A stretch of 59,549 nt of DNA, filler included, from Sphacelaria rigidula (GCA_964200075.2; 9 parts of 9 records of this genome joined end to end with filler, not necessarily neighbours in it), one strand, 5' to 3'; shown: positions 1 through 59,549, counted from the first letter of the whole stretch. A program made the numbers and translations. Notes: generated from the sequence alone by a model not told the origin.

Positions 1-1151
1 CACGCAAAAAACACGGTCGATCCGGCCCGCGGGAAAGATACACGGCCCGACCCTGCAGGGGGGTGTGGTAGCAAGGGGGGGGGGGGGGGGGAAGACAAAA
101 AAAATGGGCCGCCCATTCTTCTTCCCGCAGGACAGACAATAATGAGTAGGTGCGCAAAATCAGCAGAAGGTGAAGAAAACGAGCCAGTTCTGAGTGCTTC
201 GTATTCGTCGCCGCCAAGCCAGGAGTGCTTTTTTTCTTGCTTCAAATACAGTTTTCATGACGATTTAGAGCGAAGTAGTACTCAAAGAAACGGAATTCCC
301 AATCCATTTGTCGACTGGTGTTTCTTGGGAAATAGTATATACGTCGACGCGCGAGTCGAGGAGCGGCTCGAACGAAAGCTCGAAGCCGTAGGATAAATTC
401 AATGTTTACGTTCGTTGCGTTGGCCTTGTCAATCAGCAGAAATCCACAGCTCCACATCCCAGGAATGTTCGATTCATGTCTGAAACAGTGTCACTGCCGA
501 ATAGCCCTTCTAGATCTTATTCGGATTTTGTAGCATTCTAGTTTTTGCAGCTGACGCCTCTCATACTCCCGAGTAGAATATCAACGTGTACTTGAATCTA
601 TAGTACGCACACGACACTTGACCCGGCAACGACATCTGTACGTGCAAAATAAACACGAAGAGGAAAAAATTGGTGAAGCAAATATAGAGCGAATCTAAAG
701 CTCGTCTTATTCTATGTCCAATCATTTGCACTCTCATCAATCTCACGAATAAACACGCTTCAACAATAACATGCATGGCACCCCGGACAAAAGATTACAT
801 CGTCAAAGAGCGTACTACGTACAGTATAGAATCAGCTGTCTATTGCAATAGACGCAACAGTAGATACTATACGCGGTAAAGTTCTTGTCGATGTAATCTG
901 TTGTCCAGGGCGAGCTAGATATCGCGTATCGGGGGAACCCGCGCGGGGATCCCGCTCCCGAATGGGCCCTTGGATAAGGACCTAGCGGGAGCTGCAGGTG
1001 CCGCTGCCGACGCCTCCGCGCACATTGGCGGCATACCGCCGAGTTCGGCTGTGTCAGATTCAAATCCTTGTAAGTTGCCACCCTCCCAGCAGGTGACCGA
1101 GGGATGGGTGGGTGCTGGATTGTAGGAAGCAGCGGTGAAGCATTTCTAGCG

Positions 1152-1260
1152 TTAATCCTTTTAGACCGCGAGAGTAGCTCATCTGTTGAATCGATATGAA
1201 TTTCAGCCGAAAAAAAGTACGCATGCTCCAGGTGGACTACCCTTGCGGTCGAAGAGTTAA
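1152..1260. mobile_element. piggyBac-like ~100-bp MITE, diverged copy
   Basis: TTAA...AGACCGCGAGAGTAG / CTACCCTTGCGGTCGAAGAG-TTAA; same core as 35300-35397. Confidence 0.7.
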
Positions 1261-3628
1261 AGTGCACCACTGCTGCATGTATGAATGTGGCTGCTCGGCG
1301 TTCTCTCCACTTTACTACGACCACACATCTCCGCAACCCGCCGCAACCCGCGACAGAATACCTTAACATCTGCACCGGATCAGACTGTGTACTGTACTCG
1401 ACTGTACGGCAGCATATCGGTCTGCACCTCTCTATTTCTCTCACCGCACAAGTGGTCGACTGGCTTGGCCCTCCTTCCCTAACTTTCAATTCTACAAGTT
1501 TCCGCTTGGACAGCAGGTAGGGTACTGTGACGACTGGGGGGGGGGGTGCTCCCACAACCGTGGCTTCAAGGTCGTTTGTGGTCTGTGCGTTGTTCTAAAC
1601 TTCAGTTTTCCCTATTCAAGATTGCCAGGGGGCGGGAGGGCTTGCTGATGCGATGGTTGGAAGGCAGTGGATCTATCCACAGGCAGCCTCAGGTGGAGTT
1701 CAGCTTTCTTGTGGTGCGTCAGTGATAATTCGGAGGTCATCTCCGGCGCTCGCGTTTCAAAAACCTCGTGGTTGCTTGCGGCTGATGGTCCGATTTAGTC
1801 GTGCCTGATTGGCGAAAAGGGGTATCATAAAACGTGTAGACGTATCCGTTGTAGAGTCCTGCGTACACCAATGATTCCACCCGCACGGGACCTAAAGCAC
1901 AAGATGGTGGACCCGTACTCTTCTCGTTGGCGCCGCCTTATCCTCATGAGTACATGTCTCGGCACTGTAATGTTGACTTTCTTGCACCCCTCGAGGGTGC
2001 ATGGTCTGTATTTCGTTGGGGTTGTGGTCAGGGCTAGCATTCAAGGTTGAATCGGGTCCAGGCGGGTGTGATTCTCAACGATGAATGGCACGAATGACAT
2101 TTTGGAAAATGAGTATTGACAAATGGGTCTGAACAAACTTGTCGGGGACCCGTACGTCAGAGGAACAAGCGTACGTACATACCCGTCCGAGATGCGAGTT
2201 TCCGAAGTGAAATGGTAGTCCGGGTGATAGTCGGGTACGATAGCCCCGGGGCCAATGTGAAGAATATCGCGAGGGATACAACGGGGGTGGGGGTCTCAAT
2301 CAAAGGGACCGCTCCGACAAACAAAAAAGGCATGCGTACGTACGCGCTTCAGGTTAAAGGTGAGGAAATAAAACATAGATTTGATGATTCATGCAAGAAG
2401 CAAGAAAAAAAAAATGCTGTTGTTGGTGGTGACCAGTCCACGCAGGAGCCAGAATAGGCCGAGAAACACGCACGAGTAAGGATGATGTGAGTGTTGGAAA
2501 CTACAGGAGTTGTATGAGCGTATGTATAATCGGGAGGTTGATGGCCTAAATTGCCCGACGAGACCTGCGGAGAAACATATGTGCACGGGGCAAAAGCCTC
2601 TTCGCCAGTGGGTTGTGGGACGGATGAAACTCAGGGAGTCGGTCCCCCCGCCAGTATTCCGCTCCGAACCTCTACACGACCCTCTGACCACCTTAGATGC
2701 ATGTTCTCGTACGTCGAAGCGGCATCATGTACACTTTATATTGAGTTTTGGATTCAGGTCATGTTTGAACCCCAAATTTTCGTACCCCTAACGGGCAGCC
2801 TTGCGACCAATCTCCGAGGACATGTACACGCGGAGATGGTTCTGAGGTGTGTGTGGTCATGAAATGAAGACCAGCCCAGGAAATTGACACCTGTGGGTCG
2901 CGTCTCAAACCATCATCACCATTCTACCGCGAACTTCCCGCAGGTGAACTCACGCTTTATTTGAGGTTCACAGCAGCTGTGTTCTTTCAAATAAACAAAA
3001 ACGCCTCGTTTTCTCATGGGCGTGTGGATGTTGGGCATTATTATTGACAGGAACTAGTCCCGGAGAACCAACCCCTATTTGGTCTTGGGCCACAAGTCAA
3101 GTGCATGCAGGGTCAGCACGCATGCATGTCTTGGCTGAGCCGTTCTCACTTTTCGTGCCATCGGGTGCATAATTTCATTATTTGCAAGTGGCGCACGCTG
3201 GCAGCCGCCGCCACCACTGCGACATATGCATACAACATACATCCTCTCCTCCTATTCATGCGTCCGCAGCAGCCCCGGTACTTTCGGGACAAAGCTGGCA
3301 CACCTCGGCAGTAATAGAGTTTACCGCTTGGTATTTACTTGATTCTAGTATGGACACGAATCCGGATCTTTAATGGGAGTGTGCTGTGCTCCTAGCGTGT
3401 GCAGAACGCGTTTTCGTCTGCTGTACATCGGCGCCTGGGGCGCGGAGTCGAGGTCTGGCAACGCAAACTTTGCGGAAAAAAGTACATCTCCACTTGTTGG
3501 GGGTATTTTAAATCCACCCACACCTTTTGTTATGATCGATGTTGGGCCATTTTTTTCTATTCAAGATCTCACGTCTTTCGAATCTGAGAGCGTTATGGCT
3601 GTTTCTTAAAGTACAGCCTCTACTTGTA

Positions 3629-4136
3629 CGAGGTGGGCCAGCCAAGAGTAGGTGTGAATCACGCTCAGGCGACGCACGGCGCGGTACCAGGAGTTGGACG
3701 CTGAAATTTTGACAGCAGCTTTTTATGATCGAAATGCAGAAGATCACGTGATCAGCAAAGGAAAAAATAAGGAAGTTATGGGCATTTGAAATTGTAGCAA
3801 AAACAAGATAATGACATACGTCCAGGCGAAAAACGAGAATCTGCAGCTGGACTCGTGAAGTATCAGTTCCTTGGGTGCAGATGGTCTTCCTGAAATTTCA
3901 GATCAAGAGTCCTCGAATTGGGCCGTGCGTTCAACATTTTCCGTGACGCTGCTGCACCCCTATAAATCAAGTGATGGGAGACTCCGATTATCGAGGTCAT
4001 GAGTTCGAATCCCGACAGCTCCTCTTTTTTTTTCGTCTGTAGTAAAGGTCATACATTATGCAGTACATTTTTTCCCTTCATTCAGCGGCGGTGCCGTGTG
4101 AGCAAGTGTTAGTAGCTTTTAAGCTGGCCCAGCTCG
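3629..4136. mobile_element. Tc1/mariner-type non-autonomous element (TA TSD)
   Basis: TA|CGAGGTGGGCCAGC ... GCTGGCCCAGCTCG|TA. A relative lies at 29621-30527. Confidence 0.75.
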
Positions 4137-4601
4137 TACGGTGATGGACGATACAATCGCACTACCAACACCCGATCATCGAAATCGAGGATGGAGCTTT
4201 TCATTGAGGATGCGAAACCTCTGTATCCACACCAAATCTTCAAAATATGGTTCCATCCCTTCTCCTACTGGTAGCTATTGACAACTATTATACTACACGC
4301 CATACGGATATGTATTTCGATAACCGAAATGTTGGGGCCCTAGGTGAAAACCTTCTGGGGGAATTTCGGCGATCCGATCGTATCCCCCAAATTCCCCAAG
4401 ATTATTTCTTCACCTAGGACCCCAACATTTCCGTTATCACGATCAACATTTGCAAGGCGTGTAGTAGTTGTCAATAGCCACCGGTAGGTGAGCGAGTGGA
4501 ACCATATTTCGAAGATTTGGTGTGGATACGAAGATTTCAATCCTCCGGGTTCTCATCCTCAATGAAAAGCTCCATTCTCAATTTCGATGATCGGCTGTTT
4601 A

Positions 4602-5926
4602 CTTTGTAAACACTACTGTATACTTTCCTGCACCGCCATGGTGCTGTACTATACTATTGCACTGACCACCGTTCGAGCCGTCAATCTGCATCTTATTAAC
4701 CAGCTGCACTGTGCACGAGCTACCGCAATTTTTTCTGGGGCTTGTCCCTCAAGTCTGTGTGCCAGTCTGTGTGTCATGTCCTATGCATCTATATGTACCA
4801 TAGACGAAGTCTCCCTGAACCGCACTGTAATGCATGAGAGGACCGCGTGCTTAGGGGACCGGATCGTAGTTTCAAACACCTCAGGGTCGACCGTTTTGAA
4901 AATAAACCGGGCCAGTCCCTGCAGGGACCACGCCCCTGACCCTAACCCCGACACTAACTCTAACCCTACCCTAACCATGGGGATGTTCAAATTCCGATGC
5001 GGTCCTCCAAGGACGCGGCCCTCTCACGCACTACACGTACAGCCAGGACAGTGTAAAACCACAGGCAAAACCGACAACACCGCCGCGAAATGCGAAGCTG
5101 CCTCCCGACCCGCCTACAAATGACGGTATACCTCGTACTGCATTTGCAAAGTACAGCCTGTACTCGTACCGTAGTACAGTAGTTGCTTTGTACATACTAC
5201 TGAATCCTGCAGCACACTGGCGGTACACTGCACTGCTGTTGTACTGACCACCGTTTCATCCGTTAAGTTTGCATCGTCACTGGTTGCACTGCGTGTACCA
5301 GTACCGTGGACTGTTTGTTAACCCTGTATACTGACTGTGGATCCGTCTCGCTGTGTACTGTAATGGTACTGTACCCATCATCTCAGAAGAAGGAAATGCT
5401 CCCGTGTACGGTACTACCGTGTGATGATAAACCGCAGTGAGTTATTTCCCTTGTATACTGGTAGCTAGGTTGACTTTGACAGGAACGGTGGTGAGCGCAA
5501 CAACACACAGTGCAGTCAGTGCACTACCAGCGTGGTGCACGATACAGTAGCGTAGTAATTACAAAGCAACTACTGTACTACGGTATGAGTACAGGCTGTA
5601 CTTTGCAAACGCAGTACGAGGTATACCGTCATTTGTAGGTGGGTCGGGAGGCAGCCTCTCATTTCGCGGCGGTGTTGTCGGTTCTGTTTGTGGTTCTACA
5701 CCGTGGAGGGTTCAAGGAGACGTCGTCTATGGTACATGAAGATGCGAAGGACATGACACACAGACTGGCACACAGACTGAAGGGACAAGCCCCCAAAAAA
5801 ATTGCGGCAGCTCATACAGTACAGCTGGTTGATAAGATGCAGGTTGACGGCTCGAACGGTGGTCAGTGCAACAGTACAGTACAGCACCCAGGCGGTGCAG
5901 CAGAGTGTAAAGTAGTGTTTACAAAG
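4602..5926. mobile_element. Foldback-type element with ~370-bp TIRs and TA TSD
   Basis: TA|CTTTGTAAACACTAC ... GTAGTGTTTACAAAG|TA. 4602-4820 pairs with 5710-5926, and 5050-5192 pairs with 5560-5702. Confidence 0.85.
4826..5035. mobile_element. 210-bp TGT...ACA MITE with degenerate CCCTAA repeats
   Basis: ~40-bp TIRs TGTAATGCATGAGAGGACCGCG / CGCGGCCCTCTCACGCACTACA; flanks CGCAC / CGTAC (5-bp TSD, one mismatch). Absent from the opposite arm of the host element. Confidence 0.75.
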
Positions 5927-6075
5927 TAGTGCGACTGTACTCTCCACCACCGTACAAGTAGAGGATGTACTTTCGCAAACACCCGTAACGCTCTCAAATT
6001 CGAAAGACGTGGACTCTCGAATTGAAAAAAAATGGCTCAACATCGGTCACGATGAAAAGGTGTGGGTGGATTTTC

Positions 6076-6450
6076 CACACGTCGGACGAGCACGAGTATG
6101 ACTCGTGGCACTCGCACTCGTTGGGCTGCTCGTTCGTTGTAAAAATGAATAGGGCGAGTACTCGAGTCATTGCTCGTTGTGAAAAAAATTAATTGGACGA
6201 GCACTCGAGTCATTGCTCGTTATGAAAAAAAACGCGAGTACTCGAGTCATTACTCGTGGTGGAGAAGTAAATGACTCGAACACACGACTCATCGCTCGCG
6301 ATGAACGACTTGAGTGGAGTAGTCAGCAATCCGACGAGCAAATAATTTCAGTGAGCTCTTCGACGATCTTGAATGTAGAATCTCAAGTTGATATGCATAT
6401 CTGCACATGCACAAGCATCCAGCTCCCCAGCTCGTTTTCATTTTATTCGA
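6076..6450 (+). mobile_element. Left end of a CAC-terminal non-autonomous DNA transposon with CTCGAG-rich subterminal repeats
   Basis: Starts CACACGTCGGACGAG. 6290-6420 matches 33230-33360. Confidence 0.65.
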
Positions 6451-6528
6451 GAAGCCCCTCCCCCCCCCCCCCCCCCCACAACACCCCGAGACCACAAAAA
6501 AACAACCCCCACCCCAGCCAACAGAGCC

Positions 6529-6628
6529 NNNNNNNNNNNNNNNNNNNNNNNNNNNNNNNNNNNNNNNNNNNNTTAATTAATTAANNNNNNNNNNNNNNNN
6601 NNNNNNNNNNNNNNNNNNNNNNNNNNNN
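6529..6628. other. Artificial 100-bp contig-join spacer (N44-TTAATTAATTAA-N44); identical spacers at 13157-13256, 19785-19884, 26413-26512, 33041-33140, 39669-39768, 46296-46395, 52923-53022
   Basis: Eight identical spacers carry stop codons in all six frames. The intervening segments are 6528 bp (x6) then 6527 bp (x3), as expected for length-sorted concatenated contigs. Confidence 0.97.
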
Positions 6629-6639
6629 CTAGAGGGATT

Positions 6640-6934
6640 TACCGGAAGATCGCGATTTGTTGAGTCGGCATCATTTTTACTCTAAAAATAATGCATAATC
6701 CAGATGGACTACCATCACGGTGTGAGGGTTAACCTTAGACCGCGAACGTAGTCCATCTGGACTACACGTTTTTTTTTTAGGTGAAATTGATGCCGATTAA
6801 CAGATGACCTGTCCTCGCTGTCCAAGGGTTAACCCTTAGACAGCGAGAGTAGGTCACCTGTAAAATCGGCATCAATTTCACTTGGAAAAAGTATAGATGA
6901 TTCAGGTGGACTACCCTCGCGGTTTAGAGGTTAA
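6640..6934. mobile_element. Three adjacent piggyBac-like MITEs sharing TTAA junctions
   Basis: GGTTAACC junctions at ~6729, ~6829 and ~6931; orientation alternates. Confidence 0.75.
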
Positions 6935-7189
6935 CCCTCAGCGACCCCGCAGGTGGACTGAAATGGACTACGAGTTTGCCACACCTGGGCTTCAGAACAG
7001 CTCTTTTCTCACTACACAAAAACACTTTCGCTCATAATCACATGGATGCTGGGCATCTATATAGAAAATAGTGCCGGGGAACTCCTGACCCGTTTTGACC
7101 GTGCCGTCAATAGAGTACAGAGTCAGTACGCGTGCGGTATATCTCCGCTGGATACAACGGCAAGAAAGAGTCAGCGTGCCATCGCCTTC

Positions 7190-7500
7190 CACTGGGTCGT
7201 GGGTTCAAATCTCGGAGCGATCTGGAATTTTTCTCACACAATACCCAAAAGTGGAGAGCGACGATGTCATGGGTACACAAAACTCAACTTAACGATCGAC
7301 GAGGGAAAGGGACTGCTGAACCCCTCTCGCGATAAAAAATGAAACGCAGGCACCGCAGAACGAAGGTGGGGAACTATCACAAACAAAAACGAAAAACCTC
7401 CTGTGTTGGCCTTTCTCCTGCGTGACCCCGGATGGTGCGCCCACGTACACCGAAAGATGTAGACCGGCGCTCAGAAAAGATGGGATGACAACACACGCAC
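7190..7500 (+). mobile_element. tRNA-derived SINE family 1, 5'-truncated copy
   Basis: Colinear with 30770-31075; B-box-like GGTTCAAATC. Confidence 0.7.
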
Positions 7501-7528
7501 ACACAGAGTGTCGATGCTGGTGTAGCCC

Positions 7529-8438
7529 TTAACCCCTAGACCGCGCGATTAGTCTTTCTGGATCATGCATACTTTTTTCCCCTTGAAATTGATGCCGATT
7601 CGACAGAAGACAAACCTCGCGGTCTAAGGGTTAACCCTTAGACCGCGAGATGAGTCTTTCTGGATCATGCATACTTTTTTTCACTCGAAATTGATGCCGA
7701 TTCGACAGAAGACTAACCTCGCGGTCTAAGGGTTAATCCTTTGAGCGCGAGGGTAGGTCACCTGCTGAATAGGCATCAATATTCACTTGAGAAAAGTATG
7801 CATGATGCAGATGGACTACCCGCACAGCGGCCCTTTAACCCTCAGACCGCGGGGTTAGTCTTCTGTTGAATCGGCATCAATAAAAAATAAAAAAAAGGGT
7901 GCATGATCCAGAAAGACTCATCTCGCGGTCTCAGGGTTTACCCTTACACGGCGAGAGTAGGTCATCTGTTAAATCGGCATCAATTTCACTTGTCAGAAGT
8001 ATGCATGATGCATATGGACTACCCTCGTCGCGGTCCAAGAGTTAATCGCGAGGGTAGGTCATATGCTGAATCGGCACCAATTTCACTTGAAAAAGTATGC
8101 GTGATCCAGGTGGACTACCCGCATCGCGGTCCAAGGGTTAACCCTCAGAGAGCAAGAGTAGATCATCTATTGAATCGTCATCAATTCCACTTGGAAAAGT
8201 ATGCGTGATCCAGATGGACTACCCTCCTCGCGGCCCCTTTTGGGACCTTCTACCTCATAATCGTGTGTGAACGGCAGGTAACAACGTTTTCGTGACATTG
8301 AGAGTAGGCGGGCGTTGATTGCGGTCCAAGGGTTGACCCTTATACGGCAAAAGTAGGTCACCTGTTGAATCGGCATCAGTTCCACTTGAAAAGTATGCGT
8401 GATCCAGATGGAGTACCCTCCTCGCAGTCTAATGGTTA
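7529..8438. mobile_element. Tandem array of ~8 piggyBac-like MITEs
   Basis: ~98-bp units CCCTTAGACCGCG...CGCGGTCTAAGGG, separated by single TTAA or decayed TTAA (7529, 7631, 7733, 7835, ~7938, 8042, 8138, ~8333). Confidence 0.85.
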
Positions 8439-8439
8439 T

Positions 8440-8645
8440 TCTTTTGGGACCTTCTACCCCACGATCGTGTGTTAGCGGCAGGTAACAATGTTTTCGTGAG
8501 ATTGAGAGTTGGGCGTTGATAGAGAGTGGGTTCTACCATTCGCTGCCAATTCTTCACTTCGCGAGTGCTTTTCTTCGCCTGCATCACTGGCGTGTGCTTA
8601 CAGCTACACGTCGATATCCTACTCAGGGATATCAAGGGCTTGAGA
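8440..8645. repeat. Dispersed repeat; inverted copy at ~39840-40030, partial copy at 8238-8320
   Basis: TCGATATCCTACTCAGGGATATCAAGGG and its flanks are shared. Confidence 0.6.
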
Positions 8646-9957
8646 CCATCGTTTTTCATGGCACACCAATCTCGATTATTTTTAACATCGAGGGAAAAAA
8701 ATAGGGGATGACCGCACCTTCTGGACCAAATCGGGGGAGAAAAGATCGGGGTGTCGCGATATCAGAATGATTTCTCCCGATTAAAAAAAAAAAACGAAGA
8801 TCATTCCGAGATCGTCACTCCTCCCGATTTTGAGGAGGTGACGTACGTGCATTGACGTACAATGGTAGGGTAGGAGGCGTTTGATACTTTCGCAATCGCA
8901 GCAGAAGACAGTCTCGTGACAGCGCAGGGCGTGCCTGCCCGCACCAGCTGCTGAAGTGCACGGCGTTTGACAAATGTATAATAAGTGCTGACGCCGTACC
9001 CTGCGGCGATGGTAATATTTGATGCTGCGCTGCGCTGCCACACGTACCACTATTATAACAAACGATACTGTACTCTCCTTGTCTGTTGTCGCTGTACTTG
9101 AGGAGTGATGTATGGCACTGCACTACTGAACTCTGCTCGCGCAGTCTTTGTTCACTTTTCTCGTAATACCGACTGTGTCGTCATGTACTACCACACGGCA
9201 TTGCCATGCACTGTAATGATGGAGTGTCCTGCACTGTATTTTCCCTACGGTAACAAGGTACGACATTGTACTCGAAGGATTAGTCACCGCCTGCCTGCTC
9301 GTCGGCTTCATGGACGAGTACGCAGTATCACACTCATCATGCAGAAAATGACCGTTTGTGTACAGAACTGTTTCGCAAATCTGTGATACTGTCTGCACCA
9401 TAAAACGGTCCCCCCGATTTCGAGTTTGCGAATTTCAAGTCTAAAAAAATCAAGATTCGTTGCCATAAGAGTGGCAAGCTACTCCAGAAAGCATCTCGGG
9501 CCTCGTGGAGGGGCATTTCGGAACTGCAACTTTTCGGTCGAGTTTTGTCGATGTTTGAAGGTTGAAACGAGTTCATTCTGCGCGGATATCCCAGACGGAG
9601 GAACGGTGGAGATTCACGATCAAGTGTTGCTTCTTCAGCATTAGTGTCTTCAGCCTCCTTTCGATTCTTAATTCGTTTGGGTTTTATAGTTCGAAGGTTG
9701 AAATGAGTTCATTTTACGTTGATATCTCAGTCGGAGACTGGGTGGAGCTGCACGGCTATATTTTTCGTTGTGCAAGATCAGCGCCTTTTGCCCCGGTTCG
9801 ATTCTTTTTCGGTCGGATTTTATCGTAGTCGATGATGTTTGAAAGTAAAAAAAGACAAAAAAGGAGAATATCTTCATGTCGAAAGAGTCATCTCTCAATC
9901 ATATCCTCGCCTCTAAGCACTCCTGTTTGTGGGCGACGGCTGATGCCCATCTCATCA

Positions 9958-10064
9958 ACCCCCTAGACCGCAATGTAGGTAGCCCATCTTGATCACGCAT
10001 AATTTTTTCAAGTGATCATTGATGCCGACTCAGCAGGTGACCTACCCTCGCGGCCAAGGGTTAA
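9958..10064. mobile_element. piggyBac-like MITE copy
   Basis: CCCCCTAGACCGC ... CTCGCGGCCAAGGG|TTAA with the family core. Confidence 0.7.
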
Positions 10065-10766
10065 CCTTCGCCTTGGCAATCGCTCCATTGAGCGGTGGCG
10101 CGAAGCGCCCAAAACCTTGTACAATATGTAGGACTTACATGTCGGCTCATTTTCGAGTCCTGCAGACAGGTGCACTTTTGCTGTATTCTTCACTTGATTT
10201 TAAAGCACATATCTACCGGGGCCAGTTTGTTCCATGAACCTCTAAGAAACCAGCATTTCTTCTTTGCTGGATTTAAGAGTACAATTTCCCGCTGATTATA
10301 CGTATCAGCCTCTTCGGTTGTATTTCGCTGGGCATTAGGGTGCGTTCCCGTTCTGCTTAGGTTTACAGTGCATGCACTTTCCGCGCTGTGTTTCTTCATG
10401 GCATTTTGATGTTTGATGCATTTCCTCGTTGGACGGTGGACCCTTTGACCGCCGGAGATGCCACTTTTCACCTTACACAGGCTCCACATTCATTCGTCGA
10501 ACCGGTATCGTTTTCACTTGAAAATTGAATCGGCATCATGCTCAGTTGGGTCGGCTGTGCGGAACGACGCTCTGTTCAATCTCGGGGCACACCAGGATCA
10601 TGTTGCGATCTTGCCCGCATGTCGCATCGTCTCGACTGTACTCTCCTTTTACTGTATCTGAACTGCTATTGTAGCTGCTGCTACTGCTCTACCGTACATG
10701 CGATTATTTTACAATGAGACGCTAAAAACAACGGCTTCTATTTCAGATTTGAATCGGCAGCTAGTT

Positions 10767-10915
10767 GCCGCGGCGGCTCAGTTCGTAACCTGTAAACCTT
10801 CTGACGGTTGGATCGTTGGTTCGAATCTCAGTGCAGTCACACGATCTGGGATTTTATCTCATACCATGCCCAACAATGGAGAGCGACTATGCCGTTGGGG
10901 TAGATGAAAGTCGAC
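10767..10915 (+). mobile_element. tRNA-derived SINE family 1, 5' part
   Basis: GGCTCAGTTCGTAACC...GGTTCGAATCTC matches 30729-30860. Confidence 0.65.
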
Positions 10916-11959
10916 AACCTATGTTTTTTTGGGTTGCCGGGGCAAGGAGATCCCCGCGTTCGATCAAGCTGTGCTTTCGGTTCGCGGGGGAAATGAGTTC
11001 CCCGCATTCACCTCTGATTGTGATGGACTGTTCGTCATGTGTCAAGCCTTCGCGTGAGCCTCTTATCATCGGGACACCCATGTTGTTGCTCTTCTGGCTA
11101 GAAACGAGGCAAATATTTTCATTTTTGGAATCGGCATCATGATCAATTGAGAACGATATGAAACAGCAGCGTGCCGTCCTTCTCCACTGAACGCTCGAGG
11201 CGGAGGTAAAAGCAAAACGTTCTTTTTCGAGTTTGAATCGGCATCAGCTCAACGGGTGCTGACCCTTTTTCTTTGTGGTGGACGCGCATCTCGCCCAAAT
11301 CATCGTCTCTCATGGAATTCTGAAAAATTTTGCCCAAGGCCTCGAACAACGTGCTCAGCTCATGAGCTATTAATAGCTGCTACTACGGCTTTGACAAACT
11401 GTGCCATGTACCATTACTGAATGGACATGAATATCAGCACCAGTGCCCATGTATCTTGGCTGTCGATCTACTGAGCGTGGCGGCGATAGCCGCCAAAACT
11501 CTTGTATCTATATGCATTTACCCTCGCGTTTTATTTTCAACACCACATTCTCAAGTGCAACTCTCAGAATTGAGGTGATGATTTGCCTGCGACCTGCAGA
11601 TCCGCTTCTAACCTGGCCCATCTCGTGTCCACGTGTAGGTGGGAAGGAGACCGAGCCACCTACATACCGTGGCGTTCGCCAGGGCTTCATGCTCGTCATG
11701 CTATCGATCAGCACTTCGTCAAACACACGAACCACAGTGATACAGTGACGTAAGTTCTGCAAATAGGAGGGACTCAAGCATGGTGTGGCCATTCCGGGCT
11801 GGCGACCCACAGCACTATGCCGGTATTCTACATTGTTCTGGGATAGTGCGTCAAGCTCAACGGACCTGCCCACGACGTGCGGTGTAGCTCCAGGAATCGT
11901 CATGTTTCAAGGTGCTGTTTCTACGTGTCCACAATGGGAGGATGACCGCACGCACCCAC

Positions 11960-12186
11960 CTTGCTGTTGGGTAACCATTCTCTGCAATGCTCAGGAGCCA
12001 CGCCGAATCCCATCGGGTAAAGGCCGCCAGGGGGCCACCTACTCCTGGTCCGGCCGGAACCGGGTAATCTGCCGGGCGGTAAAGATGCACTCCGCCGGCG
12101 CCGTGGGTCGGTAGCAGGTCGCTGGCCAAGGCCATCAAAGCCAAAAGAGCGATTCTTGAGGCTATCGCAACGAACACGACATTCAT
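11960..12186 (-). CDS. PIGV: GPI mannosyltransferase II (PIG-V/Gpi18), first coding exon; partial gene
   Basis: ATG at 12186. Hydrophobic N-terminal segment with 'SR', then FTRWDSAWLLSIAENGY, matching the PIG-V RWD-x3-(F/L)L-x-IAE-x-GY motif. Donor AAG|GTGGGT after 11960. Later exons were not confidently found. Confidence 0.85.
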
Positions 12187-12724
12187 CGCTCCGCCACTTA
12201 CTGTGACCGCCTGCTTATGATGACGATTGAGGAATAATCTGGTGTGATTTAGTCACCACAGGGGCGCAGAGTCAATCGAAATTGCGGTGCTACGCTTCTC
12301 CTATCCCCACGCAAGGCTATCTCCAATCCAGCCGAAATACACAAACGACCTCCTGGAGCTGGAACGCAGATCCGAGTTTTCTAGCCAGGCCTACGGTCAA
12401 GGATCGAAGCTTTCCGAAGCACTGACCACACTCATACAACAGAGATTCAACGGGAAAATAGATCGCACATGTACTGGCCACCCAACCAGTGTTACCCTCT
12501 AGCCGCAGGCCCGCATCGGGCGTCGCAGGTCCAGGATCCAGGGGATCGAAAAGGTTATGTTGTGTCTTTATCGCATGACCAAAGTTATAAAAAAAGATAT
12601 AAAATCATGACCGATCGCATTTTGACAGTCGATTTTTTCAAACATAAAGCAGCTGGTAAGTGCCAAACGAGTTCGTAGACAGAAGCCCCTGATATCTACT
12701 TGCCTGTACATTGTTAGAGAAGAC

Positions 12725-12829
12725 ATGCCTGGGCTAGACAGCTTGCTCGGAGTCTGGGACACTAAAACTGTTAGAGGTCAAGCCAGAGAGACCGAAGCTC
12801 GAGAGCTACTGCACAAAATCGCTGATCAG
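12725..12829 (+). CDS. WSS1: WSS1-like WLM-domain metalloprotease (DNA-protein crosslink repair), first coding exon; partial gene
   Basis: MPGLDSLLGVWDTKTVRGQARETEARELLHKIADQ resembles the WSS1A N-terminus (VWEIKAL...REDEARKILEKVA-x-QV). Phase-0 donor CAG|GTGCAA. Only 35 codons are visible. Confidence 0.65.
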
Positions 12830-13878
12830 GTGCAACTCACACATGCTACTTTTTGCCATCTACAGCTTTTATTCTGTACTGTTTATACTCAGTTGAGAAG
12901 CTGCGCCGCATGCCTCATCTGTCCTACAGGCTGGGCCGCCCAAGAAGCCACCAGGAATAGTGAAACGCATTTACTTCGCTCAATTTTGGATCGTTTTCGA
13001 TGAAATTTTGATACGATGTACAGGATATGTGTGCAAATACCAAACCTTTCCCTCTATGTTTTTGTTTTCTGTGAGTTACTGGCTATTTTGTTCCGAAAAA
13101 AACTGTTCTGAAATAATCCGTCGCCAAAATCTCACGGAAGGGAAAAAAAAAAAGGGNNNNNNNNNNNNNNNNNNNNNNNNNNNNNNNNNNNNNNNNNNNN
13201 TTAATTAATTAANNNNNNNNNNNNNNNNNNNNNNNNNNNNNNNNNNNNNNNNNNNNACCAATTTTTATCCCCGCCCCTCCGGGGCGTTTTTTGGGGGGGT
13301 TGGGGGGGGGGGGGGGGGCTATCTCGGCAGCAGTCTATTTGTGTCTTTGGGTTTATCGCGGCTTAGTGCCACGCGCAAACGCAATCAAGTAACTCGGGAC
13401 CTAGCTTGGGTGTGAGGGGAGCGCATGCAAGAAACCACAGTCCAATCCTCAGCTTCGTTGCCGAGATCTAAGCGTTGCGCGATCGGCACAGCAACATACT
13501 GCAACAAGACGGGCACAACAATACGAGCAGCGCCTTTTATCCTCCTGATGCTGTAACCTTGTGGACAGGAGAACAGAGACGTCAGTCACATTTTGTTGTA
13601 GAATGTACTACAGTAATAGTACATGAGGTGATGCGTGTATTTTTTATTGAGATGATTCACCCAATTACGATCCAATTCTTAGACATAAAGCGGTCGGGGC
13701 GGACTTTCCCGGCAGATAGTACCCAAAATCGGCCCCCATTCCAACCCATAGCGATGACACGGTACCGCCGGATAATATTAAAACTGACACTCATCGCGTT
13801 GATGTGTACGAATCATGACCTGCACTAAAGATGGATACTTTCGAACAGCGCTATGCCAAACATCAGCCGGGAAAAAGC

Positions 13879-14090
13879 AGGGCCCTACACATTACACGTT
13901 CACATTTCACGCGTCACGCCATCCGTTGAGCCAGGCTAGTACTACGGTTGGGGGACGGGGACCACGTGGGTAGCCCTGTTCATAAGTCAAGTCAATCAGG
14001 GCTCCCCAAGTGGTCCCCCACCGTAGTAGGGGCCTGATTCAACTCTTGACGTGACGCGTGAAATGTGAACGTGTAACGTGTAGGGCTCTG
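13879..14090. mobile_element. Palindromic hAT-like MITE
   Basis: CAGGGCCCTACAC...TTACACGTTCACATTTCACGCGTCACG / CGTGACGCGTGAAATGTGAACGTGTAA...GTGTAGGGCTCTG, with inner arms also complementary; flanks GAAAAAAG / CGAAAAAG. Confidence 0.75.
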
Positions 14091-14123
14091 CGAAAAAGGG
14101 CGTGCACGGTCCCTATCAACAAG

Positions 14124-17100
14124 TTACGTCTCTCGCGAGCGGAATAAGGACGACGACACATAACCAGAGGAAGCAGACACGCCCAATTCTAACTTCACGC
14201 CCGCTCTATCCTCATCAACCATCAGATCATCCTCCGCTGCCACATCAAAAACCGGCTCCACCTGCGCTGTCCAGCGTAGCCGCTTCGTATTCCTCCCAGT
14301 GGCGATGCCACTTCCGTAACTCACTTTCATAGCCGCGCCTCTGGAGTCACCGTTGCCCATGCTGCCGCAACTGCTGGGCTGCGCGGTGAACAGTTGGCCA
14401 CTACTTGTCACCCCCTTGGAAACACACGCAAGCGCGATAGTCGTCTCTAGTTCCAATTTCATGCGCGCCTCTGCCCGATCTGAAGGAACCGAATCTATTG
14501 GAGCTGCATCAGAGGGCGGTCCCAGAGCAGTAGGCGGTGCTCTCAAGTTTTCAAGCCGCCGCCTAGAACGGATGGCTCGCGAGCTGAGAGAATCATTTGT
14601 GTCGCGACAACAATCGTTCGCGTTGGGGCCAGCATTCGATATATAGCTGCGTCTTTCACCGCGTCTATCGATACCGACAGCAGTCTTCCCCACAGCCAAG
14701 TCGTCTCTCAGGTGTTTGTTTTCATGAACATGTCCTGCTGCATCACACGACATGACCAGCTCATGTGCAGCATGGGCCCAGAGTTTCTCGTATTCCCGAA
14801 CCCGGTTGACACAGCACTGCGAGGTGCATTGATGACCCATACCCGCCTGGACGTGTATGGTGCATAACTCCATCATCTCGCCACCGGCTGCACCGCACGA
14901 TGCTTGTTTTGAGCAGTCCTTCTTGCCACACCGCTTGTTTTCCACGTGAACCATGCCCGCCCGGGTGTGTGGGGCCCAGAACTCCGCCTTCCTGCCACCG
15001 GCTGTACCGATTGATGGTTGTTGTGAGCGTCCATCCTTACCGCGTCGCTTGGCTCCCATGTCAACCATGCCCGCCAGGGTGTGGGTGGCGCAAACCTCCG
15101 CCCTCCCGCCACCGGCTGCACCGAACAATGGGTGTTTGGAGCATTCCTCCTCGCCGCACCGCTTCCATTCCACCTCAACGATGCCCGCCGGAGCGTGTGT
15201 GGCGCATAACTCTGCCTGCCCGCCAACGGCCGACCGAAACAATGGTCGTTTCGAGCAGCCCTCCTTGACGCACTGCTCGCGTCCTATAGCGCCAATGTCT
15301 GCCGGGGCCTGTGTGGTGCAGAACGCCGCCTTCTCATCACCGGGTGTGCCGAACGATGGGTGTTCGGAGCAGCCCTCCTCGCCGCACCGCTTGCTTGTAA
15401 AGTCAACCATGCCAGCCCGGGCGTGTGTGGCGCAGAACTCTGCCTTCCCGCCATCGGCTGCACCGAACGATGGTTGTTTCGAGCAGCCCTCATTGCCACA
15501 CCGATTGGTTCTCACGTCAACTATGCCCGCCAGGGCGTGCGTGGCGCAGAACTCCGCCTGCCCGCCACCGGCTGAACCAAACAATGGTCGTTTGGAGCAG
15601 CCCTCCTCGCCGCACTGCTTGTTCTTCACGTCAACCATGTCTGCCGGGGCGTGCGTGGCGCAGAACTCCGCCTTCCCGCCACCGGCTGCACCGAACGACG
15701 ATTGTTTGAAGCAGCCCTCCTTATTGCACCGCGTTGATTTATTGTCAACCATGCTCGCCAGGGCGTGTGTGGCGCAGAACTCCCTTTCCCCACTTTTGGC
15801 TGCACCGAACGATGGGTGTTTGGAGCAGCCCTCCTCGCCGCACCGCCTGTGTTTCACGTTAACCATGTTTGCCGGGGCGTGTGTGGCGCAGAACTCTGCC
15901 TGCCCGCCAACTGCTGCACCGAACGATGGGTACTTGGAGCAGCCCTCCTTGCCGCACCGCTTGTATTTCACGTTAACCATGTTTGCCGGGGCGTGAGTGG
16001 CGCAGAACTCTGCCTGCCTGCCAACTGCTGCACCGAACGATGGGTACTTGGAGCATCCCTCCTTGCCGCACCGCTTGGCTTTCACGTTAACCATGTTCGC
16101 CGGGGCGTGAGTGGCGCAGAACTCTGCCTGCCTGCCAACTCCTGCACCGAACGACGGGTACTTGGAGCAGCCCTCCTTGCCGCACCGCTTGTATTTCACG
16201 TTAACCATGCCCGCCGGGGCGTGCGCGGCGCAGAACTCCACCTTCCGGCCACCGGCTGCACCGAACGATGGTTTTTTCGAGCAGCCCTCATTGCCACACC
16301 GCTTGACTCTCATGTCAACCATGCCAGCCCGGGCGTGTGTGGCGCAGAACTCCCTTTTCCCACTATGGGCTGCACCGAACGATGGTTGTTTTGAGCAGCC
16401 CTCATTGCCACACCGCTTGACTCTCATGTCAACCATGCCAGCCCGGGCGTGTGTGGCGCAGAACTCCCTTTTCCCACTATGGGCTGCACCGAACGATGGG
16501 TGTTTGGAGCAGCCCTCCTCGCGGCAACGCTTGTGTTTCACGTCAACCATGCCCGCCGGGGCGTGCGTGGCGCAGAACTCCGCCTGCCCGCCACCGGCTG
16601 AACCAAACAACGGTCGTTTGGAGCAGCCCTCCTCGCCGCACTGCTTGTTCTTCACGTCAACCGTGTCTGCCGGGGCGTGTGTGACGCAGAACTCCGCCTT
16701 CCCACCACCGGCTGCACCGAACGACGGTTGTGTGAAGCAGCCCTCCTCATTGCACCGCGTTGATTTATTGTCAACCATGCTCGCCAGGGCGTGTGTGGCG
16801 CAGAACTCCCTTTTCCCACTTTTGGCTGCACCGAACGATGGGTGTTTGGAGCAGCCCTCCTTGCCGCATCGCTTGTGTTTCACGTTAACCATGTTCGCCG
16901 GGGCGTGTGTGGCGCAGAACTCTGCCTGCCCGCCAACGGCTGCACCGAACGATGGGTACTTGGAGCAGCCCTCCTTGCCGCACCGCTTGACTCTCATGTC
17001 AACCATGCCCGCCCGGGCGTGCGCGGCGCAGAACTCTGCTTTCCCGCCACCGGCTGCACCGAACGATGGGTACTTGGAGCATCCCTCCTTGCCGCACCGC

Positions 17101-17894
17101 TTGTGTTTCACGTTAACCATGTTCGCCGGGGCGTGTGTGGCGCAGAACTCCGCCTTCCTGCAACCGGCTGCACCGAACGATGGTGGTTTCGAGCAGCCCT
17201 CACTGCCACACCGATTGGTTCTCATGTCAACTATGCCCGCCAGGGCGTGGGTGGCGCAGAACTCTGCCTGCCCGCCACCGGCTGAACCAAACAATAGTCG
17301 TTCGAAGCAGCCCTTTTTGCCGCACTGCTTGTTGTTCACGTCAACCATGTCTGCCGGGGCGTGTGTGACACAGAACTCCGCCTTGCCGCCACCGGCTGCA
17401 CCGAATGACGATTGTTTGAAGCAGCCCTCCTTATTGCACCGCATGCCGGCAGCACTGGCCATACCTGCCGGCGTGTGTGTGGCGCAGAATTCCGCCCTCT
17501 CATCACCGGGTGTGCCAAACGACAGGTATTTGGAGCATCCCTCCTTGCCGCACTGCTCGTGTTCTATGTCAACCATGCCAGCCCGGGCGTGTGTGGCGCA
17601 GTACTCTGCCTTTCCGCTACCGCCTGCACAAAACGTTGGGTGTTTGGAGCAGCCGTCCTCGCCGCCCCGCCTGTTAGTCACATTAACCATGCCAGCCCGC
17701 GCGTGTGTGGCGCAAAACTCCACCTTCCGGCCACCGGCTGCACCGAACGATGGGTACTTGGAGCAGCCCTCCTTGTTGCACTGCATGCTGACAACATTGG
17801 CTATGCCTCCCGGCGGGTGTTTGGCGCAAAACTCCACCTTCCGGCCACCGGCTGAATCGAACGATGGTGATTTGAAGCCGCCTGCACCACACAA
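14124..17894 (-). CDS. Intronless EsV-1-7 cysteine-rich repeat protein (27 repeats plus a ~230-aa C-terminal tail); first in-frame ATG at 17786
   Basis: 1256-codon ORF. Unit CGKEGCSKxPSFGAAGGGKAEFCATHAPAGMVNVKxKR, C-x4-C-x16-C-x2-H, typical of the EsV-1-7 motif of phaeoviruses and brown algae. Confidence 0.93.
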   Translation of the reverse strand: MCGAGGFKSPSFDSAGGRKVEFCAKHPPGGIANVVSMQCNKEGCSKYPSFGAAGGRKVEFCATHARAGMVNVTNRRGGEDGCSKHPTFCAGGSGKAEYCATHARAGMVDIEHEQCGKEGCSKYLSFGTPGDERAEFCATHTPAGMASAAGMRCNKEGCFKQSSFGAAGGGKAEFCVTHAPADMVDVNNKQCGKKGCFERLLFGSAGGGQAEFCATHALAGIVDMRTNRCGSEGCSKPPSFGAAGCRKAEFCATHAPANMVNVKHKRCGKEGCSKYPSFGAAGGGKAEFCAAHARAGMVDMRVKRCGKEGCSKYPSFGAAVGGQAEFCATHAPANMVNVKHKRCGKEGCSKHPSFGAAKSGKREFCATHALASMVDNKSTRCNEEGCFTQPSFGAAGGGKAEFCVTHAPADTVDVKNKQCGEEGCSKRPLFGSAGGGQAEFCATHAPAGMVDVKHKRCREEGCSKHPSFGAAHSGKREFCATHARAGMVDMRVKRCGNEGCSKQPSFGAAHSGKREFCATHARAGMVDMRVKRCGNEGCSKKPSFGAAGGRKVEFCAAHAPAGMVNVKYKRCGKEGCSKYPSFGAGVGRQAEFCATHAPANMVNVKAKRCGKEGCSKYPSFGAAVGRQAEFCATHAPANMVNVKYKRCGKEGCSKYPSFGAAVGGQAEFCATHAPANMVNVKHRRCGEEGCSKHPSFGAAKSGEREFCATHALASMVDNKSTRCNKEGCFKQSSFGAAGGGKAEFCATHAPADMVDVKNKQCGEEGCSKRPLFGSAGGGQAEFCATHALAGIVDVRTNRCGNEGCSKQPSFGAADGGKAEFCATHARAGMVDFTSKRCGEEGCSEHPSFGTPGDEKAAFCTTQAPADIGAIGREQCVKEGCSKRPLFRSAVGGQAELCATHAPAGIVEVEWKRCGEEECSKHPLFGAAGGGRAEVCATHTLAGMVDMGAKRRGKDGRSQQPSIGTAGGRKAEFWAPHTRAGMVHVENKRCGKKDCSKQASCGAAGGEMMELCTIHVQAGMGHQCTSQCCVNRVREYEKLWAHAAHELVMSCDAAGHVHENKHLRDDLAVGKTAVGIDRRGERRSYISNAGPNANDCCRDTNDSLSSRAIRSRRRLENLRAPPTALGPPSDAAPIDSVPSDRAEARMKLELETTIALACVSKGVTSSGQLFTAQPSSCGSMGNGDSRGAAMKVSYGSGIATGRNTKRLRWTAQVEPVFDVAAEDDLMVDEDRAGVKLELGVSASSGYVSSSLFRSRET
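14817..17891 (-). repeat. Coding tandem array of 27 units, 114 bp each (first unit 111 bp)
   Basis: Exact 38-aa period from repeat 2 to repeat 27, with no indels. Confidence 0.95.
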
Positions 17895-20800
17895 TCAGCA
17901 TGGGTAATCATTTGTCGTGCCGAAGTGTATGGGAGGTACATCGTCATAATAGCATTTGAGTCAACGAATGGTACGTGGCACGAAGGCTAGAGCGGACGAC
18001 AACCCAACCGTGGAGTCAGCAGGCGAGAAGGATAGCTACTGTAGCGGGGTAGCTACAGGCAGCACAGTGCCTTTTCCATGAGGGCAACAGTCCCGATGCT
18101 GCAACTACAGCGCGAACGACTTGACTAGGGGGTGCGTGTTTAGAGCTGAACACGCACATAGGTCTGTGCTGTAGGTGGCCCGATGGAAGACCGGGTCGAC
18201 CCATGCCGAGTGAACGGCCCTATATCGAACACGGCGTACAATCGAGTTAGAGCCGCTTCGGATAAGGCCGAACCGGCCTCATGCAACCGGCCTGATGTCG
18301 GGTCAACAAGCTGAAAGCGTTTTGCCAGTGGACGGATAATGGAATCACTGCGTTGACTTACTTCATTGATATTGTGGTGTTGTCTCTGCCGTGATACGCA
18401 CCCCAGTCTGTGGAGTGCCGGAGGTCCTTGCGTGCTGACGACCACGCGATGGCGTAGGACTGGCCCATTCCGCTTCAAGGCCAATTTTGGCCAACACAGG
18501 AAAAAAGGTCTCACATCCAGAGAGGTGTGACACCGGAATCTAGGTGGTAAATATCTGAAATGCCCCTATTGAAGCGGCCACATATCGGGTCGCCTGCTAT
18601 CGTGTCAAGGTCACTGGTACGAATTTTTCACGATTAGGATTCGCTCAACACACGACGCACCAAGGGTCACGTTTTGGGCGGCTCGCATCACAGGTAGTAC
18701 AAACTGGACAGTCAGTACATGTGAGTGACATCCGTCTGCCATAAACAACCGACCACGAAAGTCCGTAAGAGGTGGATGATCGCGTGGAGGTGGGCAGCAT
18801 ACGTCGATTCAATCGCGCGTCTAGCTTACTGCCATGCACTGTTGGGACACATCAATTCATCCTGTGTGGGTACTGGAGGGATGCTCCACATGAGTTGCGG
18901 TTACGGCGAGCACATTGTGCATACTACCGAGAGGCCATACGGCACTCACTAGGCAGCATGATCACAAGGCGCTGTACTCAGATCAGCGGTCCCTGTCACC
19001 ACCTGTATCTACACGCTACAGAGCTCCGAATGAGGGCAAGTATGTGGGAAACAATTATCCTTCACGGGGTGTAGTGATCCTCCGCTGCTGCCCCTTGGCA
19101 TGGAGGGTGTATACGCTGAACTTGTAACGCTTCAGAAGGGTGGAATGAAATGAGCTGGTGAAGTGTTGGGCTCGGAAGGTTTCTGATACATTGTCAGGAC
19201 GCGAAAACGAAGACTCTTGGGTGTACTCAAGTAGTTTCTAGCTGGGTGAGGGAATTTTTGTATATTTTGCGTAGTCGGCGATTTTGAGTAATCTTCTTGA
19301 GTGTCACCGGTCATAACAATGAACATTTCATGCCAACATTTGGAAATCGGGACACTGGGCATCCGCTCCAAATTTCGAAATAAAAACCATCTTATTGACG
19401 CTCAATATTGGACGATCAACGTGCTGATCAACAGGGCTTCTTGTTTACTGTTCTGATTGAGAAAACGTTCTGTTTTTTCGGCTCTAGCGCAATAAAGGGG
19501 TGAGAAGAGGAGGGGTTTATAAATAACTCACGCGAGCGATTGGGATTCATCAACGCCGCCCCATATGCTATACAGAGCTCGGTTGGAAAATTTTCGTTGT
19601 TGCGCATTATCCTGAATTCGCCAGCATAGTAGTCTTCCTTTGCATCCGAAAGTCCTAGCGTCGATAGATATTGGGAGAACAAGCGGGTGTTGGTCACGAC
19701 ACAATCTTCAAGTTGGTGATCATGCATGCCATAGTCATAAGACCATTGACCTCGCATCCCTACAAAGCCGGGACGGAGCACGCCNNNNNNNNNNNNNNNN
19801 NNNNNNNNNNNNNNNNNNNNNNNNNNNNTTAATTAATTAANNNNNNNNNNNNNNNNNNNNNNNNNNNNNNNNNNNNNNNNNNNNTAAATTAGCAGAGGGT
19901 ATTTGGTGGTGCGGTCAAACACCCACAATCCCCCGGGGCAAAACACTAACTTCCTCCCCCCCCCCCCCCCCCATTTGTAGGGATGCGAGGTCAACAGCCG
20001 TATGACCACGACAGGCGAGATCATGCTTACCCCCCTCCCTGCTTGATATACTTCCCCTTGCCCATCGGTCTGCTTGTACAATTGTGCGGGTCCCTAACCT
20101 TGTTCGATTTCTTGTTGTCTTTTTGGTGCATTCTTTGGCGTCTTACGAGGTAGAACACATATTTCCCCCAACAGTTGTCGCTTGCACCCCTTTTGCATCT
20201 TGCAGAACGGCTGCAAAAAAACAGTCGGTCCGATAATGGCCGTATTTCGCTTCTTCTCTCGAGGCAAAAATAAGTCGGGAATAAGAAATTGTTGTCCTCG
20301 CCGTCACTGAGCCTTGGTACAAACAAGTTGGAGAAAAAAACGTTCGAAAAAAGCCAAAAATGAGAGCTTTTGTCTTTGCACTAGTATCGTCACTGAAACC
20401 GTTTGAGCATGCCGCAATGGTACTTATCATGTGTATGCAACGGCTGCTTGTATGCAGCTACGTTATGTCCTCTACCGAGCAATGCCAAAGTTTCACTCGC
20501 TGTATTGGAAGTGCTTAGTCCCTTGCGTACGCCATGTCTATGGCCTGAAACTGGGGCTGGCGATGTTTCCCTTGTCTTGATCGATGTCTGAGGTCGCTCT
20601 ATCAGCTACCATGCTTGGAAACGCGGTGGATATCTCGATGCGCCCTACAGGTTACCGTGCTTTGACAGTCCACACATACATCCCCTGTAATGGTTTATGT
20701 GAGAAGTTTCCTTTGAAATTGAGTGGTGTGCTGAACACGGTACAGTAGTAGCTGATCAATGGTTCACGCCTGGCCCTCCCCTGTACTCTTTTTTATTAAT

Positions 20801-20976
20801 ACTCAGTCGATGCACCGTGGCATTGACTCTTGTGTCTGGAATACTCGTCGCAGTCGAAATACCTCCCCTGATATATCTACAGTCAGTAGTACTGTGAAGG
20901 TTCACACGTGTCGAGCGCTGAAGTTGATGTACCACACCCGTACTTGCTCCGCGCCACACCTTTCGGAGAATATCAG

Positions 20977-21132
20977 ATGGAAGACCAGATGCTGGCGATG
21001 CTGTATTGTTACCGCAAGCGATGCGCGCCAGACTCGCCCTCGGGACAGCTTATTCTGCCGGAGACTTTACGCGTTCTGCCGCTGTATACGCTGTGCGCAC
21101 ATAAGATGTTGGCGCTACGACCCAACGCTCAG
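20977..21132 (+). CDS. SEC24: Sec24C/D-type COPII subunit, internal exon (helical domain)
   Basis: CAG|ATG...CAG|GTAC, phase 0/0. LYCYRKRCAPDSPSGQLILPETLRVLPLY matches the Sec24 YRK-x-CA...GQLILPE-x-L-x2-LPLY motif. Confidence 0.92.
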
Positions 21133-21515
21133 GTACGCGAGCATCGTACCTCCGCTTGATGGAATAGTTGGGGTATTGTTGAGACCCGTAAATACCACTG
21201 GTGACTGACATGGTTGATTTCATGGGCGCGTATGGGCTGGACCAACGAAGGTGTCGACTGAAAGATCGAGTAGGTCGCCATGCCTAAGGACAGATCGTGT
21301 CACGCTGATGCTATACCGCGGGAACCCATGAAAAGTGTCGAATCATGTGCCTTCGCCTTATTTCCCCTTGCCTTTGTACTGGAGACGTCTCGGTGCGTTG
21401 CCAACACCATTCCCGCCTACACGTCGATCGTCTACCCCCGTTTATTTACTTCCTTCTGCCCGCTGGTCCATATTCCCCACATCCCGTTTACTTCGAAATA
21501 ACAACGAATGAGCAG

Positions 21516-21921
21516 GGCAACCCGCCGGACATACGAGCCGACGAGCGGGCGACGCGACTTCTGGCTGCCCACAACCTTTCTATCGTGGAAATGATCAAAG
21601 TTCTCTACCCGACGCTGTACTCCATACACGACCTGCCGCCGGATGTAGGAGATGAACCTCCCCCATCCCCGTCTCGAGCAAACGCGGAGCAGCCCAATGG
21701 GTATGTGGACCCGCAGACGGGAGAAGAGCGGGCATATAGGGCAGGGGAGGTACCACGACCCGGGGTGGACGTGCCGGTTGGGTTGCCTCCAACTTCGGAG
21801 AAACTGTCGAGTCAGGGCGTGTTTTTGCTTGACAGCGGGGAGGATCTGTTGATGTACGTGGGCAGAGGGACTAGTGCGGAGGTGCTGCAGGAGTTGTTCG
21901 GAGTGGCAACCCTTCCAGACG
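21516..21921 (+). CDS. SEC24: Sec24 internal exon (helical domain end and gelsolin-like domain)
   Basis: DIRADERA...LYPTLYSIHDL...SEKLSSQGVFLLDSGEDLLMYVG...LQELFGV; donor G|GTGAG, phase 1. Confidence 0.92.
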
Positions 21922-22942
21922 GTGAGAAATCTTCTTGAGCGACAATTACATCGTACATACGGTTACTACATGATGGTGACGTGAGTTTAGAGCGTTCGGT
22001 TTGTGTGTTGTCAGTACAGGTGTGTGTTGTACTTTCCCTTATTCTCTCTCTACCAGACGAGGGTGGTACACATCGCTCCTATTCGTTCCGCGTGGATCAA
22101 AACTGCCGTGCTCCTGTATGAACTTCGATGCTCTCGAGATGAGCTTTGCGTGTTGTCGAGGATGAAGTCTCGCATGAAGCCAGACGACAACTTGGTCTTT
22201 CTCCCCTCCCCGGCTTCACGTGCTATTCTCGTGGGCGAGGAAAGCAGCTGTTGTTTCACCGGTACCGCAAAAAGGAGGAATACGTTGCACAAAATATTCC
22301 TCATTATGATGGCACAACGCAGGTCGCTTGTCGTAACTTTCTCCACGATACCGCTGATCGTTTACGATCGTATAAAGTTGAAATGTGGAATAGGGTTCTC
22401 CGCCGCTGGCGATCACGATGTGGGCATAAATGCGGTAGCTCTCTCCTCCGCACGACCTCTTCTATGTACACCTGCATGCATGGGATATGGCAAGACACAG
22501 TGTTGCGGTTGGACATGGTATATAGACAAGGCCACTCGCCGAGTTTAGATGGCGTCACCCGTGCAAATACAGACAAGCAGTTCGTTCTCCACCCTGTGCT
22601 CTTGGTTCTTGTCTTGCCTTGTACCGTCAATAGTGCATACAGTAAATGCGACAAGATAAAAAGGATCCATAACAACATAGATCGACGCGTTCGGCAGTGC
22701 AAACCTTATCGTGACCCGGGCGGTGTTGTCTTTGCCGTTCACCATCCGGTACTGTCGCTGCGTCGTCCAGAGTATCGTACCATGTTGCTTTTCATTGCGG
22801 TGGCTATTGTAGCTTGCATCTGTCGTCCACTCGGGTCAAAGCAAAATAGCTGAGTTTGTGGGCAAACTCTCAGCTGAGGTCGTCAGCTTACTTTGTATCG
22901 CATTGACGATTACGCCGAATCGAACCTGCCCTACCTTTCCAG

Positions 22943-23088
22943 GTGTAGGCTCCGGTCTACGATTGGTGGAGCAGGAGGGTTACGAACAAGCACGACGAAC
23001 ACGAAACGTGATTGCCCACCTGCGCAGGGGTTGCTCTGCACACAAACCGCTGTCCATAATAGTGGCCAATTCTGGTGTTACTGAAGAG
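22943..23088 (+). CDS. SEC24: Sec24 internal exon
   Basis: TTTCCAG| acceptor (alternative in-frame AG gives 22949). LRLVEQEGYEQARRTRNVIAHLRR...PLSIIV. Donor GAG|GTACGT; phases fit both neighbours. Confidence 0.85.
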
Positions 23089-23602
23089 GTACGTGCGTGC
23101 ATTGGGGCGAGAGGGTGCACTGCAGCGGTCGTTGGGCGCTCAGCGGAGCTGGCTTGATTACTGACTCTAAACCTGGGGGGGAGGGGGGGGGGACGCACAG
23201 GACGAGTGCCGCGCATCCGTTCATCACATGTAACACGGCATAAAAATCCGTGGGTTACTAGTTTTTAGGATCCAGATCACCTGGGGGTGACTTGGGGGGT
23301 GTTGTACCACGTAGTTTAGTACAAGGCTGTGGGCCTAAGTGCGTTCCCGGAATAGATGGGGTCTTGGCACTCGCAGGTGGGTTTTAGCATACGGGTGTCA
23401 CACCGCGTCACACGTTGCCAGGCCCCACGACTCTTTCGTTTGTCAGAGCTTTGAGCAGATACTGTACGGTCACAGGCATGGGTTTGCGGCCTGCTTGATC
23501 AACACCACACGCTCATGGTGTATCTGCCCTCCCCCACCAATCACCACCTCGCTTTATTGGCCGTTCTCGTATGGACCCCGGTGTACATCCTTATGCGCGC
23601 AG

Positions 23603-23707
23603 GGTCGTTTCGTCAGCCTCTTGGTCGAAGACAAGACCAAGCAGGGAACGTCGTACGTCGATCAGCTTTGCCAACTGCACCACAAGATACAGGCCAAGAT
23701 GCCGTGA
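23603..23707 (+). CDS. SEC24: Sec24 last exon
   Basis: GRFVSLLVEDKTKQGTSYVDQLCQLHHKIQAKMP* matches the conserved C-terminal LVED...SYVDFL-x2-(L/I)H-x2-I motif. Confidence 0.92.
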   Translation, partial: GRFVSLLVEDKTKQGTSYVDQLCQLHHKIQAKMP

Positions 23708-26337
23708 TCGTGATTTCGTGGTGGCTTCGATTAGTCGTGCAGGGTTTGGTTTTTGCGATAATGATTGTTCGGCTGCCGCTTTTTTCGCTGTTATGAAGTA
23801 ACTACACCCCGCGCTGTGCGTGCACCATTATTTTTTATTGTCTACTGTTTCGTTGTCTACAGACATATACAGAGATTGCGCGCCCATTGATTGCTTTGCC
23901 CGAGTTGGAGTATGTGCCGCGGCAAAGCGCGAGGAAGGAGGTGTAGCATGATTTCACTTCCATTCAAAGCTTTTCAGATACCCGGTGTGACACTTGTCTC
24001 TTTGCATGTTCGTATTTTTAAGTAGGTTCAAACATGTGTAGCCCATGAATGACATGTTTCACTTTTGGTAACGAAGTTGATGAAAAAAAACGTCTGGGCG
24101 GTAGCGGGGCGCAATGTTCAGACGACTGTTGGTGTTCCATTGTGATCCACTTACGCGTGCTCCGTCGAAATTTTCTCCGAGTGCATCCCTGACACAGCAG
24201 TGGGCGTTAGTGGGCAGTGGGCAGCATGGGTGATACAAGAGCAAGTGACTTCGTTGAATCTAAGAGTCGTGAAGAAGGCGCGTATTGAATGTAGTATGTA
24301 CACTTATTATTTGATGGGTTTTGTTTTACGCTCTGTGGCGGTCTTTGATTCTTGTGTATCTTGGCGAGAAAAGGCGGAAGGAAGTGATACACCGGGGGAG
24401 GGAACCCATTTGTGCTCCAGCGACATCATTGCGCTGCATGCGATGAATGTGGGTTTCGTTCGATGCGTACCAGGCACGACAGACAAGAATCATGTATGTG
24501 TATTATAGGCTCTACCTGCAAATTGTGGCTACAAGAAGTGTAACCCATTGCGTTGTGTCCCTGCTGTTGCCTCCTCACCGGCAAGGGCGCGACGTCCTGC
24601 ACCGTGCAATCGCGTCGTTTTCGGATTATTCGGTTACTCATCATACATTTTTTTTGTAGCGCGCCATGCGTACGAAAATCCCTCTTGTTTTTTTTCTATT
24701 CCAGTGCAACTGGAGTTGGTGCATCGGTGGATTTAAGGTGAACAGGTAGCAGATGTGCTGTCTCTCAATGGTGGAATGGTGGAATGTTCGTTTCTCCATA
24801 TACTTTTCGCCGTTTCCTTTCGATCTTGTGTGTGTTTCCGGTAATTTTGGGGTGGCTACTGCGACCGCAGGTGTGCGACTCGCGTGCACAGGTTCGTGTG
24901 TAGCTTGATGAGTGACACACTGTATACCCCCTACAGTATTTTTCAGGGGGGGGGGGGGTTCAAGTACTGGGTCCCCCCCACTCGTCCGTCTCTCTGTGTA
25001 GATCAGCTTGTTTGTCAATTCATTTTTTATTTTAACTTATCGCAGTCTGTGCTGCTGGATTCTCGAAGGGATAATATAGCGAATCATCCACTCGTCCGCT
25101 CACTGCGGTCGGGCTGCTGTGGCCAAGAGCATATGTGTCACTGCGTGCTGTGATTGCGACGCGTATTATGCACTTTTTCGTCTGTTTCCGAACTGAGATG
25201 ACGGTCGCTGCTTCTTTTTTGTTCCTCTCGTGATGTTCACGCAGAGATGGTCGTCAGTTGTTATTGGTTCCATCCTCCGCGTTATTTTGCTCTGTCGATA
25301 TGATTGTACCTTTCGCAAGTAACGCTCGGTGTGTTCTGCGTCCCTATCCTGAGTTTAAGATCCACGTGGATATCCATAATAATTTACTCTTGGCATGTGA
25401 GTGCGTTCGCATGCAGACTTGAACTGCGGAGCAGGTAACGTAATCCTGACGAAGGATGTGCGCCTATTTTTCTGGGACAATCAACGAGGGGTTTGCCCCA
25501 CCTTTTTTGCTGGCAGGACCCAGCGAGTGTGCGACGTGTAGTTGGACATTGTGCAGCACAAGGTGGCCCCCAAGTCCAAGGACTCAACAATAATCCATTT
25601 GTTGCCATGGCCACACACGTAACGATCTTCCTCCTTATTACGATCGTCATGATTATCTGTAACGGTCAAAATGTACAAGTTTATCCAATACGAGTAAAAT
25701 CTGGGTCGACCAAGGGGACCCGGGCACTCGCCTATATTGCCACAAGATGCTCACTTTCCGAGTTTTTTTCCACCTGAGATTCTGACACGCAATTTGCGAC
25801 GTACTGGCTGTCGCGTCCATACACACCCCCTGAAGTTTTCTTCATATTTCGCCCACATACGACTAACAACTAATCTTCGATCAAGCTGGCGGGTGCTGTG
25901 ATTAATGCCCCTACGATACACCAACTTACAAACCCAAGACTGTCTCGGATATTCTCATAGGCCGTTTTGGGTCCGGCCAAACTTTTTAAGATACTGTCGA
26001 ACAGCACTACCAAACTTAGCTAGCATTAACATCCGCCAATCAGTACAAGACCGAACAGGAATCGACAGTTGAACGTTATTGTTAGAAAGCAGCGGGCATA
26101 GAACGGTTTTCATGTAGGGAAACCAGGATTTTCATACAGGAGAAACTCTGTGTGTCCCCGTGAGTGTCAAATGCACTCGCCAAAACTCTAGTCGTTCTTC
26201 CATACCTGGCGGGTGGGCGGGGAAGCCACGGTTCCTCACGTAACAAGAGAGAAGCCATTTCAATGATGTGGACGTAGTTTGGAAAATTGAATTGTTTTCT
26301 TGCGACAGCTGTTCCGAAATTCGGTACGTAACATACA

Positions 26338-26397
<60 letters not shown>

Positions 26398-26412
26398 CTT
26401 CACATTAAAAGC
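26338..26412 (-). repeat. (GTT)n microsatellite, probably the (AAC)n tail of a retroposon; similar ends at ~56386 and ~56467
   Basis: Followed by GTCTTCACATTAAAA; the copy at ~56467 is followed by GTCTTCGTATTAAAA. Confidence 0.6.
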
Positions 26413-27713
26413 NNNNNNNNNNNNNNNNNNNNNNNNNNNNNNNNNNNNNNNNNNNNTTAATTAATTAANNNNNNNNNNNNNNNNNNNNNNNNNNNNNNNN
26501 NNNNNNNNNNNNGGGCGTTCCTCATCCAAGCCCCCCTAAAATGCTTTTTTTTAGTCTTTTTTAATGTGAAAAAAAAAAAAATCCTCCGACCGCCGGAGAA
26601 GGGGGGGTATATAAGGTATCTGAGGGGTTTTTTGGGGCACTTTCGGATCACCCTTTTTTGTTTCTTCTATCCTCGATGATTTTTTAGCCAACAGTTGGCC
26701 TGAATGATGATGGGCTCTAAAGTAGATGAATCTCTAACAAGGGTTGACATCCTCACCGATGTGAACATTATGCTGTGTCTCATTCGTCGATTCGACGTCA
26801 TCCGTCGAAATTACAGATGTCTTTTCAAAATCAGCCACTTGAGGATTTTGGCATGTTTACTTGACACGCCCACCATGAACATTTTATTAGACTCCACAAC
26901 AACTCAATGCAATGCAATCGGATTGAAAAACCAGACACTGCATATTTTACTCCAATGAGAGGAATAAGGGTTTTAATCGCTGTTCAGGGTGCGTTGACTT
27001 CAAAGTCCATCGTTCGGGTCGAAACTGCGGGGAACTAGGATGTATGGCCATGGATGGTCCTGGATCTGCAAAAGGTTACCATCTGGATTTCACACAAACA
27101 TCATGGTGCTTCATACGCCCTGCAACGGGCGTGTTCGAGGTTGCACCACAGATTCGAGTATTGTGACGTAACAGTAATCGGGACTGTACTGCGATTGCAG
27201 TCACCTTCTTTGCCTGTAGCCTGAGTGTTGGTGCTTCCTGCTGTGGCGCGCACGCCCACCTACAGAGTACCATAGAGTACCGTTTCCCTCAGTAGTCCCC
27301 CCTCCTACCCGAACGCACCCTCCCTTGTTCGGTGTTTATTCTACGGAAGTAGTGCGTGGAGAAATAGATGCAGTAATGACATACTATTTCAGTATTATCG
27401 TGACTCTTCTTCCAATACGCTCCTGAAAATTCGCTAGATGTACGCGGAAAGCCTAGGTCAAACCATGCAACCGAGGGGGCTACCAATCGGTGACCTTCGA
27501 CCCACATCTTGACAATTCCCCTATGCGCTAACCTTGAGCACATTCTAGCGCTACATAGCAACATGCCGCGGAAACCAGTTGCCTGCATGGTCTTCTGCAA
27601 GTGTTTTCCGGAAGAAGAAAAGTACGGCGTGTTACCGATTCTTTGGCGTCCAAATTTCGAAACATGCAAAAATGACTGCTGCATGTGAGGGAGGCAGCGT
27701 TGTAGAACTATCC

Positions 27714-28010
27714 AACTTCAGTAATACTGCCATAGTCAAGGTTAACGACAAACATACGCACATTGACGCGCAAACGGAGACCTAGTGCATATCACGCACA
27801 CGCTGATCAACACCTCGTCCAGGTAAGACTTGAACACAAACGGCGACCCCGAACACAATCAATACACACAACTTCAGTAATACTTTAACGACAAACATAC
27901 GCACATTGACGCGCAAACGGCGACCCAGTGCATATCACGCACACGCTGATCAACACCTCGTGCAGGTGAGACTTGAACACAAGCGGCGACCCCGAACACA
28001 ATCATTACAC
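27714..28010. repeat. Direct tandem duplication, ~145-155-bp unit x2
   Basis: TTAACGACAAACATACGCACATTGACGCGCAAACGG... occurs at 27742 and 27885. Confidence 0.85.
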
Positions 28011-29620
28011 AAGCATGGCGAGTGTCCTGTACCACGCCTGGGGCTCACTACTACACGGGGTGCCTCGGCAAAGGCGAAACCCGGATGCCATGCACCCACA
28101 CGTTTGTGTCCAACAAGAACACAAGCACATAATCAGACTGGAGTCGAGCAAAATCCCCTACTGCACTCGGGGGTCAAGAGCAAAAACAATATCTAGCCTT
28201 CTTAGTCGGCATTTTTTTCTATTCTTCATGTCCTGATTCTGTGAAGAAGGGAACACTAACTCATGTCTATGGAATCCTCAGGTATTTTGATGACCATCCC
28301 TTCATGCTCCGCGGTTACCTTGACCTGGCACCCTAATCGCGACCTGCGAGATCGAGACACACACCACACAAAAGCACCAGGGAAAATCGCGTTCCAAGTG
28401 TTAAAAGGCACAGAAAACACATGGTTGTCACTGCGCGATGTTGACTGAATTATGACTGGCGTGTGATACCAGTATTTGTATAACCGACTGGGTGTGCGCT
28501 TGCCGTTTGCAACAACATCGTCGGCTGACAGCAGCACAGATATATGAGGGGAGGGGTCGAGAGATGACGATTTCGGGAACTGTATTGCAACGGAATCATC
28601 CACCAGAACGTCATTTTAGTTGGTTCCAGCAGCGACGCAGAAATATTGTTATACATGAACAGTACATCACGTTCAAAATAGGATACTTGCACGGTTAGGA
28701 CAAATAAAATCGCGATTCAACTCATGTTCATCATTTTCAACGAATAAATCATACGATTCGTACATCATTTGTAATTCGTACAGGTTTTGAGCTCTCGTGT
28801 CGTGCAGTACACCGTCAACGGTACCTGTTTCCTACCTCAAGGTCGTGGGGGGTAGATTAGGGACATACACTAATACCTTGTGGAAAAATGCGGAATTAAT
28901 CGACTGTACATGCCACCCACACTTACCATGAGGCGTGGATGGCATGTGTTGTACATCTATGCCATGCGCATGACTCCGTGCGGGACGAAGAGTCGGCACA
29001 TGGTTGAATCCCGTCATGACATGGGCTTTGCATCAGTCGTACTTTTCTCCCAATCGGTATGCGGTTGAGATGACTGCACTGCACATGTTATTCACCGTGG
29101 GGTGCATGCGGGACCAACAGTTGAATACACGTTGACTCCTGTCATGTCATGAGGAGAAAACTCATATAAATCTTGATTTGTCATAACCGAGGATGCTTGG
29201 CAATTTCGTCGTAGCTGGCGATTTTCTGACGTTTTCTTGCTTGCCACCGCTCATCACGTTGGGGATCTGAAGATTCTAGTATCCGCTCCACATTTCAAGC
29301 AAAAAATCCACCTCTATTCAATACTGAATTACTTACGGGCTGACCGGTCATCGGAGGTCCTGCCATTTTTCAGCCAAGATTCTGACCCTTCGATATTTTT
29401 GGTTGCTCGAGCTTGTCCTGATCGTGTTTGTGAAGGTATTAAAAGGCTGTTTTTTCTTCACCTATTCATTGCATTAGAGCCGAAAAACTGTGTTTCGCGG
29501 TCAACACCCTCCTGATAGACGGGGTATCTACTCGTATCGCCCGATAACACCAACTAACGCTAACTTGGGCACTGTATTTTGAGGACGATATGTTTCTTGT
29601 ATCAAAATCTACCAACGCTA

Positions 29621-30527
29621 CGAGCTGGGCTGGCAGTAAATCCCACATTCTCCGCACTACAACTTCTCAAGTTTCCCAAATCAGGGCGACTTGAGCATAT
29701 CACTGTGAACTGCAGACTAACCTGGTAACACACGGCACCGCCGCTGCTTGTTTGGCGCAGTTTTGGCGATGATGTTATTGTACTGCATTGAGTACCGAGT
29801 ACGTCTCTTGCCATTGCGTGACGTGTCTGGAGACGTTTCGTTTAACAAAATGCGGTGGAATTACGAGAGGCCGTCGCGCCGCATAGGCACACGCACACCC
29901 GGCATGCCCAGCAAGAGCACACTGGTAGTGCTGCAAGATGGCATCAAGCTCGTCATAAGCTCCATAATGGGAGAGAATCTCCGAGCCAACTTTCGTGAAT
30001 CACCGCACGAGGGAGAAGTACTACTTGAAACTGCGCTATACCCCCCCCCAAAAGCAGGACCGTCACCAAAATATCGAGACCCTTTGCAACCCAAAGGTAC
30101 GAGGGATTATGCACGATTAGTATGCACACAAAAAATTTCGTCGTGTCGGGTTTCGAACTCGTGACCTGTGTAATGTCAGGCTGTTGTATCAGTTTGACCG
30201 CCGGGGTCACAAAAAGTGCGACGCTGAGCCCAATTTCACGTATTTTTGGCTGAAAGTTTACAAGGATGTTACCGCGAGTGCCCGTAGGTGCCGGAGCATT
30301 GTCATCGTTTTTATCATTTTTCCCATCAAGTTATAGCATTTTGCATGTTTTTGCTGAAACTTCAACTCGCTCAAACTTTCTGTTTTTTTTTTCCCAGTGA
30401 CACCCCTTACGGGGTTGCGCAGATTGATGATAAAGATATCTTGTCAAAATTTCAGCGCCTTACTTTTCGAATTGCCAACAGCATGTCGACTGTTCGTTTA
30501 AAGATCACTGATGGCCGGCCCAGCTCG
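29621..30527. mobile_element. Tc1/mariner-type non-autonomous element related to 3629-4136
   Basis: TA|CGAGCTGGGCTGGC ... GCCGGCCCAGCTCG|TG. Shares CGCTGAAATTTTGACA and GAGTTCGAA(A/T)CCCGACA in inverted orientation. Confidence 0.7.
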
Positions 30528-30728
30528 TGGCACTTTCGAATTCTATCGAAGAGCAGTACGCGGGGAAAAAAAAAAAAAGTGTTATTTTGAACTTGAGGTA
30601 TTATAGTTCTTACGTGTGACATTTTTGCTCGATCTCGTAAAAATCAAGGGGTCGGGTATCAGGATCAAAGAAGGCTAGCGAAGCACCGGGCATACATGGC
30701 AATCTCTTCGTGTTCATTCACGTTGACT

Positions 30729-31110
30729 GCCGCCCCGGTGGCTCAGTTGGTAACCTCGGAACCTTCTGACGGTTGGGTCGTCGGTTCGAATCTCGGAGCG
30801 ATCTGGGATTTTTTCTCACACAGTGCACAGCAGTGGAGAGCGAACATGTCGTGTGTACACACAATTCGACTCCATGGTCGACGAGGGGAAGGGACCACTA
30901 GACTCCTCTCGCGATAAAGAAAAAAAAGGCAAGCACCGCAGAAGGAAGGTAGAGAACTAAAACAAACAGAAAGGACAATCTCCTGTGTTGTCCGTCCTCC
31001 TATGAAACCCCGGGGCTGGTGCGCCCACATATACCGCAAGGTATAGATCGGCGTCCAGGATAGATGAGACAACACTGTGTGGGAGCTGGAGCTCACGACG
31101 AACGAAAACA
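30729..31110 (+). mobile_element. tRNA-derived SINE family 1, near full length
   Basis: A box TGGCTCAGTTGG and B box GGTTCGAATC, followed by a ~300-bp body shared with two other copies. Confidence 0.8.
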
Positions 31111-31143
31111 TCTGTTTCAAGCTGCCCCCAAAAAATAGGGTAA

Positions 31144-31332
31144 GGGCCTGTCTTAGCATATGAGTTTTCGATCGAAAAAGTGTTGTGGAGAACAAAATTC
31201 CTTATCTGATAGGTCATGATTTCAACCATCTTCAAAATAAACGACGATGGTTGAAATTACGACCTATCAGATCAGGGATTTTGTTTTCCACAACACTTTT
31301 TCGATCGAAAACCCATGTGCTAAGACAGGGCC
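31144..31332. mobile_element. Palindromic Tourist/PIF-Harbinger-like MITE; relatives at ~53545-53732 and ~34860-34945 (half copy)
   Basis: TAA|GGGCCTGTCTTAGCA ... TGCTAAGACAGGGCC|CAA; ~90-bp complementary arms. Confidence 0.75.
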
Positions 31333-31929
31333 CAACCACGAATACCAAACAGGAGGCAAAAAAGGTGCGTGACTTGAAATGCGCACCACGAGGTCAAAAT
31401 GTTGTGAATTGAAGTGGCTAAGATGAAAAGTTGGGCTGTGAAGACGCTTCCTTCCGCTGGGTGTGGTTCGGAGCTGATCACTCCATGGTAGACAACCATT
31501 CACTCCACCGGTCACCTGTACTTTTTGGTGCCCATGTGGAATTCAAACAAAAAAGAGGCATACTCAACCCAGAGTTGTGCATGATGAAATCATCCTGCTG
31601 AACAAGAGCACTCGTCTGTACCAACACTGCCTGCACACAACGACCGGTGCGTAGAGGCAGTGGAGTGTCGCCACCGATCCCAACACCTGAAGCTCGTGCC
31701 GCACAAGGCAGCAAAACGATGTGGGACGGTGTAGATGCCGAGCACGGGCCACCGTACATCCTACCGCAGATACACGTGAGTAGCGCATGCTCACACCGGG
31801 GTACTAGTCATGGATAGTTGCTGGCAGGGTGCCGCGTTCACGTCGTACGAGGACTTGCCGAAAGGTGAAGGTCTTTCCAGGCAACATCTTTCCCGCCCAA
31901 GTCATAGCGCAGCGGTCGGCCATGTCTAG

Positions 31930-32155
31930 TTTTTCTTCCCTTCCCTGTCCTTTTGTTTTGCTTGCTCCATTTTTTTTCTTCTTCTGCTTTCGTAGTATGT
32001 TTTGTTCATCTGTTCAACCTTCCTGTTCCTGTTTTTTTTTTTAATTCTTCAGCGAGTGTTTCCACTTTTGTTTCATGTCGGGTACGTCTGTCATGTAGAT
32101 AGTGACCACGGCTGGATCCCCTGAGGGGCCAGATAAAGTGCGACAGTCAATCAAT
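31930..32155 (+). mobile_element. 3' end of a (CAAT)n-tailed retroposon; copies at ~46520-46607 (+), ~54205-54440 (-), ~59010-59325 (-)
   Basis: T-rich body, then GTGACCACGGCTGGATCCCCTG...AAAGTGCGACA, then a CAAT repeat tail. Confidence 0.7.
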
Positions 32156-33140
32156 TCATCGATCACTGTGGCACTGCACCAGACGACTGAGGCTTGGTGC
32201 ACAAAATATCAAAGCCTGCAGTGCTAGAAATTAACATCTTGCCCATCGCGCCAGGTGTGTCTGCAGGGCAAGACAAACACTGCTCATGCTCCTGAGCTGA
32301 TGTCGCCCGTTGAAGAATGACACATACAACCACTTTTCGACGATATTCTTGTGAAAAAAAAAACACGTGGCGGACTGTTGAAGGGGGGCGAGGGGGGAGT
32401 ACTAACGATCCTTCGGAGGGTACCAAGAGGACAATAGTGCCAAAAGAGCTAAGCGGTACTATGCACCAGAAGAACCGAACGAAGGAAACGTGCACATACC
32501 ACAACCGGTGGTATACCTCGCTCTTCATACACCAACCTTCCACCCCTATTGGCTCCGTCTCGAAAGGGATGCGTGGTCAATGGTCAAACGACTGGGGGAA
32601 GCATCGAACGGGTACGCTCCCCCATCCCCCATCCCACCCCATCGGTGCCGCCGCCTAATTTGGTCCTACACAAATGGTCACATATTGGCCGACAACCATG
32701 AAAGCAGTATGAAAGTCTTTGCAAGCAGCTACACTAGCTGCAGGAGTTACTCATAGCACACGGGCAAGAAGTCAGATGAACCTATATGTCTCGCACACGC
32801 CCTTGCAGGGTGCGGCGTGGTCTGCAGGTAACTCAGGAACTAGCCGCCTCGTTGCTCTTCGTCCACTACATCAGTTCGATCTTCGTAACTCGACGTCAAC
32901 TCCTACGAATCTCCCGGAAGCGGTGTACCTCCTTGCTCCAAGTCCAGTAACATATCCACCAACCCTTAAAACCGACTTCAGTTCCAGTGCCAAGAGGTTT
33001 GGCTATGCCTGCCTAATTACCACTAAGACCCCTCACCCCCNNNNNNNNNNNNNNNNNNNNNNNNNNNNNNNNNNNNNNNNNNNNTTAATTAATTAANNNN
33101 NNNNNNNNNNNNNNNNNNNNNNNNNNNNNNNNNNNNNNNN

Positions 33141-34370
33141 AGTCATTGCTCGTTGTGGAAACAAATGAATAGGGCGAGCACTCGAGTCATTGCTCGTCAT
33201 GGAAACAAATGAATAGGGCGAGCACTCGAGTCATTGCTCGTGATGAACGACTTCGGTGGAGGAGTCAGCAATCCGCCGAGCAAATAATTATAATGAGTTC
33301 TTTGACGATTTGGAACCAAGAAAGTTCAAGTTCATATGCAAATCTGCACATGTACAAGTGTCAAGCGCAAACACAGGTGTTCAGGTACTTGCCTGCGCGA
33401 CTGGCGGAATTTGACGACTTGGATGTATCCATCGTCGCGGGAGCCGAAGACGAGAGAGGTGTAGTTTCGTCAGGGACGGACACCCCAGGGACCGGGGCGG
33501 GGTAGAAGAAGCTAAGATATAGACACCTTGACAGATATCCATTGGTGTTTATTTTCCTGAATGGTTTTGTGGTGGACGGAGCCACGGTTGTCTCGTCCAG
33601 GTAGATCTCTGCGCCCCCATTTTTTTTGCAGAGCAATGATCGATTTGAAAAGGGGTAAGTATTCCGCTTGTGACACATTTCCCCACGATCGTATGTTTGC
33701 GGTCGTTGTCCATTTGTGTCATTTTTTTCGTAAAAATGATACTGCAGGGGCCTTATTGATCATTTCACTTGAGAATAACACAAATGGACACCTGACACAA
33801 GATGGTGCGGAAGAGTGCCACAAGCATACCATCCAAAGGGGTTAGTACGATTTGTAGTGGTCACAATAATATCAGATCCTACCGTTGGTTCACCAGGCTT
33901 CCACCATGTCTCGCGCCTCACTCGTCATCACTTCAGTGATTTTTGGTTGGTCCTTGGGTTGTCCAGAAAAGACACAAGCAAACGAGTCATACCACGTGAA
34001 AAAGTAAATGACTCGAGCACGAGCACTCGAGTCATTGCTCGTTGTGGTAACAAATTAATAGGGCGAGCACTCGAGCCATTCCTCGTTGTGGAAAAAATTA
34101 ATAGGGCGAGCACTCGAGTCATTGCTCGTTGTGGAAAAAAATAATAGGGCAAGCACTCGAGTTATTGCTCGTTGTGGAAACAAATGAATAGGGCGAGTGC
34201 TCGAGTCATTGCTTGTTGGGGGAAAAAATAATAGGGCGAGCACTCGAGTCATTGCTCGTTGAAAAAAAAGGAATGACTCGAGCACACGAGTCATGCTCGT
34301 TGTGTTCTGGAAAAACACCCACGAGTGCACTCGTCTAAACGTAAACGAGTAATGACTCGTCCGACCTGTG
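33141..34370 (+). mobile_element. CAC-terminal non-autonomous DNA transposon (left end cut by the contig edge) with ~43-bp subterminal repeats
   Basis: Ends CTCGTCCGACCTGTG, the near reverse complement of the 6076 end. Arrays of AATAGGGCGAGCACTCGAGTCATTGCTCGTTGTGG at 33141-33241 and 34010-34300. Confidence 0.75.
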
Positions 34371-34815
34371 AAAGTCTTACAACAACTACAGAACTCGTCG
34401 GGTACGGTATGGGAGGCTTACAGAAAAACCGTACCGCCAATCGGGTATTTCTTCAAAAGCACATCCGCGCTCCGGGTGCGGGTAAACATTCTGTACAGAA
34501 CTCACATAACTATCGGGTAAGGGTACAGGAGGCTTACAGAACTCACAGAAATTGTCGGGTAAGGTATGGAGGTTGCACAGAAAACCGTACCCCCCCCCCC
34601 AACTGGGTATCTCATCAAGAACGTACCCATGCCCCCCGGTAACAGTACGGGAGGCTTACAGAACTCACAGAACTATCGGGTAAGAGTATGAAAGTCTTAT
34701 AGAGATTACAGAACTATCGGGTACCGGTATGAAAGTCTTACAGAAGTCACAAAACTGTCGGGTACGGTAAATACCCGGGAAAATACCCCGGGTGTACAGA
34801 ACGCCGTACCCTACA
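34371..34815. repeat. Degenerate ~35-40-bp tandem repeats, probably the subterminal region of another transposon
   Basis: Recurrent GGGTA(C/A)GGTATG...CTTACAGAACTCACAGAACTATC. Confidence 0.65.
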
Positions 34816-35299
34816 CAACACAACCTTGATTGTTTCATTTCTCGCTTCAATATCAAAGACGATAGTTGAAATCACGACCTATCAGATCGGAGTTTCCCTT
34901 TTCCATCGCACTTTTTCGATCAAAACATGATTTGCCAACACACGGCTTCAGACACGCCCTTGACAGGACCAAAAGTTGAAGTGGAGAGGAAGCAAGCGTC
35001 GAAAATTAGCTTGTTGATTGGTCGACGTGACATGACGCGGCGAGATGATCTCGCGACGACCAATCAACATGCTGCTTTTGAACGCTTGCTTTCGTCTTCG
35101 CTTCTTTTTTTGGTCTCGTGAACCCTTTGACTGCGAGGGTGGATGATCTTTTGAATCGACAACATTTTTACACATGAAAATTAAGATAAACGAGGACAGT
35201 TCAACAAATCGCCTACCCTCGCAGTGAAAAGGGTTACGATGGACCGTAACCTACCTCGCAGCGTAGCTGTATTTGACCATTTGAGTAATGACCACTTAA

Positions 35300-35397
35300 C
35301 CCTTGGACAGCAAGAGTAGGTCACCTGTTGAATCGGCATCAATTTCACTTGAAAAAAGTATGCATGATCCAGGAAGACTAACCTCGCGGTCTAAGGG
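35300..35397. mobile_element. piggyBac-like 98-bp MITE, clean solo copy
   Basis: TTAA|CCCTTGGAC ... GTCTAAGGG|TTAA. TTAA TSD with CCCT termini is the piggyBac signature. Confidence 0.85.
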
Positions 35398-36439
35398 TTA
35401 ACCATAGAAAAGCGTAGGCAAAGGTGGTACATTTTTGCATTGTGCGCAGACTTTGCGTAGTGCCTGCCGCCTTTTATGCTGGCAAGGTAGCTGCACACTG
35501 TTCGTCTGTCTGTACTTCGTTTTGGACCACTAAGCAGTGGACAGCGATGCATACGGATTGTTTTATACCGTGTATTCAGCCCGCGATACTGTACAGCAGC
35601 AGCACCGGCAGTTCAGACAGTACAGGAGCAATTACAGTTGAGATTATGTGACATGCGTGCAGGATCAAACATGCTCGGGGTGTGCCAGCACTGTCTCGAA
35701 AGTACCAGTACTGCGAACTCAAAGTAGGAAGAGAGTAGCATGTGTGTTGTTGCAGTAGTACTCTTGTGTCAGCCAACGTACACTACGTGCAAAGCTTGAA
35801 AGCATGTCCTCCGCGAACACGGTCGAGCAAGGACACAGGCATACATACTGTACATGTACTTGACTTGTGGCTCGATACCGGTCAGGGGTTTTCCAGCATT
35901 AATTTCTGTACTGGCTCTGAACATCCATGCGTTCATGTAAACAGACGTTTTGTCTTGTGAAACAGGTGCTCTGAAAATGAAATGTGACACAAGCGTTCTA
36001 AGGCGACCGTTGGGCGGTCGCAGCCGCATGGCTAAGACAGGCCGGGCGGTCGCTGTCTTGACCCAATTCTTGAAGATGATTTTCTGAGCGTGAACCCTCC
36101 CCCCAAGAAAAGAATAGCGGACCGCTGATCGCGGAACCCGTAAAAAAAAACGTTTTCCTCGTCTTTTTCTGGCCAATGGACAAAAAAGAGGTACACCCTT
36201 CCAAACTTTAGCCAAAACGGAGAAAACCTAATAGTATGCACGAGGATATCCCTTGGTCAGTACAGGCCTGCTAAGTAGTACTGTAGCATGACCACGGTGG
36301 TGTTGAGTACCCTCACATCAACAGCTCAGAGTGAGCGCTTGCCATGCAAGGCAGCTGCTGTGCCCTTTTTCTTCATTTTGTTGCAACTTCTAACTCCTCC
36401 CCTTCCTCGGGACGAGTCCGTGGCCTACTTACTAGTCTC

Positions 36440-36712
36440 AAAGAATCAAGCTACCTCTCCCCCGGTACACGCCTCACATTTTGGTATCGCGGATTGCATC
36501 ATGACCATCAGTACTCCCGCACCGCGTCGAATGGTGCCTCGAACTCAGCCAAACAGCTCCTTTACACTATTCACGTCCTCACGCTTTGAAAGACGGAAAC
36601 CGTATCTGAGGAAATTGCCAAACCAGATGCATCTGGTCGGAACCGAACCGCATTTTCCTCGCCGTAGTGGTGTTACTTGTACAGTACCATTGGGCCACCG
36701 GAGCGCGGCCCT
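36440..36712 (-). mobile_element. tRNA-derived SINE family 2 copy
   Basis: Its reverse complement is colinear with 56866-57114 (GACGCGGTGCGG(G/A)AGT core). Confidence 0.6.
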
Positions 36713-39700
36713 GCATTCGGCATATACAGCAAAGTACACTACATTACAACAGCAGTAGTAGTGTGCAGCAATGTCCAGTCAGACTAGTCGACTGTTTCGG
36801 TCGGTCCTGATAGTCACAAGCGCATCATGTTTGAACCTCGATCGTTACATGCGCGCTATCTTCGTCACGTATCATTGCTAATCTTTAGTACCTCATGTGT
36901 GAAAGCTCACTCAACTAGCCCGAAAATGGACAAGATAAGGTGCTACTAGATGACAACCTGCGGCAGCACGCACAATGAAAAGTATCCAGGTGTACAGCAC
37001 GCCGCAAGAGTCCATGTTCACTTATCGGATTTGCTGCAAGTCAGAACATCCCTCAGTTGATGACCGCAGCTTTCAAACAAGCCCACCCACGATGTTGGGG
37101 ACTTTCCCTAACGTGAGATATTCGTCACGACGCTCTGTACGGGAATAATAATACAGGTGATTTCACCATAGCTTCCGAAAGAGTGACCTGACCTATTATA
37201 AATCACGAGTGATAAATTGGAGCACCCCCGCAGTAGGAAAAAATGGGTTTTCATTCGAAGGCGGTATACTGCAAACTATAGTCGACCGCCACACAAGCCA
37301 CTAGAAACCATTGTCAGCTACAGTAACGTGGCGTCCAGGGTATGATCGCTTAAAGACATGTTTTTTACGTAAGGCCGTCGTGATGATTCGCTAGCCGGAG
37401 GATACTGATCCTCCGGGATGCAAAGTTCTTTCAGATGTATTATAGGTGAAAGCAGGTTACTGGAATTTGTTTTATTCGTTCTCAGCCCAGCTTGTGTGCG
37501 TTTTCCGAAGGTCGTTTCCCTTTTTTTACCCTTCGTTCCGACACTTCGAGAGTGCTGTACTATTCGCTGCAGTTTTGTTCAGTGTGCTGCCAGTATGCCT
37601 GCCAACTTACGCGAAGTAGTGGGCAGATACCCCGGTGTATGCTGGAAACGTTGACTACCGCCCCTCAGGATTTTTCTCTGGTGGCATTACCCGCATGTGC
37701 TTCCTTTCCCGTCTCGGCAAGTCATGGCGCGAGATCATTGCGGCACTCAGCCAAAAACATTCGCATATACAACTGTACTGTACTGTGCTGTACTGGTGCA
37801 ATAGGCGAGACCAGCAGGTTATCGGTAGGTTGCATATGAAACTTTTGCTGCGACGTACTGCACGGGGCTGCAACCTCCTACAGTGAAGTACAGCCGTGGA
37901 ACTAGGTTTGGTGATCGGTGGCGACTTCCAGCCATGTTCGTCAGTCCTCGTGTGCCAGGAATAATTTGGATTTGGAGGGAGTGCTGTTTTGTTACTTGCG
38001 TTCGGTTTGTATATGGACTGCACTTGCACTTTAAACGGGTTTGAGTGGGGTATGAGATTTTCTTGCTTGGATTCTACACTGGCCAATGAGTAGGTTGCCC
38101 CCCAAATTATCCCCTTCAGGAATTGTTGTGTGCGTGTATCTGTTGGGTGGTCTGCACTACTATAGTATCAGCTTGACGCACATGTATCAATATTGGTTGA
38201 TGTAACTCACATGTATATTTTTTCGTGATTTCCCCCAGTATCCACAAGCGAGCACCATCGAACACACTCTTTGGTTGTTTGTAGGATCCAGTTCCTGGGA
38301 GTTGAGCGAACTGCCACGATAGTAACACACTGATACTTCTCGGGTGATTGACAAATTGATATATCATGTACACATGAGGCTGAGGCTCACGTAAACCAAT
38401 TTTTTCGTTTGAATCTCCGATGTCGAAAGGGTTCACTTCACTTTGCTGTCGGCTGTTGCGCTTCAAAGCGGTCCTGCCTCAAGTAAACGCGCAACCTCAA
38501 TGCGCTTCCTCACTCAACCGAGGCTATCGTCTTCTCGCCGCACTGTTCAGGGTCGAGACACCGCTCTGCTCCCAAATCATAAGAACGCATGTTACAACGT
38601 CGCTGCAAGACCTTCGGCGAAGCCACAAGCTGAACAGCAGCGGAACTACCAACGATCCTGTGGGGTCTGCCCTTGCAACCAGAGAAACACTCCGCGCGCT
38701 AGCCACGGTGTGGCTTACGCACTCTCCGAAGACCCCACTTTTGTCTTTAAGCATCATACCAAGCATGTCAAAATTTTGGTGGATTTCTTGTTACTGGGGT
38801 ATGCTTTCATAAAAGTATCCCCTCACCCTTTCCCGTCTCCCTGCAGTACTCGTATCTTGATTGAAGAATCAGCAAGCCAGTGCGTATCTGGTTCTTCGCT
38901 GTACTGATTATTGTGAGATGCCCCATTGCAAGGGGATGGGATCGCCTTGAGTGGGAAATGGTACAAGCCGATGTCGACTGCCTGAAAGCGGATTCTTCTA
39001 GTGAATATCAAGGATATGGCCAACTTCAACAGTGTTTCCGGTGTTGAGTCGTCTCGTTAGGGCGGGTAAAGTCACGATATCTAGGTGTTCATGGTGAAGT
39101 TATCCTTTGGATCGTGTCAGCAAGTGCCGAATCAGTGAAGGGACCCCCATCCCCCCGGCGATGGTCTTTTCAACTCGACTATGTGTAGAAGCGGCACTCT
39201 GTAGTCCCGAGTAGTCGACGAGATCTTGAATGAAAAAACACAAGTTGACTGCGGAGTGGCCGGAGCACTTGTCGCGAGAACCATCCAGGTTGCCGTATTC
39301 CGTCGGCGCAGTGCGTTCGTCCGAAAAACAACATGTGCGATACTTTATAGGTCGTACAAGGGCGCTCAGAAAAAAAAAATCTGGACCTACACTACCCCCC
39401 CCCCCCTCAGCACCTCCTGATTTCAAAAACTTTTTGCTCAAACTGAACACTTATTTCTGAGCCTTTGGGGCGCCAGTGCTCAGCAAGACGTTCCCGGAAT
39501 GGTATAGACGGAGGTTTTTGTTGTTTCCGATTCTTTTTTGAGCAAACCAGTGCCAGCAACGACTTCACAGTAACTTTTGTAGACGATGCGTAGACGAATC
39601 GCAAGTGTACGTGAAGTATGTATGCAGTCGGCAAAAGTTGACAGTTGAAAAAAACAAGTTGTTACGACNNNNNNNNNNNNNNNNNNNNNNNNNNNNNNNN

Positions 39701-40912
39701 NNNNNNNNNNNNTTAATTAATTAANNNNNNNNNNNNNNNNNNNNNNNNNNNNNNNNNNNNNNNNNNNNTGAGTGAATGAATTACTTCAGTTCCGAAAGCC
39801 CCCTTCGCGAGGCCCGATATGCTTCCTGTAGTAGCTTGCCACTGAGGCCCTTGATATCCCTGAGTAGGATATCGACATGTAGCTGTTAGCACAAGCCAGT
39901 GATGAAGGCGAAGAAAAGCACACACTGAATGAAACAATGGCCAAGTGAGAGCAAATGATCGAAGCCGCTGTCAATCAACGCTGTACTTTCAATCTCACGA
40001 AAACGTTGCTTCGCAACAACAACGGGTAGCGGTAGCTCGTTCATGAAACTGACTGCTGCATGTTTGTAGCATGTTTCCTGAATGGTCTGAATAAGGGAAG
40101 GGGCGAGGAGCAGTCCCCAAATTGGCACCACAAACGGACAGAGCCCGATACAGTACACACAAGACTCTTGTGCTGTCATGGAAACGACGTAGAAGGGATC
40201 AACTTCCCCCAACCCGTAGCCCGACAAAACACGAAGCACCCCCTCTGACATGCAGCAACACCGTTTGTCGCGCAGAAACATTACAACGTGAGACCATCAG
40301 CTGTGGTGGAGATGAATTCACGCGAATGTTTTTGTAAGAAACTAAACGCCAACCTTATCCACGGACGTCCTGAATACCAAGGAGTACTCTACCCCTCCTG
40401 CACAAGGCATGACAGCGTTGCGTATACAACTAAATAGAAACAGATCCACACTCCAACGCCCCCCCTGATCACCGCTGCCTTTGATTCCTCGGTGCACCTT
40501 CACATCAACCCGGACCGCCCAGTCCCTCGATTGAAGCACGCCCATGCTTTTTTTCTGGCACGGCCGGCATATCCTCTTATCCTGCGATCTCGATCATGTT
40601 CGACACCAGATGGAAACATTTGCGTATCCCTGAGAGTGGCTGTTATCAAGACCGACTGCGATCAATACGACCGACAAACTCCACTAGTAAGACTGGAAAA
40701 TATTTCAACCCACGTCGATCCGACGACCGCCAGCAACTGGCTGAACGGGTCAAAATTGTCGTTGTAAAACACACAAGAAATGCCAGCAACTCATCAAAAA
40801 CGGGCCTAGAATTGGGCAATTAACAAATAGACAATTCCCCCGAACTGGCGTAATTGCTGATGCTTTTGCTACAGTTCGCAGACCAAACGCACCAATTCAA
40901 GTGTACCACTGG

Positions 40913-42184
40913 TTAAACCCCTCCATCGTTAAGGTTAAGCCTCCCCATGTCCAACCCCCTCGCAGCGCCATCACCCCCATCACCACCGCCGCCCAACATA
41001 CCCGTTCGCCGAAGCCCCGCCACACCCTGCTGCCACGGAGCACCGCCTTGTCCCTCCTGACCCTGCGAAGCGCCTCCCACAGTCCCAGCTGCGCCACCGC
41101 CGCTCACATTTCCCGCAGTCATCAGTCCCGTGCTCCTGAGCTTCCCGGCCGTCGTTTGCCAACTAGGCCGTTGTTGCTGACTTCGCGCCGCCGGGGCAGC
41201 AGCGCTTTCCGCCGTTTGCTGGTGCTGTGATCGTGGTAAGCCCTGCCACTGACCGGCTACGGCATGGGATGAGGATGTCTGGTGCGGGGTAGGTCTCACT
41301 CCAAGCGCGGCCGCCGCCGAAGTGAGCTGCTGCGGAGGGGCGGGCTGCTGCACTTGCTGTTGTGGTTGCGGCGTTTCTCGCAATCGACTGCCTAGCCCTG
41401 TCTTTTTTAGGCCACCCAGGGCGGAGTGGAATTCTCGAGTATCAGCGTTGACAATCTCCTGTCCTTCCTGCACGTACTCCACTGTCTGGTGGGGTTGTTG
41501 GGGAGGGGGGTGATGTGTAACCCGCGGCGGCGGTGGCGGACCGCCGGAGCCACCAGGCACTGCACGTCGCCCTTGCCCCGAGAAAACGCCCCCCCCTACA
41601 TCGGAGGGCTTGAAGCCCGTCTGACGCAGGCCACCGACGGCGGCAGCTAGGTCCACCCCCCCGATTCCCACTCTAACAACTTCGGTGGGCACCCAATCCG
41701 GTTGCGAGGTTTCACCTTCATGACCAGCTTGTTGCTGTGGCTGGGAATGTTCGGCTGCCGATGACGTTTGGTATTGGGGCGGGGGCGCCTGTGACTGTTG
41801 AGCGTGGGGTTGTTGGGAATGACGGGACGATTGACTCGGAGCGTTGGATTGGTGTTGCTGGTGAGCCGGCGGTGGGGGTTGCTGCTGCTGTAGCTGTTGC
41901 TGGGGCTGTGAAGGCGCTAGCTGTTGCGTCTGTTGTGGCAATGGCAGTTGTTGCTGTTGTTGCTGATGCGGTGGCTGGGCAGGTTGTTGCTGCTGAGGGT
42001 TGAAAGATTGCTGGGGATGTTGCTGCTGTTGTTGGGGATATGGTTGCGATAGTTGATGGGATTGCTGCTGACCCTGATACTGCTGTTGTCCCTGGAGAAT
42101 TTGCTGACGTTGACCTTGGTACGGTTGTTGTTGCTGTTGTTGTTGAGGCTTGTACGGATTCGGCTGCCCTCGGTATTGCTGTTG
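40913..42184 (-). CDS. ENTH/epsin-like protein, probable last exon (Gln/Pro-rich, four L-[RK]-x-T-G motifs)
   Basis: CATCAG| acceptor, phase 0, in frame with the 40913-42355 ORF; TAA at 40913. The acceptor may be off by a few codons. Confidence 0.75.
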   Translation of the reverse strand, partial: QQQYRGQPNPYKPQQQQQQQPYQGQRQQILQGQQQYQGQQQSHQLSQPYPQQQQQHPQQSFNPQQQQPAQPPHQQQQQQLPLPQQTQQLAPSQPQQQLQQQQPPPPAHQQHQSNAPSQSSRHSQQPHAQQSQAPPPQYQTSSAAEHSQPQQQAGHEGETSQPDWVPTEVVRVGIGGVDLAAAVGGLRQTGFKPSDVGGGVFSGQGRRAVPGGSGGPPPPPRVTHHPPPQQPHQTVEYVQEGQEIVNADTREFHSALGGLKKTGLGSRLRETPQPQQQVQQPAPPQQLTSAAAALGVRPTPHQTSSSHAVAGQWQGLPRSQHQQTAESAAAPAARSQQQRPSWQTTAGKLRSTGLMTAGNVSGGGAAGTVGGASQGQEGQGGAPWQQGVAGLRRTGMLGGGGDGGDGAARGLDMGRLNLNDGGV

Positions 42185-42610
42185 CTGATGTTGGGAGAGT
42201 TGCGGGTAATTTATCGGTTTACGTACCGAAGCAACCACACGCACGATTGGGAGTAGCACAGGAGGGAAAGAGTGGATTGTTTCACATAATCTAGCTTCGT
42301 TGTATGGACGATGGTAGCAGCACACAAGAGTATCGCCACACGAACAACGTGTCACTTAGGACATTTTCCTGACGAGACATTCAAAAACTAACGGAAGATG
42401 GGGGATCGGCGGCGAAAGTCCAAAGCTTGAGGAGGAGGGGCGACAACACTGGAAAGCCTACAACGAAAACACCCCTTCAACAGCGAGACAAGGGGTTCGT
42501 ATCACTTATCTCAAGGAACACCGCCTGAACTCTCCCCTCTCACTTTATTCGTATCACACTTCTCAAGCACCACAGCCCGAAATCTTCCTCCTTGATGACA
42601 TACAGCGCTC

Positions 42611-42737
42611 GGGGGAAGGGGGGTGTACTCATGATCATGCATGCCATAGTCATCAGACGGGGGGGGGGGCGTACTCATTTGTTGCTTTGTTTGATCACGC
42701 ATCGCTTGCGAGACGGAGCACTGGGGGGGGGAAGGGG
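42611..42737 (-). mobile_element. Two tandem 3' stubs of the poly(C)-tailed LINE lineage in an epsin intron; further stubs at ~19717-19784, 19974-20040, 32552-32645, 46243-46295, 47800-47900, 49635-49853
   Basis: Each ends ATGAGTAC followed by a C-run. The pair is flanked by a CCCCTTCCCCC direct repeat. Confidence 0.75.
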
Positions 42738-43507
42738 CGGGAACACGTATGTTTTCGTGTTTTTCATCAACCACAGCAAAATTCTACTACGATATTCGTC
42801 CCCTTTCCCCCGACACCCAATCGACGGTTGAGACAACAAATTCTGCCGCGTGCTGGCAGTTGAACAACGGGGTCTAGAGATCAAGCAACAGAGTGCGGGA
42901 GCAGGGGAGCCACCTTTACCACCAACTTTACAATACGTGCTGGTGGTGAACCAACTTTGCAACAGTGCACCAACTTGTGATACATCCTGGTGGTGTTGTG
43001 CTTGCGCACAAATTTTATGCACATTACTGACTGTAACGGATTGCATCGTAGACTCGCTGTTCACTTCACGCAAACTAGCTGACAATGTACAACACAGGTT
43101 CGGGCAAAGGTACAAACGGTGATTTTACGACGACCAATACCTCGTACAAAACTTGCTAAATCAATCACTCATCTCAACCCCAGCCAGTCAGTGAGATTTC
43201 TACAAGCTTGTCGTGCTTGACTGACGCCTCAGCAGCCATTTTCGGTGCATGAATTGCGTATTTGCAACACATGGATGGCAGTAGTCGCTAGGCTAGCTCG
43301 TCGACCTCTCATGAAAAGACAGCCAAGTGCTCGACCGGTGGAAGGATTGCCGCAGCGCTTGAAACCACCCGTGAGATCCGCTTTGTTCCCCCGAAAGGAA
43401 GGTTGTGCCTAATGAATTACAACAACCCCCGTCGAGCGTGACACGTCTTGCAATAGACCATATGTTCCGTTTATCTGCTACATCCACTACTACTCATTAC
43501 AACTCAC

Positions 43508-43684
43508 GTGGCCCTGTGGTTGTTGCAGCTGTTGGTAGCCCTGGGGTTGCGGCTGCTGGTGGTAACCCTGGGGTTGTGGCTGCTGCTGGTAGACCTGGGG
43601 AGGCTGCTGCTGCTGGTAACCCTGGGGTTGCTGCTGCTGGTAGCCTTGCGGTTGTTGCTGTTGCTGCATCTGGCCAGGCCATTG

Positions 43685-43726
<42 letters not shown>

Positions 43727-44282
43727 ACCTTGCTGTGCTGGAGGACCGCCGCCATACTGACCATACCCCTGCTGCTGCATCCCCTGCTCCTGCACACCCG
43801 GTATACCCTGCTGTGCCTGCACACCTTGCATTGCTGGGGGTTGGGGCTGCTGACTCCACTGCTGTTCAGCTGGCTGCTGCTGATGCTGCTGCTGTGGTTG
43901 GCCGCCCGCGCCATAGCCATGGGGAACCATTTGGCCCGCCCCGACCGAACCGCTGTGATGCTGAGTAGGTATCCCCGCTGCCGTACCGCCACCCCCCCCT
44001 ATCCAGCCGCCACTCGGCGCAGCAGCACTTTGTTGTTGATGACCGTTCTGGTAGTGTTGCGGGTTGAACACAAACGACGAGAAATCATTTCCGCCGCCGC
44101 CAGAGGTTTGAGGAAAGGGGTCTCCCGACAGAAGATCAGGCTTACCGGACTTGTGACCTGCGGGTGAGTTCTTGGCGAGAGAGGAAGTCTCGTCCATTCT
44201 CATGGAGCTGCTACTCTTGCGCGCCCCGTGGTTGTCTGAGGTAGAGCTTCGGTTGGTGCCACCCGTGCTGTCGTTGCTGCGC
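43508..44282 (-). CDS. ENTH/epsin-like protein, internal exon (DLL/DPF motifs, polyQ)
   Basis: TTTCCCGCAG| acceptor and CAC|GTGAGT donor; contains KPDLLSGDPF; phases 2/0 are consistent. Confidence 0.85.
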
Positions 44283-44494
44283 CTGCGGGAAAGCAGCAAA
44301 AATGTAGATAAAAGTAGTCTTGCGAACCACATCACACTGGTCGAACAACCTCGTCGTCTCACATTGATGGTACAAACTATTCAGACCGACCGCGCGGAAA
44401 GGTTCTCGGTCAAGGTGATGTGAAAAAGGGCCACACAGGTAGCACACAAGCCGAATATCAACCAGCCAACCAGCCAACCTCCAAACCTACGCTC

Positions 44495-44526
<32 letters not shown>

Positions 44527-44528
<2 letters not shown>

Positions 44529-44992
44529 CCGCTCGCCTTCTGCCAGCGCCGCAGCCTCCCGCCTCTCCTGCTCTTGATACTGGCTCAACCGTCCGCTGTA
44601 CCCTTCCCTTCCAGAATCAAAATCAATCTTATCGCTGCCGGTCGAAAGATTGCGTCTATGATCATGCGCCCCCCCAACCGCCCGGGGGAGCACAGCAGGA
44701 GGGGGAGGACTACGATCGTAACCGGCCGACCATTCATCCCCAGCATAACCACCGCCACCGGGGACATCCTTCCCTGGTCTATCCCAGTCACGAGAGCTGC
44801 TGCTTGAGTGGAACTCCCGAGCACTGCTGCTAGAGGGGTCGGGCACCGAGGCAGGGGCGGAACCGCCGGTGCTGCCGCTGCCGCCGTCATAGATGGTGTA
44901 CTGGTTTTTGAGATCTCGGGTTCTCAGGCGCTCCGCGCGGATGCGGTCTGGGTTGCCCAGGAGGTCTACCAGATCATGAGCTTTCTCGCGTA
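44527..44992 (-). CDS. ENTH/epsin-like protein, internal exon (end of ENTH domain)
   Basis: TTCAG|TA gives VREKAHDLVDLLGNPDRIRAER (ENTH VREKA...LL...R-x2-ER); donor GAG|GTGTGT. Confidence 0.88.
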
Positions 44993-45487
44993 CTGAATTG
45001 GGGGATACGTTCGTGAAGCAGACAGTGAGTCCATGGTGAGAGCGTTTTCAGGCAGAGGGCAAAGGAGTGACCATTAAGTCAAGCGTTTGGCCTGTCATCA
45101 GTCGTACGCGCTGCGGGCGATATCACTGGCAAGCGAACATATTACATACTCTAAGATACATCGTGCCCAGGCAGAAGAGCGCGATACACACTACAACATG
45201 CTTGCGATCAAACGCCCTCACAAGAAGATCGTGTGGGCAAACTGTCCTGTCAGCTGCTGCGTGCTCTCCGCGGCTTGACACGCTGGCCCTCCTCTTGCTC
45301 TCTCCTCCTGTTCTTAATTTTGCGCTGTGTTTATTTCCTTTGTGTGCCGCATTAGCCTCTTGCATCCTTTCTCACACACAGAACTTTTGCGGCTGATAGT
45401 TTCGGCGTTTCTGCCTGGTGGACAACCTATCCACAAGGCAGCCAGACAATCAAGGGCAGAAGTGAACGAGTTCACCAGGTATCGCAC

Positions 45488-45696
45488 CTGCGCGTCCGCG
45501 GTCCACATTTCCCTCCAGGTACCTAAATTCAGTGAGGCCCCTGATCTCGTGCACGTGCTGTTGGACATCGCTGACAATCCTCTCCGCGCCGTGCATGAGC
45601 AGGTGGTCTATCAGAACTAGGCCTTTGGTGATCGATCTCCAGTTGCGACCCGGGCCGTCGATCGTCTTCCAAAGCAAGCGTGTGACCACGCTGTAC
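45488..45696 (-). CDS. ENTH/epsin-like protein, internal exon (ENTH core); upstream exons lie outside the contig
   Basis: LLWKTIDGPGRNWRSITKGLVLIDHLLMHGAERIV...LTEFRYLEGNVDRG matches the epsin motif GKNWRHVYKA-x2-L-x2-YL-x3-GSERV; canonical splice sites. Confidence 0.92.
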
Positions 45697-46958
45697 CTGC
45701 ACAAAAACAACACATCGATGGAAATGGGTGTTTGTTTGCGTCACTGAACCATCGGTCGTGTGTTCTGTGGTGCTCAAGGGATCTGGAATTGGGGTGTACG
45801 GTACGCCGGATAATGAGGGAGGTTCACGCCAGCTCATCGAGAACTCACGGATAGCAGACGCGTGTTTCTCTTCAACTTTTACCGTAACTGCAAGCCTAAC
45901 TACAACCCAAGGGAGCGGGAAAACCTAAGGCCAACAGGGGGTACATCGGGTGCACGACGAAAAACGTGAGTTCGGTAAATTTCAAAATCGGCGCCTGCGG
46001 TGAAGATTCGGACAAGAGGGCGCGCTGCACGAGGTTTGGAGCACTCGGGACTGCCAGACTACGATCAAGGTCCGAGTTCTAGTGGACTGCTTGATTATTG
46101 GTTTATCGCTCATTGGTTGTCCCACAATAACTGGTCCGTTGGGAATCCGAACATGGCGTACAAGATTGACGCCACCGAGGTCAAACACGGACACACTCAC
46201 TAATGAGGGAAACTCAAAGGGGGAGAATAAAACAGTGTGAAGTGGGTGTACTCATGATCACACATGCCATAGTCATACGACCATTGACCTCGCATNNNNN
46301 NNNNNNNNNNNNNNNNNNNNNNNNNNNNNNNNNNNNNNNTTAATTAATTAANNNNNNNNNNNNNNNNNNNNNNNNNNNNNNNNNNNNNNNNNNNNGGTAC
46401 ACAAGTGTGTTCATACTACACCTGTAGGAACTGGATCGCATAGAAACTGATCTGTCCGACGTGTGAAAGATTCCATACAGTACGCAGCAAAATTCTTTGT
46501 ACAGAGTAATCTAGTGTCGCTATCCAGGTTGTGCTATCCTATGACCACGGCGGAGTCCCGCCCGGGTCAGTTCACGTACGTCAATCAATCAATGAATCTA
46601 TCAATCAAAGCGACCAAACGATGCCGTATGAAAATAGACTCCCGACTGTGCTATACTTCACTACCTGTGTTGAACAATAACGCACGTCGGACATCCAATG
46701 AGTTACCTGAATATTGCTTCTTATTCGTGCACTGATCCGGATCATGACCTAGCTCATTTGGCCCCTTTTCCCCCATATTTGCTCCCCACAGTAATGAACG
46801 CCGAGCACGCGGAGTAGTACAAAGGTGGCGCTCTGACTTCTCGGACTCGGCTTTCACGTATCTTGTGTTCGTGGACAACGGATGTGAGAGGCCTCTTCGA
46901 TTCGTTATTTTAATTCGCTCCTGGGATGTCCGACGTCTCAACACTTATTATATTTATA

Positions 46959-47484
46959 CTGCCTCTGTCCCATAAGTAAATGTACCTAAATTTGTATGGG
47001 CCCTTAACGATGTCCGATTTTTTTTTAATGAACTGTACGGTGCTTTTTGGGTTGAGAAAATGTGTTTAAAATTTGCAGCTCGTGCTTGAACCATGCCGCC
47101 GAACGCCTGCAAAAAAAGTAGTCGGCCCAAAAATGGCCGTTTTTTGCCCTTTTCCGAGGGGAAAAAAAGTGTCATTTTTTTTCGAGTTTTTAAAAATCGC
47201 GTGGGATTTCCTGGCAGCAAGCCCCAGTGAAGGCGGGGGCGATCATAAATGAAATAAAAAAATCGGCATTTTTTTTCCCTTCGAAAAGGGGCTAAAAACG
47301 GCCATTTTTTGGGCCGACTACTTTTTTTGCAGCCGTTCCGCGGCATGGTTCCAGCACGAGCTGCAAATTTAAACACATTTTCTCAACCCAAAAAGCACCG
47401 TACAGTGCATTTAAAAAAAAAACGATCGGACATCGTTAAGGGCCCGTACAAATTTAGGTACCTTTACTTATGAGACAGAGAAAG
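46959..47484. mobile_element. Stowaway-like (Tc1/mariner) MITE with ~220-bp TIRs
   Basis: TA|CTGCCTCTGTCCC ... GAGACAGAGAAAG|TA, close to the Stowaway CTCCCTCCGTCCC consensus; arms are highly complementary. Confidence 0.88.
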
Positions 47485-47900
47485 TATTATGATCCATAAA
47501 GTCACCCGGCCTTGGCTACGGTCTCCGAGAAGTTACAGCGGGTGCGAGTAGTGCCTCTGTCGAGTTACATTGGCACGAGAAAAGAGCAACACTGCGTGTG
47601 ACTCGTGACTAGTTCAAGGGGACAAACATACTCTCTTTTTTCAACCCTTTCGACCGTTGGGCTGGATTAACAAACTGCTGTCGGTCTCGAGATTCATTTT
47701 CCAATCGAAAACTTTGCCGATTCGACTTCACGAGGATATGGCAAACATCATGGTCAACCTTTTCCCCGTCACCTTCCCCACCCCCCCCTCCCGCACTCAT
47801 GGTACGTCGAAAACCCGACATGCTCCATTCCGGCTTCGTAGGGATGTGAGGTCAACGGTTTTTTCACTACGGCACGCAGAACCATGGGTACAATACCCCC

Positions 47901-49216
47901 GAGAAGGCGCTAAAATACACTAGGAAATGGAGAGTGACAGTAAACGTTACCAAATAAAATGCGCGGTACTTATCTGTCACGGAGATAGGAAAAATGCGGT
48001 AGAGTTCAAATGGAAGTGGGGAGAAGAGTAATTGCCGATCGTAGACCAACATATATACCTTGGCGCGAGGATCTAAAAAAGCTATTCTCGGGATATACAC
48101 ATACATGAAGTAATAGAAGAGGGCAAGGCACAGATAGGCAGGATGGACATGATCCTCAGAGTCTAGCACCTAGGTACTAGGATCACGAGATGTATCCTGA
48201 TAGACGTAATTGCACCAAAGTTGGAGTATGCAGAAATATGGGAGGGGAACGCGAGGTTGGTGAAGAAGCTGAAAACAGTACAGATGGCAGCAGCGAAGAA
48301 AATACTTGGATGCTCGAAAACGACGAGTAATACAGCATTGAGAGCACCATTGGGAATGTACCCACTTGAAACGAATAGACATGAGAAACTTGAAATGGCA
48401 ATATAGCGTAATGAACAGGCAGAGGAAGAGATTGCCAGCCATGGTTGATTGGGTCGTATGGAAGCAAATGACGAAGGGACAGGCTGGAATAAGGTGGGAT
48501 AGAGTAGTCGAGAAATTATGGGAGGAGAAGAAAGGACACCAAGACGAGATAATGTCCGTAGATGAAGGCGGCGGGTACAAGACAAGAATTGGAGACATGA
48601 TGAAAATAAAGGCAAAAGAAACTCGAAGACGGAAAATAGACGAGGAAGAGCACCTGAAGATATTCGGCGGGTTGAGAGAGGGGATAGGGATCAAAACATA
48701 TCTGCATGACCCAATCGACTCCGCGAAAAATTGAAACAGCGGTTTCGGGTGGGAGACCTGGGCCTACCGAAAAATAAAAACAGATTTACCAGTAGTCGAG
48801 TGGAGGAGGAAGTAGATACACAGAATAATTGCCCCTGTGGCAAAGCAACAGAGTATAACTTATATAGTGGCAGAAAGTGAACTATATAAGGAGGAGCGGG
48901 ACGTGCTAGAGGGGGGAAAATGTGGGACGTGAACGAAGACAGCATAAAAACGTTTGATGCGTTAGAGAGTAGCGAAAAAATGATGGCTATACTAGGAGAC
49001 AGAGGGTCGCCATGGACGGTGAAACAGGACGGGGATAAGATATTGGAAGGTGTTTATGTGATGTATGGAGAAACGTGATGGGCGCCGAAATGTCGGAGGT
49101 GTCTCTATAAGTAGTAGGAACGGTGCTCCGTCTTGAAAGGGATGCGTGGTCAATGGTCAAACGACTAAGGCAAGCAACAAATGAGTACCCCCCCCCCCCC
49201 CCCCCTTCCCCCCCCG
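47901..49216 (+). pseudogene. 5'-truncated, decayed non-LTR retrotransposon (LINE) ORF2: end of RT, C-terminal region with zinc-knuckle remnant, poly(C) tail
   Basis: Frames with stops and frameshifts give KWRVTVNV..KCAVL, LPIVDQHIYLG, PKLEYAEIW, KILGCS, LRAPLGM and CPCG. Ends GCVVNGQTTKASNK*-GTA-C(n). Confidence 0.85.
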
Positions 49217-52200
49217 GGTGGTTGGCGTCGGTTGGCAATGACGCGTAAAGCACGCCACTCACTGCGTGAGCTAGACAACAATGTTACCGATTTTTTTTAG
49301 TTGCGTTTTTTGCGGTAACCATGACGGTGGTCGAGCTAGATCACATTGTGCGGGGTGGAGAACCTCAACTCCGCGCAAAGGAGATCTCCGCGCAAGGGGT
49401 ATGATGGGTGGACGTGGTGTTGAAATGGTGAGACACCCATGAGGCAGTGTGGAACCCGGGGCTGTCTCCGGTAGTTGTCATACCAGTAAATGAAGCAACT
49501 CATTGGAGGCTGTCATCCACATGCGAAATGTTTAGGACGCCTTGGGCCGAATAGCCTTAGCAGGATGCAGCTCACCCTTCATGCGACTCGTCGAATAAAT
49601 TACGGCGCTTCGCGCTTGGTGATCGATTTCGAGCCTGGTCCGGCGAGAACCGGGCGTGCTCGGTCCCGGCTTTGTAGGGATGCGAGGCCAATGGTAATAT
49701 GACGGTGGCATGCAAGATCATGAGTACACCCCCCCCAACGCTTGGTCCGGCGAAAGCCCGGGATGCTCCGTCCCGGCTTCGTAGGGATACGAGGTCAATG
49801 GTCTCATGACTACGGCACGCAGAATCATGAGTGCGTCTCCCCCCCCCCTCCCCGTTACTCTTCCGTCCCCGCACGCAAGCGGCGCTTGCTTGTCTCCTCC
49901 GACCAAAATCCGCGTTGTTTTCTCCCTGCCCTGTCTGGGATGCATACTTTTTCCCTTGGTGAACGCTCTTAAGGTGGTGGTTACATACTTCCAGCCGGGA
50001 TGGCGCGGGGAACCCTGAGTCCGGCGGACATGCATGGCCGAGATCTGGAGGAGCAGAGCAGGAAGGAAATGGATATGTGCAAGCAATCGCGACCCATGGT
50101 GAGAGTCTTCACGTCTATCGGGGGGGGGGGGTAACCCTCACCTTGAAAAAAGTTTTTTATTTTTCATTATTTTTCATTTTTTATCGCGATTTTTGGAGCT
50201 CCAGCGAGAGCCATAGCAACTCGCTGTTTGACCGCGAAGTATGTGGTCATATTCCAGAAATTTCATTTATATGTACATGTATCATTTCACTTTTTTTCAC
50301 CGCTTTTGCTGAGTTTTCTCTGGCGGCAAGGCATCTCATTACGCGCTTTCTTTGGCAGTGCACGGAGGAGGCGCAGCGGTACATTACCGTTCAGGTTTGG
50401 GTGTCATCTGATAAGTGTGGCGCGTGTTCTGGCCATCGAAAGTCGCCCGCACTGGCTCTTTTTCGCGAGGTATCGATCCCGGGCCACAAACGCCCTTCCA
50501 AGTCCATGAAACACTTCAAGCAGCAGGATGATGGTTGGCGGGGTATTTTCCCCCCGTGTTTCTCTGTGTGAAACCAGCAAAGCGGGGTGCCGAAACCCCT
50601 GTGATCATGCAACCCGTAGGACGCACCTGTCAAGTACTGGCGCAGGGATATCCTTGTGACAGGGATGGCAGGGAGAATCATACGAGTACGCACCTCATGT
50701 ATCTTTCGACGGCTTAGTACTGTATTTTTAGTAGAAGTCAGGCGTTACTTCGCTTGTGGATTGCTCCGCCGTGTCTGAACGAACCAGCCTGAAAATTGGC
50801 ACAGGGGTAGACCACAACACAGACAGCATATTCCCGGATCGGCGGCACGTTTCACGTGATGCGCCAGACGCACGAAGTGAGTACGGATTCTGGGCAATGC
50901 CATCGATGCACCCTCAAAACGGAGTCCCCTCGGCCCACACTGTGTGAAACGTCCGGGGATGCATATATAGACACGCAGATGCGCTCACTTCCACATCATG
51001 ACCTGCTGGGTGGCTCCTGCCCCGGCAAGCGAGCATCGATCCGTATTGTGTACACGCTGGATGATGTCATTTTCCGCGGTACCTATCTTGGTATCGCCTG
51101 AAGAGGTACCTACTTAAGGAGGCACGGTCGTGCAAGCGCTGTCAGTGTTTTTACGCGCAATGTATATTATGTACATGTATCATTTCACATTTTCACCGCT
51201 TTTGCCGAGTTTCCTCTGGCGGCAAGGCATTTTTTCCCACACGTCCTATTGCAGCGCACCGAGAAGGATCAATGGTTCATTAACGTTCGGGTTTGGGCGC
51301 CATCTGATGCCTGTGGCGCGTATTCTGGCCACTAAAAGTCGCTCAAACTGGCCCTTTATCGCGCGGTGTCGATCCCGAACCACAAAAGCCTCTTCAAGAT
51401 AGTGGAAAACTTAACAAAATGTATATTTTCGACTTGCGTCACCCCCGGGAGGCCCGTACTAATCTCCCGAAGGGGAACCTTGCATATATAGGTACCTGTA
51501 TCATTTAACATTTGCATCACGTTTGCCAAGTTTTCTCTGGCGTCAAGGCATTTTTTCCCGCGCTTTCTTTTGTAGTGCACTAAGAAGGCTCAGTGGTACG
51601 TTACCGTTCAGGTTTGGGTGTCATCGAATACCGAAAGTAATTCAAACTGGCCCTTTTTCGCGGTGTGTCAATCCCGAACCACAAAACCCTTTTACTCGTA
51701 AAGATAATGAAAAAACTTTAAACAGGATTACTTCCGGCGGAGTATTTTTCCCCCGTGTTTCTCTTTGTCGCGTCCTTGTTCATTTGGGAGCACGAACACA
51801 CCCGTTATGTCGCCAATGTCACGAGAACATGAAAGAGAGCAAAGCAGCTGAAAACAATTGAACATTGCCTTGGCCTTAGTCACCAGCAAACGCAAGACCG
51901 TGCAATGAGCCGTTGGCGAGTTAAACAAGGTGCAGCAGCATGGCAGCACAGGAATGCTTTGCCGCAAGAAACAATCATCCTGTTTCAAAAACATGCCCAG
52001 TAATGTTGAAGCCACAGTGATGTGCAATCGTTCCAGACAAGAACCACCGCTCTGCGGAATATATGGCTAGGTAGGTCGCTAGCTAGGCGACGTTCTCTGG
52101 CAACACCACAAACTATACTATTTCGTTTCGAAACAAGACGGTACACTTCAGGGAGACCGCAACCATGGGTCCGGATGGCTCGTGGGTTCTCCCCGAACAC

Positions 52201-52873
52201 AAAAATAATTTCATGCACCTGCACTAACGACCATCGCACGCGAGCGGAATATATGGCTAGGTAGGTAGGTGGCTAGCTAGGCGACATTATCTGGCAACAC
52301 CACAAACTTCCACTTCGGTCGTACTCTATCAGCGTTTTCTCTCTCAGGTGGGTCTGTAAAAATGCGGTACCCTACAAGCGTGGATAGTAGCACCCAAAGC
52401 ACATAGTACGTAAAGTTGTAACAGGAAAGGCCCGGTCAAAAGTTCGGCTGGTTGAATAAAAAAACGCAACTCTCATGTGCAGAGAAGAAGCGAACACTGG
52501 AAGAACATATCCGCGAGCTTCCCAAGCGAGCAAGAACATGCCAGGAATGTTCCACGCATTCCAGCAGCCAGTCGACACGACTCTTTTGTCCAGAGAAATG
52601 CAAACTCCCCTGTGCAGCGAAAAAAGCGAAGGACTGAAAAGACATACCCGCGAGCTCCCCAAGTGACAAAGAACACGCCAAGAATGTTCCACGCATTCCA
52701 ATTTTTCGGGAAGTGCCTCCGGCTGTCATGTCTTTGTGGCACGAGAGCTACTTCGCACTCTGACACCACGCGAATACCACACATGTCCTACACCGGCGGT
52801 TCCGCCGTCGGTCTGGGTTACCCTATCTCTAATCCCAAGAGGATCACCTTTTAGATGGTGTCCCACACGTCCA

Positions 52874-52922
<49 letters not shown>

Positions 52923-55840
52923 NNNNNNNNNNNNNNNNNNNNNNNNNNNNNNNNNNNNNNNNNNNNTTAATTAATTAANNNNNNNNNNNNNNNNNNNNNN
53001 NNNNNNNNNNNNNNNNNNNNNNGAATCGAACCCCCGTTCTCTCCACCCTAATGGCGACAGTCGGACCATTATACCACCGGGGCGCGGCACTTGGTTCCCA
53101 GGAGTATCGGTATTTACTAGAAGAAAAAAAATCAAGTGATCCACGACCATGTCGTAGATTGCACGTACACTGTCTGTCCTCGTGACCACGGCTGGATATT
53201 TTCGGGGACCTCATTCATGTACAACAGTACGACGATTAAAACCAACGAACGAATCAACCCAGCATGCGGATCTTTTTGGGATCACCGCGCATTAACCCGC
53301 AACACACCACCACGGAAGCAATATTGACAGTAACAGCAGCAGGAGAAGCAAATCATAATTTGCAAACGTAATGTTCAAATTTTCAGGGAAAAAATAAGAA
53401 TACATACAAGTAAAGTACAAATACAAGAAGGACTTATTCACATTCCTTAACCAGTATTCCGAGTATCCAGTCATTTTCCATTGAGCTCATCCATCCGTCT
53501 TTGCCGATGCGAACACGTTTGTAACTCGGCTTCAGTACTTTTCATAACACTTTAATTTTTGATCGAAAAATGTGCGGTGGAAACGGAAAAAAAAACTCCC
53601 CATCTGATAGGTCGTGATTTAAACTATATTGTAGTTTATTTTACAGATGGTTGACATCACGACTAATCAGATTGAGATATGTGTTTTCCACCGCACTTTT
53701 TCGATCGAAAAATGAGGTGCTAAGACACAGACTCAGTATATCAATATTTCTTCAGCGGAGGAAAAAATATCAAAGATATCCGCAGTCAGAGAGTCGAGAT
53801 AACTTCGGAGATCACAGAAAACACAAGACATAAATATAAGTAATAATAATACAGACAAACAAACAGACATGCCGGGCCCAGGTGGTCTAAAATAAAATGT
53901 TCCAACTGACACCATTGGGGCGGGGAAACGCGTGATCGCTCCCCGCCAGAAACATCCAATCTGCTTTTTCTTCTCTGAACACCTGACTTCGGCCGTTGAA
54001 AGGGTGCAAGAGTGAGCAAGATAGTCTATTTGGCTGAGCTTCTTAGACGACAGTCGACGCGGTGCGGAAGTGGTGCCGACCCAACCCGCGATTATACCGA
54101 CTTGCAAGACGTTTACCGGGGGTGAGATTGGTTGATCCGTTCAGTCCCAGGGATTCGTCCCGAGGAAAAAGGTTCGGGGGGGGGGGGGGCTATCCAAGGT
54201 ATTCATTTGATTGATGGATTGATTGTCGCACTTTAACTGACCCCCAGGGATCCAGCCGTGGTCATTATCCACACGATAGGCGTACCCGAGAAAAACAAGA
54301 CTGAAACACTCGCTAAAGAGAAAGAAGGAACAGAAACAGTCGAACAGAACGACATAGTAGACCAAGACGTGAAGATACAAAAATAAAAATACATGAAAAG
54401 TCAACAAAAGCAAAGCACAGTGTCACGAGGAGAAAAGTAAGGCAAAATACGATACATATCTGGTAGCTTGAAGCAGCATCCCCAGCGTTGCTCCAACCAT
54501 TTGACCGCGAGGGTAGGTCACCAGCTGACTCGGCATCAATATCCACTTGAAAAAAGTATGCGCGATCTCGATAAAGTATGCGCGATCTAGATGGACTCAC
54601 CCGCACCGCGGTCCAAGGGTCAAGAAGAAGGTTGATGTTGAAGGCCAGCATGACGCTGGATTTTTTTTTTTAATTATTTTATTTGTCGCACTTTAAACGC
54701 ATCTCCTGCGTCGGGACGAGTCCGTGGTGTCAAGGGATCATTCCATCTCTCCCTACTCTAGGTATGGTACACGCCTTGCATTTTGGGCACGTCGATCAGG
54801 TCGGCTCTCCGGCACCGCGTCAACTCTCCTCATGCACTTTGGTCTCGCCGATTGGATCATGACTAACACTCCCGCACCGCGTCAATTCTCGTCGAGCAAA
54901 CTCAGTCAACTACTTTCTGTTCTCTCCCTCACTCACTCACTCACCTACTATACTCACGTTTTCGACGGTGGAAATCAGATACTTCGAAAAATAAAATATT
55001 AAAAACACACATCGGGAGTCGAATCACGTCCTCTCCACCCACCCCAAGGGTGACAGTCGAACCACTGCACCACAGGGCCACGCCCGCTAGTGGATGTGAC
55101 ACACTGACTGAGTGATGCTACGGTAGGGATGCACAAATATTATCTGAGGTTAGGATTGCTAGAAGCCCTTCATCTCACGCAAAACACGACCTATGAAAAC
55201 ATGTGAAAGTACGCCAGGATTACTACTTCTATGTGCTGGGGATATCCCGAATGAATTTGCAAACGGGGATGCCCTGGCCCATATTCTTGTGCATCTAGAA
55301 CCGTTAGGAGCCCCTGAACTAAACATAATTTCGCGAAAAACGTGCACCCCTACCGTAGCCTTGCTCGACTGTAGCACGCACCCCTTACGACCTGAGCTGT
55401 AACGGAATAAATATTGCGGGAACGCTGATCCAACCCCCAATACGGAAATGGCAGGCCGACACAGGACCGGGAGAAAGATGAGTTGATCACTCACGCGTCC
55501 CAAGAAAGGGACAAGGGTTGCACCTATGGCGAGAAGAGACATGTAGATGGAGATCTTTGGCCCTTTCGTGGCCCCATATCGGTAACTAGAGTGCTCTATT
55601 GAGGTAAGTAGATTATGACCCCCTATTGGAACATCGTTTCAGTGTGTGTGTGGGGGGGTCTATATGTTCGTGCCTCAAAATGCACCACTCGTAGGTGCTA
55701 TGTGGAGATGTGTTTGTACCATCATGTGTTGTGGGGTGGCGTGCAGTACGACCAGTATACGCGAATGCTTCGTATGTGGCCGTTGTTTCGGATCTGACCA
55801 TGGTCTGTCCATCACAAATGTGTGAATATGTGTATGGTTG

Positions 55841-56360
55841 CTGGAGGGTGACTGTTTATGCGACAAACACGACGGCGAATGTACCACACTAGTGTACTTC
55901 CTGGAATATGACAGTCAATGCGACGAAGGAGACGACGAATTTACAACACTTACGTCATTCCTGGAAGATGACAATTGATGCGACGAACGGGACCACGAAT
56001 TTACAACATTAGTGTAGCTGCTGGAGAATGACTATTGATGCGACGAACGAGACGACGAGCTTCCAACACTATTATATTAGAACTGCTGGAGGATGACGAT
56101 GGCAAACGACGCGACAGCGGTACACTATAAGTGTGACCGCTGGAAAATGACACAAAAAGCGAGACGACGGTTGTACAGCACCAGTGACTCCTGGATGGTG
56201 ACTGTAACGAACGAGAGGACGACTGTACACCCACCAGTTAGTGTGCGTAATCGCTGGAAGATGACCAATACACCCAACACAACAGCGGTACACCGCTAGT
56301 GGAACTGCTGGGAGATGGCTGTATCAAACGACTCAACGATTACATAACATTAGTCCCTGT
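55841..56360 (+). repeat. Degenerate ~51-65-bp tandem repeat, nine units
   Basis: Units start CTGGA-x3-TGAC at 55841, 55901, 55961, 56021, 56086, 56140, 56191, 56254, with a variant at 56308. Confidence 0.8.
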
Positions 56361-56865
56361 CTATCTGTATGTCTGTCTACAGTACTGTTGTTGTTGTTTC
56401 TCACATAAGCCCCATACGAGAAATCTGGCGCCAGCGGTGACAAAGCCGTAGCGCAAAAAAAAAAAGGTTGTTGTTGTTGTTGTTGTTGTTGTTGTCTTCG
56501 TATTAAAAAAAAAACGTTCCGATATCTGCGCGGTACATTCGTACTGAGCATCTGATGCGGACGCCTTCCTTGGTCACAGGCTAGCAAAAAGCCGAAATAA
56601 ACAAACTAGACCTAGAATAAAAACTCACAAAACGCGATGCAAGCAAAAGAGGGATACATAATAAAGAAGGAAGAGAATACCTATGGCTAATCTCAGAAGA
56701 TCCGGTGCCGCAGGTGGCCATTCGGACTTCAGGGGGTGGCACCCGTAGAATGCAAGGGAAAATATGACGCCCGCGGATATCAACAAAAAGGCGCCCCGCA
56801 GACACGTCAGTGAAATAAAAAAAACTTTATAACATACGTACGGCTCGAAAGCACATGATTAAGGT

Positions 56866-57114
56866 GCCGTCGCGCCCCGGTGGTTCAATGGTCCGACTGC
56901 CGCCATTACGGTGGAGAGAACGGGGGTTCGGTTCCGATGCGTTGGGATTTTTTCTTCGTAATGTATTATTTCCACCGTGGAAAGTGTGAGAAAGTGAGTG
57001 AACAAAGTAGTCGACTGGGTGTGTGTGACGTGAGTTGACGCGGTGCGGAAGTGCTGACCCAATCCGCGAGAACGAAATGGAAGGCACGTACCGGGAGAGA
57101 GATGGGTTGATCCC
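56866..57114 (+). mobile_element. tRNA-derived SINE family 2; other copies at 53023-53090 (-), ~53871-54140 (+), ~54795-55085 (-)
   Basis: A-box-like GGTGGTTCAATGG and B-box-like GGTTCGGTTCC, then a shared ~180-bp body. Confidence 0.72.
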
Positions 57115-57115
57115 T

Positions 57116-57959
57116 CAAGGGCTCTTCTTAACGAAGGGGATGATCCCCTCTTTCAAAATCCCCCTTTTCAAAAACGACCGGTGATTGGTCGCTGCGATAC
57201 CACCCCCTCCAAAAAATCCCCTCAACGTGCACAGAAATCCCCTCTCCAGAGGAAATTTCAGGAAGTGCAAAAATACTTCCTGAAATCCCCTTTTCAAAAG
57301 GGGATTTCCGGACACCTCGAAGGGGAACATACGTGTCCGGTTGACAGGGACACATGCAAAGGCCAACCACACGGCCTGGCACAATCAGAGCTGAACCTGA
57401 AGAACTTGGTGGCCCCGCAGACCAAAAACACACAGCTCGAGCCCTAGCTGCTTATCAGCTGTGCACGTTGTGCGTGACCTTGCTCGAATCTGTTGAGAAT
57501 TCATTGAGAAATGATGATGTGTGTGTGAGACGCGCGTGCAGCACGCGCTTACAAAACGGTCAGCAACGACACGTTTTCGGTTGTGTTTGACACGCATGCG
57601 GCCGCCATTCGTCCAATACAGGACGGACTTCTGTCAAACAAAGACTGGCGTGTGTAGATTAGCAAGACCTAGTACTGAAACTAATGCGCGTGAATGGTGG
57701 GCGTCTATGCGTGTGTTTTCGGGGTTGGGTGTGTAGGTGTTGTGTTGCCTTGTTGTGCATTGTCTGCAGTATTAGACAGACCTTGGACCTGCTTGGACTA
57801 ACCACCACTTCCAGACCCGCCGCATTCCTCAGCCTGCGTGCAGATCTGGGTTCCAATTTGTACAAAACTGCTTGTCGATAGGACTCAGGAGTGGTTGTTA
57901 TGGGGCCAATTCCCTGTCAAAACGGGATTGTGAAATTCCCTTCCTCAAGAAGGACCCTG
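57116..57959. mobile_element. Possible hAT-like non-autonomous element with AAATCCCC subterminal repeats
   Basis: CAAGGGCTCTTCTTAACGAAGGG versus CCCTTCCTCAAGAAGGACCCTG; no convincing TSD. Confidence 0.45.
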
Positions 57960-58255
57960 AGACCACGGACTCATCCCGAGGAAGGGGAGGGGTTCAAAGT
58001 CTGAGGGGAAAAAAAAAAAAAAAGTGGGAAAAAATCGTCGGCTGTGGCTGCTGGAATATGACTATAAAAAAGATCTTGGGACATTTACCGCGGGAACAAC
58101 CGCAGACAAAGATCAACACAAAAGAAGTGGGACATTGTCATACAGGGACGCAAACAGACTGACTGCGTCGCGGTCGAACGTTCAAGGGGGTTTCATCAAT
58201 GAGTTCGTTTTTTTTTTTATATCTTCAAATTTTTCGGCAAAATAACAAAAAAACA

Positions 58256-59323
58256 CAGGGAGGGATACGTGACACGTGAACGTGAACGTGACGTGAATCA
58301 CGTTCGTAAAATTTAACGTAACGTGACACGTGACGCGTGTCACGTATGCAAAATTTAACGTAACGTGAACGTGACGTTTCGTTACATGTAACGTAATATG
58401 TAGCGTGACATTGTCACGTGTCACGTTCGCATGTAACGTTTCATTCTATGCATATCGCAGCTCATTCACCAGTGTTTGAGGTGTTTTGACGTGTCGTGTA
58501 ACGCGTGAAGTCACCGTGTACGTGGCACTGGCGGTCGCCCGTCGTATGTTTGATCGTAGGCGCATTATCTGAGTGTATAACGCTTGTTTCTCTACAGTGC
58601 ATCATGCATTCGTCCTTGACCGGATAAGTTTTCCTGTCTTCTACTGTCTCATTTCAAGTTTTCAAGATTCGAATGCTTGGTCATTCGCACGATAGCACAT
58701 ACTGTACACACAATAGTTCGCGAACGTGATTAAACGCTGGCTTGGGTCTTCCTGGCATTTCGCAGACAGAACTACGTAGGTACCCTTGGTTCTACACGTG
58801 TATGATGTTGTTGTGGTGCTGTGCTTCGATGATGACTTGTAATATCAGCTGTGGGGCAGAGCGCGAAGTTGCCGCCAGAGTATGTTCTATACCGTGGCCA
58901 TTCAAACTCACACGTGTTTCTTGAAGAACGGTCTTCAATCTTCTAGGATTTCAAAATTCATTGCAGAGTTGAAGTGTTCACCGCTTCATGTAACTTGTTT
59001 ATGACGTTTTATTTTTATTTGTTTGTTTGATTGATTGATTATCGCACTTTAACTGACCCCCCAGCGGTCCAGACGTGGTCTCATGATAGACGTACGTACC
59101 CAACAAAAACGAAACTGAAACACGCTCTAAGAGGAAAAGAAAAGAAAAAAACAGAAAAAAAGAGGGGTCAAACAGAACGATATCGCAGACTAAGTCGTGA
59201 CAAAAAAATAAAAAGTCGACACAAGCCAAGCACAGAAAGAAATGGCCGACCTAAAGCAAGAAAAAGGAAAACAAGCGGAAAGTAGAAAGCAAATAAAATA
59301 AAATACAAAAAAACGATGGGAAA

Positions 59324-59362
<39 letters not shown>

Positions 59363-59549
59363 ACGCGTAACGTAATATGTAACGTGTAACGTAATATGTA
59401 ACGTATAACGTAATATGTAACGTGTAACGTAATATGTAACGTTTTATGTCACGTGTCACGTATAATTCATGTGTCACGTATAATTAACGCGTCACCTATA
59501 ATATACGTGACACGTGACATGAAACGTTACATAATACGTGATTTGAACG
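58256..59549. mobile_element. CAGGG-starting element with ACGT-rich subterminal minisatellites at both ends, truncated by the window end; retroposon stub inserted at ~59010-59325
   Basis: Dense TAACGT/CACGTG/TGACGT arrays at 58267-58520 and 59355-59549. Confidence 0.55.

What the first reader, a model, noticed from the sequence alone, without database searches (positions are those of the whole stretch)
14817..17891. EsV-1-7 array with a near four-state variable residue: candidate TALE/PRDM9-like programmable binder
Seen: 27 tandem units with a strongly conserved scaffold. The third residue after the second Cys reads, for repeats 2-27, Y H Y Q R P Y Y H Q R H Q K Y Y Y H Q R Q H R H Q Q (Y7, Q7, H6, R4, K1, P1). 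A second variable patch is the basic linker (VKHKR, MRVKR, NKSTR, VKNKQ, VKYKR). Known: EsV-1-7 repeats are putative zinc-binding motifs shared between phaeoviruses and brown algae, and they occur in the Ectocarpus developmental regulator IMMEDIATE UPRIGHT. I know of no established ligand or recognition code. Inference: strict period, localised variation among residues able to contact nucleic acid, and a single exon fit a modular one-repeat-per-subsite recognition code, for example against transposons or viruses. Caveat: the codons TAC/CAC/CAA/CGA/AAA/CCA are linked by single substitutions, so mutational proximity alone could produce this alphabet.
Basis: partly seen in the sequence, partly recalled or inferred. 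Interest (0 to 1): 0.82.

Follow-up and report, generated by a model that had tools for sequence, protein, structure and literature searches.

The report
Long EsV-1-7 zinc-repeat gene
This is an unusually long member of the known EsV-1-7 cysteine-rich repeat family of brown algae and giant viruses; its variable residue is real and marks a likely ligand-reading face, but a one-residue TALE-like code is not shown.

Summary
A minus-strand open frame (14124-17894) carries 27 head-to-tail 114-nt units without indels.

Column 9 is not unique in this array. Linker columns 36 and 35 are more variable, and column 3 changes as often. About half of the column-9 states were inherited through unit and block duplications. 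Of 13 near-identical unit pairs, 12 share the residue. The alphabet uses only one-step codon neighbours, with CAA and CGA, which are otherwise rare in this gene. A TALE- or PRDM9-like reading is therefore not supported as stated.

In 57 other EsV-1-7 proteins, column 9 has the highest within-protein entropy. It is nearly uncorrelated between neighbouring units. Like columns 11, 35 and 36, it almost never holds an acidic residue.

Six units fold with confidence (pLDDT 93.6). The model matches no solved chain at significance. Of 159 homologues, 88 carry a nuclease-like C-terminal domain; this gene does not.

Best reading: a domesticated modular zinc-repeat binder, probably of nucleic acid, with several reading residues per unit.

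The parts
14124..17786 (-). Coding sequence from the first in-frame ATG (17786) to the stop (14124-14126): 1220 aa, made of 26 EsV-1-7 units plus a 230-aa tail, with no interruption
   Evidence: Pfam PF19114
17787..17894 (-). Decayed unit 1. It follows a TGA directly, has Leu and Gly in place of Cys at columns 1 and 6, and lies upstream of the first ATG. Probably a 5' leader relic.
14817..17780 (-). Units 2-27, each 114 nt (38 aa) with pattern C-x4-C-x16-C-x2-H and no indels. Column 9 reads Y H Y Q R P Y Y H Q R H Q K Y Y Y H Q R Q H R H Q Q.
16527..16982 (-). Four-unit block, units 9-12 (Y H Q R): first copy of a duplicated higher-order block
   Evidence: 96, 98, 94 and 93% unit-by-unit DNA identity to units 18-21; 91% aa identity over the block
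15501..15956 (-). Four-unit block, units 18-21 (Y H Q R): second copy of that block
17211..17438 (-). Units 5-6 (Q R): third copy of the Q-R pair. It falls in the same tree clades as units 11/20 and 12/21.
16299..16982 (-). Units 9-14, the stretch that was folded: pLDDT 93.6, pTM 0.66
14931..15044 (-). Unit 26, with three of four metal ligands lost (C1 to R, C6 to R, C23 to W)
17553..17666 (-). Unit 3, with the first Cys replaced by Gly
15273..15386 (-). Unit 23, with the ligand His replaced by Gln
14127..14816 (-). Non-repeat C-terminal tail of 230 aa. It has no Pfam or PHROG family and is shared with homologues P0017, P0019, P0021, P0076 and, more distantly, P0044 and P0068.
14178..14198 (-). 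VKLELGV, the motif VKLEL[GD]V that is invariant in all 7 aligned tails
14271..14291 (-). NTKRLRW, a conserved basic motif. That it is NLS-like is my inference.
13323..14123 (-). Possible 3' UTR, covered by a collinear 1318-nt contig (13323-14640) of run X6. The kind of that run is only guessed to be RNA.
   Evidence: table 8

Best explanation
[quoted passage not shown] Neighbouring sequence points to host rather than viral DNA.

Anatomy. The gene encodes 26 translated 38-aa modules, each C-x4-C-x16-C-x2-H and presumably holding one zinc. A 230-aa tail follows, carrying short conserved motifs.

Origin of the array. It grew by duplication of single units and of multi-unit blocks; the four-unit block Y-H-Q-R occurs twice. 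Much of the column-9 string is therefore inherited. The rest arose by single-nucleotide steps around CAA and CAC.

Structure. The modules are predicted to pack into one continuous rigid rod or solenoid, not beads on a string.

Variable face. Family-wide, the positions that differ from unit to unit within a protein are column 9 first, then 36, 35, 11 and 7. Columns 9, 11, 35 and 36 almost never hold acidic residues. They are rich in Q/N, K/R/H and S/T, and they sit in a basic array (pI about 9).

Inference. These positions form a polyanion-facing reading surface. The protein most likely binds nucleic acid, probably DNA, in modular fashion with several reading residues per unit. It would act as a nuclear regulator descended from the targeting arrays of giant-virus nucleases and transposases. 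It has no nuclease domain itself.

Shown: anatomy, family membership, duplication history, the variation pattern and a confident fold prediction. Inferred: zinc binding, the binding face, a nucleic-acid ligand and a regulatory role.
For: Family and anatomy:
- PF19114 matches 27 times at 984.9 bits. The period is strict, with 0% indels.
- Metal ligands are kept in 23 of 27 units.
- Ligand columns show omega of about 0.17-0.35 although synonymous changes are present, for example column 1 with S = 4 and N = 2.
- Recent duplicates show 43 amino-acid against 35 synonymous codon differences. By my arithmetic, with 87.8 non-synonymous to 26.2 synonymous sites, omega is about 0.37.

Duplication history:
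- The unit tree built without codon 9 has clades that are uniformly R (4 units), Q (3), Y (4) and H (2).
- The nearest neighbour shares residue 9 in 14 of 26 units, against 5.0 expected (P = 0.0004).
- Column 9 needs 11 changes on the tree, against a shuffle mean of 15.5.
- Blocks 9-12 and 18-21 are 93-98% identical.

Codons: at column 9 the codons are TAC, CAC, CAA, CGA, AAA and CCA only, while the rest of the gene prefers CAG and CGG.

Structure:
- AlphaFold2 on units 9-14 with a 110-row alignment gave pLDDT 93.6 and pTM 0.66.
- The best viral model match is EsV-1-7 itself: E = 6.8e-24, TMq 0.69.

Family-wide variation:
- Within-protein entropy is highest at column 9, both in 39 nuclease-tailed and in 41 other proteins.
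- MI-APC between column 9 of adjacent units is 0.11, against 0.40-0.65 for columns 27, 14, 13, 21, 28, 2, 17, 15, 3, 22, 4, 29, 31 and 7 and 0.25-0.34 for seven further columns. The top partner of column 9 in the next unit is column 35 of the preceding unit (0.143), a weak signal.
- Acidic residues make up 2, 0, 3 and 3% at columns 9, 11, 35 and 36. At other variable columns (2, 3, 4, 7, 15, 17, 25, 28, 29) they make up 12-44%.
- The array has pI 8.95, with 137 K+R against 92 D+E.

DNA context in the family:
- 88 of 159 homologues carry a C-terminal RPDF...EVDExQH...RYNPD domain.
- Two of 10 scanned tails give sub-threshold Hjc resolvase hits over that motif (E = 0.16 and 0.21).
- Four of the 26 BFVD matches with E <= 0.001 (three) or of those just above that bar (one, E 1.7e-3) are named 'Endonuclease' by their depositors.
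- The tail also occurs in Atlas clusters with C2H2 or WRKY19-type fingers.
- A Mariner-Tc1 transposase with an N-terminal EsV-1-7 domain is reported in PMC12477816 (passage read).

Host context: a gelsolin-repeat exon lies at 21309-21938. No other Pfam family was found in the 23 open frames of 150 aa or more that I scanned, out of 33 listed.
Against: - No binding, zinc or localisation data exist. [quoted passage not shown]
- The crude tree-wide omega for the array is about 0.9, so much of the between-unit divergence could be near-neutral.
- The nuclease identity of the homologues' tail is unconfirmed. It gave no Pfam, NCBIfam or PDB sequence hit at threshold.
- This gene and its tail-sharing relatives lack that tail.
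- The 157 proteins (706 units) behind the family statistics were chosen as the best hits to this very array, and their units were detected with an HMM built from it. That may bias the column statistics.
- Zinc-module arrays such as LIM, B-box and RING also serve protein binding.
Confidence: 0.5

Rival explanations
1. One reading: a TALE- or PRDM9-like programmable binder. Column 9 alone, as a four-letter alphabet, specifies one subsite per repeat. The array diversifies quickly, for example against transposons or viruses.
For: - The period is strict at 38 aa, in the size range of one-repeat-per-nucleotide solenoids (sizes recalled).
- Column 9 is the top within-protein variable site family-wide and is nearly independent between neighbouring units.
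- Four residues dominate column 9 in nuclease-tailed homologues: Q100, R93, I40, H30 of 368.
- In this array column 9 shows 11 non-synonymous and 0 synonymous changes.
Against: - The scaffold is not constant. Mean unit DNA identity is 77%, and columns 36, 35, 34, 37, 33, 19, 28, 16 and 30 also exceed 1.5 bits.
- 12 of 13 near-identical unit pairs keep the same column-9 residue, and only 1 of 43 recent amino-acid differences lies there.
- Omega of about 2 at column 9 has P = 0.025 before correction for 38 columns. Columns 3, 35 and 36 are equal or higher.
- The alphabet in this array is the one-step mutational neighbourhood of CAA and CAC, with atypical codons.
- Columns 11, 35, 36 and 7 vary almost as much family-wide.
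Confidence: 0.12
2. A zinc-stabilised repeat rod that serves as a protein-protein scaffold or adaptor. The variable columns would be a protein-binding or merely solvent-exposed surface, with no nucleic-acid ligand.
For: - The weak Foldseek rows, all with E of about 1 or worse, are zinc modules of mixed use: nsp13 zinc-binding domain, LIM, B-box, RING, PHD/PZP.
- The tail carries short linear motifs typical of regulated interaction.
- No Pfam DNA-binding family was detected.
Against: - Acidic residues are nearly absent at exactly the unit-specific columns, yet common at other variable columns.
- The array is basic overall.
- The family recurs fused to a nuclease-like domain and to a transposase, and the same tail pairs with C2H2 fingers in other clusters.
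Confidence: 0.2
3. A recently amplified, weakly constrained or decaying family copy. The open frame persists only because a stop-free unit was multiplied, and column-9 diversity is neutral drift at a tolerant site.
For: - The crude tree-wide omega is about 0.9.
- Units 1, 3, 23 and 26 have lost ligands.
- The opposite strand also shows 598- and 348-aa open frames made by the repeat, so an open frame is weak evidence here.
- No run on record as RNA holds the gene.
Against: - Ligand columns are strongly conserved although synonymous changes occur at them.
- Recent duplicates show omega of about 0.37.
- The 230-aa non-repeat tail is also open and is conserved with six other proteins, including the invariant VKLEL[GD]V.
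- Run X6 has contig depth in every bin from 13300 to 18007 and none in 18008-19291, where the three other runs continue. This is only a weak hint.
Confidence: 0.13

Closest known systems
EsV-1-7 protein of Ectocarpus siliculosus virus 1 (UniProt Q8QNQ2), founder of Pfam PF19114
   Same: It has the same 38-aa C-x4-C-x16-C-x2-H repeat. It is the best predicted-structure match: E = 6.8e-24, TMq 0.69, 47% identity over 227 columns.
   Different: It is viral and 378 aa long. The window gene has 26-27 units and a different C-terminal tail, and lies beside a gelsolin-like host exon.
Brown-algal EsV-1-7 domain family, including Ectocarpus IMMEDIATE UPRIGHT (IMM)
   Same: It is a large host family: 2018 proteins in 31 genomes, 95-101 in Ectocarpus. 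[quoted passage not shown]
   Different: IMM has a unique N-terminal domain plus five repeats. This protein starts two residues before a repeat, has about five times as many units, and has its own tail. The most units detected in any of the 159 homologues was 11 with my unit HMM and 14 by Pfam among the 30 proteins scanned.
Giant-virus (Nucleocytoviricota) EsV-1-7 array proteins with a C-terminal nuclease-like domain, some named 'Endonuclease' in UniProt
   Same: The repeat and the predicted array fold are the same. The same unit-specific variable columns appear: 9 and 11, then 36, 35 and 7.
   Different: The window protein lacks the RPDF...EVDExQH...RYNPD domain. A tail HMM gives no hit to it or to any of the six frames of the window.
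TAL effector repeats
   Same: Strict period of similar size, tandem array in one exon, one position standing out in variability.
   Different: TALE repeats are helical and nearly identical apart from the two-residue RVD (recalled). Here the modules are zinc-type with little regular secondary structure. Units are only about 77% identical in DNA, and several columns vary.
C2H2 zinc-finger arrays (PRDM9, KRAB-ZNF)
   Same: Tandem metal-stabilised modules with basic linkers. Variation is concentrated at a few polar or basic positions. In giant viruses the same tail domain also occurs in a cluster in which 16% of members carry C2H2 fingers.
   Different: The ligand spacing differs and no zf-C2H2 Pfam hit was found. 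Near-identical units do not differ preferentially at column 9.
GATA / ArfGAP-type treble-clef zinc fingers
   Same: The ligand spacing C-x(2-4)-C-x16/17-C-x2-C/H is similar (spacings recalled). One Atlas cluster of EsV-1-7 proteins carries PF01412 ArfGap in 20% of its members. GATA3 and ArfGAP appear among the very weak Foldseek rows.
   Different: No significant structural or sequence match: Foldseek E > 0.9, VIA-align no Z of 2 or more. The fourth ligand is His, and the modules pack in tandem.

Membership tests
EsV-1-7 cysteine-rich repeat family (Pfam PF19114 / IPR043822) | Match to the Pfam model above its gathering score | tested here: met
   984.9 bits against a cut-off of 25; 27 stretches
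EsV-1-7 cysteine-rich repeat family (Pfam PF19114 / IPR043822) | Repeated C-x4-C-x16-C-x2-H motif at a period of about 38 aa | tested here: met
   23 of 27 units keep all four ligands. Period 114 nt with 0% indels.
EsV-1-7 cysteine-rich repeat family (Pfam PF19114 / IPR043822) | Zinc coordination by the Cys/His set | not testable with these tools
   The AlphaFold2 model carries no metal. Needs ICP-MS or a solved structure.
IMMEDIATE UPRIGHT orthologue | IMM-specific N-terminal domain followed by five repeats (passage of 10.1101/2024.02.19.579948) | tested here: not met
   The protein begins two residues before a repeat and has 26 units. No IMM sequence was at hand for a direct comparison.
TALE-like repeat code | Near-identical repeats with variation confined to one or two code residues | tested here: not met
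   Mean unit DNA identity 0.77. Ten columns exceed 1.5 bits, and column 9 ranks third.
TALE-like repeat code | One repeat reads one base of DNA | not testable with these tools
   No nucleic-acid modelling or binding assay was available.
PRDM9 / KRAB-ZNF-type rapidly evolving finger array | C2H2 fold and signature | tested here: not met
   No zf-C2H2 family among the Pfam hits at E <= 1.
PRDM9 / KRAB-ZNF-type rapidly evolving finger array | Near-identical units that differ mainly at contact residues, under positive selection there | tested here: not met
   12 of 13 pairs at 92% identity or more share column 9, and 1 of 43 amino-acid differences lies there. Omega is about 2.0 with P = 0.025 uncorrected.
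Giant-virus EsV-1-7 / nuclease-like fusion proteins | C-terminal RPDF...EVDExQH...RYNPD domain | tested here: not met
   An HMM built from 86 tails hits 88 of 160 sequences at E <= 1e-5. It does not hit the window protein, its tail-sharing relatives or any frame of the window.
GATA / ArfGAP-type treble-clef zinc finger | Structural superposition on a solved treble-clef finger | tested here: inconclusive
   Only rows with E >= 0.98 in Foldseek and no Z >= 2 in VIA-align. The whole six-unit model was searched, not a single unit.

The most novel reading that the evidence does not exclude
EsV-1-7 arrays are a further natural class of modular nucleic-acid readers, beside C2H2 fingers, TALEs and PPR/PUF repeats. 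They would be zinc-stabilised 38-aa units stacked into a rigid solenoid, each reading one subsite through a small acid-free residue set: column 9 (mostly Q/R/H/I/K/Y), column 11 (S/T/N), and columns 35 and 36 of the preceding linker (K/R/V and S/N/H). The system would have arisen as the targeting arm of giant-virus nucleases and of a Mariner transposase. Brown algae would then have domesticated and massively expanded it as regulators. This 26-unit gene would be one of the longest readers.
Probability: 0.2. Interest if true: 0.9.

Novelty: new member of a known kind. Interest (0 to 1): 0.5.

Why it matters
EsV-1-7 domain genes form one of the largest gene families of brown algae and include the developmental regulator IMM. 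The papers I could read still give them no biochemical function.

This locus is itself just a long member of that family.
- A defined set of unit-specific, acid-free positions.
- A confident predicted repeat fold with no significant solved counterpart.
- Recurrent fusion to DNA-acting enzymes in giant viruses and a transposon.

If the arrays read DNA modularly, this would explain how a virus-derived domain became a regulatory toolkit. It could also offer a new programmable scaffold.

Tried and rejected
No whole genome is held for the window, so paralogues and orthologues could not be compared at the DNA level.
- Macaisne et al. 2017 (Development 144:409) is not held. What I say about it comes from citing papers.
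- The first fold, with only 23 overlapping windows of this protein as alignment, failed (pLDDT 29.3) and was discarded.
- A 150-row alignment was too large for the fold tool. A 110-row one was used instead.
- Sequence searches of solved structures found nothing useful, whether with the 4-unit profile, with P0048, or with the 110-row profile that includes the homologues' tail.
- Foldseek against the PDB gave no match at E <= 0.001. VIA-align against 48,161 chains gave no Z of 2 or more. Per the tools' own notes, this does not prove a new fold.
- The homologues' tail got no family at threshold. PHROGs gave phrog_9084 'homing endonuclease' at E = 0.0027 for 1 of 6 homologues scanned; the window's own tail, the seventh query, got no family. 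NCBIfam gave only chance-level rows. Pfam at E <= 10 gave sub-threshold Hjc hits in 2 of 10.
- A word-index search with the window's tail among longer proteins returned only P0014, a fragment of this same gene.
- Sequencing runs: no RNA holder is listed. Only contigs were laid.
- Of the 17 variant places listed inside the array, 2 fall in column 9. Alleles cannot be told from the many paralogous copies, so I draw nothing from them.
- Joints within the array in the contigs look like assembly cross-overs between similar units.
- Very high summed depth in some array bins suggests many paralogous units in the organism, but it is not a copy number.
- Complex prediction was not used, because it offers no nucleic-acid partner.
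- An upstream exon: a TGCAG|G lies at about 17882, but no contig depth in the putative RNA run lies upstream of about 18007. I keep the single-exon model.

Full report
**1. What is there**

Tandem Repeats Finder finds one array at 14837-17882: period 114, 26.7 copies, 78% matches, no indels, score 3014. On the minus strand a frame is open from 17894 to the stop at 14124, 1256 codons. Cut into 38-residue rows, it gives 27 units and a 230-residue tail.

Pfam PF19114 (EsV-1-7 cysteine-rich motif) matches in 27 stretches at 984.9 bits against a cut-off of 25. No other family reaches its threshold.

The quoted linker variants are all present.

Three details need adding:
- Unit 1 follows a TGA directly, has lost two Cys, and lies upstream of the first in-frame ATG at 17786. 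The protein probably has 26 units.
- 23 of 27 units keep all four ligands. Units 1, 3, 23 and 26 do not.
- The long open frames on the plus strand (598 and 348 aa) are by-products of multiplying a stop-free unit.

**2. Surroundings**

The array is richer in G+C (0.59-0.61) than its flanks (about 0.48). The window holds no other EsV-1-7 motif in any frame.

I scanned 23 of the 33 listed open frames of 150 aa or more. The 10 left out were the gene's own frame, five frames overlapping the array, and four others. Only one scanned frame has a Pfam family: a gelsolin repeat at 21309-21938. I take this as host rather than proviral context. No whole genome is held.

Contigs of four public runs cover the locus. 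In run X6, whose kind is only guessed to be RNA, bins with depth span 13300 to 18007; the longest contig runs 13323-14640. There is no depth in 18008-19291, where the three other runs go on. This is a weak hint of a single-exon transcript with a 3' UTR of about 0.8 kb. No run on record as RNA holds the gene.

**3. How special is column 9 in this array?**

Its entropy, 2.28 bits, is third of 38, after linker columns 36 (3.10) and 35 (2.45). It is the most variable column outside the linker.

On a maximum-likelihood tree of the 26 units built without codon 9, the well-supported clades are uniform at column 9:
- u6, u12, u21, u24 are all R.
- u5, u11, u20 are all Q.
- u9, u16, u17, u18 are all Y.
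- u10, u19 are both H.

Further measures of inheritance:
- The nearest neighbour shares residue 9 in 14 of 26 units, against 5.0 by shuffling (P = 0.0004).
- Column 9 needs 11 changes on the tree. The minimum is 5 and the shuffle mean is 15.5. Only 0.25% of shuffles need as few.
- Column 3 needs 12 changes, column 35 needs 11 and column 36 needs 14.

The cause is visible in the DNA. Units 9-12 (Y H Q R) and 18-21 (Y H Q R) are 96, 98, 94 and 93% identical unit by unit. Units 5-6 are a third Q-R copy. Roughly half of the 'alphabet string' is therefore inherited by unit and block duplication.

**4. Selection**

Fitch counts on codons give 175 non-synonymous and 58 synonymous changes in all. With 87.8 and 26.2 sites, this is a crude omega of about 0.9.

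The changes are unevenly spread:
- Ligand columns 1, 6, 23 and 26 have omega of 0.17-0.35.
- Columns 3, 9, 35 and 36 have omega of 2.0-2.7.
- For column 9 (11 N, 0 S), P = 0.025 before correction for 38 columns. Only column 36 (P = 0.0011) would survive correction.

Among the 13 unit pairs with 92% DNA identity or more, 12 share the column-9 residue. The exception is units 13 and 14, H and Q. Of their 43 amino-acid differences, one is at column 9, against six at column 36 and five at column 3. The 35 synonymous codon differences imply omega of about 0.37 in the recent past (my arithmetic).

So there is purifying selection on the modules and no sign of PRDM9-like churning at column 9.

- Column 9 uses only TAC, CAC, CAA, CGA, AAA and CCA.
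- Gln there is CAA 7 of 7, while the rest of the gene has CAG 19 to CAA 3.
- Arg there is CGA 4 of 4, while CGA is 4 of 75 Arg codons elsewhere.

In this array the alphabet is the one-step neighbourhood of CAA and CAC.

**5. The family**

An exhaustive profile-free search found 5734 proteins at E <= 0.001 and 745 at E <= 1e-30. The closest, apart from a fragment of this same gene (P0014), are only 45-57% identical. The word-index search agrees: the best hit is 44% identical, and one hit is named from the brown alga Sphacelaria.

With an HMM of the window's units I extracted 706 units from 156 other proteins. Family-wide, column 9 is variable but not the most variable: 3.46 bits, seventh. Its residues are Q178, R151, H64, I59, K40, T27, Y25, S24.

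Within proteins the picture changes:
- In 57 proteins with 6 or more units, column 9 has the highest mean within-protein entropy, 1.85 bits. Next come column 36 (1.66), 35 (1.63), 11 (1.56) and 7 (1.53).
- Column 9 is top-1 in 13 of 57 and top-3 in 24 of 57. Its median rank is 4.
- The same order holds separately in 39 nuclease-tailed and 41 other proteins with 5 or more units.
- Mutual information between the same column in adjacent units is 0.40-0.65 for columns 27, 14, 13, 21, 28, 2, 17, 15, 3, 22, 4, 29, 31 and 7, and 0.25-0.34 for seven more (25, 24, 20, 18, 19, 30 among the top pairs). Those columns are therefore protein-specific. For column 9 it is only 0.11, so it is unit-specific.
- The strongest partner of column 9 in the next unit is column 35 of the preceding linker (0.143), a weak signal.
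- Acidic residues make up 2, 0, 3 and 3% at columns 9, 11, 35 and 36. They make up 12-44% at nine other variable columns.

One caution applies. The proteins were selected by likeness to this array, and the units were found with its HMM.

**6. Structure**

With only this protein's own windows as alignment, AlphaFold2 failed (pLDDT 29.3). With units 9-14 as target and 3 own plus 106 homologue rows, it gave pLDDT 93.6 and pTM 0.66. Short beta bridges lie at unit columns 12-13, 22 and 32-33, and in some units a helical turn follows the third ligand.

The pTM, together with the TMq of 0.69 to the independent BFVD model of EsV-1-7, suggests fixed unit-to-unit packing, that is, a rod or solenoid.

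Foldseek found no PDB match at E <= 0.001. Its weak rows are assorted zinc modules. VIA-align found no chain with Z of 2 or more among 48,161. Three PDB sequence searches were empty or at chance level.

I had no access to coordinates, so the exposure of column 9 is inferred only from its polar make-up. A second clue is the alternation of variable columns 7, 9 and 11 with conserved columns 6, 8, 10 and 12.

**7. Hints at the ligand**

- 88 of 159 homologues carry a C-terminal domain with the consensus ...RPDF...ILEVDExQH...CE..RM...FIRYNPD.
- This domain has no Pfam family at threshold. Two of 10 scanned tails give sub-threshold Hjc resolvase hits across the motif, and one of six homologues scanned gives a weak PHROG 'homing endonuclease' hit.
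- The motif order recalls Vsr/DUF559-type PD-(D/E)xK nucleases. That comparison is recalled, not tested.
- The ESM Atlas places the tail in Nucleocytoviricota clusters. There it stands alone, or with EsV-1-7 arrays, or in a cluster named 'Endonuclease (Fragment)' with WRKY19-type fingers, or in a cluster with C2H2 fingers in 16% of members.
- Four BFVD matches (three of the 26 at E <= 0.001, one at 1.7e-3) are named 'Endonuclease' by their depositors.
- PMC12477816 (passage read) reports a Mariner-Tc1 transposase of Ectocarpus with an acquired N-terminal EsV-1-7 domain.
- The array here is basic: pI 8.95, with 137 K+R against 92 D+E.

Together these make nucleic acid, probably DNA, the most likely ligand for the family. 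It is an inference from architecture.

The window protein itself lacks the nuclease-like domain. Its own tail is shared with six other proteins. It holds an invariant VKLEL[GD]V, a basic NTKRLR motif and an RMK[LV]E motif. My reading of these as NLS-like and psi-K-x-E (SUMO-site-like) is recalled, not tested.

**8. Comparison and verdict**

This is a member of the known EsV-1-7 family. Passages of two preprints and two reviews describe a very large brown-algal family of unknown function, with no other Pfam domain.

It is not an IMM orthologue by anatomy. It does not fit the TALE criterion of a constant scaffold. It is not a C2H2 or PRDM9-type array.

It is unusually long. The most units in any of the 159 homologues was 11 by my HMM and 14 by Pfam among the 30 scanned. 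Short-read assemblies, however, would collapse long arrays.

I found no paper that proposes unit-specific reading positions or notes the nuclease-like fusion:
- 'EsV-1-7' gave 11 papers.
- The Pfam and InterPro identifiers gave 2 papers.
- 'EsV-1-7' together with 'endonuclease' gave 1 paper, on the transposase.
- The Pfam WRKY19-finger names gave none.

The library lacks most subscription journals, and the key 2017 paper was not readable.

Overall this is an ordinary but long family member. A broader, multi-residue version of it is strengthened at the family level and is now testable.

Noticed in passing
homologues P0004, P0006, P0020, P0027, P0031, P0048 and others (88 of 159 proteins fetched): A conserved C-terminal domain of about 170 aa (RPDF...ILEVDExQH...CE..RM...FIRYNPD) follows the EsV-1-7 array. 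It has no Pfam family at threshold and looks like a PD-(D/E)xK/Vsr-type nuclease (recalled). Atlas clusters with it are Nucleocytoviricota. It also occurs alone and in clusters with C2H2 or WRKY19-type fingers.
   Followed up: partly
homologue P0015 (residues 212-224); also weak in P0038 and P0043: Pfam PF24906 Zf_WRKY19 scores 35.3 bits (cut-off 27) on an EsV-1-7 protein. The two Pfam models may therefore describe related motifs.
   Followed up: no
window 14127-14816 (-): The tail subfamily has an invariant VKLEL[GD]V near the C-terminus, a basic NTKRLR motif and an RMK[LV]E motif in 7 aligned proteins. They may be NLS and psi-K-x-E sites (recalled patterns, untested).
   Followed up: partly
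window 13300-13513 and 13942-14155: Summed contig depth of 7,500-29,600 in the three runs X1, X3 and X4, against about 10-40 in the neighbouring single-copy bins. These look like high-copy repeats, probably transposon pieces, on either side of the 3' UTR.
   Followed up: no
window 16938-17365 (about units 6-9): Summed contig depth is about 150 to 650 times that of the flanks (4,742-19,495 against about 10-40 per run). At place 17162, 76-95 contigs per run carry another base. This suggests many paralogous EsV-1-7 units at 90% identity or more elsewhere in the organism. It is not a copy number.
   Followed up: no
window 40913-42355 (-): A 480-codon open frame, very rich in Gln and Pro, with no Pfam family, in a G+C-rich stretch (40-46 kb, 0.53-0.57).
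   Followed up: no
window 21309-21938 (+): An open frame with a gelsolin repeat (PF00626, E = 1.8e-5, 24.9 bits against a cut-off of 21), probably an exon of a host actin-binding protein gene.
   Followed up: no
window 6529-53022: Sixteen runs of 44 N occur in pairs at a regular spacing of about 6628 bases. They look like masking, not assembly gaps.
   Followed up: no
window 17899-17901 (-): An out-of-frame ATG lies 7 nt upstream of the start of the long open frame. It could open a short upstream reading frame in the leader (read by eye).
   Followed up: no
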